Below the pieces are notes generated by a model, which did not search any database, had not been told where the DNA came from, and saw nothing but the letters and a program-made list of their open reading frames with translations. Shown one piece after another: positions 1 to 36,063 of a stretch of 36,063 nt of DNA. The stretch comes from Candidatus Woesearchaeota archaeon (GTDB lineage Archaea > Nanobdellota > Nanobdellia > SCGC-AAA011-G17 > GW2011-AR18). How positions within the stretch are numbered: the first letter of the stretch is position 1; the number at the start of each line of letters is the position of its first letter. The stretch is taken from NCBI GenBank assembly GCA_964395935.1, contig CAYNBR010000003.1:1-36063 (forward strand), in the 5' to 3' direction. The position numbers were made by a program, and so were the translations under genes.

Positions 1-794
1 CAACCAGTTTAGATGCTAATACTCCCGGAGAAGGATTAAGGTGGGGTTATAAATTAAAGTTAAATTATCAATGTTTAGATAATAAAGCAAGTATTTTTAT
101 TAATAATGGCGAGTATGCTAATTATGAATTGAAAGATGAAATTGTTTTCATGGAAGACCAGCAAAATGTAAATGCTTTAGATATGTGGCTAGTGCCCTGG
201 AGATTTCCTTTTCATGTAACTAATTTAATTTATTTGTCAGATACACTTAAAAATTATTATTTGATTTATGATACTAATGATGGAAAAGATTTTTTAGATA
301 AACTAGAATTGAGTTCAGCATTGAGACTTGAGAAAGTCAAAATTGGAGATTTAAAATTAAAAGAAAATGCAAGAGTTGTGTTTTTTACAAGTAAAGAACC
401 AAGTGAAAGTAAAGTAAATAATTTAAAAGGACAAGTTGTACAAGTTAGTTTTGCTTATGTTGATATGAAGAAGAATGAAGTTAGTTTCTATAAAGAAGAT
501 GGATGGGCAGATGCAGTTCTATTCCATGCTCAAGAGTTAATGTATGGTGCAATATTTAGTGATAATCTTGACAGTTATCAATGTAATTTGAATAAAGCTT
601 TGACTAAACTAAAAGATACTTCTAATATTTATTTAGAAAGGATTAATGTCTTAAATGCAGTAAACAGGAATCCAGATTGTAATTATAATTTAATAGCTGA
701 TTCAATAAGAAATTTAATAGCTGGAGATTATACAATGAAAGATAAGATTGCAGAACAAAATAAAGGAAAAAGTGGTTGTTTATGGGTTTACTAA
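1..794 (+). CDS. hypothetical Cys-containing protein, 5'-partial (frame open to window edge)
   Basis: Track ORF 129..794 starts at a TTG. The same frame (codons 3-5, 6-8, ...) has no stop back to base 3, so the gene most likely begins upstream of the window. No motif recognised; 4 Cys. It overlaps the next gene's ATG (782) by 13 nt, suggesting an operon with the pilin-like genes. Confidence 0.5.
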   Translation, partial: TSLDANTPGEGLRWGYKLKLNYQCLDNKASIFINNGEYANYELKDEIVFMEDQQNVNALDMWLVPWRFPFHVTNLIYLSDTLKNYYLIYDTNDGKDFLDKLELSSALRLEKVKIGDLKLKENARVVFFTSKEPSESKVNNLKGQVVQVSFAYVDMKKNEVSFYKEDGWADAVLFHAQELMYGAIFSDNLDSYQCNLNKALTKLKDTSNIYLERINVLNAVNRNPDCNYNLIADSIRNLIAGDYTMKDKIAEQNKGKSGCLWVY

Positions 795-1309
795 ATAAGA
801 AAGGTCAATTACAAATACAAGAGACAATATTAACAGTTTTCATATTTGTAGTTATAATAATAATAGGAATGACTGTATTTTTTAGATATCAAGAGAGTAG
901 TTTAAAACAAATTACTAGAGATTTTAGAATACAACAATTAGGAAATAGAATTTTAACTATGCCAGATACTTCTGAATTTGTTTATACAGAAGCAGGAATT
1001 AAAAGAAATGCCATAGATACCTTGAAATTAAGTGCGTTTCAATCTTCAGTGCAAAAGAAAAAGAAGTATTATACAGATAGACTAGGATTGATGAATATTA
1101 CAATAATACAAGTTTATCCAGAAAAAAACAATAATAAGTGTTTAGCTGGACAATTTACAGATTGCGGAGTGTGGGAAGTTTATAGTAATGTTCCTAAAAG
1201 AGATGAGGTAACTTCAAAATTTAGAAAGGAGACTCCAATTTCATTATATTTTCCTAGCGAAGGTAAATTTAGTATAGGTGTATTGTATGTCGAGGTCTAT
1301 AATATATGA
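782..1309 (+). CDS. putative archaeal type IV pilin-like protein (class III signal peptide)
   Basis: Track start 776 is a TTG; an ATG lies at 782. N-terminus is MGLLNKKG|QLQIQETILTVFIFVVIIIIGMTVFF: basic residues, Gly-Gln, then a ~20-residue hydrophobic helix, typical of PibD/EppA-type prepilin peptidase substrates. 2 Cys in the C-terminal part. ATGA overlap with the next gene. Confidence 0.5.
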   Translation: MGLLNKKGQLQIQETILTVFIFVVIIIIGMTVFFRYQESSLKQITRDFRIQQLGNRILTMPDTSEFVYTEAGIKRNAIDTLKLSAFQSSVQKKKKYYTDRLGLMNITIIQVYPEKNNNKCLAGQFTDCGVWEVYSNVPKRDEVTSKFRKETPISLYFPSEGKFSIGVLYVEVYNI

Positions 1310-1752
1310 AAAAAGGCCAGACAGAGATGATTGGATTAGTTATTGTAGTAGTAATTTTAGTAATTGGTGCTTTATTTTATGTTAAGAATGTTTTAGAACA
1401 GCAAGCACCTAAAAAAGATGCAGTTGTTGAAGTTAGTTATGCTGGAAATTTGTTAAATTCTATTGTAAATGTTAATGTTTGTGATGGAAAATACTCCTTT
1501 AGTGATGGTTTGACTGCTTGTTATAATGGCTTAAATTTCTGTGAAAAGGAAGCTTGCAACTATATGAAATTAGAAACTAAGGCCATTATGGGTTTAGTTG
1601 GCTATAAAGACCCGAAAAAGTATTCATTTTGGGTTGAGAACAATGGAAATACTAAGTATATTAATAATGATTGTAAATTTGGCACTAAAGTAGATATAAA
1701 GGTTGCAAAAGAGAACGATGAGGTTTATCAAGTAAATTTGAAATTATGCTAA
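1306..1752 (+). CDS. putative archaeal type IV pilin-like protein (class III signal peptide), Cys-rich
   Basis: N-terminus is MKKG|QTEMIGLVIVVVILVIGALFYV, with the same KKGQ + hydrophobic helix as the upstream gene. The globular part has 6 Cys (possibly 3 disulfides). GAGGT lies ~10 nt upstream; ATGA start/stop overlap. Confidence 0.55.
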   Translation: MKKGQTEMIGLVIVVVILVIGALFYVKNVLEQQAPKKDAVVEVSYAGNLLNSIVNVNVCDGKYSFSDGLTACYNGLNFCEKEACNYMKLETKAIMGLVGYKDPKKYSFWVENNGNTKYINNDCKFGTKVDIKVAKENDEVYQVNLKLC

Positions 1753-1873
1753 ATTGTTATTTTTTAGTGATGACTTGTGCTACAGATGTTATTGCTTATT
1801 TTGCACTTATGGGCCTTAATGGCTTCGTATTTATTGAAAGAAGCTATAATCTAGTTACTCTAGCATATATATC

Positions 1874-1881
1874 TTTATAAA
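1874..1881 (+). promoter_or_regulatory. candidate TATA box of the S-layer gene promoter (leadered transcript)
   Basis: TTTATAAA within atatatatcTTTATAAAtgg, ~85 nt upstream of the ATG at 1964. The only long (211 nt) intergenic spacer in the window. Confidence 0.4.
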
Positions 1882-1948
1882 TGGACTTTAGCTTCATGGA
1901 TTAAGAGTCTGAATCAAAGGCTCATACAAAATATAATAATTAACACTT

Positions 1949-1955
1949 GGAGGTG
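1949..1955 (+). promoter_or_regulatory. Shine-Dalgarno site of S-layer gene
   Basis: GGAGGTG 8 nt upstream of ATG 1964, the strongest SD in the window. Confidence 0.7.
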
Positions 1956-1963
1956 TTTAAGAT

Positions 1964-4582
1964 ATGCAAGAAAAATTCGCATTAAGAAAGACGTTAAAAA
2001 AGGTTGCTGCAATAGGCACAAGTTTAGCTATGGTAGGAATTACTGTTAGCGGAGCACTAGCAGCTGGTTTAGGAGATTATCCTACAGGATTAGGTTTTAA
2101 TAATATGGCAGGTCAAACTGTTGTTGTTTATGGATCATTAGGATCTGATAATGCAGCAGCACAAGATGTTTTAAGTGGTTTACCCGGCGGTAGTGCAGTA
2201 GTTACTACAGCAACAACTACAACTGCATCAACTGCATCAACTGCTACAAGCGGTGTACAATATGGTGTTGGAAGTTTAGGAACACAAGCAATTGGCGATT
2301 TATTTGAAACTGGTTCAAATGCACAAAGCAAAGAAGTTCCAATTATTGAAAAACTAAACGCTACAACTAATTTTGGTCAGACTTTAGAAAATGAAGATTT
2401 AGCTTATTTGAAAGATTCTAGTGTAGCTATTTCAATGCACGACACAAGTGATAACTATGATTTCCATGAAGAAGTAAGACTTGGCGGAAATAATAACGTT
2501 GTTAACACTGTTCAATTAAATACTGGTTTGACATATGATTCAAATAGAAATGAGAAATTTAAGAGCAATTTATTTTTAGTAACACCAGCAAATTCTCTTG
2601 GATTTTATTATGTATTTGATAAATCCTTGAAAGCTGGAAACTATGTTTCTAACTCAACAACTTTGGAACCATTCCAAATTGATTTCTTGGGAGAAACTAT
2701 CTCTATAGAAAATACAGTTCAATCAACAAGTTCTGCATCAACAACAAACGATGCAGACACTATAACTTTATCAGTTGGTAAAAGAGCAGTTTTAAGTACT
2801 GGTGAAAGTATGACTGTAATGTTAGCTGGACAAACTTACACAGTAACAATGACTGGCACAACTTCTACTGGTTCTGGTAAAGCAGATATAACTGTTACGG
2901 GTCCTGCTGGAAGCCAGAGAGAAGTAGTTTCTCAAGATACATCATTATCTTTTAATAGTGTTGGTCCAAGACCTATACAATTAAGAGTAGAAGACGTATT
3001 TGATGAACAAGGTACAGCTGATGATAGAGCTACAATAATTGTAGGAACTGAACAATCTGGCGGTACTAAAGGAGCTTACAATGCAAGAAAGACTTATGAT
3101 ACTGGAAATGGATACATTGGTGAAGACAGTGATAATCCAATTTGGGTATGGCAATTAGGAAACTTAACTGGAACAAACCCTACAATAGGTGTAAGGAATG
3201 CTTTAAATGTTAATTCTTACTCTGAGACAGACAACGCATTAGTTAAACACGTACCTTATGTAGGAGATTACTCTTGTTTACCTAACTTCTACGTATGTAT
3301 GGTATTTGAAAAAATGCATGAAAGTGACGACAATTTCAGATGGTATGAAGTAAGTGCTAGTGATCAAAAAGATTTAAGAACTATTGATGGTCAAACTAGT
3401 GCAGATCAATCAGGTCTGAGTGTTGTTACATTGTCTGCGAAAGGTACAAGCAATCAAGGTTTTGTAGCAGGTGGTACTAAAGCTAGTGAATTGTACATTG
3501 CACAGAATACATCTATGGTTGGTGTATGGAGAAGAAAACAAGATTCATCAGAGGCATTATTTGTATCTGCTAACTTTACTCCTGCAGTAGGTTTATCTAT
3601 ATTAAATGACTTCGCGACATTAGACTATGGAAGTACTTCAGTAGCGTTAGACTTATTGGTGGATAATAATCAAGCAGCACCACAAGCATCTTCAAGTCTT
3701 CTTCAACTTAGTGGAACTGCAAATATAGGTACTGCTTTGTTGGTAGTGGACGATCCTAATAACGCTACTAATGTTAACTTAGTTTATGCAGCTGCTCCCG
3801 GTTTAGTTGCTGGTGATGGTGCAACGCATCCGTTTAATACAACTAGTAGACATCTTTTTACAAGTGTATTAAACTCAGGTGACCTAGCTATGATGTTCCA
3901 AAATAGTACATCTACTGGTGGCTTTACTTATTTAGGACGTAGTAAATCAGACACTGTTGTAGGAAATGAGCTTACTTATAAAGCAGCAGATGGAACTATA
4001 GAGGATATATCTAGCTGGCAAGAAGATACAAGAACTTTAGATGGTATGGTTATAAGAGACCCAGATGCTAATTCACCTGGTGATGTTCTTCAATTTGGTC
4101 TTCCTGCTGATTGGAGAAACTTTAAATCTACCGTGACTTTTGCAAGGCCTAAAGCTGGTTTCTTAAGTACAACTGGTATAGGTGGAAAACCTGTTTCAGG
4201 TGTTGGTGGAACTACAAAAACTTCAAGTGTTTTAGTAAAAGATACAGAAGTTGGAGATGTAAGTATGTATAATGCAGTAGTAGTTGGTGGTCCTTGTGTA
4301 AATAAGGTTGCAGCTTCATTATTGGGAGTAACTTTCCCAGCATGTGGTGCTCAATCTGGTTTAACTGGTCCTGGTTCAGCTACATTAGTACTAAAAGATA
4401 ATGGTACTAAGAAGGCATTACTTGTATATGGTTGGGAAGCAGATGATACAGCTAGAGCAGCGGTATTATTAAAAGATCCAACTAAATTACGTGAAAAGTT
4501 AAGTGCAGCAAGCAAATTAACTGCAGACTCTGTAAATGTAAAAGGTACAAGTATGGATGTAGCAGCTATAACTGTAGAATAA
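1964..4582 (+). CDS. S-layer-like surface (glyco)protein precursor
   Basis: 872 aa. Sec-type signal peptide (KKVAAIGTSLAMVGITVSGALAAG). Thr/Ser/Ala-rich low-complexity linker (TTATTTTASTASTAT). Acidic, Thr/Ser/Gly/Asn-rich with very few Cys. C-terminal VVVGGPCVNKVAASLLGV motif resembles the GGPxxN motif of methanococcal-type archaeal S-layer proteins. About 9 N-X-S/T sequons by eye. Visibly higher GC than its neighbours, with a strong SD and a terminator. Confidence 0.65.
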   Translation: MQEKFALRKTLKKVAAIGTSLAMVGITVSGALAAGLGDYPTGLGFNNMAGQTVVVYGSLGSDNAAAQDVLSGLPGGSAVVTTATTTTASTASTATSGVQYGVGSLGTQAIGDLFETGSNAQSKEVPIIEKLNATTNFGQTLENEDLAYLKDSSVAISMHDTSDNYDFHEEVRLGGNNNVVNTVQLNTGLTYDSNRNEKFKSNLFLVTPANSLGFYYVFDKSLKAGNYVSNSTTLEPFQIDFLGETISIENTVQSTSSASTTNDADTITLSVGKRAVLSTGESMTVMLAGQTYTVTMTGTTSTGSGKADITVTGPAGSQREVVSQDTSLSFNSVGPRPIQLRVEDVFDEQGTADDRATIIVGTEQSGGTKGAYNARKTYDTGNGYIGEDSDNPIWVWQLGNLTGTNPTIGVRNALNVNSYSETDNALVKHVPYVGDYSCLPNFYVCMVFEKMHESDDNFRWYEVSASDQKDLRTIDGQTSADQSGLSVVTLSAKGTSNQGFVAGGTKASELYIAQNTSMVGVWRRKQDSSEALFVSANFTPAVGLSILNDFATLDYGSTSVALDLLVDNNQAAPQASSSLLQLSGTANIGTALLVVDDPNNATNVNLVYAAAPGLVAGDGATHPFNTTSRHLFTSVLNSGDLAMMFQNSTSTGGFTYLGRSKSDTVVGNELTYKAADGTIEDISSWQEDTRTLDGMVIRDPDANSPGDVLQFGLPADWRNFKSTVTFARPKAGFLSTTGIGGKPVSGVGGTTKTSSVLVKDTEVGDVSMYNAVVVGGPCVNKVAASLLGVTFPACGAQSGLTGPGSATLVLKDNGTKKALLVYGWEADDTARAAVLLKDPTKLREKLSAASKLTADSVNVKGTSMDVAAITVE
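2222..2248 (+). repeat. in-frame 9-bp tandem repeat (ACTGCATCA x2 + ACTGCTACA) encoding TAS-TAS-TAT
   Basis: Direct reading: two perfect 9-nt units and one 7/9 unit, in frame inside the Thr-rich linker of the S-layer-like gene. Confidence 0.7.
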
Positions 4583-4607
4583 GGTTAAAACCTTTTTTCT
4601 TTTTTTA
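4581..4607 (+). terminator. hairpin + oligo-T terminator after S-layer gene
   Basis: AAGGT-TAAA-ACCTT stem-loop overlapping the stop codon, followed by TTTTCTTTTTTT. Oligo-T tracts are archaeal termination signals. Confidence 0.45.
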
Positions 4608-4670
4608 TTAATTTATATTCCTAAATTTTTTTAAGAAACATTTTTAATCTAGTTATAATTTTAAATTACT

Positions 4671-5273
4671 ATGAAAAAGACAAAATATTCTAAAAATAAT
4701 ATTAATAATCAGGCTGAAGAGAAGCCTAAACAAAATATTCTAAAAAATAAAGCTTTATGGGGCTTAATTATTATTGTACTGATGTTTGGCTCAGTGATTT
4801 CATTTGGTTTTTTTAATAAGAATAATAATGCTACAAATACTAATAAAGTCGAATATAATGGCTATACTTTTACAAATAATGGGAAGGGGTGGATTACAGA
4901 TTATAAGGGGCAACAAGTTGCTTTCGGATATACACCAAATGAAGTTACAGATATTAATCTAGAGAAATTAACTTTTGGGAATAAATTTGAATATATAATA
5001 TTTAAACCTGGAGAGTTTGATGAAAATAATTATGAGGTTAATAGGTTAAGATCTTTATTGGCTTTAAATGGAATAAAAGTTTATCCTGCTTGTATTGAAG
5101 AAAAAAATTGTGGGAATTTACCGGTGAATGCTTGTAATGAGAATGCAATATACCTTAAATTAGGAAATGAGACTAAAGGTTATTGGGATACTTGTTATAT
5201 ATTAGAAAGTAAATCTGAAGATATGTTAAAACTTATAGATAGGTTTATATACAATGTTTATGGTATTGCTTAG
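4671..5273 (+). CDS. hypothetical N-terminally membrane-anchored extracytoplasmic protein (paralog A)
   Basis: 200 aa. Basic N-terminus then one TM (ALWGLIIIVLMFGSVISFGFF). 4 Cys. The C-terminal ~40 aa is clearly similar to the next gene's product. Confidence 0.6.
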   Translation: MKKTKYSKNNINNQAEEKPKQNILKNKALWGLIIIVLMFGSVISFGFFNKNNNATNTNKVEYNGYTFTNNGKGWITDYKGQQVAFGYTPNEVTDINLEKLTFGNKFEYIIFKPGEFDENNYEVNRLRSLLALNGIKVYPACIEEKNCGNLPVNACNENAIYLKLGNETKGYWDTCYILESKSEDMLKLIDRFIYNVYGIA

Positions 5274-5275
5274 AA

Positions 5276-5926
5276 ATGATGAATAGGAGAAAAATAGAAT
5301 TATTAATTGCCTGGATTGTAATATTTGCAGTAATTATTTCTTTTTTCGTGATTAGAGCAAGAAGTTCACATAGTTTCACATATCAAGGTAAAAATGCAGA
5401 ATATAAATTTGATGTTCAACAAATAGGCGTAGTTACTTTTTATAGGCCGCATGTAGTTTTTAATGGTAAGGAATATGTTTATGCATTTAGAAATAAACCT
5501 CAAGATTTGAAAGATATCTCTTTAGAAGAAGGTTTAGAAAATAAATTAAATAGACCAAAAGGTTTACAAGATTTATATGTTACTAAAGATGTTAATTTGA
5601 CTACTTTAACAAGCGGCAGTGTAAGTGTTATTGTTGCACCAATGATCACTATTTTAGGAAAAACAGATGCAGGATTATATCAAATTAGAGTTACAAGTGC
5701 TTATACAAGTTTCCATGCTGGAGAACCAATTGCGCCTGTTGTCGATTGTTCTACTGTTAATTTAAATGCTAAAGTGAATAAAACTATAGGAGTAGTGCTT
5801 GTTAAATTAGGAAATGAAAATAAAGTTTATTCTGATGGTGATTGTATAGTTGTAGAGGGAAAAGATACAGATGGTTTAGTTAAATCTGCTGAGAAATTTG
5901 CTTATAACTTAATTGGAGTGTTTTAA
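5276..5926 (+). CDS. hypothetical N-terminally membrane-anchored extracytoplasmic protein (paralog B)
   Basis: 216 aa. Signal anchor (IELLIAWIVIFAVIISFFVI). C-terminus VKLGNENKVYSDGDCIVVEGKDTDGLVKSAEKFAYNLIGVF aligns with LKLGNETKGYWDTCYILESKSEDMLKLIDRFIYNVYGIA of the upstream protein. 2-nt spacer. Confidence 0.6.
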   Translation: MMNRRKIELLIAWIVIFAVIISFFVIRARSSHSFTYQGKNAEYKFDVQQIGVVTFYRPHVVFNGKEYVYAFRNKPQDLKDISLEEGLENKLNRPKGLQDLYVTKDVNLTTLTSGSVSVIVAPMITILGKTDAGLYQIRVTSAYTSFHAGEPIAPVVDCSTVNLNAKVNKTIGVVLVKLGNENKVYSDGDCIVVEGKDTDGLVKSAEKFAYNLIGVF

Positions 5927-6072
5927 TGATTTCAAAAGATTTACTTGAAATATTGGCTTGTCCTGTTTGTAAAAGTGATGTTAAATTTAAAGATAATAAA
6001 ATAGTTTGTACTAATAAGAAATGTCGTAAAACTTATGAAGTTAAAGATGGAATACCTATAATGTTGGCTTAA
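5926..6072 (+). CDS. trm112: Trm112/UPF0434-family small zinc-ribbon protein (not in ORF track)
   Basis: 48-aa ORF MISKDLLEILACPVCKSDVKFKDNKIVCTNKKCRKTYEVKDGIPIMLA. LACPxC ... C..C ... Y.(I/V).DGIP.ML is the Trm112p-like signature. TAATG overlap with the preceding stop. Confidence 0.75.
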   Translation: MISKDLLEILACPVCKSDVKFKDNKIVCTNKKCRKTYEVKDGIPIMLA

Positions 6073-6077
6073 TAACA

Positions 6078-6085
6078 TTTAAAAA
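6078..6085 (+). promoter_or_regulatory. candidate TATA box for the tRNA gene
   Basis: TTTAAAAA centred ~29 nt upstream of tRNA position 1 (6110). Confidence 0.35.
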
Positions 6086-6109
6086 GATAATTAATTGCTA
6101 AATTCTTAA

Positions 6110-6206
6110 GCCGACGTCGCTTAATCCGGTATAGCGCCGGTCTTGAAGTTTAAACAAGCTAACCGGTGCCTGAAAAGGCTTGTAGGTTCAAATCCTGCCG
6201 TCGGCG
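6110..6206 (+). tRNA. tRNA-Ser(UGA) with 13-nt canonical-position intron (6148..6160)
   Basis: Hand-folded cloverleaf:
- Acceptor GCCGACG/CGTCGGC.
- D arm GCT(T)/(T)AGC with A14, G18G19 and A21.
- Anticodon stem CCGGT/ACCGG, loop CT-TGA-A|intron|A.
- Long variable arm GCC-TGAAAA-GGC.
- T arm GTAGG-TTCAAAT-CCTGC.
- Discriminator G; no encoded CCA.
The long variable arm plus G73 fit Ser. Confidence 0.85.
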
Positions 6207-6211
6207 TATAT

Positions 6212-6220
6212 TTTATAAAA
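6212..6220 (+). promoter_or_regulatory. candidate TATA box, leaderless GT2 operon
   Basis: TTTATAAAA centred ~25 nt upstream of ATG 6241; no SD. Confidence 0.45.
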
Positions 6221-6240
6221 GCTTTTAATTTACTTTCAAT

Positions 6241-7059
6241 ATGCAAAAGTTATGTCCAAAAGTGCTTATAGGAATTCCAGTTTCAGAACAACATGGGTAT
6301 GCTACTGAGAATCTTATAAAAAGAATTGAAAATCTAAGTTATCCAAATTACGATATTTTAATAATTGATAATTCTAAAACTGATAAACATTTTAAAAGTA
6401 TTAAAACTAAGAAGGCTAAAGTTATGTGGGATTTTTATTCTTTTAAGAAGGTAAGAGATAAATTGGTTGCATGCAGAAATTATATGAGGGAAATTATTTT
6501 AGAAAATGATTATGATTATTTATTATGCATAGATCAAGATGTTATTCCTCCTTTTGATCTTATTGAAAAATTGATTTTTAATCATAAAGATATTGTTACT
6601 GGAATTTACTATAACTATTTTGACAAATCTAATGGTGGAACAATTAAACTTCCAGTTATATGGAAATTTTTTACTAAAGAAGATTTAGATTATGCTAAAA
6701 ATAATTTAGATAAAATAAAAGAAATAAATCCTAAAGCTTATAAATTTTTAACTGACAAGAAAGATGATGAATTTTTATTAGATTATTTACAGAAGCCTGT
6801 AAGTGTAAAAGAAGCCACTTCAGGAAAGTTATTAGAAATAAAAATATGCGGTACTGGATGTATATTAATAAGCAAAAAAATTTTAAAAGAAATAGAATTT
6901 AGATACGAGGGGGAAGAAGCATTTGATGATACATTTTTTTGTAAAGATGCTACAAAGAAAGGATATAAAATTTATGCAGACACAAATGTACAGTGTGAGC
7001 ATATTATTATGGAAGGTTTATGGACTTGGGAACAAATAAAAAGTAGAGGAGAAATGTAG
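6241..7059 (+). CDS. family 2 glycosyltransferase (GT-A), paralog 1
   Basis: 272 aa. VLIGIPVSEQ ... YPNYDILIIDNS ... DYLLCIDQDVIPP (DxD-like DQD) ... CGTGCILIS ... DDTFFC. Roughly 35-45% identical by eye to the next ORF. Confidence 0.7.
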   Translation: MQKLCPKVLIGIPVSEQHGYATENLIKRIENLSYPNYDILIIDNSKTDKHFKSIKTKKAKVMWDFYSFKKVRDKLVACRNYMREIILENDYDYLLCIDQDVIPPFDLIEKLIFNHKDIVTGIYYNYFDKSNGGTIKLPVIWKFFTKEDLDYAKNNLDKIKEINPKAYKFLTDKKDDEFLLDYLQKPVSVKEATSGKLLEIKICGTGCILISKKILKEIEFRYEGEEAFDDTFFCKDATKKGYKIYADTNVQCEHIIMEGLWTWEQIKSRGEM

Positions 7060-7781
7060 TGGGAAATTTTAAAGTTTTAGTTGGTGGGCCTGTAAGCGAT
7101 CATCATGATTATTGTTATGATCAATTTATTAAGGCTGTAAAAAGTTTAACTTATCCTAATTTAGATATTTGTTTCGTTGATAATTCTAAAGATGATAAAT
7201 TTTATAATAAAATTAAAAAAGATTTACCCGGAACTTTAAGAATTCCTTATAATGAAAGTGTTAAGGTTAGATTAGCAGATTCTAGGAATTTAGTTAAAGA
7301 AAAAGCTTTGAAGGAAGGTTATGATTATTTATTTTGTTTAGATCAAGATACTATTCCTCCTAAAGATATAATTGAAAGGTTATTAAAACATGAAAAATAT
7401 ATTACTACCGGTGTTTATTATGGGAGATTTACTAAACTTAATCCTATGACAAATAAATATGAACAAAAAGTATTACCATTGATTAGAGTTAAATCTTTGA
7501 AAGATCCTAATTTGTTTGTTAGTGTAAGGCAAGATGTAATTGAGTCTGGTAACTTAATTGAAATTCATTCCTGCGGTACTGGATGTATATTAATACATAG
7601 AAATGTTTTGGAAAAAATTAAATTTAGATGGAAAGAAGATAAGCCTGGAGTTGATGATGTATTTTTTTGTGAAGATGCTTTAAATTTCGGATTTAAGATC
7701 TATGCAGATACTAGTATTATATGCGAACATTTAGTTGATGGAAGAAAAATACATTGGGGAGAAGGAGATATGAAAACTTAA
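7059..7781 (+). CDS. family 2 glycosyltransferase (GT-A), paralog 2
   Basis: 240 aa. GTG start overlapping the upstream TAG by 1 nt, with GAGGAG SD 8 nt upstream. VLVGGPVSD ... YPNLDICFVDNS ... DYLFCLDQDTIPP ... CGTGCILIH ... DDVFFC. Confidence 0.7.
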   Translation: MGNFKVLVGGPVSDHHDYCYDQFIKAVKSLTYPNLDICFVDNSKDDKFYNKIKKDLPGTLRIPYNESVKVRLADSRNLVKEKALKEGYDYLFCLDQDTIPPKDIIERLLKHEKYITTGVYYGRFTKLNPMTNKYEQKVLPLIRVKSLKDPNLFVSVRQDVIESGNLIEIHSCGTGCILIHRNVLEKIKFRWKEDKPGVDDVFFCEDALNFGFKIYADTSIICEHLVDGRKIHWGEGDMKT

Positions 7782-7792
7782 CACAAAAAGTG

Positions 7793-7800
7793 TTATAAAG
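7793..7800 (+). promoter_or_regulatory. candidate TATA box, leaderless start of Bat-like operon
   Basis: TTATAAAG centred ~26 nt upstream of ATG 7822; no SD. Confidence 0.45.
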
Positions 7801-7821
7801 AGGCTTGAGTTTAATTATTCT

Positions 7822-9594
7822 ATGGTCTTTCAGCTTGGAAATACATTAGGATTTTGGGCTTTTTTATCTTTAATCCCTTTAATAATCTTCTATTTAATAA
7901 AACCTAAACCTGCAAACTTAAAAGTTCCTTCTTTAATGTTCTTTTTTTCAAGAGAAAAGTCTACTACAGCAGAGTCAATATTAAGGCATTTTCATGACGA
8001 TTTATTATTCTTAATACAATTATTAGTTTTAAGTTTATTGGCTTTTAGTTTAGTTCAACCAGCTTTAACTGTAAAAAAAGATGCAGTTTCAAGCAATATT
8101 GTTTTTGTTTTGGATGCAAGTGCAAGTTCAAAAGTTCTTGAAGGTGATAAAACAAGATTTGAAATTGCTAAAGATAAAATAAAAGAATTGGTAACATCTA
8201 GAAATTCATTAGTATTAATAAAATCAAGACCAATTTTAGTTCTGCAAGGTGTCGGGAGAAGCGAACTTGTAAAGTATTTAGATAAATTGGAAGCTACTGA
8301 TGATTTATCTGATATTTCTTCTGCAATAATTTTAGCAGCTGAATTATTGAGTAATGCTAAAGGAAGAGTCGTGGTATTGAGTGATTTAATATCTAGTAAA
8401 GGTGTTCCTGTAGGTTTGGGACAAAAGATATTAGAAGGTAAAGGGATACCTGTTGATTTTATCACGCCTGCGAAAGATAATAAAAAAAATATTGGAATAG
8501 TAAATATGGTGTTAACAAGCGATACTGCAAACGTTTATGTTAAAAATTATAATGATAATGATGAGAATGTCAATTTAAAAGTTGGAAATGATTTAAGAAC
8601 ATTTAATGTAAAAGCCGGAAGTGTAGAACCTAATGTCTTTAGTTTGACAGAGGGAGATATAAATTTTGAGATTTTAAATAAAGATGACTTTGTTACAGAT
8701 AATAAAATTGTAATTACTAAGCCTTATGGTGATGAAATTAAAGTAATGTTAATAAGTAGTAACCCTTCTCCATTTTTGAAAGCTGCTTTAAGTTCTATAA
8801 CTAAAGTAAAATTAACTACAGCTGAGCCTCCAGTAATTCCAGCAGGAGATTTTGATGTTTACATAGTAAACAAAGTAAATAAAAATAGTTTATTGGTTGG
8901 TACTTTTAAAGATCTCAGTGAAAAAATTAAAAGTGGTAAAGGCAACATTATAGTTGCAGCTTGGCCTGGAATGGAACTTTTAGACTTTGAAGGATTATTG
9001 CCTTTGCAGATATTGGAAAAAGAGAAAGGCAGCACTATAAACGTTGATCAAGTTACAAGATTTACTAAAGATATAGATTTCGGAAGTGTAAGTAATTATT
9101 ATAAAGTTGTATTAAAAAATGGATTAAGTATTGCATCTTCAAATGGCAGCTCGTTAATCTCTTCTTTTAAATTAGATAAAGGTGAATTAATTTATTATGG
9201 GATTATGGATGATGAAAGTGATTTTAAGTTAAATCCTAATTATCCTATATTTTGGAATAATTTAATTTTTTATATAGCTGGAAGATCAGATTTAAATGAC
9301 TTGAATTTAAAGACTGGAAATATTTTAGAAATTAATAATAATACAGTTACATTAGATAAAGCAGGAGTATTTTATTTGGCTAATAAAAAAGTTTCTGTTA
9401 ATCTTTTAAATGAAAAAGAATCTGATATAAATTTTAAAGATTTTACAAATGATATAAACTTAAAAACTGTAGACTATAAATTAGAAAGTGTAAAAGTTTA
9501 TGTAGACTATAATTTAGGATTCTATTTAGTTTTAATTGTTTTATTTTTAGTAATTTTTGAATTAGGCTTTATTAAATTTAGGGGTGAATTATGA
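7822..9594 (+). CDS. BatA-N-domain / VWA-like membrane protein
   Basis: 590 aa. N-terminus LGFWAFLSLIPLIIFYLIKPKPANLKVPSLMFF matches the aerotolerance-regulator (BatA) N-terminal TM domain. IVFVLDASASS is a DxSxS MIDAS-like motif. C-terminal TM (LGFYLVLIVLFLVIFELGFI). Confidence 0.7.
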   Translation: MVFQLGNTLGFWAFLSLIPLIIFYLIKPKPANLKVPSLMFFFSREKSTTAESILRHFHDDLLFLIQLLVLSLLAFSLVQPALTVKKDAVSSNIVFVLDASASSKVLEGDKTRFEIAKDKIKELVTSRNSLVLIKSRPILVLQGVGRSELVKYLDKLEATDDLSDISSAIILAAELLSNAKGRVVVLSDLISSKGVPVGLGQKILEGKGIPVDFITPAKDNKKNIGIVNMVLTSDTANVYVKNYNDNDENVNLKVGNDLRTFNVKAGSVEPNVFSLTEGDINFEILNKDDFVTDNKIVITKPYGDEIKVMLISSNPSPFLKAALSSITKVKLTTAEPPVIPAGDFDVYIVNKVNKNSLLVGTFKDLSEKIKSGKGNIIVAAWPGMELLDFEGLLPLQILEKEKGSTINVDQVTRFTKDIDFGSVSNYYKVVLKNGLSIASSNGSSLISSFKLDKGELIYYGIMDDESDFKLNPNYPIFWNNLIFYIAGRSDLNDLNLKTGNILEINNNTVTLDKAGVFYLANKKVSVNLLNEKESDINFKDFTNDINLKTVDYKLESVKVYVDYNLGFYLVLIVLFLVIFELGFIKFRGEL

Positions 9595-11966
9595 TAAATT
9601 TATTTGATCTTACTTATAGATATTTTGAGAATCCATATTTTTTGTTATTGATTATACCGTCTATAATTATATTAATATACTTGATAACTAAAGATTTTAT
9701 TAAAGTTCCATTAGATAAAAATCAGCAGTCTAAATTAAAGCATAAAAGGATTATTGTAATTATATCTAGAATAATTATATTTGTTTTATTATTTATTGCT
9801 TTATCCGGACCATTTGTAGAAAAATATATGACCATACAGGGAGATCCAAAATTAAAATTATTAATAGATAATTCTACTTCTATGCAAGTTTTCGATTTTG
9901 AAGCTATTAATAATTTACAAGATCAATTAAACTCTAGATTGCCTCTTGAAACAGTTTACATAAGTAGCGGAGAGAAAAGTTCCTTAGGGGATAATATACT
10001 TGTAAATTTAAAAAGGAATGAAAATGTCTTACTGCTTTCAGATGGATATAGTAATTCAGGAATTAGTTTAGGTGATATTGTATTAAAGTCTAATAGTCTT
10101 AATTCTAGTATTAGTGCTATTAATTTAAAACCGAAATATTATGATGCTTCAATCACAATTTCTGGAAGTGATAAAACTAGCAGTGGTGCAGATAATACAT
10201 TTACTGTTTCTCTAAAACAGACTGAGAGGAAGAGTGTTCATGTAGTTGTTGAAATAGATGGAGTAAGTGTTTTGGATACTAAAACTGATAAGGATACATT
10301 AACAATAACTAAAACTTTTTCAGAGGGATATCATAAAATAACTGCTAAATTAGATACAGAAGATTATTTCAAGAATAATAATATATTTTATAAAACTGTT
10401 AAAGTTGTGCCTAAACCTAAAATTTTAATTTATAGCAAAGTGGGTATTGGGATAAATAAGTTATATGATCCTTTATATGATATTACTCTAACTAGTGATT
10501 TTCCTAAAGATTTAGGTATATACACTGCAGTTGTTGTAGATGACATTGAAATAAAAGATATTAATGATAAGACAGATTTACTTACTGATTTTGCGGCTTC
10601 TGGAAATGGTTTATTTGTTCTTGGAGGAGGTAATTCTTTTGATTCTGGCGGTTATAAAAATTCTAACTTTGAACAGATATTACCTGTTTATGTTTCAAAA
10701 GCTGGAAGGAAAAAAGGAGAAAATAATATTGTAATTGCTATAGATATTTCTGGAAGTACAGGACATGTATTCCAAGGAAGTGTGAAATCTGATATTGAGA
10801 AAGCTATTGCTTTAGATATGATAAAAAATTTAAGTTTAGTAAATAATGTAGGTGTTGTTGCATTTAATACACAAGGGTATAAAGTATTTGATATAAAACC
10901 ATTAATAGACCAACCAGATATGGAAGATATAATTATGAGACTAAAATATGATGGCGGTACTTATATTTCCAATGGTTTATTGATGGCAATTGAAATGCTT
11001 AAAGGTAAGGGTGGAAGTAAAAATATTATACTTATTTCTGATGGAAGAAATCAAGATTTTGAACAAACTAATGAGGCTCTTAGATTGGCCAGCAGCCAGG
11101 GTATAAGGATTTATGCAATTGGTGTTGGGGAAGATACAGATAATAAGAATATGAAGGACATTGCAGATTCTACTGGCGGTACTTATTTTGAGCCTGATTC
11201 TACTGATAGAGTTAGAATTTTATTTGGTGATACAGAAATGAGCGGGACAAAGAAAGTATTTCCTTTAGTTGCTATTGATAAAAATCATTTTATAACTCAG
11301 AATTTAAATTTAAAAGGTAATATTTATGGATTTAATCAAGTTGTGCCTAAAGATAGTGCTAAATTACTAGTTACAGATGATGTTGGAGATCCAATAGTAG
11401 CAGTTTCAAGATTAGGATTGGGAAGAGTTGCGGTTTTAGCTACTGACTATAAATTATATGGGTTTGAATTATTAAATAAAGATAATTCTTTGTTATTGAC
11501 TAGAATTGGAAATTGGGTTATTGGAGATCCTGAAAGGAAAAATGATAAATTTGTAGAAATACAAGATGGAAGAATTGCGGAAGCTATAGATGTTAAGGTG
11601 AAATCAGATATACAGCCAAGTTCAAGTGAATTGGCATTGTATAAAGTTGATGATAGTCTTTATGATGGAAGTATTATTGTAAATAATGTGGGATTTAAAA
11701 GTTTGTTAGATGGTGTATTTGCTGTAAATTATAAAGAAGAATATCAAGGTGTTGGTATGAATAACCAATTAATAGGTGTTGTAAAAGCTTCTGGAGGAAG
11801 AATATTTAAGCAAGATGAAATTGAAGCAATCGTAGAATTTATAAAGTTGAAATCTAAGAGAGAAATGGTAACTAAAAAGAGCTATAGTTGGATATTTGCT
11901 TTAGCTGCTTTACTGGTTTACTTAATAGAAGTAAGCTATAGGAGAATAAATAGAAATAAAAAATGA
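9591..11966 (+). CDS. BatA/BatB-like VWA-domain membrane protein
   Basis: 791 aa. N-terminus FENPYFLLLIIPSIIILIYLI (BatA-N-like) plus a second TM. Central region ILIYSK ... LFVLGGGNSF is class-I amidotransferase-like/ThuA-like. VWA domain with MIDAS IAIDISGSTG and downstream ILISDG. C-terminal TM. GGGGTGA SD and ATGA overlap with the upstream gene. Confidence 0.75.
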   Translation: MINLFDLTYRYFENPYFLLLIIPSIIILIYLITKDFIKVPLDKNQQSKLKHKRIIVIISRIIIFVLLFIALSGPFVEKYMTIQGDPKLKLLIDNSTSMQVFDFEAINNLQDQLNSRLPLETVYISSGEKSSLGDNILVNLKRNENVLLLSDGYSNSGISLGDIVLKSNSLNSSISAINLKPKYYDASITISGSDKTSSGADNTFTVSLKQTERKSVHVVVEIDGVSVLDTKTDKDTLTITKTFSEGYHKITAKLDTEDYFKNNNIFYKTVKVVPKPKILIYSKVGIGINKLYDPLYDITLTSDFPKDLGIYTAVVVDDIEIKDINDKTDLLTDFAASGNGLFVLGGGNSFDSGGYKNSNFEQILPVYVSKAGRKKGENNIVIAIDISGSTGHVFQGSVKSDIEKAIALDMIKNLSLVNNVGVVAFNTQGYKVFDIKPLIDQPDMEDIIMRLKYDGGTYISNGLLMAIEMLKGKGGSKNIILISDGRNQDFEQTNEALRLASSQGIRIYAIGVGEDTDNKNMKDIADSTGGTYFEPDSTDRVRILFGDTEMSGTKKVFPLVAIDKNHFITQNLNLKGNIYGFNQVVPKDSAKLLVTDDVGDPIVAVSRLGLGRVAVLATDYKLYGFELLNKDNSLLLTRIGNWVIGDPERKNDKFVEIQDGRIAEAIDVKVKSDIQPSSSELALYKVDDSLYDGSIIVNNVGFKSLLDGVFAVNYKEEYQGVGMNNQLIGVVKASGGRIFKQDEIEAIVEFIKLKSKREMVTKKSYSWIFALAALLVYLIEVSYRRINRNKK

Positions 11967-12433
11967 GCTTTATAGATGAAAATGCAAATATAGGTCTTTT
12001 TGTATTAATTGTGGTAATTGCTTGTGCTGTTGTTGCTTTAACTTTTTTTTATCAAGATAATTTTTTACAGATAAATACTAGATATAATGATAAATTAAAT
12101 GAATTAAATAATACTTTCCAGAAACTACAAGGTGCACAATCGCAACTTAACCAGACTGCAGAAGAATTACAATTAAAATCACAAAGGGAACAAGATTTAT
12201 CTGGAAAGTATACAGATGTAAAAAGTCAGAAGGATTCTTTACAGAAAGAAAGAGATGATTTAAGTGAATTGACTAATGAACAGGAAGATAATATCCGAGC
12301 CTTAAATTCGACAGTTAAAGATCTTAAGAGTCAAATTAATGATAAAGACAATAAAATCTCTAGTTTGCAAGACCAAATAAGTAATCTGCAAAATACAATT
12401 AGCTGTTTGAGGGCTGGAAATGCAAATTGTTGA
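11963..12433 (+). CDS. membrane-anchored coiled-coil protein
   Basis: 156 aa. One N-terminal TM (IGLFVLIVVIACAVVALTFF), then ~110 aa of Q/E/K/L/N-rich heptad-like sequence. Ends ...SCLRAGNANC (2 Cys). ATGA overlap upstream and 14-nt overlap downstream. Confidence 0.6.
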   Translation: MSFIDENANIGLFVLIVVIACAVVALTFFYQDNFLQINTRYNDKLNELNNTFQKLQGAQSQLNQTAEELQLKSQREQDLSGKYTDVKSQKDSLQKERDDLSELTNEQEDNIRALNSTVKDLKSQINDKDNKISSLQDQISNLQNTISCLRAGNANC

Positions 12434-13208
12434 GAAAGCATTAAAGGAACTTAAAAAAGTATTATTTATTTTAGATTTTAGCGGTAAATTTTTAAATTTT
12501 TTGTTAATACTCCTGTTTATTCTATTGTTGTCTAATCTTCTTAATTTTCCTTGGATTTATGCAGTTATTTTAAGTACAATATATTTAATTATAGTTTTAA
12601 CTTTATCTTTTTTTGAAAATAAATTTTTAATTGTTGAAGGTAAGGTTCCAGAACTAAATGAACAACTTAGGACTGTTGCTGACAATGTAAATAGGACTAA
12701 TCCTATAATTGACGGCTTAAAAGAAGATGTTGTTAAGAATATGAAAAAAGTTAAGACTTCTTATTTCATAGATGAGAAAAGAATCGGGGTAAAAATAATA
12801 ATTCTTTGTGGATTGGCATTTTTAATTGTGTTTCTTTCTTTTCTAAATATAAACTTTAATTTTAATGGTTTTAATTTTAATGTACAAGAAACTTTAAATG
12901 GTATAGGTATTAGAAATTATAGTTCTGAACCAGTACATTTGAATTTTTTTTTATCACAAGGCAATTTAAGTGATATACTTGGAAATAAAAGTATTGCTAC
13001 TCTTGGAAATAAAGATTTATTGTTAACTATTAATCCTTTAGAAAGTGATGCTGATTTGAGCACTGTGCAAAAAGAAGAATCAAATGAATTTAATCAACCA
13101 GATTTTCCAAAAGAGATATATACTAGATATGACGCTTCATATAACGAGAAGATAGCTAAAGAAAATCAGAAGGTTGTTAAAACTTATTTCGATCAAATAA
13201 CAAGGTGA
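12420..13208 (+). CDS. hypothetical polytopic membrane protein of the MoxR operon
   Basis: 262 aa. Two TM segments near the N-terminus and one near residue 130 (IIILCGLAFLIVFLSFL). No recognised motif. Ends 4 nt before moxR. Confidence 0.55.
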   Translation: MQIVEKALKELKKVLFILDFSGKFLNFLLILLFILLLSNLLNFPWIYAVILSTIYLIIVLTLSFFENKFLIVEGKVPELNEQLRTVADNVNRTNPIIDGLKEDVVKNMKKVKTSYFIDEKRIGVKIIILCGLAFLIVFLSFLNINFNFNGFNFNVQETLNGIGIRNYSSEPVHLNFFLSQGNLSDILGNKSIATLGNKDLLLTINPLESDADLSTVQKEESNEFNQPDFPKEIYTRYDASYNEKIAKENQKVVKTYFDQITR

Positions 13209-13212
13209 GAAT

Positions 13213-14151
13213 ATGAATATAGATGAAATACAGAAGAGATTCAAAGCACTATATTTTGAAGTTGCTAGATCTGTTGTAGGCCAAGAAGATGTTGTTGAAC
13301 AAACTGTTGCTGCTATTTTATGCAATGGTCATGCTTATTTAGAAGGATATCCAGGATTAGCTAAAACTTTACTTGTTAAAACTTTATCAAATGTTTTGGA
13401 TTTAAGATTCAGCAGAATACAAGGAACTCCTGATTTACTGCCTTCAGATATTACAGGAACTTATGTTATTGATGAAAGCAAAGGTAAAAAGGAATTTAAA
13501 TTTCAACCTGGGCCAATATTTGCAAATATTGTTTTAGTTGATGAAGTTAATAGGGCTACTCCTAAAACGCATTCTGCTATTTTGGAAGCCATGCAGGAAA
13601 AACAAGTTACTGTTGGTAATGCTACGTATAAATTGGAAGAACCTTTCTTTGTTTTAGCTACAGGAAATCCTATTGAGCAGGAAGGTGTTTTTAAATTAAG
13701 TGAAGCACAAATTGACAGGTTTTTATTTAAAATAAATGTTGTATATCCTAAATTCGATGATGAAGTTAAGATTGTAGATATGTACAGCGATAAAGATGCT
13801 TCAGATATTAAATTGAGAAAATTATTTACTAAAGATGAATTATTAAAATTACAGATGTTAACTAAGCAAGTTCCAGTTGCTAATGATATGAAGAAATATG
13901 CTGTTGAAATTGTTGATAAAACTAGAAAGAATAAAGCCTTGATTGAGTATGGTGCTAGTCCAAGAGCAAGTATTAATTTAATTTTAGCAGCTAAGGCTAG
14001 AGCATTAATGAATGGAAGAAAGTATGTTTCTAAAGAAGATATTAATGTTATGGCTTATCCTGTTTTGAGGCATAGAATCATATTAAGTTTTGAAGCTGAA
14101 AGACAAGGATTAACTGAGGATGCAGTTATAACTAAGATTCTTAAAGGTTAA
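13213..14151 (+). CDS. moxR: MoxR-family AAA+ ATPase (AAA_3)
   Basis: 312 aa. GHAYLEGYPGLAKT (Walker A), RIQGTPDLLPSDITGT, VLVDEVNRATPKT (Walker B), LATGNPIEQEGVFKLSEAQIDRF. AGGTGA SD 6 nt upstream. Confidence 0.9.
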   Translation: MNIDEIQKRFKALYFEVARSVVGQEDVVEQTVAAILCNGHAYLEGYPGLAKTLLVKTLSNVLDLRFSRIQGTPDLLPSDITGTYVIDESKGKKEFKFQPGPIFANIVLVDEVNRATPKTHSAILEAMQEKQVTVGNATYKLEEPFFVLATGNPIEQEGVFKLSEAQIDRFLFKINVVYPKFDDEVKIVDMYSDKDASDIKLRKLFTKDELLKLQMLTKQVPVANDMKKYAVEIVDKTRKNKALIEYGASPRASINLILAAKARALMNGRKYVSKEDINVMAYPVLRHRIILSFEAERQGLTEDAVITKILKG

Positions 14152-14157
14152 GAATTA

Positions 14158-14172
14158 AACTGAGCTTCAGTT
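14158..14172 (+). terminator. short hairpin between moxR and DUF58 gene (possible attenuating or processing element)
   Basis: AACTGA-GCT-TCAGTT (6-bp stem, 3-nt loop) 6 nt after the moxR stop. Only a weak T-rich tail (ATGCATTTCTT), so terminator function is doubtful. Confidence 0.2.
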
Positions 14173-14235
14173 ATGCATTTCTTAGTTCTGCCAGCAAGAG
14201 TTAATTTATTAAACAAGAAAGTTCTATAATTCTTA

Positions 14236-15084
14236 ATGATTAATACGGACTTTTTAAGACAACTTGAAAAATTTAATTTAGTAATAAGAAAGAAGGTTGC
14301 TTCTAGCTTTACAGGTGAGAGAAGGGCAGATATTGGAGGTTCAGGATTAATATTTAGAGATTATTCTAATTATCAATATGGAGATGATTTTAAAAATATA
14401 GACTGGAAGGCTTATGCAAGAACTGAGAAATTTTACGTTAAAAGATATGAAGAGGATCGAAACTTAACTATTCATATTCTTTTAGACTTAAGTGGCAGTA
14501 TGGATTTTGGAAGTAAGATAAAAAAATATGAGTTTGGAGCAATGATTGCTTTAGGTTTTTCCTATATTGCAATGAAGAATAATGAAAAGTTTGTTTTAAG
14601 TACTTTTGATGATAAATTAGAATTTTTTAAACCGCAAAAAGGTAAGCATCAATTAGCTTCAATATTAGAATATTTAAATAGTAAACAAGCTAAGGGCGTA
14701 AGCAGCTTTGAAAAATCTTTACTTTCTTATAGATCATTAATAAATTCTAAGGCTATGGTGATTATTATTTCTGACTTTTTTTATAGTCCAGAAGAAATTA
14801 AGAATATTTTACATAGGTATAAGGGAAATAAAATAAAATTAATACAAACTTTAGATTATTTAGAAAACAATATGAATTTAGAAGGAGATTATAATTTAAT
14901 AGATTTAGAGAGTGATGCCAGAATGAGGACTTTTATAGATCCATTTTTAAGAAAACAATATTTTGAAAAGTTGAATGCACATAATGCTATGATTGTAGAA
15001 GCTTGCAATAGTGTTAAAGCTGATTTTTTTAAAGTTACTAATGATGAAAACATATTTGATGTATTCTATAGGATATTAACTTAA
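14236..15084 (+). CDS. DUF58-family protein (VWA-like, MoxR partner)
   Basis: 282 aa. FRDYSNYQYGDDFKNIDWKAYARTEKFYVKRYEEDR followed by ILLDLSGSM is the canonical DUF58 signature. Confidence 0.85.
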   Translation: MINTDFLRQLEKFNLVIRKKVASSFTGERRADIGGSGLIFRDYSNYQYGDDFKNIDWKAYARTEKFYVKRYEEDRNLTIHILLDLSGSMDFGSKIKKYEFGAMIALGFSYIAMKNNEKFVLSTFDDKLEFFKPQKGKHQLASILEYLNSKQAKGVSSFEKSLLSYRSLINSKAMVIIISDFFYSPEEIKNILHRYKGNKIKLIQTLDYLENNMNLEGDYNLIDLESDARMRTFIDPFLRKQYFEKLNAHNAMIVEACNSVKADFFKVTNDENIFDVFYRILT

Positions 15085-15098
15085 GATTATATAAAAAC

Positions 15099-15106
15099 TT
15101 ATAAAG
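15099..15106 (+). promoter_or_regulatory. candidate TATA box (leaderless)
   Basis: TTATAAAG centred ~25 nt upstream of ATG 15127. Confidence 0.4.
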
Positions 15107-15126
15107 TATTCTTAGTTCTAGATATT

Positions 15127-15483
15127 ATGGGGAGCTTAATTGAGTTTAATGATACTTTAAAAATTTCTGTAGAAAGAGGTTTTCCTAAAGATTTAAGACT
15201 GGAAGATCATGTTAAAGATTCGAAGAGTACTTTAAAGTTTATAGGAAGAACATTTGATTTTACTAATTCTGGTAGAAGAATATATCAAGCTGAGCCTAGC
15301 AGGGTGTTTTTAGTTCAGGAAATAGATGGAAAATGGTTGTATTGGGGTCATGCTAGAATACTTAGACAAACAATGACTAAAGATTCTACTACTGGTCTTT
15401 ATCAAATTATAAAAATTTACGATCCTGAATACCAGAGATTAACTACTATGAATGAAGCTCCTGAAGGAAAAAGTTACTTATAA
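15127..15483 (+). CDS. hypothetical small cytoplasmic protein
   Basis: 118-aa ORF with no TM and no motif I can name. Confidence 0.5.
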   Translation: MGSLIEFNDTLKISVERGFPKDLRLEDHVKDSKSTLKFIGRTFDFTNSGRRIYQAEPSRVFLVQEIDGKWLYWGHARILRQTMTKDSTTGLYQIIKIYDPEYQRLTTMNEAPEGKSYL

Positions 15484-15520
15484 TAAATCATTTTATAAGT
15501 TCCTTTTAATATTCATTTTT

Positions 15521-16042
15521 ATGGTTTATTTGTATCATATAGTACCAAAAAATATGAAAGGTAATATTCTTTATCCATTGAACAGATTAAAGAAAGTTTA
15601 TCCTGAAGTTTATAAAAAGCAAATTACTAAATATGTCGGAAGAGAACGAATTATGTGGCAAAAAATTATTTATTTAAATTGTAAATGGAATGATGTTATT
15701 CACTTAACTCCTGTAAATCCTTCAAAAATCAACAAAACTTTACTAGCCATCGGTCTTAAACTGATAAAATGTAAGTGGTATAAGATTAATGCAAATATAT
15801 TGGATCCTAAAAAAACTGTGATTTATAAATATTTATCTGATAAAATCCCTCTACCAATATCTGATTATGAAAAATACAATCCTAATAAGCTTGTTAAATA
15901 TAACAAGATTCCATTACTTTTGAAAAGATATTACTCTCAACAATTTAAAAATAAGACTAAACCTCTTTTATTTCATTTAATTCCTCATGTTTTATATAAG
16001 GGAAATATAAAAGTGGAAAATCTAGAAATAATAAAAACTTAA
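15521..16042 (+). CDS. conserved hypothetical protein (start revised from 15452)
   Basis: The track ORF overlaps the previous gene by 32 nt. The internal ATG at 15521 gives MVYLYHIVPKNMKGNILYPLNRLK ... CKWNDVIHLTPVNP. From memory this resembles an uncharacterised family seen in Firmicutes (unverified). Confidence 0.5.
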   Translation: MVYLYHIVPKNMKGNILYPLNRLKKVYPEVYKKQITKYVGRERIMWQKIIYLNCKWNDVIHLTPVNPSKINKTLLAIGLKLIKCKWYKINANILDPKKTVIYKYLSDKIPLPISDYEKYNPNKLVKYNKIPLLLKRYYSQQFKNKTKPLLFHLIPHVLYKGNIKVENLEIIKT

Positions 16043-17517
16043 TTTATAATTACAACTTTACTTAAGTCTTCTTTTAATGCTTCTTTTAACTTTTCTTGAT
16101 TTTCTGCGTAAATTGTGAATAAACTAGTATTTTCTAAAATTTTATCATTTAATTTTACATTTAAGTAAATTCCAGAGCCTTTATCTGATGGTGCACCTGC
16201 TATTTTTGCAATTCTTGCTATAGAATTGTTACTTATATATACAATATTTCCGGATTTTTTAGATTTAAATTCATATCTGTATTTGCCAAGTTTAATATCT
16301 TCTGGTTGAATATTTGGATTTCCGCCCTGTACTTTAATTATATCTTTCATTTTTCTATATGCAAAACCAGATTCTAGAATTTCTAATGCTTTTTGCTGTC
16401 CATTTTTTATTCCTGCCATTTCTAAAATCATTCCAGCCATACAAACACTTTTATTTCTTAGATCTAATGGGCCGCGATTTTGAAGTACTAAAAGAACATC
16501 CCTCGCTTCTAATGCCGGGCCTATTCCATTTCCTATTGGCTGGGAGCCTCCTGTTATTATAACTTTAATTTTCATTTTTAATTTTTTACCAAGTTTAATA
16601 AATTTTTTAGCTAATTTTTTTGCAACTTTAAAATTTGTTATCTTTGCTTCTTTTCCTATCGGAATATCTATTAGAATATGTGTAGAGTCTACTGCAGATT
16701 TTTTTGCTAATATTGAAGCTAATAAAATTCCTTCTGGATCTAAATTTAATACTTTTTCTAATCTAATTAGTTTATCATCTGCAGATGCTAAGTCTAAAGT
16801 GCCACCCCATACGATGCATGCATTTGTTTTTTCTACAATCTGCATAATTTTTTCTTTTGAATGGGAAACTGGAGCAAGAACCTCAAACATATCGGCAGTG
16901 CCACTTGGTGAAGTGATTGATCTTGTGGAAGTTTTTGGAATTGTCAAACCAGCTGCTGCAACTATTGGTACTATTATTGGTGTTGTTCTATTTCCACTTA
17001 ATCCTCCGATACAATGTTTGTCTACTATAATTTTTTTATTAAATTTTAGTTTGCCGCCATTTTTTACTATTGCTTCTGTTAAATAAGCAGACTCATCCAA
17101 AGTCATCTTATTTGTATAACAGGCAGATACAAAATAAGTTGATTCTACTTCTGTTAATTTATTTTCAACTAGGTCTTTTATTATTAAATAAATTTCTTCT
17201 TTATTTAATGTAAAACCATCTAATTTCTTTTTAATGTATAATAATGATTGCGGTTTTGGTTCTAAGAAAACTTCAAGGCGTTCATTATTTTTTACTTTTA
17301 GTTCTTCTGCAACATCTATAAATAATCCTATCTCTGTTGGAGCTATTTCTCTTTTTCCATAAGCAACATCAACAGCAACAACTAATTCTTTATGGCCTTT
17401 TTTTATCTTTATTCTATCTAATGGCTCTAAGTCTAAAAGAATTGCATCTTTTTTATTTAAAATTGCTATTAATGGCCCCTTTGTTGCAATTTGTAATGTT
17501 TTAACTTTTAATTTCAT
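16039..17517 (-). CDS. deoA: AMP phosphorylase (archaeal thymidine-phosphorylase-family enzyme with N-terminal extension)
   Basis: 492 aa. N-terminal ~85-aa extra domain (MKLKVKTLQIATKGPLIAILNKKDA...). HCIGGLSGNRTTPIIVPIVAAAGLTIPKTSTRSITSPSGTADMFE ... WGGTLDLASADDKLI ... LASILAKK closely tracks the Thermococcus AMPpase as I remember it. Confidence 0.85.
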   Translation of the reverse strand: MKLKVKTLQIATKGPLIAILNKKDAILLDLEPLDRIKIKKGHKELVVAVDVAYGKREIAPTEIGLFIDVAEELKVKNNERLEVFLEPKPQSLLYIKKKLDGFTLNKEEIYLIIKDLVENKLTEVESTYFVSACYTNKMTLDESAYLTEAIVKNGGKLKFNKKIIVDKHCIGGLSGNRTTPIIVPIVAAAGLTIPKTSTRSITSPSGTADMFEVLAPVSHSKEKIMQIVEKTNACIVWGGTLDLASADDKLIRLEKVLNLDPEGILLASILAKKSAVDSTHILIDIPIGKEAKITNFKVAKKLAKKFIKLGKKLKMKIKVIITGGSQPIGNGIGPALEARDVLLVLQNRGPLDLRNKSVCMAGMILEMAGIKNGQQKALEILESGFAYRKMKDIIKVQGGNPNIQPEDIKLGKYRYEFKSKKSGNIVYISNNSIARIAKIAGAPSDKGSGIYLNVKLNDKILENTSLFTIYAENQEKLKEALKEDLSKVVIIN

Positions 17518-17518
17518 T

Positions 17519-18487
17519 TTACTTCAAGTATTCTTTTATTATTATTATTAAAGAGGAAAGTATAACTGGGCCAGCTACTATACCCACAAATCCTAATGTT
17601 GGAATTCCGCCTAATATTCCTAATAAAATTATTGCCGGATGGATTTTTGATCTGTCTCCAATTATTTTTGGCTTTAAAAATGATTCTAAAATTGTTAATA
17701 TTGCGCCAAGAATTACAACATAAACTGCGGATTTTAAGTCGTTGCTTAAATATCTTATAGTTGCTACAGTGATCCACACCATTGCAGGGGCTAATAATGG
17801 AAGGAATACTGCCAGAGATATAATTAAACTTAAAATAAATGGAGATTCAATCCCAATTATCTTAAAGCCTATTAGTGCTATAAAAAAAGCAAGTAAAGCA
17901 GTGATAAATAAACCATATACTATTGAAAATGCTGCATCTCCAATATGCTTAACTAACTCATCTTTCTTTTGTATTGGTAATTTTTCTTTAATTATTTTTA
18001 CTAACTTTTCTCCTGACATTAATAAATAGAACAAACTGAATACTGTAACTAAGAGTGATAATAACATTGATGGGAGATTTATTACTACTTCTGAAATATG
18101 GTTTTTGATAAACTCTACAGACCCCCTTGTAAGTGCTGGGATAGCGTCGCCTAACCAACTATTTTCTGTTATATAATTGGAAATAATTTGGGATGGCCCA
18201 TTATTGAAATTATTTATAATTCCTATTGATTCTTTTAATAAGGCCTTAGCTATTAATGTTAAAGGCACTAAAATAATTAGGATGATTAGTATTGTAACTA
18301 TTAATGCACTTACGGTTTCATTCTTGACTAAGCCTTTTATTTTTTTAAATAATGGATGAAACAAATATGCTAAAATTGTTGCTGCTAAAATTGATTTTAA
18401 AAAAGGCTTAACAATCAAAAAAGAGATATAAATTAGAATAAACAAGAAGAGAATGGTATAATATTTGCTAAACTCTTTTTTTTCCAT
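17519..18487 (-). CDS. AI-2E family transporter (PerM/UPF0118 permease)
   Basis: 322 aa, ~8 TM. C-terminal ...IHPAIILLGILGGIPTLGFVGIVAGPVIL is typical of the family. 1-nt spacer to the deoA start. Confidence 0.75.
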   Translation of the reverse strand: MEKKEFSKYYTILFLFILIYISFLIVKPFLKSILAATILAYLFHPLFKKIKGLVKNETVSALIVTILIILIILVPLTLIAKALLKESIGIINNFNNGPSQIISNYITENSWLGDAIPALTRGSVEFIKNHISEVVINLPSMLLSLLVTVFSLFYLLMSGEKLVKIIKEKLPIQKKDELVKHIGDAAFSIVYGLFITALLAFFIALIGFKIIGIESPFILSLIISLAVFLPLLAPAMVWITVATIRYLSNDLKSAVYVVILGAILTILESFLKPKIIGDRSKIHPAIILLGILGGIPTLGFVGIVAGPVILSSLIIIIKEYLK

Positions 18488-18510
18488 TAAACATAATTAG
18501 TAGGGAGCAT

Positions 18511-18518
18511 TTATAAAG
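18511..18518 (+). promoter_or_regulatory. candidate TATA box (leaderless asnB-dph6 fusion gene)
   Basis: TTATAAAG centred ~25 nt upstream of ATG 18539. Confidence 0.45.
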
Positions 18519-18538
18519 CTTTTTGATTTTTTAGTTTT

Positions 18539-20611
18539 ATGTGCGGTATAATTGGATTATGTAATATAAAAAATGCAGATAAAATAGTTAGAGTAGGATT
18601 GAAATTTATGAATTATAGGGGGATGGATGGTACTGGAATAGTTTCTAAATCAGATTTTACTTTTGGCCATTGTTTACATTCAATAGTTGGAAATGTTAAA
18701 CAACCTATCGGTACTAAGAACATATTTGCTGCTAACTGTGAAGTTTATAATTGGGAAAATTTGCGTAATAATCATAAAATTAATGCTAAAAATGATTCTG
18801 AATTATTTTATTTTTTACTAGATAAAATTGGGATAGATAAAACTTTAGAATTAGTTGACGGGGATTATGCATGTGCTTATTTTAAAGAGAATAAAATTTA
18901 CTTGTTTAGGGATTTATTTGGAGTTAAGCCCTTATGGTACACAAATGAAAACGGTTTTGCTTTTGCTTCTGAGAAAAAGGTTTTGGAGAGTTTAGGATAT
19001 AGACATATTGATGATTTGAATCCCAGGAAAATATTAATTTATGATTTGAAAACTAAAAAGATTAAATTTACTGAAAGGAAATTTTTTGAGATAAAACCAG
19101 AACATGATGAAGATTATGATAAGATTAAAAAAATAACACAAGGTTTGTTAATAAATGCCATAACTAAAAGAATTCCTGGTTGTAAATTTGGATTATTATT
19201 CTCTGGAGGGGTAGATTCTGCATTTATAGCTTTAGTATTAAAACAATTAGGAATTAGCTTTAAGTGCTATATTTGTGTACTAGATGAACCTAAGTTTAAC
19301 AAACCTAAAGATTTAGAATCTGCTGAAAGAATTGCTAAAGAATTAGAATTAGATTTAGAAATTGTTAAAGTAAAATTAAATGATGTTGAAAATAATATTG
19401 GAAAAATTGTAAATATTATAGAATCTAGTAATATTACTAAATTGGGAGTTGCTTTGCCTTTTTATTTTGCTACTAAAAGAGCAGGAGAAGAAGGCTGCAA
19501 GGTAATGTTTTCCGGTTTGGGAAGTGAAGAAATATTTGCAGGATATGAAAGACATAAAAATAGCGGTAATGTGAATAAGGAATGTTATTCTGGATTATTG
19601 TGGCTCTATGAAAGAGATTTGTATAGAGATGATGCTGTTTCAATGGCAAATAATGTAGAAATTAGGGTTCCTTTCCTTGACAAAGCACTAGTAGATTATG
19701 CGTTGAAAATACCTGCAAAATTTAAATTGAATGAAGAGAATAATAAAATAATTTTAAGAGGGATAGCAAATTCAATGGGCTTAAATAAAGAATTTGCATT
19801 TAGAAAGAAAGTAGCAGCACAATATGGAAGTAATTTTGATAAAGCTATAGACAAATTAGCAAGACAGAGTAAATTTAAAACTAAATCTGAATACGTAAAT
19901 CAGTTTTACAATAAACCAAATGTTAAACTTGGAGTATTATTTTCTGGTGGTAAGGATAGTACATATGCGATGCATGTTATGTATAAACAAAATTATAGTA
20001 TTGAGTGTTTGATTTCTATGAAGAGTAAAAATAAAGATTCTTTTATGTTTCATACTCCAAATATTGATTTTGTTAAATACCAATCTATGGCTTTAGAAAT
20101 TCCTTTAGTTATGGGTGTTACTCAAGGTAAAGAGGAATATGAATTGGAAGATTTAAAAAAAGTATTAGAGAAAGCTAAAAAGAAACATAAGATACAGGGT
20201 ATAATTACCGGGGCTTTATTTTCCAGTTATCAAAGAGATAGAATTGAGAAAATATGTGAAAGTATAGGATTGAAAGTATTTTCTCCTTTGTGGCATAAAA
20301 CTCAGGAACAAGAATTAAAAGAAATAGTTAAAGAAGGTTTTGAAGTAATTATAATTGCTGTTGCTGCTGATGGATTTAATAAAACTTGGCTGGGAAGAAA
20401 AATTGATATGAAAACTATAGATGAATTAAAAAAATTAAACCATAAAGTTGGAATAAATGTAGCTGCGGAAGGTGGAGAATATGAAACGTTTGTTTTGGAT
20501 GCACCTATGTTTAAGAAAAAATTAGAAATTAAAAAAGCTAAGGCTATAATGGATGGAGAATATTCTGGTGTTTATTTTATTGAGAAGATTGAATTAAAAG
20601 ATAAACTTTAA
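18539..20611 (+). CDS. fusion protein: glutamine-amidotransferase/asparagine-synthetase-like (AsnB) module + Dph6/MJ0570-type diphthine-ammonia-ligase-like ATP pyrophosphatase domain
   Basis: 690 aa, continuous ORF.
- aa 1-~190: Ntn class-II GATase (MCGIIG, YRGMDG, NCEVYN, NDSE).
- aa ~200-440: Asn-synthetase domain with PP-loop SGGVDS (19202..19219).
- aa ~462-690: VLFSGGKDSTYAM (PP-loop 19943..19960), GALFSSYQRDRIEKICESIGLKVFSPLW, EGGEYETFVLDAPMF, the Diphthami_syn_2 signature. Confidence 0.8.
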   Translation: MCGIIGLCNIKNADKIVRVGLKFMNYRGMDGTGIVSKSDFTFGHCLHSIVGNVKQPIGTKNIFAANCEVYNWENLRNNHKINAKNDSELFYFLLDKIGIDKTLELVDGDYACAYFKENKIYLFRDLFGVKPLWYTNENGFAFASEKKVLESLGYRHIDDLNPRKILIYDLKTKKIKFTERKFFEIKPEHDEDYDKIKKITQGLLINAITKRIPGCKFGLLFSGGVDSAFIALVLKQLGISFKCYICVLDEPKFNKPKDLESAERIAKELELDLEIVKVKLNDVENNIGKIVNIIESSNITKLGVALPFYFATKRAGEEGCKVMFSGLGSEEIFAGYERHKNSGNVNKECYSGLLWLYERDLYRDDAVSMANNVEIRVPFLDKALVDYALKIPAKFKLNEENNKIILRGIANSMGLNKEFAFRKKVAAQYGSNFDKAIDKLARQSKFKTKSEYVNQFYNKPNVKLGVLFSGGKDSTYAMHVMYKQNYSIECLISMKSKNKDSFMFHTPNIDFVKYQSMALEIPLVMGVTQGKEEYELEDLKKVLEKAKKKHKIQGIITGALFSSYQRDRIEKICESIGLKVFSPLWHKTQEQELKEIVKEGFEVIIIAVAADGFNKTWLGRKIDMKTIDELKKLNHKVGINVAAEGGEYETFVLDAPMFKKKLEIKKAKAIMDGEYSGVYFIEKIELKDKL

Positions 20612-20880
20612 CTAAATATAGAAACTATGGCTTTTTGCAGGATTATTATAGTTAAAATTAAAGTTATAGACCAATGAGACATACCATAAGAAGCACTTGC
20701 TAGGTAAATGCCTGTAAAAACATCAATAAGGCTTACCATATCTCCAATAATAGCAAAGAAAACACCCTTAATAATTAAATATAAAGCCATTACAATTATT
20801 ATAGACTGAGGTAATAGTGTGCCTAGAAATAAGGCAATTAATGCTAATAAATCTGCTAAACCTAATAATTTTAATATCAT
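20608..20880 (-). CDS. small hypothetical membrane protein (3 TM)
   Basis: 90 aa, almost entirely hydrophobic. Its stop overlaps the stop of the convergent upstream gene. Confidence 0.5.
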   Translation of the reverse strand: MILKLLGLADLLALIALFLGTLLPQSIIIVMALYLIIKGVFFAIIGDMVSLIDVFTGIYLASASYGMSHWSITLILTIIILQKAIVSIFS

Positions 20881-20928
20881 GTAAGATCAATTTAATTTTA
20901 GTTTATATCTATTGTTGTTTTAGAATGT

Positions 20929-21273
20929 TTATATGTTTTCGAAATTTTCTCGGAAGTACTCCATAATTTTTTTTATTTTGTCTAAGTTTAAAGAGCTTAA
21001 TTTTCCAGCTCTTGTTTCTTTTAATTTATCTACATTTACATAGGAATCTGGAATTTCTCTTTTCAATCTTAATAAATGTCTTTCTGCAGGTTCATTTCTT
21101 AATAAACCTTCAATTGCACCTATTGTGCTTTTAATATTGTTATCAAATAATTGTTTTCTATTGATGTCTGTTACACTTATACCTGCTTTTTCTAAATCAT
21201 CTTCTGCTTTTTTAGAATATTCTTTTAATTCTTTTAGTTTTACTAGCGTTGCAGATTGAATCGGTGTGCTCAT
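20929..21273 (-). CDS. hypothetical helical protein
   Basis: 114-aa charged, helix-prone ORF with no recognised motif. Confidence 0.45.
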   Translation of the reverse strand: MSTPIQSATLVKLKELKEYSKKAEDDLEKAGISVTDINRKQLFDNNIKSTIGAIEGLLRNEPAERHLLRLKREIPDSYVNVDKLKETRAGKLSSLNLDKIKKIMEYFRENFENI

Positions 21274-21316
21274 AGCTTTTATATACTTGAATTTATTTAA
21301 AAACCTTTGGGTTAAT

Positions 21317-21952
21317 ATGCAAAAACAAGTAAATAAAAAACATTATTTGAAAGATTATGATACAGTTGAGAGGTTTATTTCGTATTATTATCAATGCAGC
21401 CTTATTTTAGATTTAAAGGTTAAAAATGCTTTAGAAATTGGAATTGGAAATAAATTAACTTCTAATTATTTAAAAAATTGTGGTGTTAAAGTTGTTACTT
21501 GTGATATAGATAAAGAGCTAAAAGCAGATTATATTGCGGATGTAAGAAAATTACCTTTCCCTAATTCTAAATTTGATGCTGCTTATGCTTTCCAAGTTTT
21601 AGAACATTTACCATTTGAAGATTTTGAGACAGCATTAATTGAACTTCATAGAGTGAGTAAAAAATATGTAATAATTTCTTTGCCTTGCAGTTCTACTAGT
21701 TTTGAATTAATTTTAAGATTTCCTTTTATTAATAAACTCTTTAAAAAAAATTACCTTGACTTATTTTTAAGATTTCCTTATTTTTTTAAAAAATATAAAT
21801 TTGATGGGCAGCATTATTGGGAACTTTATAGTAAAGGATGTTCGCTTAGAATAATAAGAAATAAATTGAATGCTAAATTTAAAATTATTAAAGAAGTAAG
21901 ACCTGAAATCAATAGTTATCATTATTTCTTTGTTTTAGAGAAAAAGTTTTAG
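21317..21952 (+). CDS. class I SAM-dependent methyltransferase (start revised from 21266)
   Basis: ATG 21317 avoids overlap with the divergent gene. ALEIGIGNKL (motif I), CDID, AYAFQVLEHLP (Methyltransf_11-like). Confidence 0.65.
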   Translation: MQKQVNKKHYLKDYDTVERFISYYYQCSLILDLKVKNALEIGIGNKLTSNYLKNCGVKVVTCDIDKELKADYIADVRKLPFPNSKFDAAYAFQVLEHLPFEDFETALIELHRVSKKYVIISLPCSSTSFELILRFPFINKLFKKNYLDLFLRFPYFFKKYKFDGQHYWELYSKGCSLRIIRNKLNAKFKIIKEVRPEINSYHYFFVLEKKF

Positions 21953-22818
21953 TCGATTAAACTATTAGAAATTAGATTAGAAACATCAATTTTTGAGTAT
22001 TTGTTGTTTATTGTATTTGTTGTAATTATGGACTTCACGTTTTTCTTTATTTCAGCTAAAACTTTCTCTCCTGCAAAAATTCCATGGATTGCTATAACAT
22101 TTATTGATTTTGGTTTATGATTTTTTATTAACTTTACAGCTTCTAGAATTGTATGTCCTGAAGAGATTATATCGTCGATTATTACTACATCTTTATTTTT
22201 TAAATCTATGTTTGTAGAAAGACTTACTTTAACCTTATTTGAACCAAATCTTTTCTTTTCTAGTATTACTGCTTCTGCGTTTATTTTATCTGCTATTTCT
22301 TTAGCCCATTGATAACTTTCTGCATCAGGACCCAATATTACTGGATTTTTATAATTTCTATTAATAAAATTAAATATTAATTCATTGGCTGTTAATTTTT
22401 TTGTTTTGGTATTAAAGACTTCGCTTAATGACTTAAATCTATGTAAATGAGGATCTATACTAATTATTTCGTCTGCTTTATCTAATAGTTTTCCTATTAT
22501 TTTTCCAGAAACTGCTTCACCAGGCTTAAATCTTTTATCTTGCCTTATGTAAGCTAAGTAAGGGATAACTAAAATTAATTTTTTGCATTTTAATTCTTTT
22601 GCTGTGTGCATTGCTAAAATTAATTCTAACAGTGCTTCATTTGAGGGATTTAATGTTTGAACTAAAACTACTTCCTTATTCTCTAATTCTGTGTTAAACT
22701 TTATGTATAATTCGCCATCTGGAAATTTATTTACTATTAATTCTGAATATTCACATTTTAAATTTTTAGAAATCTTTTTTGCAAGTTCTCTTGAATTTGA
22801 ACAACCTATAATTAACAT
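21949..22818 (-). CDS. prs: ribose-phosphate pyrophosphokinase
   Basis: 289 aa. FPDGELYIKF, IPYLAYIRQDKRF, DPHLH and VVIIDDIISSGHTI (PRPP-binding loop). GAGGTGA SD 5 nt upstream on the minus strand. Confidence 0.9.
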   Translation of the reverse strand: MLIIGCSNSRELAKKISKNLKCEYSELIVNKFPDGELYIKFNTELENKEVVLVQTLNPSNEALLELILAMHTAKELKCKKLILVIPYLAYIRQDKRFKPGEAVSGKIIGKLLDKADEIISIDPHLHRFKSLSEVFNTKTKKLTANELIFNFINRNYKNPVILGPDAESYQWAKEIADKINAEAVILEKKRFGSNKVKVSLSTNIDLKNKDVVIIDDIISSGHTILEAVKLIKNHKPKSINVIAIHGIFAGEKVLAEIKKNVKSIITTNTINNKYSKIDVSNLISNSLID

Positions 22819-22870
22819 TTAATCACCTCTTGATAATTAGTTTATTAATATATATAAATGTTGTTAAGAA

Positions 22871-23248
22871 CTACTCTTGGTAATAAGTTGTACCTAAAGC
22901 TAAACATAATTCTGCTTTCTTTAATTCTTTTCCTAAATAGGCAGCATGCTGGAAATTATTAATCCATTTTAAATTATTTTTTTCAGAATATTCGAATATA
23001 GCATGGTATATGTCTTGTGGTCTTTTTCCTTTGAAGACTTTTAATATTTCATGTTTGTAATTACATACTGCAACTTGAATTTCATAGAACTCAAAATCAG
23101 CCTTTATTAATGTGTAGCAGCCAAAATCATTTTTGTGATCTTTGTAGTCGTCATAAGGTTTACAAGTTATTACTTCGAAATCTGTAGCAACAGTCTTATC
23201 TTTTACCCATCCCGGTCTTGTATTTTCTGCCATAATTTTAGGAGACAT
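22871..23248 (-). CDS. small conserved protein, DUF4346-like
   Basis: 125 aa. C-terminal HAAYLGKELKKAELCLALGTTYYQE and the central GCYTLIKAD ... I ... FKGKRPQDIYHAI pattern match my recollection of the DUF4346 family (unverified). Confidence 0.45.
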   Translation of the reverse strand: MSPKIMAENTRPGWVKDKTVATDFEVITCKPYDDYKDHKNDFGCYTLIKADFEFYEIQVAVCNYKHEILKVFKGKRPQDIYHAIFEYSEKNNLKWINNFQHAAYLGKELKKAELCLALGTTYYQE

Positions 23249-23278
23249 TAAATGTTTATAAGATTATCTTTATAGAAA

Positions 23279-23289
23279 CTTATATAAAT
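23279..23289 (+). promoter_or_regulatory. candidate TATA box for the spoIIM-like/aglB operon (leaderless)
   Basis: CTTATATAAAT centred ~27 nt upstream of ATG 23311. A second box on the opposite strand (CTATAAAG, revcomp of ~23268..23275) lies ~24 nt upstream of the divergent start at 23248. Confidence 0.4.
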
Positions 23290-23310
23290 CGTCAACTACG
23301 GTAAGTTATT

Positions 23311-24225
23311 ATGGTTTTTGAGGATTTAACTGGCCCTATTAATGCTAAAAAACACCCATTTAAATTATTTTTCATGGGTATTTTCTTTGCTGCTGTTTCT
23401 GCTGCTTTTAGTTTATGGATATTTAAGCAAGAAGCTAGTCTAGTAATGGTATTTTTAGTTGTATTAATGGCTATGCCTTTAATGTATTTTACATTTAGAG
23501 AAGAAGAGGAAGAAGATTGGGAAATGGATAGTGAGGTGGGTATACTTAATGAGCATGGAAAAGCAATTAGATTTTTATTATTACTCTTTTTAGGTTTTGT
23601 AGTCGGTTATTCATTAATTTTTTTAATCTTGCCGGAAAGTTTAGTACATTCATTGTTTGGGGTACAATTAAGCACTATTGATAGTATAAACAGTAATGTC
23701 ATAAAATCTTCTGCCACTAATAATTTTATAAGCGGTAAATTGGGAGCATTAGATAATCAGTTATTGAATGGTAAACTTACATCTCCTGAGGCTTTTTATT
23801 TAATTTTGCTTAATAATATTAAAGTTATGTTTTTTTGTCTAATATTTGCCTTTTTCTTCGGGGCAGGTTCTATATTTGTTTTAGCATGGAATGCTTCTGT
23901 TATAAGCGCAGCTATAGGAACTTATTTTAGAAATGGCTTAGCAAGTTATGCTAATTTAGTAGGATTTAGCAAGGCAGGAATATATCTACAATTATTTGTG
24001 GCTGGAGTATTTAGATATATGGTTCATGGAATATTTGAAATTGCAGGTTATTTTATTGCAGCTTTAGCTGGTGGAATTATATCCATGGCTTTAATTAATC
24101 ATGGTACAAAGAGTAAAGGATTTAAGAAAATAGCTTTTGATGTAACGATATTAATATTAATCTCTTTCTTAGTCTTAATTGTGGGGTCTTTTGTGGAAGT
24201 ATTCATTACTCCAATGTTATTTTAA
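23311..24225 (+). CDS. SpoIIM/DUF95-family integral membrane protein
   Basis: 304 aa, multi-TM. NNIKVMFFCLIFAFFFGAGSIFVLAWNASVISAAIG and HGIFEIAGYFIAALAG match the stage II sporulation protein M-like family. 2-nt spacer to aglB. Confidence 0.6.
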   Translation: MVFEDLTGPINAKKHPFKLFFMGIFFAAVSAAFSLWIFKQEASLVMVFLVVLMAMPLMYFTFREEEEEDWEMDSEVGILNEHGKAIRFLLLLFLGFVVGYSLIFLILPESLVHSLFGVQLSTIDSINSNVIKSSATNNFISGKLGALDNQLLNGKLTSPEAFYLILLNNIKVMFFCLIFAFFFGAGSIFVLAWNASVISAAIGTYFRNGLASYANLVGFSKAGIYLQLFVAGVFRYMVHGIFEIAGYFIAALAGGIISMALINHGTKSKGFKKIAFDVTILILISFLVLIVGSFVEVFITPMLF

Positions 24226-24227
24226 AT

Positions 24228-27017
24228 ATGAGTGAAGGAACTTTAGAAAATAGGAAAGAGAAATTATTTAATTTTTTCAAATTAAAAGTTGAATGGTTAC
24301 AATATGTTGTACTTGCAGTTATTGTATGGGCTGGTTGGATTATAAGAGTACAACCTATAAACAAATTAATAGATGTTACAACTGGTAAATATATTTCTCT
24401 TGAATTGGATTCAACCTTATTTTTAAGATATGCTGAATATATTGCTGAACATGGGAAGCTATTCTTAATAGATTCACTCAGATATTTTCCCAGAGGTGCG
24501 AACATAGATATTACTATTTTTTCATCTTATTTTGTAGGTTATATATATAGAATTTTGCATGCTTTAGGATTTAGTGGGAGCGTTGCTTTAGTTAATGATT
24601 ACTATCCTTTAATTGTTACTGCCATAATGAGTATATTTTTATTCTTATTAATAAGAAAGATGTTTGAATGGAAGACTGCAGCATTAACTGTTCTACTGAT
24701 TAATGTGCTTCCATCTTTTTTATTTAGAAGTATGGGTGGAAGTTCAGACCACGATATCTTAGGAATGATGTTTCTTGTTATGGCATTTTACTTTTATTTA
24801 TTGGCTTTAGAAGCTAAAAAAATCAAATTTAATATATTATTTGGATTCATAGCAGGAGTAATTGCTGTTCTTGGATTAATGACTGCCGGTTCTATTAACT
24901 TCTTTTTTATGACTGCTTCTGTTTTTATATTGATTGAAATAGTTCTCAATAGATTAACAAAAAATGATTTTGTAGTATTAACTTCTTTTTTGCTTACTTT
25001 CACATTGTTGCTTATTGGCATGAATAGAAACTCATTAACAGGGCTAATTGCTTCATTTACTACTGGATTATTTTATTTAGATTTTATTGTCGGTTTATTC
25101 TATTTGTATATAATAAAAACTTCAAAATTTTCAAAACTACTTGAAAAATATAATAAATTAAAAAATATTCCAATAGGATTGCTATCTTTATTATTTGGAT
25201 TAATCTCCTCCTTTTTTCTAACTTTAATATTATTTGGTTCCGGTTTTCTTAGTGAGAGAATTGCCGCATTCTCGCAGACTTTGTTTAAGTCTTTTTCATT
25301 GACTAGGTGGGTATTAACAGTAGCCGAAAACAGACAACCCTATGTTCAAGATTGGTTTGGACAATACGGCACAATTATTGTTTATGCTTTCATACTTGGA
25401 GCAATACTCCTATTCTACGATGCAATAAAAAATTCAAAAAGAGCTAAATATTTAACTTTAAGTTATACTATTTTTATATTTCTTTACATATTTTCTAGAT
25501 ACTCGGGAAGTAGTATATTGAATGGTACTTCAGGATTGTCTCACTTTCTATTTTTTGGTTCTTTAATTACATTCTCTTTATTTATTTTGATATATTATTT
25601 TTATATATATAATAAAGAAAGAGATGAATTTGATGCTCTAACTAAATTTGATAAAAAACATATTCTTATATTGGTTTTTTCACTTGTTATGATTCTTATA
25701 GCTACTTCTGCTATTAGATTCTTGTTTGAATTTACACTCCCAATAGTAATCTTAGCTTCTTATTTTATAGTCTATATTGTTGAATATCTGTATCATTCAA
25801 AGAATAAAAACTTATTATTTTTTGCCTCATTTGTTTTGGCGTTTTTCTTTGTAAAGGAAACTATGAAATTGAGCGGGATTATAGAATTTTTATTATTTTT
25901 ATTAATTACTGGGGGTGTAGCTTATTTTGTTTATTCTAAAAAACAACTTAATTATGCAAGTTATGCCTGTATCATTATAATACTTTTAATGTTATTCTCA
26001 CCATTTGCTTTTGCTAAAGGAGTTGTTACTAATTATTATCAGGTTAGTTATGACAATGCAAAATTCTCTGGCCCGGGGTATAATCAACAATGGCAATATG
26101 CAGGTAAATGGGTGAGAGAAAATACTCCTAAGGAGGCAGTATTTGCACACTGGTGGGATTATGGTTATTGGGTACAAAGTGGTTTTGAAAGAGCAACTGT
26201 TACAGATGGTGGAAATTTCTTTGGATGGTGGAATTACTTAATGGGTAGGAATGTATTAACTGCACAAACTGATGAAGAGTCACTAGGTTATTTATATGCG
26301 CATAATGTCACTCACTTATTAATGGTCTCAGATGAAATTGGGAAGTATTCTGCATATTCTTCTATAGGGAGCGATGCTGCTGGAGATAGGTTTTCTTATA
26401 TACCTACTTTTAGTTTAGATCCTAATACTATTAGAAAGACAAGGAATGAGACACTATACTACTTTACAGGGGGTTTTGCTTTAGATGAAGATCTTAATTA
26501 CAATGGTAAAATAATACCCAGAGGAGGGGCAGGTATTGCTGCAGTGGTTGTTCCAACTTACGAAATTGAGAATAATGGGAATAAATCTACTGCTTTCAGT
26601 CAACCTAGAGCAATTTTGATTTATCAGGGGCAGCAATATGAGCTGCCTATGAGGTGCTTTTATTTAGATCACTTATATACTTATAGTAATTATGCTTATG
26701 GTGGTTGTTTAAGAATTATTCCAGTTATACAAAATAATCAAGCAAATAACTTTGCAGCAGGATTATTTTTATCTCCCACTACTTCCCACAGTAATCTCGG
26801 TAGACTATACCTACTCAATGAGCCATCTGATTACTTTAAACTTATTTATGATGATACAAACTTAGGCGTGCCTTTATCGATATATAATGGCAATCTAATC
26901 GGACCAATAAGAATTTGGGGAGTTAATTACCCTAAAGATTTTAAACTTAGTAAGGAAGATATGGACTTTTATTTACAAACTTCCTATCCTGATCAATCTT
27001 TATTAAATCCAATTTAA
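24228..27017 (+). CDS. aglB: archaeal oligosaccharyltransferase, STT3 homolog
   Basis: 929 aa. ~13 N-terminal TM segments plus a C-terminal soluble domain. WWDYG at 26151..26165 (AHWWDYGYWV). Acidic motifs LELD (first loop) and SSDHD. DEIGK (DK-like) about 60 aa after WWDYG. Confidence 0.9.
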   Translation: MSEGTLENRKEKLFNFFKLKVEWLQYVVLAVIVWAGWIIRVQPINKLIDVTTGKYISLELDSTLFLRYAEYIAEHGKLFLIDSLRYFPRGANIDITIFSSYFVGYIYRILHALGFSGSVALVNDYYPLIVTAIMSIFLFLLIRKMFEWKTAALTVLLINVLPSFLFRSMGGSSDHDILGMMFLVMAFYFYLLALEAKKIKFNILFGFIAGVIAVLGLMTAGSINFFFMTASVFILIEIVLNRLTKNDFVVLTSFLLTFTLLLIGMNRNSLTGLIASFTTGLFYLDFIVGLFYLYIIKTSKFSKLLEKYNKLKNIPIGLLSLLFGLISSFFLTLILFGSGFLSERIAAFSQTLFKSFSLTRWVLTVAENRQPYVQDWFGQYGTIIVYAFILGAILLFYDAIKNSKRAKYLTLSYTIFIFLYIFSRYSGSSILNGTSGLSHFLFFGSLITFSLFILIYYFYIYNKERDEFDALTKFDKKHILILVFSLVMILIATSAIRFLFEFTLPIVILASYFIVYIVEYLYHSKNKNLLFFASFVLAFFFVKETMKLSGIIEFLLFLLITGGVAYFVYSKKQLNYASYACIIIILLMLFSPFAFAKGVVTNYYQVSYDNAKFSGPGYNQQWQYAGKWVRENTPKEAVFAHWWDYGYWVQSGFERATVTDGGNFFGWWNYLMGRNVLTAQTDEESLGYLYAHNVTHLLMVSDEIGKYSAYSSIGSDAAGDRFSYIPTFSLDPNTIRKTRNETLYYFTGGFALDEDLNYNGKIIPRGGAGIAAVVVPTYEIENNGNKSTAFSQPRAILIYQGQQYELPMRCFYLDHLYTYSNYAYGGCLRIIPVIQNNQANNFAAGLFLSPTTSHSNLGRLYLLNEPSDYFKLIYDDTNLGVPLSIYNGNLIGPIRIWGVNYPKDFKLSKEDMDFYLQTSYPDQSLLNPI

Positions 27018-27020
27018 AAT

Positions 27021-28508
27021 ATGGTTAAAAATTCAAATAAGAAAATTTTGTATTTATCTGTCTTTCTGTTATTAATTAATTTTATTTACAGATTGTTAAA
27101 TCAGTCTAAAATGTTGAAGTATTTTCCTGTTGATTATAATATAGATGGTGCTTCTTATATGGCCCAACTTTATTTTTTAAAAAATTGTGGATTCCATAAG
27201 ATTTGTTATTATTGGTATAATGGTTTTATCAATTTTTTACATAGTCCTCCAGGATGGTATCTATTTACTTTACCTATATTTGAAACTTTTAAATCAGTAA
27301 ATGTTGCAACATATTTAAGTATGCTGTTAATCTTTTTACTATTATTTATCATAATTTATTTTCTCTTTGGTTCTATAGGTCTGTCTAGATTTAAAAGAAT
27401 TGCTTTATTTATTTTCTTCTTCGGAAATGCTATCGCTGTAGGTAATTTTATTAAACTTATAAGGGTTCATGAACTCTTTGCCTGGATGAACTTTTTCCTT
27501 TTCTTTTTCTTAATTTACTATTTTAAAGATAGAAAAATTGATTGGAGGTATTGGCTTGTTGTGCCTTTCTATGCAATAATACTTTTATCATATCAAAGTG
27601 TTGGAGTAATTACTTCTTTATTGTTCTTATCCATTTTTTTGGTTAAAAATGGCAAGGAAAAATTAATTGTTTGCATTTCTGCTCTCCTCTCTTTGTTAGT
27701 CAGCGCTTTTTGGTGGCTACCAGCCATTCTCAAAATTAATGAGGGCGGTTTGAATACGTTACATCAGGCCACTTGGGTTTGGAGATTTGACACTTTAAAT
27801 TTTTATACTAATATTTTTGTCACAATAATCCCTTTAATTTTTTTTATTGTATTTTATTATTATATTAAAAATCTAAAGAGCAAATCTAAAGAATTATTAT
27901 TTTATTCACCCATATTATTTCTCGCTTTGATATTTTTCTTAAGACTGCACCCATTTATACCTATATTTAATAATATTTTTCCAGATCCGTATTTGATATT
28001 CTTCATATTTTTTATAATCTTTTGTTTTTTGAAAATCGATATCTCACTAATAAGATTTTCAAATTATGTTTCTTACATTTTACTATTTATAGTTCTCCTA
28101 AGCTTATCTTTTAATTTGTTTAGGACTCCCCTTTTTGTTGTCCCTGATCAGCCTTTGAACTTGCAGATAGAAGAAACTCTTAAAAATGTAGAAGGTTCTT
28201 TTTTGATGTTTGGATACTTTGGATCTAAAATAAATCCTAAAAATGTTTATTCTTATGCACCAACTAAATACAATCTCACAACAGCTTATGGTTGGTATCC
28301 TGAAGTAAAAAATGAAGTTTATTTTAAAGGTATTCAACTTTTAGATGGTTATTTTAATGATAATAATTGTAAAGGCTTTTTATCTGTTTTACATACTTAC
28401 AATGTGAGTAATATTATTAGTTTAAATGAGAACTGTGACTTCTTTAATAGGTGTAAATTAAAAGAAAAGGTTAAAAAAGATTCTGTTTGTTTATATGATG
28501 TGAATTGA
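27021..28508 (+). CDS. uncharacterised polytopic membrane protein, possible GT-C-fold glycosyltransferase
   Basis: 495 aa, ~11-13 TM. Acidic first loop PVDYNIDGASY right after TM1. YYWYNGFINFLHSPPGWYLF resembles the PTPS-related/GT-C membrane protein families (weak, from memory). 3-nt spacer after aglB. Confidence 0.45.
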   Translation: MVKNSNKKILYLSVFLLLINFIYRLLNQSKMLKYFPVDYNIDGASYMAQLYFLKNCGFHKICYYWYNGFINFLHSPPGWYLFTLPIFETFKSVNVATYLSMLLIFLLLFIIIYFLFGSIGLSRFKRIALFIFFFGNAIAVGNFIKLIRVHELFAWMNFFLFFFLIYYFKDRKIDWRYWLVVPFYAIILLSYQSVGVITSLLFLSIFLVKNGKEKLIVCISALLSLLVSAFWWLPAILKINEGGLNTLHQATWVWRFDTLNFYTNIFVTIIPLIFFIVFYYYIKNLKSKSKELLFYSPILFLALIFFLRLHPFIPIFNNIFPDPYLIFFIFFIIFCFLKIDISLIRFSNYVSYILLFIVLLSLSFNLFRTPLFVVPDQPLNLQIEETLKNVEGSFLMFGYFGSKINPKNVYSYAPTKYNLTTAYGWYPEVKNEVYFKGIQLLDGYFNDNNCKGFLSVLHTYNVSNIISLNENCDFFNRCKLKEKVKKDSVCLYDVN

Positions 28509-28509
28509 T

Positions 28510-29325
28510 TTGAAAAATCTTATATTAACTTTTGACTTGGAAGAGTTTGTAACTCCTGCTGAAATAGGTTTGAATATAGATAAAGCAATTCTATTTAATA
28601 TCTCGTTGCGTGGTTTTGATAATATAATAAATTTACTTGAAAAACATCCAAGAATAAAAGTTACTTTTTTTACTACAGTTGAGTTTGCTGAATATGCTGA
28701 AACTAAATTGAAAAAATTAATAAGTAAGGGTCATGAGCTCGCATTACATGGACTTTATCACAATACAAATATTTCAAAAATGAGTGAAAATGATGCGAGA
28801 ACTGAACTTTTACTAGCAAAAAATAAACTTGAAAGTTTATTTAAAATTAAAGTTACAGGATATAGGTCTCCACAAATGCGTCCGTTTAATTCAAAAATTC
28901 TTAAGGATATAGGGATTGAATATAATAGCTCGATGCATCCTACATATGTTCCTGGAAGGGATAATTATTTCTTTGAAAAAAGAAGTGCTTATTTTAATGA
29001 GATTTATCAAGTTCCAGTTTCAGTTACACCCTTAATTAGATTGCCATTTTCATGGATTTGGTTTAGAAATATGCCTTTAGTTTATTCAAAATTGTGTACT
29101 AAATTAACTTACTTGGATCAAAACTACGTAAATATATATTTTCATCCTTGGGACTTTTTTGATGTTGATAAAAATCCGTTTACTAATAAGATTATGAAAC
29201 TTATAATTAGGAATACAGGGAGTAAAATGATTCATAAATTTGATAAATATCTTGATTGGTGTGAAAATAATTTTAATTCTGTTACTATGGGGGAATATGT
29301 AAATGAGTGTAAGAAATTATTTTGA
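28510..29325 (+). CDS. polysaccharide deacetylase (CE4-like)
   Basis: 271 aa. TTG start 1 nt after the upstream stop, with no nearby in-frame ATG. ILTFDLEEF ... ELALHGLYH ... GYRSP are motifs of NodB/DUF3473-type deacetylases. Confidence 0.65.
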   Translation: MKNLILTFDLEEFVTPAEIGLNIDKAILFNISLRGFDNIINLLEKHPRIKVTFFTTVEFAEYAETKLKKLISKGHELALHGLYHNTNISKMSENDARTELLLAKNKLESLFKIKVTGYRSPQMRPFNSKILKDIGIEYNSSMHPTYVPGRDNYFFEKRSAYFNEIYQVPVSVTPLIRLPFSWIWFRNMPLVYSKLCTKLTYLDQNYVNIYFHPWDFFDVDKNPFTNKIMKLIIRNTGSKMIHKFDKYLDWCENNFNSVTMGEYVNECKKLF

Positions 29326-29914
29326 AAAAGTTTCAAATAATTACGATAATAAAAGAACTAAAGGATTATTCGGCACATTTGTAAACTTAATTTTGGTAAA
29401 TAAAGAAAGAGATTTATTAATCAAAAAATTAAATCCTCAAAAAAATGAGTTTATATTAGATGCCGGCTGTGGTAATGGCTATTATTCTAACCTCATGAAA
29501 AAATTTGGAGCAAATCCTCTCGGCATTGATATATCTCATGGTATGATTAAAAAATATAAATCTAAAAAATTGAATGGTGTTGTTGGCGATATTTTGTCTT
29601 TTAATTTTAAAAATAAATTTGATAAGGTGTTTTGTGCAGGTTTACTTGAATTTACAAATTTTCCCATTGAGACAATAAAAATATTCAATAAAATATTAAA
29701 AAATGATGGTACAATAGTAATTTTATTTCCGAGATTTAATCCCTTCGGTATGTTATATTTTATATATCATAAGTTAAATAACATAAATATCAAACTTTTT
29801 TCTAATAATTCTATTTCTTTAATGTGTCATCTATCTGGATTTGAAGTTGTTGATATAACTAGAGCTAATTTGCTCACAAAAATATTGGTAGCTAAAAAGC
29901 ATAGAAAACATTAA
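29303..29914 (+). CDS. class I SAM-dependent methyltransferase
   Basis: 203 aa. YFEKVSNNYD ... ILDAGCGNGYY (motif I) ... GIDIS ... DKVFCAGLLEF. 23-nt overlap with the deacetylase gene. Confidence 0.7.
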   Translation: MSVRNYFEKVSNNYDNKRTKGLFGTFVNLILVNKERDLLIKKLNPQKNEFILDAGCGNGYYSNLMKKFGANPLGIDISHGMIKKYKSKKLNGVVGDILSFNFKNKFDKVFCAGLLEFTNFPIETIKIFNKILKNDGTIVILFPRFNPFGMLYFIYHKLNNINIKLFSNNSISLMCHLSGFEVVDITRANLLTKILVAKKHRKH

Positions 29915-29938
29915 AAACTTACTTTAGATCTTTTATTT

Positions 29939-30634
29939 ATGATACAAGATCAAGACTATTTGTGGAAACTTGAGGAAAATGATTTTTGGCACAAGAATAA
30001 AGATAGGATATTAATAAAATTAGTAAAACCTGGAAAAGTTTTGGATATTGGTGCAGGTACTGGTTCTTTTACTTTAAAACTTGCTAAACTCGGGATGGAT
30101 GTTACTTATATTGATGCTTCAAAAAAGTATTATACAATTGCAAAAAAAAGAGCTAAAAATGAGAATCTAAGGCTTGGTTTTATAAATGGTTATTTTCCAT
30201 CTAAAAAAATTAAAGGGAAATTTGATAATATAATAATAAGTGGTTTTATAGAACATATTGAAGATGATCGTAAACTATTGACTGATATTTATAAATTATT
30301 AAATAATGGTGGTAGGATGATTTTGTTGACTTCAGCATATCCCTCTTTATATTCCAATTTTGATAGGAACGTCGGCCATTATAGGAGGTACTCTAAAATA
30401 GGATTAAGAACTAAAATGCAAATGGCTGGTTTCAATGTTAAGTTTTTAAAATATTGGGATATCTTGGGCATGCCTGTATTATTTATAACTAAACTTACAG
30501 GAAATGTCCCCATTAGTACTGATAAATTGAATAATAGAATCCTAAATTATTTATTGGATAGGTGGTTTATAATATTTGAAAATAAAATGTTATTGCCATT
30601 CGGGCTTGATTTAATTGCAATGGCTGAGAAGTAA
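29939..30634 (+). CDS. class I SAM-dependent methyltransferase
   Basis: 231 aa. VLDIGAGTGSFT (motif I), YIDAS, IIISGFIEHIEDD, GGRMILLT. Confidence 0.7.
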   Translation: MIQDQDYLWKLEENDFWHKNKDRILIKLVKPGKVLDIGAGTGSFTLKLAKLGMDVTYIDASKKYYTIAKKRAKNENLRLGFINGYFPSKKIKGKFDNIIISGFIEHIEDDRKLLTDIYKLLNNGGRMILLTSAYPSLYSNFDRNVGHYRRYSKIGLRTKMQMAGFNVKFLKYWDILGMPVLFITKLTGNVPISTDKLNNRILNYLLDRWFIIFENKMLLPFGLDLIAMAEK

Positions 30635-30676
30635 TACATAGAAACTTTTATAATAATCCAGTTTGTTTCTTTTTCT

Positions 30677-31429
30677 ATGGTTAAAAAAACTATTGAGTAC
30701 TCAATAATTATCCCAGCATATAATGAAGAAAAGATAATTGCAAGCACTATAGATCGAACATATGATTTTTTTAAAAAATCAAATGAAACTTTTGAGATTA
30801 TAGTTGCTAATGATGGTTCTAAAGATAATACAGTTAAAGTTGTTTTGGATAAATCGAAGAAGTATAAATCTTTGAGATTGGTAGATAATGCTGTAAATAT
30901 GGGCAGGGGTGCCGCGCTTAATAATGCCATTAGAAATTCTAAAGGAAATATTATTGTTTATATTGATGCAGATTTAGCTATAGACTTGGATTTATTTCCT
31001 AAACTCATTTCAGCTATTAAAGATGAAGATGTAGATATTGCTGTCGGGTCTAAACATTTATCAGATTCAATTGTAGACTATCCAAAATTAAGAAGAATTT
31101 TTAGTAAAGCTTATTCATCTTTGGCAAGATTACTTCTAGGCTCACACATCAGGGATTATCAATGCGGATTTAAAGCTTTTAAAAAAGATGTAATAATTGA
31201 TGTTATTCCTTATGTTAAATCACAGAAATGGTCTTGGGATACTGAAGTTTTAGTAAAAGCTCAATGGTTAGGATATAAGGTTAGAGAATTGCCTGCCAAA
31301 ATTGTGAATGTCTATGGGAGAGAGAGTAAAGTTCATTTAATTAAAGATATTAAAGATATGGGGGGTGAATTATTAAGATTGTTTAAAGAAAGAATTACCT
31401 TCAAATCTTCTAAGTCGAAGAAATTTTAA
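30677..31429 (+). CDS. GT2 dolichyl-phosphate hexose synthase-like glycosyltransferase (DPM1/GtrB/ArnC type)
   Basis: 250 aa. YSIIIPAYNEE, ANDGSKDNT, YIDADL, IRDYQCGFKAF, WSWDTEVL. Confidence 0.75.
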   Translation: MVKKTIEYSIIIPAYNEEKIIASTIDRTYDFFKKSNETFEIIVANDGSKDNTVKVVLDKSKKYKSLRLVDNAVNMGRGAALNNAIRNSKGNIIVYIDADLAIDLDLFPKLISAIKDEDVDIAVGSKHLSDSIVDYPKLRRIFSKAYSSLARLLLGSHIRDYQCGFKAFKKDVIIDVIPYVKSQKWSWDTEVLVKAQWLGYKVRELPAKIVNVYGRESKVHLIKDIKDMGGELLRLFKERITFKSSKSKKF

Positions 31430-31452
31430 ACCTTACTATTCATCTATTTCTT

Positions 31453-32988
31453 ATGGATAATAAGACTAAATACTTTATTTTGGCTCTTTTAGTATTAATT
31501 TCTTTTAGTATAAGACTATCTTGGATTAACCTTACGATTATGGAAGGGGATATGTTTAGAGATTTTGAAATTTCTGAAAGTATTTTACATGGTAATGTAC
31601 GTTATGTGGGTATTGGTTCTTTTGATCAAATAACAAATCAGCAGAGTTTTGGACCTATCATGTATTATATATTAGCAGTCGTATTTGCTATTTTTAAATC
31701 TCCTTTGTCTGCTGCGATACTTGTAGCAATATTAAATTCTTTAGCAGTTATTATTACCTTTTTTTTCTGTAGTAAATATTTTAATGATAAAATAGCTTAT
31801 ATTGCTTCATTTTTATATGCAGTTAATCCTTGGTCTGTTTATATATCGCATTCTCATTGGAATCCGTATTATTTGCCATTTTTTTCTGTTATATTTTTTT
31901 ATTTTTTATTTGGATTTGTTTTAGACCATAAAGATACTTATTTAATCTACTCTACTTTCCTATTGGCAATTATGCTTAATTTTCATTTAACCCCTCTGCT
32001 CTTCATACCACTATTAATTCTTTGCATAATCTTATTTAGAAGGGATACTAAATTTAAAATTCTATTATATTCTTTATTCTTTTTTTTACTCCCACTTTTA
32101 CCCTTTATTTATTATAATTTAAAAAATAATATTTTTTTGCTTAGTCCGCTTCTTTACGGTCTCGGAAGAAGTTATTCTGGAATATTTACGGGTTTTGTTC
32201 AATCTATTGGTATTCCTGTTATGTTAAGTACAAATTATCTTGGTAGTTATGTTTATGGTTCTAGTAATATTTTTGGTAATCAATTAATCGGATATTTATT
32301 TTTTATATTGACAATATTTATGGTTACTTTATTTATATTTTCATTTATTTTTTTATCCCTAAAAATAATTAAAAAGAAAAATTTTGACAATAAATATCTT
32401 TTGTTGCTTCTATGTTTTATTTTCATCCCAATACTACATTTTTTGAGATTTTCAGATGTAAGTCCACATTATTTTTTAATACTTTATCCTTTACAGTTTA
32501 TCATAATTGCAATATTTTTATCTTTCTTATACAAAAAGTATTTTACTAATTTTATTGGGATATTTAGATTATTATTTGTTTTATTTTTATTTCTTCAAAT
32601 ATTGAACATATTTTTATTATATAATTATGTTAATAAAAATGGTGCTACCAATATGGGTGAATTTAGTATACCATATAAAGACAAATTGGCAATTATAAAC
32701 TACCTAAAAGATGATTTAAAGGGTGAACAGTTAAATGTAATATTCTATAAAAATTCAAAGAGTTTTAAGTATTTATTTGATAAAAATTTTAATAATTTCA
32801 ATTATTATTTTTTGAATTCAACAGATAAAATTAAAAAAATTGATAGTGCTTACCTTATACTTGATAAAACCTCAATGCATAAACCTCAGCTTACAGAAGA
32901 AGAAAATGATTATTTTAATACCCTGACTAATAAGACCATTATAAATAGTGTTGAAATCTATAGGATTTCTAATGCGAAACCTTTTTAA
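31453..32988 (+). CDS. GT-C-fold membrane glycosyltransferase (ArnT/PMT, GT39/83-like)
   Basis: 511 aa, ~12 TM. Acidic first loop MEGDMFRDFE. C-terminal ~110-aa soluble region. Immediately downstream of a Dol-P-hexose synthase gene. Confidence 0.55.
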   Translation: MDNKTKYFILALLVLISFSIRLSWINLTIMEGDMFRDFEISESILHGNVRYVGIGSFDQITNQQSFGPIMYYILAVVFAIFKSPLSAAILVAILNSLAVIITFFFCSKYFNDKIAYIASFLYAVNPWSVYISHSHWNPYYLPFFSVIFFYFLFGFVLDHKDTYLIYSTFLLAIMLNFHLTPLLFIPLLILCIILFRRDTKFKILLYSLFFFLLPLLPFIYYNLKNNIFLLSPLLYGLGRSYSGIFTGFVQSIGIPVMLSTNYLGSYVYGSSNIFGNQLIGYLFFILTIFMVTLFIFSFIFLSLKIIKKKNFDNKYLLLLLCFIFIPILHFLRFSDVSPHYFLILYPLQFIIIAIFLSFLYKKYFTNFIGIFRLLFVLFLFLQILNIFLLYNYVNKNGATNMGEFSIPYKDKLAIINYLKDDLKGEQLNVIFYKNSKSFKYLFDKNFNNFNYYFLNSTDKIKKIDSAYLILDKTSMHKPQLTEEENDYFNTLTNKTIINSVEIYRISNAKPF

Positions 32989-33011
32989 TACGATTTTATT
33001 GTCTAAACTTT

Positions 33012-34019
33012 ATGATTTATATCACTCTATTATATGGCCTTATTAGTTTTTTGGCTGTTATTTTAGTAACTCCTTGGTTAATTAGATATTTAAGAAAAAT
33101 CGGAATTGTTGTAAAAGATCAGAATAAGAAAGATAAGCCCTTAGTCCCTATTTCTGGTGGTTTGGCTGTTCTATTCGGTATAATGGCGGGTATTTTGTTG
33201 TTTATTTTTAATCGTACATTTGTTTCTAAGGTTAATACAGGGTTGGTTATAAATGACAATACTTTGATGCTGATGTTTGCTGCCATGGTTTCATTATTTA
33301 TTATAACTCTTGTTGGATTTTTAGATGACTTAATTATTCAGAATGATAAAGAAAGTTCTGCAGGTTTAAAGCAATGGCAAAAACCATTATTAACTTTAAC
33401 TGCGGCAGTTCCTTTAATGGCTGTTAATGCCGGATCTACTACTGTAGGTTTGCCATTTTTTGGAGTTGTCGATTTAGGTATTATTTATCCACTAATTCTG
33501 ATTCCTCTTGGGGTAATTGGTGCGTCTAATATGGTTAATTTGCTTGCGGGATTTAATGGGTTAGAGGTCGGTATGGGTATTATCTATACCGGAATGCTTG
33601 GATTATATACTTATGTGAATGGCAGATATTTGGCTGCTTTAATTGCCCTTGTTACTTTCGGGGCATTAATTGCTTTTTACTTTTATAATAAATATCCTGC
33701 AAAAATACTTGCTGGGGATAGTTTGACTTATCTTTTAGGGGGAGTAATTGCGATAATTGCAATTTTAGGAAACGTTGAAAGAGCTGCTATAATTGCTTCT
33801 GTGCCATTTTTTATTGAGTTTGTATTAAAAGCAAGAAGTAAGTTTAAAGCAAAAAGTTATGGTTATTATGCAGATGGGAAAATTAAAAGCCACCATGAAC
33901 AAAAAATTTATTCATTACCTCATTTTTTAACTAGGACTGGTAAGTATACAGAAAAAGAAATTACATATGTCTTTATTTTGCTTGAGTTAATATTTGCGAG
34001 TTTGATATGGTTGATCTAA
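33012..34019 (+). CDS. aglH: UDP-GlcNAc:dolichyl-phosphate GlcNAc-1-phosphate transferase (MraY/WecA/ALG7 family)
   Basis: 335 aa, ~10 TM. VGFLDDL, NMVNLLAGFNGLEVG and AGDSLTYLLGG are signature motifs of polyprenyl-phosphate N-acetylhexosamine-1-P transferases. Confidence 0.8.
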   Translation: MIYITLLYGLISFLAVILVTPWLIRYLRKIGIVVKDQNKKDKPLVPISGGLAVLFGIMAGILLFIFNRTFVSKVNTGLVINDNTLMLMFAAMVSLFIITLVGFLDDLIIQNDKESSAGLKQWQKPLLTLTAAVPLMAVNAGSTTVGLPFFGVVDLGIIYPLILIPLGVIGASNMVNLLAGFNGLEVGMGIIYTGMLGLYTYVNGRYLAALIALVTFGALIAFYFYNKYPAKILAGDSLTYLLGGVIAIIAILGNVERAAIIASVPFFIEFVLKARSKFKAKSYGYYADGKIKSHHEQKIYSLPHFLTRTGKYTEKEITYVFILLELIFASLIWLI

Positions 34020-35278
34020 AAAAAATACTTAATTATAGTAAAGAGGACAGTTTAATTAGAGATAGTGCTGTATTATTTTTAGCTACTTCTGGTTTGTCTG
34101 CTGCTGGTTTTTTCTTTCATTTTTATATGGGCAGAGTTTTGGGCCCAGCAAGTTATGGTATCTTAGGAGCAATTTTTTCTTTACTTTATATTATTTTAGT
34201 TCCATTTAATGTCATTCAAACAAGTATTACTAATTTTATAGCTTCTTTTAAAGCTAAAAATGAAAATGATAAAATTAATAGCTTGTTTAGACAGTCGCTT
34301 AAAAAATTATTCCTATGTAGCTTGATACTAACTTTGATCTTCTTTTTAATAAATAATTATGTAGCTTCCTTTTTACATATTCCTTCTAAATACTTATTAA
34401 TTCTATTACCTATTATTTTATTATCTTTTTTATTGCCGGTAATGCGTGGATTGATGCAAGGTCTTGAGAAATTTAAAGTTCTAGGATTTAATATGACTAT
34501 GGAGGGAATTGCTAAAATTGTATTTGGTATACTTTTAGTAACTTTCGGTTTAGGTGTCAGCGGTGCTGTTATGGCTTTAGTACTTAGTTATTTAATGCCT
34601 CTATTATTTGCTTTTTTTGTTTTATCTAAATATTTGAAAAAGACAGGTGCAATCTTTAGCGGCAAGGAAGTTTATTCTTATGCTGTGCCTGTTTTAATTG
34701 CATTGGTTTTGTTTACAGGTCTTTATAGTATAGATGTTTTACTTGTCAAGAGGTTTTTTACAGAGACTGAAGCTGGGCTCTACGTAGCTTTAAGTTTTTT
34801 AGGCAGGATAATTTTCTTTGGTACTCAGAGTGTTGCTGTTGTTATGTTCCCTAAGTCTGTTGCAAATTTTTCTGTTAACAAGAAAAATCCTAAAATTTTA
34901 AAAAAAGCTTTATTTTTAGTTTCTATATTTGGAGGGTTTGCTACCTTAATCTATTTCTTATTTCCTAGATTAATAATTACAATATTATATGGTAAGAATT
35001 ATCTTGAAATAAGTAATTTGTTAGGATTATTTGGTTTGGTCATGTTGATACTCTCATTGTCTTATGTTTTAATTTTTTATAATTTGTCTATAAATCGAAT
35101 TAAGTTTATTTATTTTTTAGCTCTAACTCTCATTTTTGAAACTTTATTGATATTTATTTATCATAAAACTTTATTGCAAGTTGTTTTGATTTTACTTTCT
35201 TTATCTATTTTTATGTTTGTTTCAGTATTCTTTTATACAAATTATGAAAAAACTATCAATAATAATACCGGCGTATAA
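34007..35278 (+). CDS. MOP-superfamily oligosaccharide flippase (Wzx/AglR-like)
   Basis: 423 aa, ~12 TM. N-terminal ...LIRDSAVLFLATSGLSAAGFFFHFYMGRVLGP is typical of polysaccharide biosynthesis (Wzx) proteins. Confidence 0.65.
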   Translation: MVDLKKILNYSKEDSLIRDSAVLFLATSGLSAAGFFFHFYMGRVLGPASYGILGAIFSLLYIILVPFNVIQTSITNFIASFKAKNENDKINSLFRQSLKKLFLCSLILTLIFFLINNYVASFLHIPSKYLLILLPIILLSFLLPVMRGLMQGLEKFKVLGFNMTMEGIAKIVFGILLVTFGLGVSGAVMALVLSYLMPLLFAFFVLSKYLKKTGAIFSGKEVYSYAVPVLIALVLFTGLYSIDVLLVKRFFTETEAGLYVALSFLGRIIFFGTQSVAVVMFPKSVANFSVNKKNPKILKKALFLVSIFGGFATLIYFLFPRLIITILYGKNYLEISNLLGLFGLVMLILSLSYVLIFYNLSINRIKFIYFLALTLIFETLLIFIYHKTLLQVVLILLSLSIFMFVSVFFYTNYEKTINNNTGV

Positions 35279-36005
35279 TGAAGAAAGTAGAATATTGGCT
35301 ACTTTGGATAGTTACTATAATTTTTTTAATAATAAATTTAAAGACGATTTTGAATTAATTGTTGTCCCTAATAATTGCAAAGATAATACTACCAAACTTG
35401 TTAATTCTTTTTCTAAAAAACATAAAAATGTGGTCTGTTATGAAATTAATTACTTTGTAGGCAAGGGCGGAGCGGTGATTGAGGGTTTTAAATTAGCAAA
35501 AGGTCAGTTTATAGGTTTTGTTGATGCAGATGATTCTACTAAGGCTGATGCTTTTTATGATTTGTATAAAAATATAAATAATTATGATTGCGTTATTGCT
35601 TCTAGATGGATCAAAGGTGCTATTATTAATAAAAAACAGCCAATAATGAGAAGAATCGCATCTAGAACTTTTAATATTATTATTAGACTATTATTTCGAA
35701 TAAATGTAAGAGATTCGCAGTGTGGAGCCAAAATTTTTAGAAGAAAAGTACTATTAGAAATTATTCCTAATTTAACAACTACTAGATGGGCTTTTGATGT
35801 TGACTTACTTTATCAGCTTAAGAATAAAGATTTTACAATAAAAGAGATACCTACAGTGTGGAATGATAATCCTAACTCTAAATTGAATGTTAAGCGGGCT
35901 TCTATAGAAATGTTTTTCGCTATTGGAAGATTAAGGCTTATACATTCACCTTTTAAATTTATTGTTATAGCTTATGATAAACTTGCAGGGGATATACAAA
36001 AATGA
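35244..36005 (+). CDS. GT2 dolichyl-phosphate glucosyltransferase-like (ALG5/DPM1 type); start revised from 35217
   Basis: MKKLSIIIPAYNEE at ATG 35244. VDADD, VRDSQCGAKIF and RWAFDVDLLYQL resemble ALG5-type Dol-P-Glc synthases. Confidence 0.7.
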   Translation: MKKLSIIIPAYNEESRILATLDSYYNFFNNKFKDDFELIVVPNNCKDNTTKLVNSFSKKHKNVVCYEINYFVGKGGAVIEGFKLAKGQFIGFVDADDSTKADAFYDLYKNINNYDCVIASRWIKGAIINKKQPIMRRIASRTFNIIIRLLFRINVRDSQCGAKIFRRKVLLEIIPNLTTTRWAFDVDLLYQLKNKDFTIKEIPTVWNDNPNSKLNVKRASIEMFFAIGRLRLIHSPFKFIVIAYDKLAGDIQK

Positions 36006-36063
36006 GAATATTAATTTTTAATTGGAAGGATATAAAACACCCATATGCCGGCGGAGCAGAAGT
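36002..36063 (+). CDS. GT4-family glycosyltransferase, 3'-partial (runs off window)
   Basis: MRILIFNWKDIKHPYAGGAE is a typical N-terminus of GT-B (GT4) glycosyltransferases. ATGA overlap with the upstream stop. Confidence 0.55.
   Translation, partial: MRILIFNWKDIKHPYAGGAE

Follow-up and report, generated by a model that had tools for sequence, protein, structure and literature searches.

Gene organisation of the cassette

The window (the whole stretch of 36,063 nucleotides analysed here) carries a cassette of six open reading frames, all on the forward strand, between positions 7822 and 15084. The first two, g1 (7822–9594, 590 amino acids) and g2 (9591–11966, 791 amino acids), were annotated as a BatA_N/VWA membrane protein and its paralogue with a second VWA domain. 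They are followed by a single-pass coiled-coil membrane protein (g3, 11963–12433, 156 amino acids), a DUF7502 membrane protein (g4, 12420–13208, 262 amino acids), a MoxR AAA+ ATPase (g5, 13213–14151, 312 amino acids) and a DUF58 protein (g6, 14236–15084, 282 amino acids). The g1/g2 and g2/g3 junctions each share an ATGA, g3 and g4 overlap by 14 nt, and AGGTGA is located at the end of g4, with the ATG of moxR 4 nt later. The first-pass annotation had described the same-strand genes, the overlaps and the AGGTGA, and all were found in place. The overlaps argue for coupling from g1 to g5.

The spacer upstream of g1 (7790–7821, forward strand) contains a TATA-like element, TTATAAAG, about 25 nt 5′ of the ATG, which may be a promoter for the cassette that leaves little or no leader. 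The 84-nt spacer separating moxR from the DUF58 gene (14152–14235, forward strand) contains TTTATTAAA, also about 25 nt 5′ of the ATG, which is a possible internal promoter for DUF58 in the window. TATA-like words are common at 27% G+C, and this weakens the promoter call upstream of g1. In relatives, genes on the opposite strand are located between moxR and DUF58, so that DUF58 must rely on a promoter of its own there. The 84-nt gap, together with the genes inserted at this junction in relatives, argues that DUF58 can be transcribed alone. The 11-mer TTCTTAGTTCT, found before g6 and before the next gene, was considered as a meaningful repeat and discarded; its five matches (at most one mismatch, 2.2 expected) were equalled by 5 of 100 shuffles and are not significant.

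Upstream of the cassette are two GT2 genes and a gene for an S-layer-like protein. The cassette had been placed between S-layer/glycosyltransferase genes and an N-glycosylation island; the upstream half of this description stands, but AglB (24228–27017) is 9 kb downstream with unrelated genes in between. A link to the N-glycosylation island was rejected: in no other locus are AglB and its neighbours close to the cassette, and only two or three have the GT2 genes nearby.

Membrane VWA proteins g1 and g2

The g1 protein consists of the BatA_N double-TM anchor, a VWA domain, a DUF7407 β-sandwich, a DUF7408 glutamine-amidotransferase-like domain, a C-terminal TM and a tail. Pfam matches were obtained for BatA_N (E = 1.9e-9; 38.3 bits against a cut-off of 25.9), VWA_2, DUF7407 and DUF7408. 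The MIDAS of the VWA domain is intact (D98-x-S100-x-S102 and S187-D188), and its residues are invariant in 44 orthologues. In Foldseek, the AF2 model (pLDDT 85.9) matches 3soz/2gk3, the ThuA-like 1t0b and the GH42 middle domain, together with numerous VWA domains, among them those of adhesins like TRAP, LapA and the anthrax toxin receptor. The DUF7408 domain is structurally closest to Salmonella STM3548 and STM1381 (PDB 2gk3 and 3soz; GATase1_like) and to 1t0b, with E values from 7e-9 to 4e-5; these proteins are small and soluble, unlike g1.

The g2 protein matches VWA (E = 4e-21) and GATase1_like in Pfam, and its BatA_N match falls below the cut-off (15.4 against 25.9 bits). Aligned with g1 by hhalign, it matches over the whole length (99.6% probability, E = 1.7e-23). 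We assign g2 as a paralogue of g1 with the same plan and a second VWA domain (approximately residues 370–545) inserted in the amidotransferase-like domain; it ends in a TM followed by a basic tail. The BatA-type anchor followed by VWA is thus recognised directly in g1, and in g2 the sub-threshold match is offset by full-length paralogy to g1. Both proteins had been described as carrying the BatA N-terminal TM domain and a C-terminal TM; the TM pattern is present in both, but the domain call for g2 is sub-threshold. Two MIDAS-type sites were located in g2 by alignment of 24 orthologues (D93/S97/D151 and D385/S387/D484). The first, in the N-proximal LLIDNSTSM, has D93, S97 and D151 invariant in all 24. 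The three DxSxS motifs listed earlier, FVLDASASS (g1), IAIDISGST (g2) and LLDLSGSM (g6), are all present, and LLIDNSTSM brings the MIDAS-type sites of the cassette to four.

Neither protein contains cysteine in the window, and the families average about 0.1 Cys per 100 residues. An enzymatic class I glutamine amidotransferase was ruled out, there being no Cys for a Cys-His-Glu triad; only the fold is common. The cysteine-free amidotransferase/ThuA-like domain is therefore non-catalytic. A C-terminal sorting signal of the PGF-CTERM/PEP-CTERM type was also considered for the last TM and basic tail and rejected, since no PGF or PEP motif precedes the helix.

The tail of g1, predicted to be cytoplasmic, ends in KFRGEL. 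An R-G-[D/E]-hydrophobic C-terminus is near-universal among g1 orthologues, and the G-[D/E]-hydrophobic ending is found in Woesearchaeota-like, haloarchaeon-like, methanogen-like and Archaeoglobales copies and in most of those from Nanohaloarchaea. Altered tails occur where g1-g2 is detached from g3-g6, with RRRET in Methanothrix and RRGAF in the genome G011 (two events only).

Coiled-coil protein g3 and DUF7502 protein g4

The alignment of g3 shows a short N-terminus, one TM, a coiled coil of about 110 residues and a C-terminal pair of cysteines (C148 and C156). A single TM is present in all 48 orthologues, and at least two cysteines are found within the last 45 residues in 32 of them. Pfam and NCBIfam searches with the window protein and 18 orthologues returned coiled-coil noise alone. 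The g4 protein matches DUF7502 (PF24334, E = 1.4e-11), as do all 19 orthologues tested. Its N-terminal part comprises an amphipathic helix, a TM hairpin, a helical segment that is the best conserved of the protein and is predicted to be cytoplasmic, and a third TM; the conserved segment, VE.K.P.L.E.LRTA.DN, is located at residues ~66–122 of the alignments. Residues 1–143 of the AF2 model are confident and helical, and residues 145–241 have pLDDT below 50; this low-confidence tail keeps the short motifs DIYG..S.A.LG and PKEIY..D.SY.E.I..E....VK.YF. A Foldseek search with the model gave no PDB match below E = 5, and we found no open-access text that names DUF7502. The two proteins had been counted as extra uncharacterised components; instead, g4 is a DUF7502 protein and belongs to the core of the cassette, and g3 is a conserved coiled-coil partner in most lineages.

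MoxR (g5) and DUF58 (g6)

The g5 protein has no TM and matches AAA_3 (E = 3.3e-58) and AAA_lid_2 (E = 3e-22). The Walker A (GYPGLAKT), Walker B (DE), sensor 1 (N152), arginine finger (R169) and sensor 2 (GASPRA) motifs are intact and invariant in 37 orthologues. The best solved homologue is Cytophaga MoxR (PDB 2r44, E = 2.9e-79). The neighbourhood is that of MoxR-proper, with DUF58 84 nt downstream and the VWA membrane genes g1 and g2 upstream. We assign g5 as a MoxR AAA+ ATPase of the MoxR-proper (MRP) subfamily with intact catalytic residues. Inteins are present in the MoxR of several relatives.

The g6 protein matches DUF58 (PF01882, E = 1.4e-37; 129.5 bits against a cut-off of 23.4). Its MIDAS residues, D84-x-S86-x-S88 and S179-D180, are invariant in 38 orthologues. 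As it has no hydrophobic segment or TM, g6 is predicted to be a cytoplasmic VWA-like DUF58 adaptor. The sequence search gave no solved DUF58 relative. The HMM searches uphold the earlier BatA_N, VWA and DUF58 assignments and, with them, the view of the locus as a Bat-related membrane module of MoxR, DUF58 and VWA proteins.

Conservation, gene order and distribution

Synteny of the block extends to related genomes; of 14 relatives from the family and order, 13 share the arrangement of the window. About 40 loci from Woesearchaeota-like archaea and Nanohaloarchaea also have it, as do five high-GC haloarchaeon-like loci. Seven methanogen-like loci have g4-g5-g6-g1-g2, and one Archaeoglobales locus has g3-g4-g5-g6-g1-g2; the permuted order forms a single clade in the g1 tree (support 100/99). 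The order of the window had been called non-canonical. It is the standard one in DPANN archaea and haloarchaeon-like genomes, and the other archaeal order is its circular permutation. In nearly all of the ~55 loci, from four or five archaeal lineages, g1-g2 and g3-g6 adjoin on one strand. The exceptions include G011, with the two blocks on separate contigs, and Methanothrix, where g1-g2 is kept and DUF7502 was not found in the complete chromosome.

Of 41 related genomes, 25 have DUF7502 together with DUF7408 and 15 have neither; one 80%-complete genome has DUF7502 alone. Across the phylum, DUF7502 is present in 108 of 301 good genomes (36%), and 13 of the 16 other families within the order gave no match. 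The importance read from retention of the genes in a compact genome is not borne out by this distribution. Carriers include genomes of 2–4 Mb with haloarchaeal or methanogen-like composition, and the Pfam families of the cassette match in Haloferax volcanii and Methanosarcina acetivorans. The window has all the parts of the archaeal DUF7407/DUF7408/DUF7502 cassette on one strand, namely a BatA_N-VWA protein with DUF7408, a longer paralogue of this protein, DUF7502, MoxR and DUF58. We regard it as an ordinary copy of a cassette common to many archaea, with nothing that sets it apart. No description or published name of the cassette was found in the open-access literature.

Predicted topology

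Two N-terminal hydrophobic segments and one C-terminal segment are present in both g1 and g2. The count of Lys and Arg residues in 71 g1 and 57 g2 orthologues is 0.3–0.6 for the N-terminus, 3.2–5.2 for the loop between the TMs and 0.6–1.5 after TM2. By the positive-inside rule and composition alone, we predict that the large domains of both proteins lie on the outer side of the membrane, beneath the S-layer. The envelope-facing role proposed earlier for the module is in keeping with these counts. The ratio of observed to expected N-x-S/T sequons is about 0.5 in g1 and g2, as compared to 1.1–1.2 in MoxR and DUF58. The cysteine depletion and the non-neutral sequon counts both agree with a location on the outside; the sequons make a weak argument, since no bias is seen in the S-layer-like protein of the window (9 observed, 10.9 expected). 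The NCBIfam family TIGR02226 is the same double-TM anchor and is described as having its N-terminus outside; it matches g1 weakly. If the VWA domains are outside, MoxR would have no direct contact with them, and the coupling step is therefore speculative.

Proposed mechanism

The gene content, domains, residue conservation, synteny and distribution observed here are those of a complete archaeal cassette of two sub-modules; adding the topology, contacts and envelope role that we infer, we favour, with moderate confidence, a reading in which MoxR and DUF58 act from the cytoplasm to assemble or remodel a VWA complex that faces the envelope. Sub-module A would consist of g1 and g2, paralogous three-TM proteins whose predicted outward domains are VWA domains with MIDAS (one in g1, two in g2), a β-sandwich and an amidotransferase/ThuA-like domain. 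Sub-module B would consist of the membrane-anchored coiled coil g3, the DUF7502 protein g4, the MoxR ATPase g5 and the DUF58 adaptor g6. The model is patterned on the MoxR/VWA pairs RavA-ViaA, CbbQ-CbbO and NorQ-NorD. DUF58 would aim the MoxR ring at the few cytoplasmic handles offered by the membrane proteins, for which the basic BatA_N loops, the cytoplasmic helices of DUF7502 and the R-G-[D/E]-hydrophobic C-terminus of g1 are candidates. An outward-facing envelope complex with metal-dependent binding would then be assembled or remodelled by means of ATP hydrolysis.

A more specific version, which we consider rather improbable, is transmembrane signalling in the style of integrins. The MIDAS of DUF58 would grip the g1 C-terminus much as an I-domain holds an acidic ligand residue, MoxR would pull, DUF7502 would serve as stator, and the three outward MIDAS of g1 and g2 would be switched on or off for binding to the S-layer or some other surface.

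Alternative explanations

If the VWA domains of g1 and g2 were cytoplasmic, they could be direct substrates of MoxR and DUF58, with the ATPase loading metal into the MIDAS or remodelling it. To our knowledge, all MoxR/VWA pairs of known mechanism act within a single compartment, which speaks for this arrangement, as does the lack of a cleavable signal peptide in g1 and g2. It is also the old proposal for Bat proteins; the Leptospira paper cites a suggestion that the metal of the Bat MIDAS is coordinated into place by MoxR (PMC3557215). However, a loop with 3–5 Lys/Arg would then be outside and the near-uncharged flanks inside in the 71 g1 and 57 g2 orthologues. The cysteine depletion, the non-neutral sequon counts and the described orientation of the weakly matched TIGR02226 anchor also suit outside exposure, and we consider cytoplasmic VWA domains unlikely. 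To a similar degree we doubt that the cassette is two independent systems that travel together, a surface adhesin or receptor pair that is sufficient in itself (g1-g2) and a separate MoxR/DUF58/DUF7502 machine with another client (g3-g6). The separate contigs of G011 and the Methanothrix chromosome would suit such a division, the break in the two archaeal gene orders falls exactly at the border of the blocks, and MoxR-DUF58 pairs are found with other partners (PMC5898192). Against it, the blocks adjoin on one strand in nearly all ~55 loci of four or five lineages, translational coupling spans the g2/g3 boundary in the window, the blocks are present or absent together in 40 of 41 relatives, and the g1 tail motif is altered in the two lineages with the blocks apart.

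MoxR of the MoxR-proper type, DUF58 and BatA_N-VWA proteins are common to the cassette and the Bat operon, and stress phenotypes of bat or moxR mutants in Bacteroides, Francisella and Riemerella (PMC3557215, PMC11834572) would allow it to be an equivalent of the Bacteroides aerotolerance operon, protecting envelope proteins from oxidative or other stress. Leptospira bat deletions show no oxidative-stress phenotype (PMC3557215), the Bat TPR proteins and BatD are absent from the window cassette, and it is carried by aerobic haloarchaea-like genomes as well as by strictly anaerobic methanogen-like ones. Moreover, g1 and g2 are almost free of cysteine and therefore cannot work by thiol chemistry; protection from stress seems a poor candidate for the function. 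A host-attachment device of DPANN episymbionts, with the outward MIDAS sites binding the host surface, would agree with the small genome (942 kb), with the frequency of the cassette in the phylum and with the adhesins TRAP, LapA and anthrax toxin receptor among the VWA fold matches. The same cassette is present in the genomes of 2–4 Mb, and the 13 of 16 other families of the order in which no DUF7502 match was found also speak against attachment, which we regard as very improbable.

Few prokaryotic gene clusters of unassigned function are as widespread as the MoxR-DUF58-VWA systems. In archaea the system is compact, with five or six genes in strict synteny, and is present in genetically tractable species. 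Its predicted outward MIDAS domains, the acidic g1 tail and the conserved DUF7502 segment would provide handles for testing AAA+ action across a membrane.

Comparison with known systems

In RavA-ViaA, CbbQ-CbbO, NorQ-NorD and BchI-BchD, a MoxR-family AAA+ ring works via a VWA/MIDAS adaptor, which grips an acidic residue of the client; the client is then remodelled or loaded with metal. Client and adaptor of RavA-ViaA-type pairs are located in one compartment, the client being a soluble or membrane enzyme. In contrast, the presumed clients of the archaeal cassette are predicted to hold nearly all their mass across the membrane.

An archaeal complex around arCOG01314 (DUF4350), in which a COG0714 ATPase and a vWA protein also take part, has been predicted to serve secretion or membrane remodelling (Makarova, Galperin, Koonin 2015, PMC5898192). 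It resembles the present cassette in having an archaeal MoxR-type ATPase and a vWA protein, and both systems are predicted from genomics alone. Its membrane-anchored proteins carry an outward flavodoxin/GH42-middle-domain-like fold (PMC5898192), the fold class that the amidotransferase-like domain of g1 also matches. It differs in having Ig-like S-layer-type proteins as neighbours (PMC5898192). Membership of this complex was rejected, as Pfam gave no DUF4350 match in the six proteins, and g1 and g2 start with the double-TM anchor instead.

The bacterial Bat operon (moxR, DUF58, batA, batB, batC, batD and batE), which has no settled function (PMC3557215), shares with the window the MoxR subfamily, the DUF58 adaptor and membrane proteins with a BatA_N double-TM anchor followed by VWA with MIDAS. 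No Pfam match to the TPR proteins (BatB/BatC/BatE) or to BatD was found in the six products or in two downstream ORFs. The VWA proteins of the window are far longer than those of Bat (590 and 791 amino acids), having the β-sandwich, the amidotransferase-like domain and the C-terminal TM in addition, and the cassette adds DUF7502 and the coiled-coil protein. The Bat order of moxR, DUF58 and bat genes differs from that of the window (VWA, VWA, coiled coil, DUF7502, moxR, DUF58), and the methanogen-type permutation, g4-moxR-DUF58-g1-g2, is nearer to it. On these likenesses of sequence and domain, we class the cassette as an archaeal relative of the bacterial Bat operon.

Organisation and domain content of the cassette

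The region at 7822–15084 is an unremarkable representative of a MoxR–DUF58–VWA variant that is widely conserved in archaea; these systems resemble the bacterial Bacteroides aerotolerance (Bat) operon. We are highly confident of the region's identity and conservation. The surrounding genome is archaeal (942 kb, 99% complete, 27–28% G+C), the window is a complete 36-kb contig of it, and the closest public relatives are Woesearchaeota or Nanoarchaeia by label. The ORF listing matches exactly the six plus-strand genes of the first-pass annotation: two VWA membrane proteins, g1 (7822–9594) and g2 (9591–11966), a coiled-coil protein, g3 (11963–12433), a DUF7502 protein, g4 (12420–13208), moxR, g5 (13213–14151), and DUF58, g6 (14236–15084). 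The ATGA overlaps at g1/g2 and g2/g3 and the 14-nt overlap at g3/g4 are present as described, as is the AGGTGA at the end of g4, with the moxR start 4 nt downstream. These overlaps and the 4-nt gap argue for coupling of g1 through moxR. DUF58 follows after an 84-nt spacer with a TATA-like word about 25 nt upstream of its ATG. In relatives, this junction (window 14152–14235) is an insertion hot spot for unrelated opposite-strand genes, namely CN_hydrolase, PIN_2 and a 375-aa orphan (loci L067:16732–17532, L050:11563–11982 and L060:10802–11929). With such genes between moxR and DUF58, DUF58 would have to possess its own promoter in those relatives. An exact 11-mer, TTCTTAGTTCT, upstream of both DUF58 (14179–14189) and the next gene (15109–15119) was not significant against shuffles.

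In Pfam, g1 carries BatA_N, VWA_2, DUF7407 and DUF7408; g2 carries VWA, GATase1_like and a sub-threshold BatA_N; g4 is DUF7502, g5 AAA_3 with AAA_lid_2, and g6 DUF58. No family matches g3, which gives coiled-coil noise only. The g5 product matches the Cytophaga MoxR structure 2r44 (E 2.9e-79), and its ATPase motifs are all invariant in 37 orthologues; the residues of the metal-dependent MIDAS site of DUF58 are invariant in 38. All three DxSxS motifs reported at first reading were found, together with a fourth, N-proximal in g2 (LLIDNSTSM; D93, S97 and D151 invariant in 24 orthologues). Profile–profile comparison (99.6% probability, E 1.7e-23) identifies g2 as paralogous to g1 over its full length, and the VWA that Pfam detects in g2 is an insertion within the amidotransferase-like domain.

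The MoxR genes of several relatives, including one haloarchaeon-like genome, contain an intein with a LAGLIDADG endonuclease, located past AAA_3 position ~122 of 131 and directly ahead of the QxDRF arginine-finger block (L044:15396–18236 and L053:11860–14184; further long MoxR ORFs in L030, L031, L038, L039, L047, L051 and L152). MoxR of the window has no intein. The window's genome has a second AAA+/VWA pair, kept across the family, on contig 18 (~5977–8100; L002:3–2121, minus strand), where a chelatase-like AAA_3/Mg_chelatase ATPase (338 aa) adjoins a ~400-aa VWA protein that matches DUF58 weakly.

Conservation, gene order and distribution

The six-gene block is widely conserved. BLASTP of the six products against the ORFs of 16 loci of relatives covered 14 genomes, of which 13 keep the window's order; in the sole exception, G011, g1–g2 and g3–g6 are on separate contigs. 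A g1 profile run against a single genome of each species gave 79 loci. With HMMs for the six genes, the order g1-g2-g3-g4-g5-g6 was found in every long-enough locus of Woesearchaeota-like archaea and Nanohaloarchaea; the single Aenigmatarchaeota locus has g1 to g4 in this order and no g5 or g6 match. The Archaeoglobales locus reads g3-g4-g5-g6-g1-g2, and Methanothrix loci have g1-g2 alone. DUF7502 is absent from a complete Methanothrix chromosome and present in 42 of 201 genomes of the phylum to which Methanothrix belongs. Five of 12 loci fetched from that phylum (47–72% G+C) have the window's order; the other seven (38–44% G+C) read g4-g5-g6-g1-g2, without g3. The window's order, initially called non-canonical, is instead one of two regular archaeal orders that are mutual circular permutations. 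In the g1 tree, permuted-order copies form one clade (support 100/99), and the window copy is placed among Woesearchaeota-like copies. Haloarchaeon-like copies (L142–L145, L152) cluster with those of Nanohaloarchaea (L103, L104, L113; 98/94), with the same gene order; this grouping could reflect symbiont–host transfer or attraction through shared acidic composition. In two Methanotrichaceae genomes, g2 is split into several short ORFs (L105:11728–14087, L117:11665–14029); possible explanations are pseudogene formation and misassembly.

DUF7502 and DUF7408 occur in a single copy each. Of 41 related genomes, 25 have the two families and 15 have neither; one genome (80% complete) has DUF7502 without DUF7408. 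The cassette is near-universal inside the window's family; of the order's 16 other families, 13 gave no DUF7502 match. Among 301 high-quality genomes of the window's phylum, 108 have DUF7502, representing 84 of 225 genera, and an exhaustive profile search of 1.84 billion representatives gave 715 clusters at 50% identity. The cassette is frequent but dispensable, and the earlier argument for importance from retention in a small genome is therefore weaker.

An envelope-gene setting had also been proposed, and it holds in part. The upstream S-layer-like gene and two tandem N-anchored paralogues (window 1964–5926) recur in up to 12 loci, and the downstream AMP phosphorylase and AI-2E permease in up to nine; synteny of both flanks is limited to loci with g1 44–64% identical to that of the window, and no more distant locus has the paralogues. 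GT2 genes are near the cassette in two to three loci. AglB and its neighbours are never near it in other loci, so the N-glycosylation-island setting is not conserved. A 97-nt tRNA at window 6110–6206 (Rfam, 47.9 bits), not reported by ARAGORN, probably contains an intron.

Predicted membrane topology and structures

Lysine plus arginine counts flanking the membrane segments of g1 and g2 (71 and 57 orthologues) are 0.3–0.6 at the N-terminus, 3.2–5.2 in the loop between hydrophobic segments 1 and 2, and 0.6–1.5 past the second. Read by the positive-inside rule, this pattern would place the loop and short C-terminal tail in the cytoplasm and the large domains outside. Cysteine is rare in both families (~0.1 per 100 aa) and N-x-S/T sequons are depleted (median 0.51–0.52 of expectation; 91% and 78% of orthologues below 1), with MoxR and DUF58 at 1.06–1.20; this composition fits exposure outside but is suggestive only, as orthologues are not independent and the window's own S-layer-like protein lacks such a sequon bias. 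For g4, we infer an inside N-terminus followed by a TM hairpin, 55 cytoplasmic residues, TM3 and an outside tail; the best-conserved family motif, VE.K.P.L.E.LRTA.DN, falls within the predicted cytoplasmic stretch. Charge does not settle the orientation of g3, which has one TM; an extracellular coiled coil is favoured by the basic N-terminal extensions of some orthologues and by the C-terminal pair of cysteines in 32 of 48. MoxR and DUF58 have no hydrophobic segments.

The AF2 model of g1 (44-sequence alignment) has a mean pLDDT of 85.9. In Foldseek, its N-terminal half matches many VWA domains (including ITIH1, PTMP1, TRAP, LapA and ArnB), and its C-terminal half the GATase1_like proteins STM1381 and STM3548, ThuA-like 1t0b and GH42 middle domains. 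A glutamine amidotransferase enzyme is ruled out as the role of this amidotransferase-like domain, since g1 and g2 of the window have no cysteine. The g4 model is helical and confident over residues 1–143 (pLDDT < 50 for 145–241), and a structure search of the PDB gave no match.

Nearly every Woesearchaeota-like g1 ends, directly past the last TM, in [K/R]-x-R-G-[D/E]-hydrophobic-COOH. Equivalent tails are KWRGDI in Archaeoglobales, RRRGDL and KYRGDI in haloarchaeon-like and R.RGEL in methanogen-like copies; most Nanohaloarchaea keep G-[D/E]-hydrophobic. The tail deviates in the two lineages where g1–g2 is apart from g3–g6 (Methanothrix, RRRET; G011, RRGAF). The g2 tail is basic and variable, and g1 and g2 have a common last-TM end, L-x-E-hydrophobic-x-x-[I/K]-[K/R]-x-R. 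The acidic residue of the conserved, predicted cytoplasmic g1 terminus is a plausible candidate ligand for the cytoplasmic MIDAS of DUF58, a proposal resting on two evolutionary events.

Proposed mechanism and comparison with known systems

The most likely working mechanism, a prediction that we hold tentatively, is that a cytoplasmic MoxR/DUF58 motor would assemble or remodel an outward-facing MIDAS complex, acting via the limited cytoplasmic portions of g1, g2 and g4. In open-access text, no paper on DUF7502 or the cassette was found. Bat operons, whose function remains elusive (PMC3557215; PMC11834572), have MoxR, DUF58 and BatA_N–VWA proteins as the archaeal cassette does; the cassette lacks their TPR proteins and BatD. 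Around arCOG01314, Makarova, Galperin and Koonin (2015; PMC5898192) predicted a complex for secretion or membrane remodelling in archaea, in which DUF4350 proteins, whose flavodoxin-like domain faces outward, are combined with a COG0714 ATPase and a vWA protein. This sister neighbourhood and the cassette have a common theme but are built from different proteins.

What the first reader, a model, noticed from the sequence alone, without database searches (positions are those of the whole stretch)
18539..20611. Single polypeptide fusing an AsnB-type glutamine amidotransferase/synthetase to a Dph6-type diphthine-ammonia ligase domain (two PP-loops)
Seen directly: one uninterrupted 690-codon ORF. 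It carries an N-terminal Cys-2 Ntn glutaminase (MCGIIG), an asparagine-synthetase PP-loop domain (SGGVDS) and a complete MJ0570/Dph6-like domain (SGGKDS ... YQRDRIE ... PLW ... GEYETFV).

Established knowledge: Dph6 amidates diphthine on EF-2 using ATP and free ammonium and has no amidotransferase partner. AsnB channels glutamine-derived NH3 to an adenylated carboxylate.

Inference (Rosetta-stone logic): the fusion could be a glutamine-dependent diphthamide synthetase. Alternatively the AsnB-like half could amidate something other than aspartate, functionally linked to EF-2 modification. Eukaryotic Dph6 is instead fused to YjgF-like domains, so this architecture is different. I do not recall it being characterised.
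Basis: partly seen in the sequence, partly recalled or inferred. Interest (0 to 1): 0.7.

Follow-up and report, generated by a model that had tools for sequence, protein, structure and literature searches.

The report
AsnB-like amidotransferase fused to Dph6
This gene really does encode one protein joining an asparagine-synthetase-like amidotransferase to the enzyme that finishes the diphthamide modification of elongation factor 2, but the fusion is common in DPANN archaea, was described in 2012, and its AsnB-like half lacks residues a true asparagine synthetase needs.

Summary
Window 18539-20611 (+) is one 690-codon ORF with a Cys-2 Ntn glutaminase, an Asn_synthase PP-loop domain (SGGVDS) and a complete archaeal Dph6 domain (SGGKDS; TIGR03679 286 bits, cut-off 197).

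It is not an assembly chimera. More than 120 independent 90% clusters and 78 of 80 GTDB species loci carry the same fusion with a short conserved junction. These span Woesearchaeota/Nanoarchaeia, Iainarchaeia, Nanohaloarchaea, Altiarchaeota and Methanolobus/Methanomethylovorans.

It is not new. De Crecy-Lagard et al. 2012 (PMC3541065) described this fusion and proposed that glutamine supplies the NH3. No experimental test was found in the library searched.

What I add:
- The AsnB-like half is a distinct, strongly conserved subtype. The glutamine-anchoring Arg49 is always Leu, and the catalytic Glu348 is never acidic. It misses the AsnB equivalog cut-off.
- The same subtype also exists as stand-alone genes that are not next to Dph6.
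- It also exists as GATase-less "synthetase-like + Dph6" proteins.

Best reading: this is the organism's Dph6, joined to a non-canonical amidotransferase that probably supplies or relays NH3. It is a member of a known but uncharacterised fusion family. Interest is moderate to low.

The parts
18539..20611 (+). Whole 690-codon ORF (TAA stop at 20609-20611): an AsnB-like amidotransferase fused to Dph6
   Evidence: An identical protein (P0001) is already in NCBI.
18539..19093 (+). Class-II (Ntn) glutamine-amidotransferase domain, aa 1-185. Cys2 is at 18542-18544, N66-C67-E68 (Ec N74-G75-E76) at 18734-18742 and D86 (Ec D98) at 18794-18796.
   Evidence: Pfam GATase_6/7. Alignments to 1ct9 and 6gq3. 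Cys, Asn, Glu and Asp are invariant in 120/120.
18674..18676 (+). Leu46 codon, at the position of E. coli AsnB Arg49 / human ASNS Arg-48 (the glutamine alpha-carboxylate anchor). It lies in the family motif H-x-L-H-S.
   Evidence: mapping; Leu in 120/120; Leu in 81/81; role of Arg-48.
19094..19174 (+). Inter-domain helix/linker, aa 186-212; the least conserved segment
   Evidence: mean conservation 0.50, no invariant column; helix 193-209.
19175..19912 (+). Asn-synthetase-like PP-loop (ATP pyrophosphatase) domain, aa 213-458. PP-loop SGGVDS is at 19202-19219, D360/R363 (Ec D384/R387) at 19616-19627, K403 (Ec K429) at 19745-19747 and K424 (Ec K449) at 19808-19810.
   Evidence: fold match to AsnB/ASNS with target TM 0.76-0.79.
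19511..19531 (+). Motif SGLGSEE, aligned to AsnB SGEGSDE. Leu327 (19517-19519) replaces the catalytic Glu348 (human Glu-364).
   Evidence: mapping. L in 115/120. L 61, S 11, otherwise I/F/Q/N/M, never E or D; human E364A and E364Q are inactive.
19913..19924 (+). Four-residue junction (KPNV) between the AsnB-like C-terminal 'KSEYxxxFY' motif and the first strand of Dph6
   Evidence: junction conserved in length and sequence across independent assemblies; same frame in 78 of 80 loci.
19925..20608 (+). Dph6 (diphthine--ammonia ligase, DUF71/PF01902 + PF28410) domain, aa 463-690. PP-loop SGGKDS is at 19943-19960 and EGGEYE at 20468-20485.
   Evidence: TIGR03679 285.9 > 197.3; PH1257 E 1e-64, PF0828 E 3e-60; PF0828 S44, E78, Y103, Q104, A149, E183, E186 and E188 equivalents conserved; target TM 0.96.
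18488..18538 (.). 51-bp divergent intergenic region shared with the AI-2E-type permease gene on the minus strand. TTTATAAA at 18510-18517, about 25 nt before the ATG, is a candidate archaeal TATA box and would imply a leaderless or very short-leader mRNA. This is inference only.
   Evidence: Sequence read; neighbouring ORF.

Best explanation
The ORF encodes a member of the already described AsnB-like/DUF71 fusion family.

The C-terminal domain is the organism's diphthine--ammonia ligase (Dph6). It binds ATP at SGGKDS, adenylates the carboxylate of diphthine on archaeal EF-2 and replaces AMP with NH3 to give diphthamide. This is inferred from equivalog-level homology and conserved residues.

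The N-terminal two domains are a divergent class-II amidotransferase of the AsnB fold, not a canonical asparagine synthetase. The Cys-2 Ntn nucleophile, the oxyanion Asn, and Glu76 and Asp98 are intact, so the module most likely still releases NH3 from an amide donor, presumably glutamine bound in a non-standard way because Arg49 is Leu. The PP-loop domain still binds ATP/PPi (SGGxDS, K429 and K449 conserved), but it has lost the Glu that commits AsnB to beta-aspartyl-AMP formation.

The most likely role of this module is to serve Dph6, supplying or relaying NH3 through the AsnB-type tunnel. That would make the whole protein a glutamine-dependent diphthamide synthetase. The synthetase-like PP-loop domain is the obligatory partner of Dph6 and the GATase is a dispensable accessory.

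Shown here: the domain identities, the residue pattern, and the distribution of fused, unfused and GATase-less forms. Inferred: NH3 production, channelling to Dph6, and the loss of Asn-synthetase activity.
For: - **Dph6 identity.** TIGR03679 scores above its cut-off. The domain is about 44% identical to PF0828/PH1257, with E about 1e-60 and target TM 0.96. All residues proposed as catalytic or EF-2-facing are conserved.
- **All three domains are under comparable purifying selection.** Each has 31-42 invariant columns among 120 members at 52-69% identity. The junction is short and conserved, and the AF2 model of the whole chain has pLDDT 89 and pTM 0.81, consistent with a fixed inter-domain arrangement.
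- **The fusion recurs widely.** 78 of 80 species loci from at least five archaeal lineages carry it. The Methanosarcinales copies nest within DPANN copies.
- **The module is not a standard AsnB.** R49 is Leu in 120/120 and 81/81. E348 is never acidic. TIGR01536 scores below its cut-off. Human ASNS E364A and E364Q are inactive even with NH4+, Glu-364 lines the synthetase end of the ammonia tunnel, and Arg-48 lies in the Gln-recognition network.
- **The synthetase-like + Dph6 core persists without a GATase.** About 13 of 120 clusters have this form, some on contigs up to 285 kb, with no upstream GATase remnant. This ties the two PP-loop domains together.
- **DPANN genomes keep and express an 'AsnB'.** Nanohaloarchaea and Woesearchaeota lack amino-acid pathways, including those for Asp and Gln, yet retain this gene. 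That fits a housekeeping, translation-linked role better than Asn supply.
- **The hypothesis is already published.** The same idea was proposed from the fusion in 2012.
Against: - No biochemical data exist for the fusion, nor for any archaeal Dph6.
- Stand-alone AsnB-like genes with the same signature are common in the same lineages and are not next to a Dph6 gene. The module can therefore work without a covalent link and may have its own substrate.
- The first PP-loop and the PPi-binding lysines are invariant, which argues that this domain adenylates something itself rather than being a passive conduit.
- Four of the five residues modelled around the aspartyl moiety in ASNS are conserved (Ec D351 as Glu/Asp, E352, D384, R387), so an amino-acid substrate is not excluded.
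- Loss of Arg49 leaves glutamine use itself uncertain.
- GATase-less forms show that Gln hydrolysis is not essential to the core.
- I could not obtain model coordinates or PAE, so no tunnel to either PP-loop site was tested.
- The window contains no dph2, dph5 or EF-2 gene, and no conserved dph neighbour appears in 88 loci.
Confidence: 0.45

Rival explanations
1. Two independent enzymes on one chain: a working glutamine-dependent asparagine synthetase with a variant active site, plus an ordinary NH3-dependent Dph6. On this view the fusion reflects only co-expression or a shared ammonia pool.
For: - AsnB/ASNS are the best structural and sequence matches for residues 1-458, and TIGR01536 is only 13 bits below its cut-off.
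- Conserved in all members: Cys1, N74, E76, D98, the PP-loop, D351(E)/E352/D384/R387 and K429/K449.
- Stand-alone versions exist and are annotated AsnB.
- The published view already allowed NH3 to go to both PP-loop enzymes.
Against: - The E348 position is never acidic across 81 loci and varies among L, S, I, F, Q, N and M. Human E364A and E364Q are dead even with NH4+.
- R49, conserved even in PurF and TsnB9, is always Leu.
- The host lineages lack Asp and Gln biosynthesis.
- Synthetase-like + Dph6 fusions without a GATase recur.
- The tight conserved junction and pTM of 0.81 argue for an integrated protein.
Confidence: 0.25
2. The AsnB-like module is an amidoligase for a different carboxylate, either a second modification on EF-2 or another translation component, or a small molecule. 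It would be functionally but not mechanistically linked to Dph6. AsnB-fold enzymes are known to have been recruited to other substrates (beta-lactam synthetase, CarA, TsnB9).
For: - The active-site signature is distinct and strictly conserved: the H-x-L-H motif, an invariant K301, YERDLYRDD and AAQYGS.
- The first PP-loop is invariant.
- The subtype is large: 570 50%-representatives at E<=1e-30. It occurs alone, fused, and without a GATase.
- Other AsnB-fold enzymes with different chemistry are the next-best structural matches.
Against: - No candidate substrate emerges from gene neighbourhoods.
- Diphthine has only one carboxylate.
- The acidic cluster that binds the aspartyl alpha-amino group in ASNS is retained, so the substrate may still be amino-acid-like.
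Confidence: 0.2
3. Artefact: a mis-assembly or an unnoticed frameshift has joined two neighbouring genes.
For: None beyond the a priori possibility for a metagenome-like contig.
Against: - The same fusion appears in more than 120 independent clusters and in 78 of 80 species genomes, including a complete chromosome (L071, Ca. Nanosalina VS9-1).
- The junction is conserved.
- Composition is uniform across the ORF.
Confidence: 0.01

Closest known systems
AsnB(GAT-II + Asn_Synthase_B_C)-DUF71 fusion proteins of Methanohalophilus mahii, Methanosalsum zhilinae and Ca. Nanosalinarum J07AB56 (de Crecy-Lagard et al. 2012, Biol Direct 7:32)
   Same: The order of the three domains in one polypeptide is identical. 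Homologous fusions from Methanolobus, Methanomethylovorans and Nanosalina were recovered with the window protein's AsnB-like half at 41-47% identity, and they carry the same R49L / non-acidic-348 signature. The functional hypothesis is also the same.
   Different: This copy comes from a roughly 28% GC Woesearchaeota-like contig; its best relative is 69% identical. The 2012 paper did not report the active-site substitutions, the stand-alone subtype or the GATase-less forms.
Archaeal stand-alone Dph6: PF0828 (PDB 3rjz/3rk0/3rk1) and PH1257 (2d13)
   Same: Residues 463-690 align end to end at about 44% identity with target TM 0.96. The PP-loop and the E183/E186/E188, Y103/Q104, S44 and E78 equivalents are conserved.
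   Different: Those proteins are about 220-230 aa single-domain enzymes. Here the domain is C-terminal to a 460-aa amidotransferase module.
Glutamine-dependent asparagine synthetase: E. coli AsnB (1ct9) and human ASNS (6gq3)
   Same: The two-domain fold matches (target TM 0.76-0.79). Also shared are the Cys1 nucleophile, N74, E76, D98, the PP-loop, D384, R387, E414(Hs), K429 and K449.
   Different: Differences are R49->Leu, G75->Cys, E348->Leu and no Arg in the 'TTIRAS' segment (an invariant Lys is one residue earlier). The C-terminal roughly 90 residues of AsnB are replaced by Dph6. The score is below the TIGR01536 cut-off.
Yeast Dph6 (YLR143W): DUF71 fused to two RidA/YjgF domains
   Same: A Dph6 catalytic domain is fused to a module suspected of providing NH3, and in yeast the accessory domains are required for function.
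   Different: The accessory module here is N-terminal, unrelated in fold, and contains a second PP-loop ATPase.
AsnB-fold enzymes with altered chemistry: beta-lactam synthetase (1jgt), carbapenam synthetase CarA (1q15) and the hydroxyamidotransferase TsnB9 (7ylz)
   Same: They share the fold and are the next-best structural hits. They are precedents for the AsnB scaffold acting on substrates other than aspartate after active-site changes.
   Different: BLS and CarA have lost the Cys1 nucleophile (from my own knowledge, not tested here), whereas this family keeps it. TsnB9 keeps the Arg49 equivalent, whereas this family does not.

Membership tests
Dph6 / diphthine--ammonia ligase (TIGR03679; Pfam PF01902 + PF28410) | Whole-domain match above the curated equivalog cut-off | tested here: met
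   285.9 bits against a cut-off of 197.3, profile positions 2-217 of 218. PF01902 at E 3.7e-70.
Dph6 / diphthine--ammonia ligase (TIGR03679; Pfam PF01902 + PF28410) | N-type PP-loop SGGKDS and the conserved residues proposed for catalysis and EF-2 contact (PF0828 S44, Y45, E78, Y103, Q104, A149, E183, E186, E188) | tested here: met
   All are present and invariant or nearly so across 120 members. Y45 is Tyr or Phe.
Dph6 / diphthine--ammonia ligase (TIGR03679; Pfam PF01902 + PF28410) | Fold of PF0828/PH1257 | tested here: met
   target TM 0.92-0.96, rmsd 1.2-3.0 A, using a model with pLDDT 89.
Dph6 / diphthine--ammonia ligase (TIGR03679; Pfam PF01902 + PF28410) | Genomic co-occurrence with dph2, dph5 and an EF-2 carrying the target histidine, and being the only Dph6 in the genome | not testable with these tools
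   None of these genes lies in the 36-kb window. Whole genomes could not be scanned.
Dph6 / diphthine--ammonia ligase (TIGR03679; Pfam PF01902 + PF28410) | ATP-dependent amidation of diphthine on EF-2 | not testable with these tools
   This needs biochemistry. Even the archaeal stand-alone Dph6 awaits experimental confirmation.
Asparagine synthetase B, glutamine-hydrolysing (TIGR01536 / EC 6.3.5.4) | Score above the curated equivalog cut-off | tested here: not met
   253.9 bits against 267.1. PRK09431 scores 209 against 499.
Asparagine synthetase B, glutamine-hydrolysing (TIGR01536 / EC 6.3.5.4) | N-terminal Cys1 nucleophile with the Asn74 oxyanion residue, Glu76 and Asp98 | tested here: met
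   invariant in 120/120. Gly75 is Cys in 113/120.
Asparagine synthetase B, glutamine-hydrolysing (TIGR01536 / EC 6.3.5.4) | Arg49 (human Arg-48), which binds the glutamine alpha-carboxylate | tested here: not met
   Leu in 120/120 and 81/81. Mapping; role.
Asparagine synthetase B, glutamine-hydrolysing (TIGR01536 / EC 6.3.5.4) | PP-loop SGGxDS and the PPi-binding Lys429 and Lys449 | tested here: met
   invariant.
Asparagine synthetase B, glutamine-hydrolysing (TIGR01536 / EC 6.3.5.4) | Glu348 (human Glu-364), required for beta-aspartyl-AMP formation | tested here: not met
   Leu327 in the window protein. L in 115/120. L/S/I/F/Q/N/M and never E or D in 81 loci. E364A and E364Q are inactive.
Asparagine synthetase B, glutamine-hydrolysing (TIGR01536 / EC 6.3.5.4) | The remaining aspartyl-binding cluster (Ec D351, E352, D384, R387) | tested here: met
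   E/D, E, D and R are conserved. D384 is Asn in 13 of 81 loci.
AsnB-DUF71 fusion family (de Crecy-Lagard 2012) | GAT-II, Asn_synthase PP-loop and DUF71 domains, in that order, in a single ORF | tested here: met
AsnB-DUF71 fusion family (de Crecy-Lagard 2012) | Homology over the full length to the fusions of Methanosarcinales and Nanohaloarchaea | tested here: met
   L043, L046, L048, L049 and L052 (Methanomethylovorans/Methanolobus) and L064 and L071 (Nanosalina) are fused and match residues 1-458 at 41-45% identity. They carry the same signature.

The most novel reading that the evidence does not exclude
The AsnB-like module (Arg49->Leu, non-acidic residue 348) defines an unrecognised archaeal amidoligase family that is not an asparagine synthetase. 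It would be a dedicated partner of Dph6, acting in cis in the fusions and in trans where it is stand-alone. Its second PP-loop would either relay NH3 to the diphthine-AMP site or carry out a further ATP-dependent step in EF-2 maturation. The 'AsnB' annotated as the last amino-acid-biosynthesis gene of many DPANN genomes would then be a translation-factor-modification enzyme.
Probability: 0.3. Interest if true: 0.6.

Novelty: new member of a known kind. Interest (0 to 1): 0.35.

Why it matters
[quoted passage not shown] This fusion family is the most direct natural hint that glutamine can be the donor. The residue pattern found here turns the question a reviewer raised in 2012, which PP-loop uses the NH3 and what the AsnB-like PP-loop does, into a set of concrete mutants and assays.

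There is also a practical annotation point. Metabolic reconstructions of DPANN archaea count this gene as 'asparagine synthase'. The missing Arg49 and Glu348 suggest that call may be wrong.

None of this makes the window's gene unusual. It is a typical member of a large family that is already known.

Tried and rejected
- **Chimeric assembly or frameshift.** Rejected from the recurrence of the fusion and the conserved junction.
- **Gene-neighbourhood clues.** I annotated 35 window ORFs with Pfam, inspected contexts of fused, stand-alone and GATase-less homologues, and clustered all ORFs of 88 loci. There are no dph2, dph5, EF-2, asnA, GatCAB or AsnRS neighbours. Only a weak Woesearchaeal synteny appears (MS channel, UPF0147, prefoldin, L37ae).
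- **Stand-alone AsnB-like proteins as truncated fusions.** True for a few: P0121 ends in the Dph6 PP-loop strand, and P0142 ends in adapter-derived sequence. It is rejected for most, which end naturally after the KxEYL motif and are followed by unrelated genes.
- **GATase-less forms as split genes.** Rejected for L088 and L089. hmmsearch --max and tblastn find no GATase remnant within 1.5-4 kb upstream. For P0233 the upstream gene is on the other strand.
- **Tunnel analysis.** Not possible, because the structure tool returns no coordinates or PAE. Only pLDDT, pTM and fold matches could be used.
- **Tree of the AsnB-like half.** It is NJ without support values and has long terminal branches. 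I use it only to say that fused and unfused forms interleave.
- **Literature searches for an experimental test of the fusion**. Nothing was found after the 2012 paper. Subscription journals are not covered.
- **Numbering of the AsnB Arg in the 'TTIRAS' segment.** It is R324 by 1ct9 chain count and Arg-325 in my memory of the literature. I therefore give this point little weight.
Full report
**Observation.** Window 18539-20611 (+) is a single 690-codon ORF with an ATG start and a TAA stop. Pfam finds GATase_6/7 (aa 30-150), Asn_synthase (about 216-445) and Diphthami_syn_2 (463-684, E 3.7e-70). NCBIfam places the C-terminal domain above the archaeal Dph6 equivalog cut-off (TIGR03679, 285.9 against 197.3 bits). 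It places the N-terminal 460 residues just below the AsnB equivalog cut-off (TIGR01536, 253.9 against 267.1). The window is about 28% GC and has no tRNA genes.

**Not an artefact, not rare.** A search of 5.8 billion clustered proteins returned 2699 hits at E<=1e-10. The best 120 clusters all have the same length (about 680-720 aa) and the same domain set. They come from NCBI, JGI, ENA and Logan assemblies and are mostly labelled Woesearchaeota or Nanoarchaeota. NCBI names them 'diphthine--ammonia ligase', and JGI names them either that or 'asparagine synthase (glutamine-hydrolysing)'.

In GTDB species-representative genomes, more than 387 loci encode a relative. Of the best 80, 78 have both halves in one frame. 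The lineages are Woesearchaeota/Nanoarchaeia, Iainarchaeia, Nanohaloarchaea (including a complete Ca. Nanosalina chromosome), one Altiarchaeota MAG, and Methanolobus/Methanomethylovorans. The junction is four residues long in the window protein and is conserved in length and sequence across assemblies.

**Already described.** De Crecy-Lagard et al. 2012 (PMC3541065) reported exactly this architecture, GAT-II + Asn_Synthase_B_C + DUF71, in Methanohalophilus mahii, Methanosalsum zhilinae and Ca. Nanosalinarum. [quoted passage not shown] I found no later experimental work. Even the stand-alone archaeal Dph6 is listed as awaiting confirmation (PMC8305020).

**The Dph6 half is orthodox.** It aligns end to end with PH1257 and PF0828 (E 1e-64 and 3e-60). 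The AlphaFold model superposes on them at target TM 0.92-0.96. The PP-loop and the residues the 2012 paper singled out (PF0828 S44, Y45, E78, Y103, Q104, A149, E183, E186, E188) are invariant or nearly so in 120 family members.

**The AsnB-like half is not orthodox.** Pairwise and profile alignments to E. coli AsnB (1ct9) and human ASNS (6gq3) give a consistent mapping.
- **Retained, invariant in 120/120:** Cys1, R30, N74, E76, D98, the SGGxDS PP-loop, D384, R387, human E414, K429 and K449.
- **Arg49 (human Arg-48):** this residue of the glutamine-recognition network is Leu in 120/120 family members and in 81/81 genome loci.
- **Gly75:** Cys in 113/120.
- **Glu348 (human Glu-364):** Leu in 115/120. 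Across the 81 loci it is L, S, I, F, Q, N or M and never acidic.

PMC6748925 reports that human E364A and E364Q are inactive even with ammonium, and calls the residue required for catalysis. Glu-364 also lines the synthetase end of the ammonia tunnel. All three domains show similar purifying selection, with 31, 42 and 40 invariant columns. This is therefore a functional, specialised subtype and not a decaying AsnB.

**The subtype has other architectures.** I searched 1.84 billion 50%-representatives with residues 1-455. That gave 570 hits at E<=1e-30. The best 150 break down as follows:
- 49 are fused to Dph6.
- At least 44 are full-length stand-alone proteins (MC… start, about 440-510 aa, natural C-terminus) with the same signature.
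- Some contain the synthetase-like domain only.
- A few contain the synthetase-like domain + Dph6 with no GATase.

The stand-alone genes occur in the same DPANN lineages and are flanked by unrelated genes, with no Dph6 alongside. One of them (L086) sits in the same MS-channel/UPF0147/prefoldin/L37ae neighbourhood as a fused gene (L001).

The GATase-less forms recur, at about 13 of 120 clusters. They lie on contigs up to 285 kb and have no GATase remnant upstream. In an NJ tree of the AsnB-like half, fused and unfused forms interleave and the Methanosarcinales fusions nest among DPANN sequences (no support values).

**Structure.** The AlphaFold2 model built from a 28-sequence alignment has mean pLDDT 89.2 and pTM 0.81 for the whole 690-residue chain. 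That suggests a defined arrangement of Dph6 against the AsnB-like module. Foldseek finds AsnB/ASNS, beta-lactam synthetase, CarA and TsnB9 for domains 1-2, and PF0828/PH1257 for domain 3. No solved fusion exists.

**Context.** The window carries cell-envelope and glycosylation genes, a MoxR/DUF58/VWA cluster, an AMP-phosphorylase-like gene, an AI-2E-type permease and PRPP synthetase. It has no dph2, dph5, EF-2, asnA, AsnRS or GatCAB. No conserved functional neighbour appears in 88 loci. DPANN genome papers note an 'AsnB' as one of the very few amino-acid-biosynthesis genes kept in Nanohaloarchaea, and expressed in Woesearchaeota, which otherwise lack Asp and Gln pathways (PMC10266531 and PMC11606122).

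**Interpretation.** I am confident (about 0.85) that the C-terminal domain is the organism's diphthamide synthetase. For the N-terminal module the evidence points away from ordinary asparagine synthesis and towards a role tied to Dph6. The conserved core is the pair of PP-loop domains, and the GATase is an accessory.

The most economical mechanism is glutamine- or NH3-fed diphthine amidation, with the AsnB-like domain relaying ammonia. I put this at about 0.45, because the invariant first PP-loop and the abundant stand-alone forms also fit an independent substrate. The rivals are a variant but genuine asparagine synthetase (0.25), an amidoligase for another carboxylate (0.2) and an artefact (0.01).

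**Verdict.** This is a correct observation of a typical member of a known, widely distributed, experimentally uncharacterised fusion family. The added value lies in the active-site signature and the alternative architectures, which sharpen an open question from 2012. The gene itself is not unusual.

Noticed in passing
window 7822-15084 (+): A cluster of BatA/VWA proteins (590 aa with DUF7407/DUF7408; 791 aa VWA), a coiled-coil protein, a DUF7502 protein, a MoxR-type AAA_3 ATPase (13213-14151) and a DUF58/VWA protein (14236-15084). This is a MoxR-VWA 'Bat-like' system in a DPANN-type contig.
   Followed up: partly
window 16039-17517 (-) and 21949-22818 (-): A 492-aa thymidine-phosphorylase-family protein with an N-terminal extension, which looks like an archaeal AMP phosphorylase, and a PRPP synthetase flank the finding. 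They look like nucleotide-salvage genes. No RuBisCO or R15P isomerase is in the window.
   Followed up: partly
window 24228-36005 (+): A long same-strand glycosylation cluster: a 929-aa STT3/AglB-like oligosaccharyltransferase, a polysaccharide deacetylase, two methyltransferases, GT2 and GT4 glycosyltransferases, a second PMT_2-like membrane protein and a Polysacc_synt flippase.
   Followed up: partly
window 1964-4582 (+): An 872-aa protein with only a weak S_layer_C match (E 5e-5). It is surrounded by several ORFs with no Pfam hit (129-1752 and 4671-5926).
   Followed up: no
window 18488-18538: The 51-bp divergent intergenic region has TTTATAAA about 25 nt upstream of the ATG of the fusion gene. 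This would fit an archaeal TATA box and a leaderless transcript.
   Followed up: no
window 20608-20880 (-): A 90-aa hydrophobic ORF with no Pfam hit converges on the fusion gene. Its stop codon overlaps the fusion gene's stop by 4 nt (20608-20611).
   Followed up: no
L084 14915-16128: In a genome with a stand-alone AsnB-like gene, a short (222 aa) Diphthamide_syn/Dph2-family gene is immediately followed by a 179-aa DnaJ-domain gene. This is reminiscent of the split Dph2 reported in DPANN and of the eukaryotic J-protein Dph4.
   Followed up: no
L086 8001-9656 compared with L001 10001-12076: A 551-aa stand-alone AsnB-like gene (P0340, with a roughly 90-aa C-terminal extension of unknown nature) sits in the same MS-channel/UPF0147/prefoldin/L37ae neighbourhood as a fused gene in another genome. 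This suggests fission or domain loss in situ.
   Followed up: partly
P0142 (protein, C-terminus): The representative ends in '…CLLYTSPSPRD…', which is the translation of the Nextera transposase adapter. A contig ending in adapter read-through has entered the protein collection.
   Followed up: partly
L077; proteins P0040 and P0378; many loci titled 'uncultured Methanosarcinales': Fusion genes that cluster with Woesearchaeota sequences sit in MAGs labelled Acidobacteriota, Bacteroidota, Patescibacteria or 'uncultured Methanosarcinales'. The likely cause is mis-binning or mislabelling, so taxon labels in this family need caution.
   Followed up: partly

Follow-up and report, generated by a model that had tools for sequence, protein, structure and literature searches.

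A predicted AglB-centred N-glycosylation island in a Woesearchaeota genome and its SpoIIM-like first gene

A contig from a Woesearchaeota/Nanoarchaeia (DPANN) host with a genome of 0.94 Mb and 28% GC ends in a row of glycosylation genes that includes aglB and is led by a gene for a SpoIIM-like membrane protein. Does this row serve protein N-glycosylation or another surface pathway, and does its first gene have anything to do with AglB? The window analyzed (36,063 nt) is one whole contig, C3. Sequence comparisons indicate that the region probably forms the first half of an island, at least 24 kb long, for AglB-dependent N-glycosylation of proteins in this host.

Gene content and extent of the island

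All 12 ORFs were co-directional on the + strand, with coordinates as given in a preliminary description of the contig and spacers, in order, of 2, 3, 1, −23, 24, 42, 23, 23, −13, −35 and −3 nt, which matches the reported row of 12 same-strand genes with overlaps or spacers of at most 42 nt. The family assignments made there (SpoIIM, AglB, CE4, two methyltransferases, GT2s, GT-C, PNPT, flippase and GT4) were all upheld by Pfam, NCBIfam and PDB searches. The genes, and a secreted protein encoded upstream in the window, are listed here.

g01, 23311..24225, + strand: SpoIIM/DUF95 (arCOG01994-type) polytopic membrane protein, 304 aa (PF01944, 9.4e-12)
g02, 24228..27017, + strand: AglB oligosaccharyltransferase, 929 aa (STT3, PMT_2 and STT3-PglB_core domains)
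g03, 27021..28508, + strand: predicted GT-C-fold membrane glycosyltransferase, 495 aa, family near PF10131 (AF2 pLDDT 94)
g04, 28510..29325, + strand: cytoplasmic CE4 deacetylase with DUF3473, 271 aa (PF01522, 4.5e-10; PF11959, 2.1e-7)
g05, 29303..29914, + strand: class I SAM methyltransferase, 203 aa (Methyltransf_11, 3e-14)
g06, 29939..30634, + strand: class I SAM methyltransferase, 231 aa (Methyltransf_25, _23 and _11, about 1e-15)
g07, 30677..31429, + strand: GT2, polyprenyl-phosphate-sugar-synthase-like, 250 aa (PF00535, 1.6e-32)
g08, 31453..32988, + strand: GT-C (PMT_2/ArnT-like), 511 aa (PF13231, 5.9e-7, over the cut-off)
g09, 33012..34019, + strand: polyprenyl-phosphate HexNAc-1-P transferase (AglH/ALG7-DPAGT1-like), 335 aa (PF00953, 7e-33)
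g10, 34007..35278, + strand: MOP-superfamily (Wzx/AglR-like) flippase, 423 aa (Polysacc_synt, 3.8e-13)
g11, 35244 (ATG)..36005, + strand: GT2, DPMS-like, 253 aa (PF00535, 3e-26), part of the conserved core module
g12, 36003..36063, + strand: first 20 codons of a GT4, MRILIFNWKDIKHPYAGGAE, completed on contig C35
S-layer-like protein, 1964..4582, + strand: secreted, candidate substrate (S_layer_C, weak match, 5e-5)

The preliminary description had put the island at ~12.7 kb, which is about half of its extent. The end of C3 and the start of contig C35 share 55 nt exactly, and the island runs for another 11.5 kb on C35 (L046); therefore, its length is at least 24.2 kb, and its genes, at least 22, include five for GT-C enzymes. 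The GT4 begun by g12 is completed there (Glycos_transf_1, 8e-44). In order, C35 encodes GT4, Gmd, GT2, radical SAM/SPASM, GT-C, GT2, a membrane protein, GT4, GT4, GT2 and a cut GT-C; a similar gene series comes after GT2b in the relative G002. No contig extending C35 was found by k-mer overlap, and tblastn gave no match to the C-terminal half that its last GT-C lacks. Base composition gave no sign of horizontal transfer of the island: its GC content per kb (0.22–0.35) resembles the 0.28 of the genome.

By its domains and motifs, g02 is assigned to the AglB/STT3 oligosaccharyltransferases, with glycan transfer to N-x-S/T predicted. Its PF02516 match (1.9e-8) was over the cut-off, and AglB was matched once in the genome. 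LELD, with the acidic residue of the first external loop, aligns with EFD of human STT3B (ISLELD vs. IIHEFD), the second acidic motif SSDHD aligns with SFDNE (GGSSDHD vs. AGSFDNE), and AHWWDYGYW aligns with the WWDYG motif in both STT3B and P. furiosus AglB. Downstream of WWDYG, SDEIGKYSAY has DxxxK spacing but lies outside the alignments to solved AglB. The S-layer-like protein had been proposed as an obvious substrate; it does carry exactly nine N-x-S/T sequons, but composition-preserving shuffles gave 11.0 ± 2.9, so that the argument has no statistical weight. Neither this protein nor the neighboring secreted proteins were enriched in sequons over shuffles. The count is compatible with glycosylation and is no evidence for it.

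The 495-aa product of g03, formerly an unknown polytopic protein, is a GT-C-fold enzyme according to its structural model. It had no match in Pfam or NCBIfam. Its top Foldseek matches were STT3, AglB, PglB, DPY19, AftD and ArnT (E 2e-5 to 7e-3), and GT-C enzymes accounted for all 17 matches with E ≤ 1e-3. With the GT-C_A enzymes (STT3/AglB/PglB, DPY19, ArnT and AftD) and PTPS_related (PF10131), g03 shares the fold and an invariant loop Asp, namely D42 of the first external loop (invariant in 35 sequences). PF10131 was found in 11 of the 69 other homologues among the matches listed. A small C-terminal globular domain is present, as in GT-C_A enzymes; unlike AglB, g03 has no WWDYG and is far shorter. 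For g08, a match to TIGR03663 (Agl23; 3.5e-8) stayed under the cut-off, and PMT_2 family matches were obtained for g08 and two C35 proteins.

Among solved structures, g09 was closest to human DPAGT1 (1e-15), followed by MraY (3e-11), and its DD, NxxNxxAGxNGLE and GD motifs align with DPAGT1; scores were far under the MraY cut-offs of NCBIfam, which holds MraY models only. The placement of this 335-aa protein in the GlcNAc-1-P transferase subgroup of the PNPT family was upheld by these motifs and the PF00953 match. It is nearer to GPT than to MraY, and UDP-GlcNAc is the putative donor. The flippase g10 matched PF01943 with 49.9 bits (cut-off 28.2; residues 18–282), and further matches over the cut-off were Polysacc_synt_3 (8e-12) and MatE (2e-6), with PF13440 spanning 41–336. 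The best solved relative of both g07 (1e-17) and g11 (7e-11) was P. furiosus Dol-P-Man synthase (5MLZ), followed for g07 by GtrB and ArnC. Scores of g07 against NF041391 (69 bits; cut-off 375) and AglJ TIGR04182 (45 bits; cut-off 325) were low. An alternative TTG start at 35217 would give g11 262 aa. Both GT2s terminate shortly past the GT2 domain, and no hydrophobic segment corresponding to the C-terminal membrane anchor of P. furiosus DPMS, GtrB and ArnC was present in either; therefore, it is uncertain whether they are Dol-P-sugar synthases or GT2s extending the lipid-linked oligosaccharide.

The deacetylase g04 scored 40 bits against PF01522 (cut-off 23.1), and its translation contains the CE4 motifs TFDLEE, HGLYH and YRSPQ (Asp/His-x3-His/R-x-P) and no hydrophobic N-terminal segment. 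Its best NCBIfam match was the exopolysaccharide-system deacetylase TIGR03006 (1.2e-21, under the cut-off). The methyltransferase gene g05 overlaps g04 by 23 nt, and CE4 and methyltransferase genes are also adjacent or overlapping in the relatives G002, G013 and G016.

Conserved core, accessory block and transcription units

As judged from gene order across relatives, the conserved core is SpoIIM-like–AglB–GPT–flippase–GT2, which in this genome appears split by a lineage-variable accessory block, g03–g08. The core is colinear in G030 and is kept on more distant contigs, with the flippase between GPT and GT2; g11 likewise follows GPT and flippase in relatives and Pacearchaeota-labelled contigs. 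Shorter versions are SpoIIM–AglB–GPT–GT2 (G037) and AglB–GPT–GT2 (G039). The full window order is kept in G002 only, and the accessory genes are shuffled in other relatives. The adjacency of aglB and GPT is conserved widely, and most relatives have no g03–g08 block separating these two genes. The place of g03 directly after aglB (3-nt spacer) is kept in about 8 of 20 relatives.

A position weight matrix (PWM) built from the remaining 62 contigs was used to search for promoters, and its scores were compared with random positions. Genome-wide, a BRE/TATA signal of the leaderless type occurs at a fixed distance from gene starts. Five elements were found at the canonical distance; these calls depend on a weak PWM, applied to a genome with 28% GC.

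Before g01, 23279..23290, + strand: BRE/TATA-like element agaaa-cttatataaa, 21–32 nt before the ATG (PWM 3.2, top 2% of random positions)
Before g06, 29901..29917, + strand: promoter-like element (PWM 5.9, no random position as high)
Before g07, 30639..30655, + strand: promoter-like element (PWM 4.5, top 0.4% of random positions)
Before g08, 31415..31431, + strand: promoter-like element (PWM 4.0, top 0.7% of random positions)
Before g09, 32974..32990, + strand: promoter-like element (PWM 5.1, top 0.2% of random positions)

The TATA-like part of the g01 element, cttatataaa, is at −32..−23, and its distance from the ATG implies a leaderless transcript. Scores were negative for g02, g03, g10 and g11 and near zero for g04, g05 and g12. 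Since five starts show the genome's own promoter signal, several transcription units are likely, instead of transcription from the one TATA box previously described. The reading as a single operon was dropped because of the signals at g06, g07, g08 and g09 besides g01. Most likely, there are at least five leaderless units: g01–g05, g06, g07, g08 and g09 onward.

Predicted pathway and competing readings

In the following model, gene families were assigned, and chemistry and step order were inferred. First, g09 would put HexNAc-1-phosphate, probably GlcNAc-1-P, on dolichyl phosphate at the cytoplasmic face. Second, the glycan would be extended by soluble GT2/GT4 enzymes, i.e., g11, g12 and further C35 gene products, while g04 (deacetylase), g05 and g06 (both methyltransferases) would modify sugars. 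Gmd from C35 may provide a GDP-6-deoxyhexose precursor, and the radical SAM/SPASM enzyme may modify sugars too. Third, the lipid-linked glycan would be translocated by g10 and transferred by AglB to Asn of N-x-S/T sequons in secreted proteins. In addition, DPMS-like GT2s (g07 and a 231-aa C35 GT2) may charge dolichyl phosphate with single sugars, which the GT-Cs g03, g08 and two on C35 could use outside the membrane for further decoration of the glycan. Family membership suggests that the first sugar is GlcNAc and that de-N-acetylation and methylation take place. Sugar identities and acceptor specificities are tentative because no product reached an NCBIfam equivalog cut-off, those for Haloferax proteins included.

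The description of an AglB-centred lipid-linked cluster was borne out by domains: PNPT-family initiator, cytoplasmic glycosyltransferases, MOP flippase, oligosaccharyltransferase and pairs of GT2 and GT-C. Its pathway had been called complete, which holds at the level of a skeleton; a cis-prenyltransferase is present in the genome, but neither HMG-CoA reductase nor a trans-polyprenyl synthase was detected there, so that the genes detected do not account for the supply of carrier lipid. Together with the share of the genome given to surface glycosylation, this is relevant to the way in which host-dependent archaea assemble their surfaces out of scavenged precursors.

Genes for archaeal N-glycosylation are more dispersed in Methanococcus and Sulfolobus. 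The preliminary statement that agl genes are often scattered is valid for some models; in Haloferax volcanii, the pentasaccharide genes form one cluster except for aglD (PMC3871713). This cluster, HVO_1517–HVO_1531 (aglJ, P, Q, E, R, S, F, I, G, B and M), is likewise AglB-centred. Together with aglD, it encodes the Dol-P-hexose GT2s AglJ and AglD, the SAM methyltransferase AglP, the Wzx-like flippase-type protein AglR and AglS, a Dol-P-Man-dependent enzyme that completes the glycan on the outer side of the membrane (PMC3871713); the island resembles it in these kinds of enzymes. The predicted decoration outside the membrane by GT2 and GT-C enzymes parallels AglD/AglR/AglS. Haloferax begins with a hexose placed on Dol-P by a GT2, whereas the island has a PNPT HexNAc-1-P transferase adjoining the flippase; it also differs in its CE4 deacetylase, five GT-Cs, radical SAM/SPASM enzyme and SpoIIM-like first gene. 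With the AglH/ALG7 (DPAGT1) systems of Methanococcus, Sulfolobus and eukaryotes, g09 shares PF00953 and aligned motifs, at low identity. Since g09 is nearest to DPAGT1, a Dol-PP-linked HexNAc start is implied; an Agl24 or Alg13/14-type second GlcNAc transferase was not recognized in the island.

A different division of labor is conceivable, in which only g01, g02, g09, g10 and g11 serve N-glycosylation, while g03–g08 and much of C35 form a separate extracytoplasmic system. Its polyprenyl-P-sugar synthase and GT-C pairs would act on other acceptors, i.e., Ser/Thr or other surface-protein residues, in a PMT-/DPY19-like manner, or membrane glycolipids. The lack of an inserted g03–g08 block behind aglB in most relatives, where aglB and GPT are not separated by it, the separate promoter-like elements of g06, g07 and g08, the protein-modifying GT-Cs STT3 and DPY19 among the matches of g03, and the three PMT_2 proteins are consistent with it, as are six GT-Cs in the whole 0.94-Mb genome, seemingly beyond the need of one glycan. 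However, the position of g03 after aglB, with no promoter signal of its own and shared with those relatives that keep it, argues for a shared pathway. Moreover, the Dol-P-Man-dependent GT-C AglS itself completes the N-glycan of Haloferax (PMC3871713), and sequence does not reveal acceptor specificity. This division is considered improbable. It is very unlikely indeed that the island makes a non-protein-linked polymer only (capsule, exopolysaccharide or lipoglycan) with AglB incidental: GPT, Wzx, GT2, GT4, CE4 and methyltransferases are also typical of bacterial Wzx/Wzy polysaccharide loci, and TIGR03006 points the same way, but the sole aglB copy lies inside the first tightly coupled unit, its adjacency to GPT is conserved widely, and searches of the 22 products detected neither a Wzy-type polymerase nor a chain-length regulator family.

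Under the preferred reading as an AglB-dependent N-glycosylation island, at least 2.6% of the genome and six GT-C enzymes would be devoted to surface glycosylation. AglB-centred clusters are well known, and the island alone adds little: it would add one more case, this time from a DPANN lineage that is uncultivated and without a described N-glycan. The g03 family, adjoining aglB, is a confident yet uncharacterized GT-C family.

The SpoIIM-like gene before aglB

The link between the SpoIIM-like protein and AglB is the sole lead of the island that deserves a test. The g01 product matched PF01944 over model positions 2–163 of 163 (45.6 bits; cut-off 26.9), with a mean column identity across relatives of 57–60%. 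Its AF2 model (pLDDT 88) is all helices, and no solved relative was found below E 0.3 in the PDB; a mechanism is therefore not transferable from a known structure. The tight coupling reported earlier was confirmed, with a 2-nt spacer and no separate promoter signal for aglB. The gene g01 is predicted to be co-transcribed with aglB and is probably translationally coupled to it.

The suggested synteny check gave a divided answer. Many families of Nanoarchaeia have the two genes side by side, frequently in the order SpoIIM–AglB–GPT–flippase–GT2, but most families lack this arrangement. One account, in which the order is inherited without functional meaning and g01 encodes a housekeeping membrane protein and just shares the promoter, has about an even chance of being right. 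In most sampled families, the SpoIIM-like gene stands between the oppositely oriented aIF2-beta and RPA/MCM genes, none of 120 AglB homologues (561–980 aa) carried a PF01944 fusion, and several genomes have STT3 with no detectable SpoIIM-like gene. Makarova et al. also described arCOG01994 genes as mostly stand-alone (PMC5898192). Against inherited order alone, the adjacency was present in 16 of 20 close relatives, survived where AglB identity falls to 31–48%, and occurred in at least 7–8 families of other orders and on both sides of the midpoint root of the SpoIIM tree. Where a co-directional downstream neighbor of g01 homologues exists, it is most commonly aglB, and the 2-nt spacer and missing aglB promoter count in the same direction. 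STT3 was detected in 29 of 32 SpoIIM-positive and 5 of 20 SpoIIM-negative genomes; however, 13 of the 20 SpoIIM-negative genomes come from a single family, and PF02516 performs weakly on AglBs as divergent as these, which makes the co-occurrence weak evidence of a link.

Tentatively, and with a lower probability than inherited order, AglB of Nanoarchaeia (Woesearchaeota and Pacearchaeota) may not act alone but have the SpoIIM/DUF95 protein as its functional partner. As an accessory subunit, this protein could present secreted polypeptides to AglB as they emerge; alternatively, it could deal with the lipid carrier, either spent or loaded. No published link between SpoIIM/DUF95 and AglB was found in the literature searched. 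The family (PF01944, COG1300, arCOG01994), whose model g01 matches above the cut-off, is elsewhere connected with the handling, at the membrane, of exported proteins or of the enzymes that modify them. In Bacillus, SpoIIM is a scaffold for SpoIID and SpoIIP, unlike in archaea, which have no homologues of either partner according to Makarova et al. (PMC5898192). Every circular-bacteriocin cluster contains a DUF95 gene, and secretion is blocked when lcyD is lost (PMC6131525). In some euryarchaea, a DUF95 gene is in an operon with that of AliA, a lipoprotein lipidation enzyme (PMC5898192, PMC12462473).

The recurrent SpoIIM/DUF95–aglB operon offers a testable handle on the role of DUF95 and bears on the single-subunit view of the archaeal oligosaccharyltransferase. 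If the partnership is true, DUF95 proteins, with SpoIID/SpoIIP, circular bacteriocins, AliA and AglB, would represent a shared membrane platform for extracytoplasmic protein modification.

Extent and gene content of the N-glycosylation island

The host genome comprises 942 kb in 64 contigs (28% GC; estimated 99% complete), and contig C3 (CAYNBR010000003.1) is entirely represented by the window. Twelve consecutive plus-strand ORFs, g01 to g12, run from 23311 to the contig end with spacers of -35 to +42 nt, which confirmed the co-directional, tightly spaced arrangement of the preliminary description. On the left, the island is bordered by a 62-nt divergent intergenic region, beyond which lie a PterinBD-DUF4346 gene on the minus strand and a gene for PRPP synthase. 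On the right, C3 and contig C35 (locus L046) share an exact 55-nt overlap, in which the end of C3 matches the start of C35; neither contig has another such link. The GT4 gene g12 is completed on C35, where ten further genes are present:

GDP-mannose 4,6-dehydratase
GT2
3054-4175, radical SAM/SPASM enzyme (86% identical in G002)
505-aa PMT_2 GT-C
GT2
6647-7474, membrane protein of 275 aa, no family match
two GT4s
231-aa GT2
PMT_2 GT-C, truncated where the contig stops

The joined island spans at least 24.2 kb with 22 genes, including five GT-C enzymes. Thus, the previously given extent of about 12.7 kb was too small. The sixth GT-C of the genome is located on contig C8. A second glycosylation locus (C8:21299-27215) combines GT4-like matches with another PMT_2 GT-C, close to where that contig ends. 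Among the relatives, G002 is the closest (AglB 63% identical). It has all 11 of these window genes in unchanged order, apart from a single insertion of 2.9 kb (L021 5417-8352), missing from the window, between the counterparts of g07 (GT2a) and g08 (GT-C511). A gene series resembling that of C35 stands after its g11 counterpart (GT2b).

Gene products were identified by domain searches (Pfam, NCBIfam) and comparison with solved structures, and the family calls made earlier for the named genes held up:

g01, SpoIIM (PF01944, 9e-12)
g02, AglB (STT3, PMT_2 and STT3-PglB_core domains)
g04, CE4 deacetylase with DUF3473, without signal peptide or TM segment
g05 and g06, class I SAM methyltransferases
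g07 and g11, GT2; closest solved structure Pyrococcus furiosus Dol-P-Man synthase, then GtrB and ArnC
g08, PMT_2 GT-C
g09, PF00953 transferase (GPT; 7e-33)
g10, Polysacc_synt/MatE-type MOP flippase
g12, GT4

The LELD, SSDHD and WWDYG motifs of g02, the only AglB of the genome, align to the catalytic motifs of human STT3B. In NCBI, several AglB orthologues from Woesearchaeota bear the name "glycosyltransferase family 39 protein", probably a mis-annotation from the PMT_2 match. Among solved structures, g09 matched human DPAGT1 first (1e-15), with MraY behind (3e-11), and its DD, NxxNxxAGxNGLE and GD motifs align with DPAGT1. Both g07 and g11 lack a membrane anchor and scored far under every NCBIfam equivalog cut-off.

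Promoters and transcription units

Genome-wide, where the gap upstream of a gene is 60 nt or longer, an A-rich block occurs at -36 to -32 and a TTTAWAW block at -29 to -23 from the ATG, and there is almost no Shine-Dalgarno signal. Since these promoter blocks lie at a fixed distance and Shine-Dalgarno signal is scarce, leaderless mRNAs appear to be the rule. Shorter spacers, of 15-59 nt, usually contain a promoter as well (median score of the promoter weight matrix, PWM, 3.5).

A PWM trained without C3 and C35 was applied to the island gene starts. The starts of g01, g06, g07, g08 and g09 scored 3.2 to 5.9, which ranks them in the top 0-2% relative to random positions and exceeds the median for gene starts preceded by 60 nt or more. 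The scores of g04, g05 and g12 were near zero (-0.1 to 0.8), and those of g02, g03, g10 and g11 were clearly negative (-3.7 to -5.0). The one TATA box of the preliminary description, and with it a reading as a single operon, was set aside in view of the high scores at g06-g09 as well as g01. Judged by promoter signals, at least five transcription units are most likely: g01-g05, g06, g07, g08, and g09 onward.

Proposed pathway, substrate and carrier lipid

With the enzyme families assigned, standard archaeal N-glycosylation is the best-supported model for the island; the sugar identities, step order and acceptors we infer as follows. Dol-PP-linked HexNAc would be begun by g09, and the glycan would be lengthened on the cytoplasmic side by GT2 and GT4 enzymes. 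It may be modified by the CE4 deacetylase g04, predicted to be cytoplasmic because it lacks a signal peptide or TM segment, by the methyltransferases, with a Gmd-derived 6-deoxyhexose and possibly by the radical SAM enzyme. After flipping by g10, AglB would move the glycan onto protein. DPMS-like GT2 and GT-C pairs would add sugars outside the membrane, similar to AglD, AglR and AglS of Haloferax (PMC3871713). The preliminary interpretation was partly supported: its pathway logic and family calls were retained, and its island extent, promoter count and sequon argument were corrected.

The genes g04 and g05 (window 28510-29914, plus strand) overlap by 23 nt and are also overlapping or adjacent in the relatives G002, G013 and G016. 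As a lead, this arrangement suggests that the two enzymes may act one after the other, methylation following de-N-acetylation, which recalls NodB/NodS.

The S-layer-like protein (1964-4582) had been called an obvious substrate on the basis of about nine sequons. Nine were indeed counted, where shuffled sequences contain 11 on average; the protein is a reasonable candidate substrate. One cis-prenyltransferase is encoded in the genome (C8:8003-8659; PF01255, 1e-69). Since HMG-CoA reductase (PF00368) and trans-polyprenyl synthase (PF00348) were undetected in this genome, the isoprenoid precursors of the carrier lipid are probably taken from outside the cell.

The SpoIIM-AglB module and the GT-C-fold protein g03

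Gene content downstream of aglB varies among 20 loci of relatives, with g03 directly following in about eight and GPT in about eight. The order SpoIIM-AglB-GPT-Wzx-GT2 was found in relative G030, and three more distant contigs labelled Pacearchaeota (AglB 31-34% identical) show SpoIIM-STT3-Glycos_transf_4-flippase-GT2. Because this order recurs, the window contains a conserved five-gene core (g01, g02, g09, g10, g11), split by the lineage-variable block g03-g08. In one of the three contigs (L130; Logan SRR25508653), otherwise colinear, a PF03706 LPG_synthase_TM gene (8802-9770) replaces the Wzx-type gene. Its product is of the arCOG00899 type, for which Makarova and colleagues reportedly predicted a lipid flippase function in 2015. 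The exchange seems to be a natural substitution, in line with this prediction.

The g01 family is highly conserved (mean column identity of 57-60% across relatives), its invariant polar residues including an EEEE(E)D stretch, H82, WNAS, R235, HG..E..YF and E296..TP. A sample of 251 genomes from the class yielded a SpoIIM-like gene in 203. On the same strand, aglB lies directly downstream in 16 of 20 close relatives. In the wider Woesearchaeota sample, this applied to 16 of 76 SpoIIM loci, with aglB nearby at three more; in other orders, sampled by one genome per family, to 7-8 of 31 families, with about 12 of 31 having aglB within 4 kb. Other SpoIIM-like loci are mostly flanked by aIF2-beta and RPA/MCM genes in opposite orientation. 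Paired loci occur on both sides of the midpoint-rooted SpoIIM tree, where well-supported branches force at least three state changes. Other lines of evidence lent a functional link weak support or none. The co-absence of STT3 and SpoIIM-like genes rests largely on one family. No SpoIIM-AglB fusion was found among 120 AglB homologues, no solved relative of the predicted g01 fold in the PDB, and no paper connecting the SpoIIM/DUF95 family with AglB in a literature search.

Genes of arCOG01994 mostly stand alone and in some euryarchaea form an operon with arCOG02177 (PMC5898192), which is AliA, required for lipoprotein lipidation (PMC12462473). In bacteria, every circular-bacteriocin cluster contains DUF95 genes, and secretion is blocked when lcyD is lost (PMC6131525). 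SpoIIM of Bacillus is a scaffold for SpoIID and SpoIIP (PMC5898192). That the SpoIIM-like protein is a functional partner of AglB is plausible on genomic grounds, though less likely than not.

The 495-aa protein g03, previously an unknown polytopic protein, matched no family in Pfam and NCBIfam, but its fold was recognizable. Its AlphaFold2 model, built from an alignment of 35 homologues, reached a pLDDT of 94, and 17 of 17 PDB matches at E <= 1e-3 were GT-C enzymes (STT3, AglB, PglB, DPY19, AftD). Since, in addition, the first loop has an invariant residue, D42, and some homologues match PF10131 (PTPS_related), g03 is predicted to be one more GT-C glycosyltransferase of an uncharacterised family. 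Both the SpoIIM-AglB module and this GT-C family deserve experimental follow-up.
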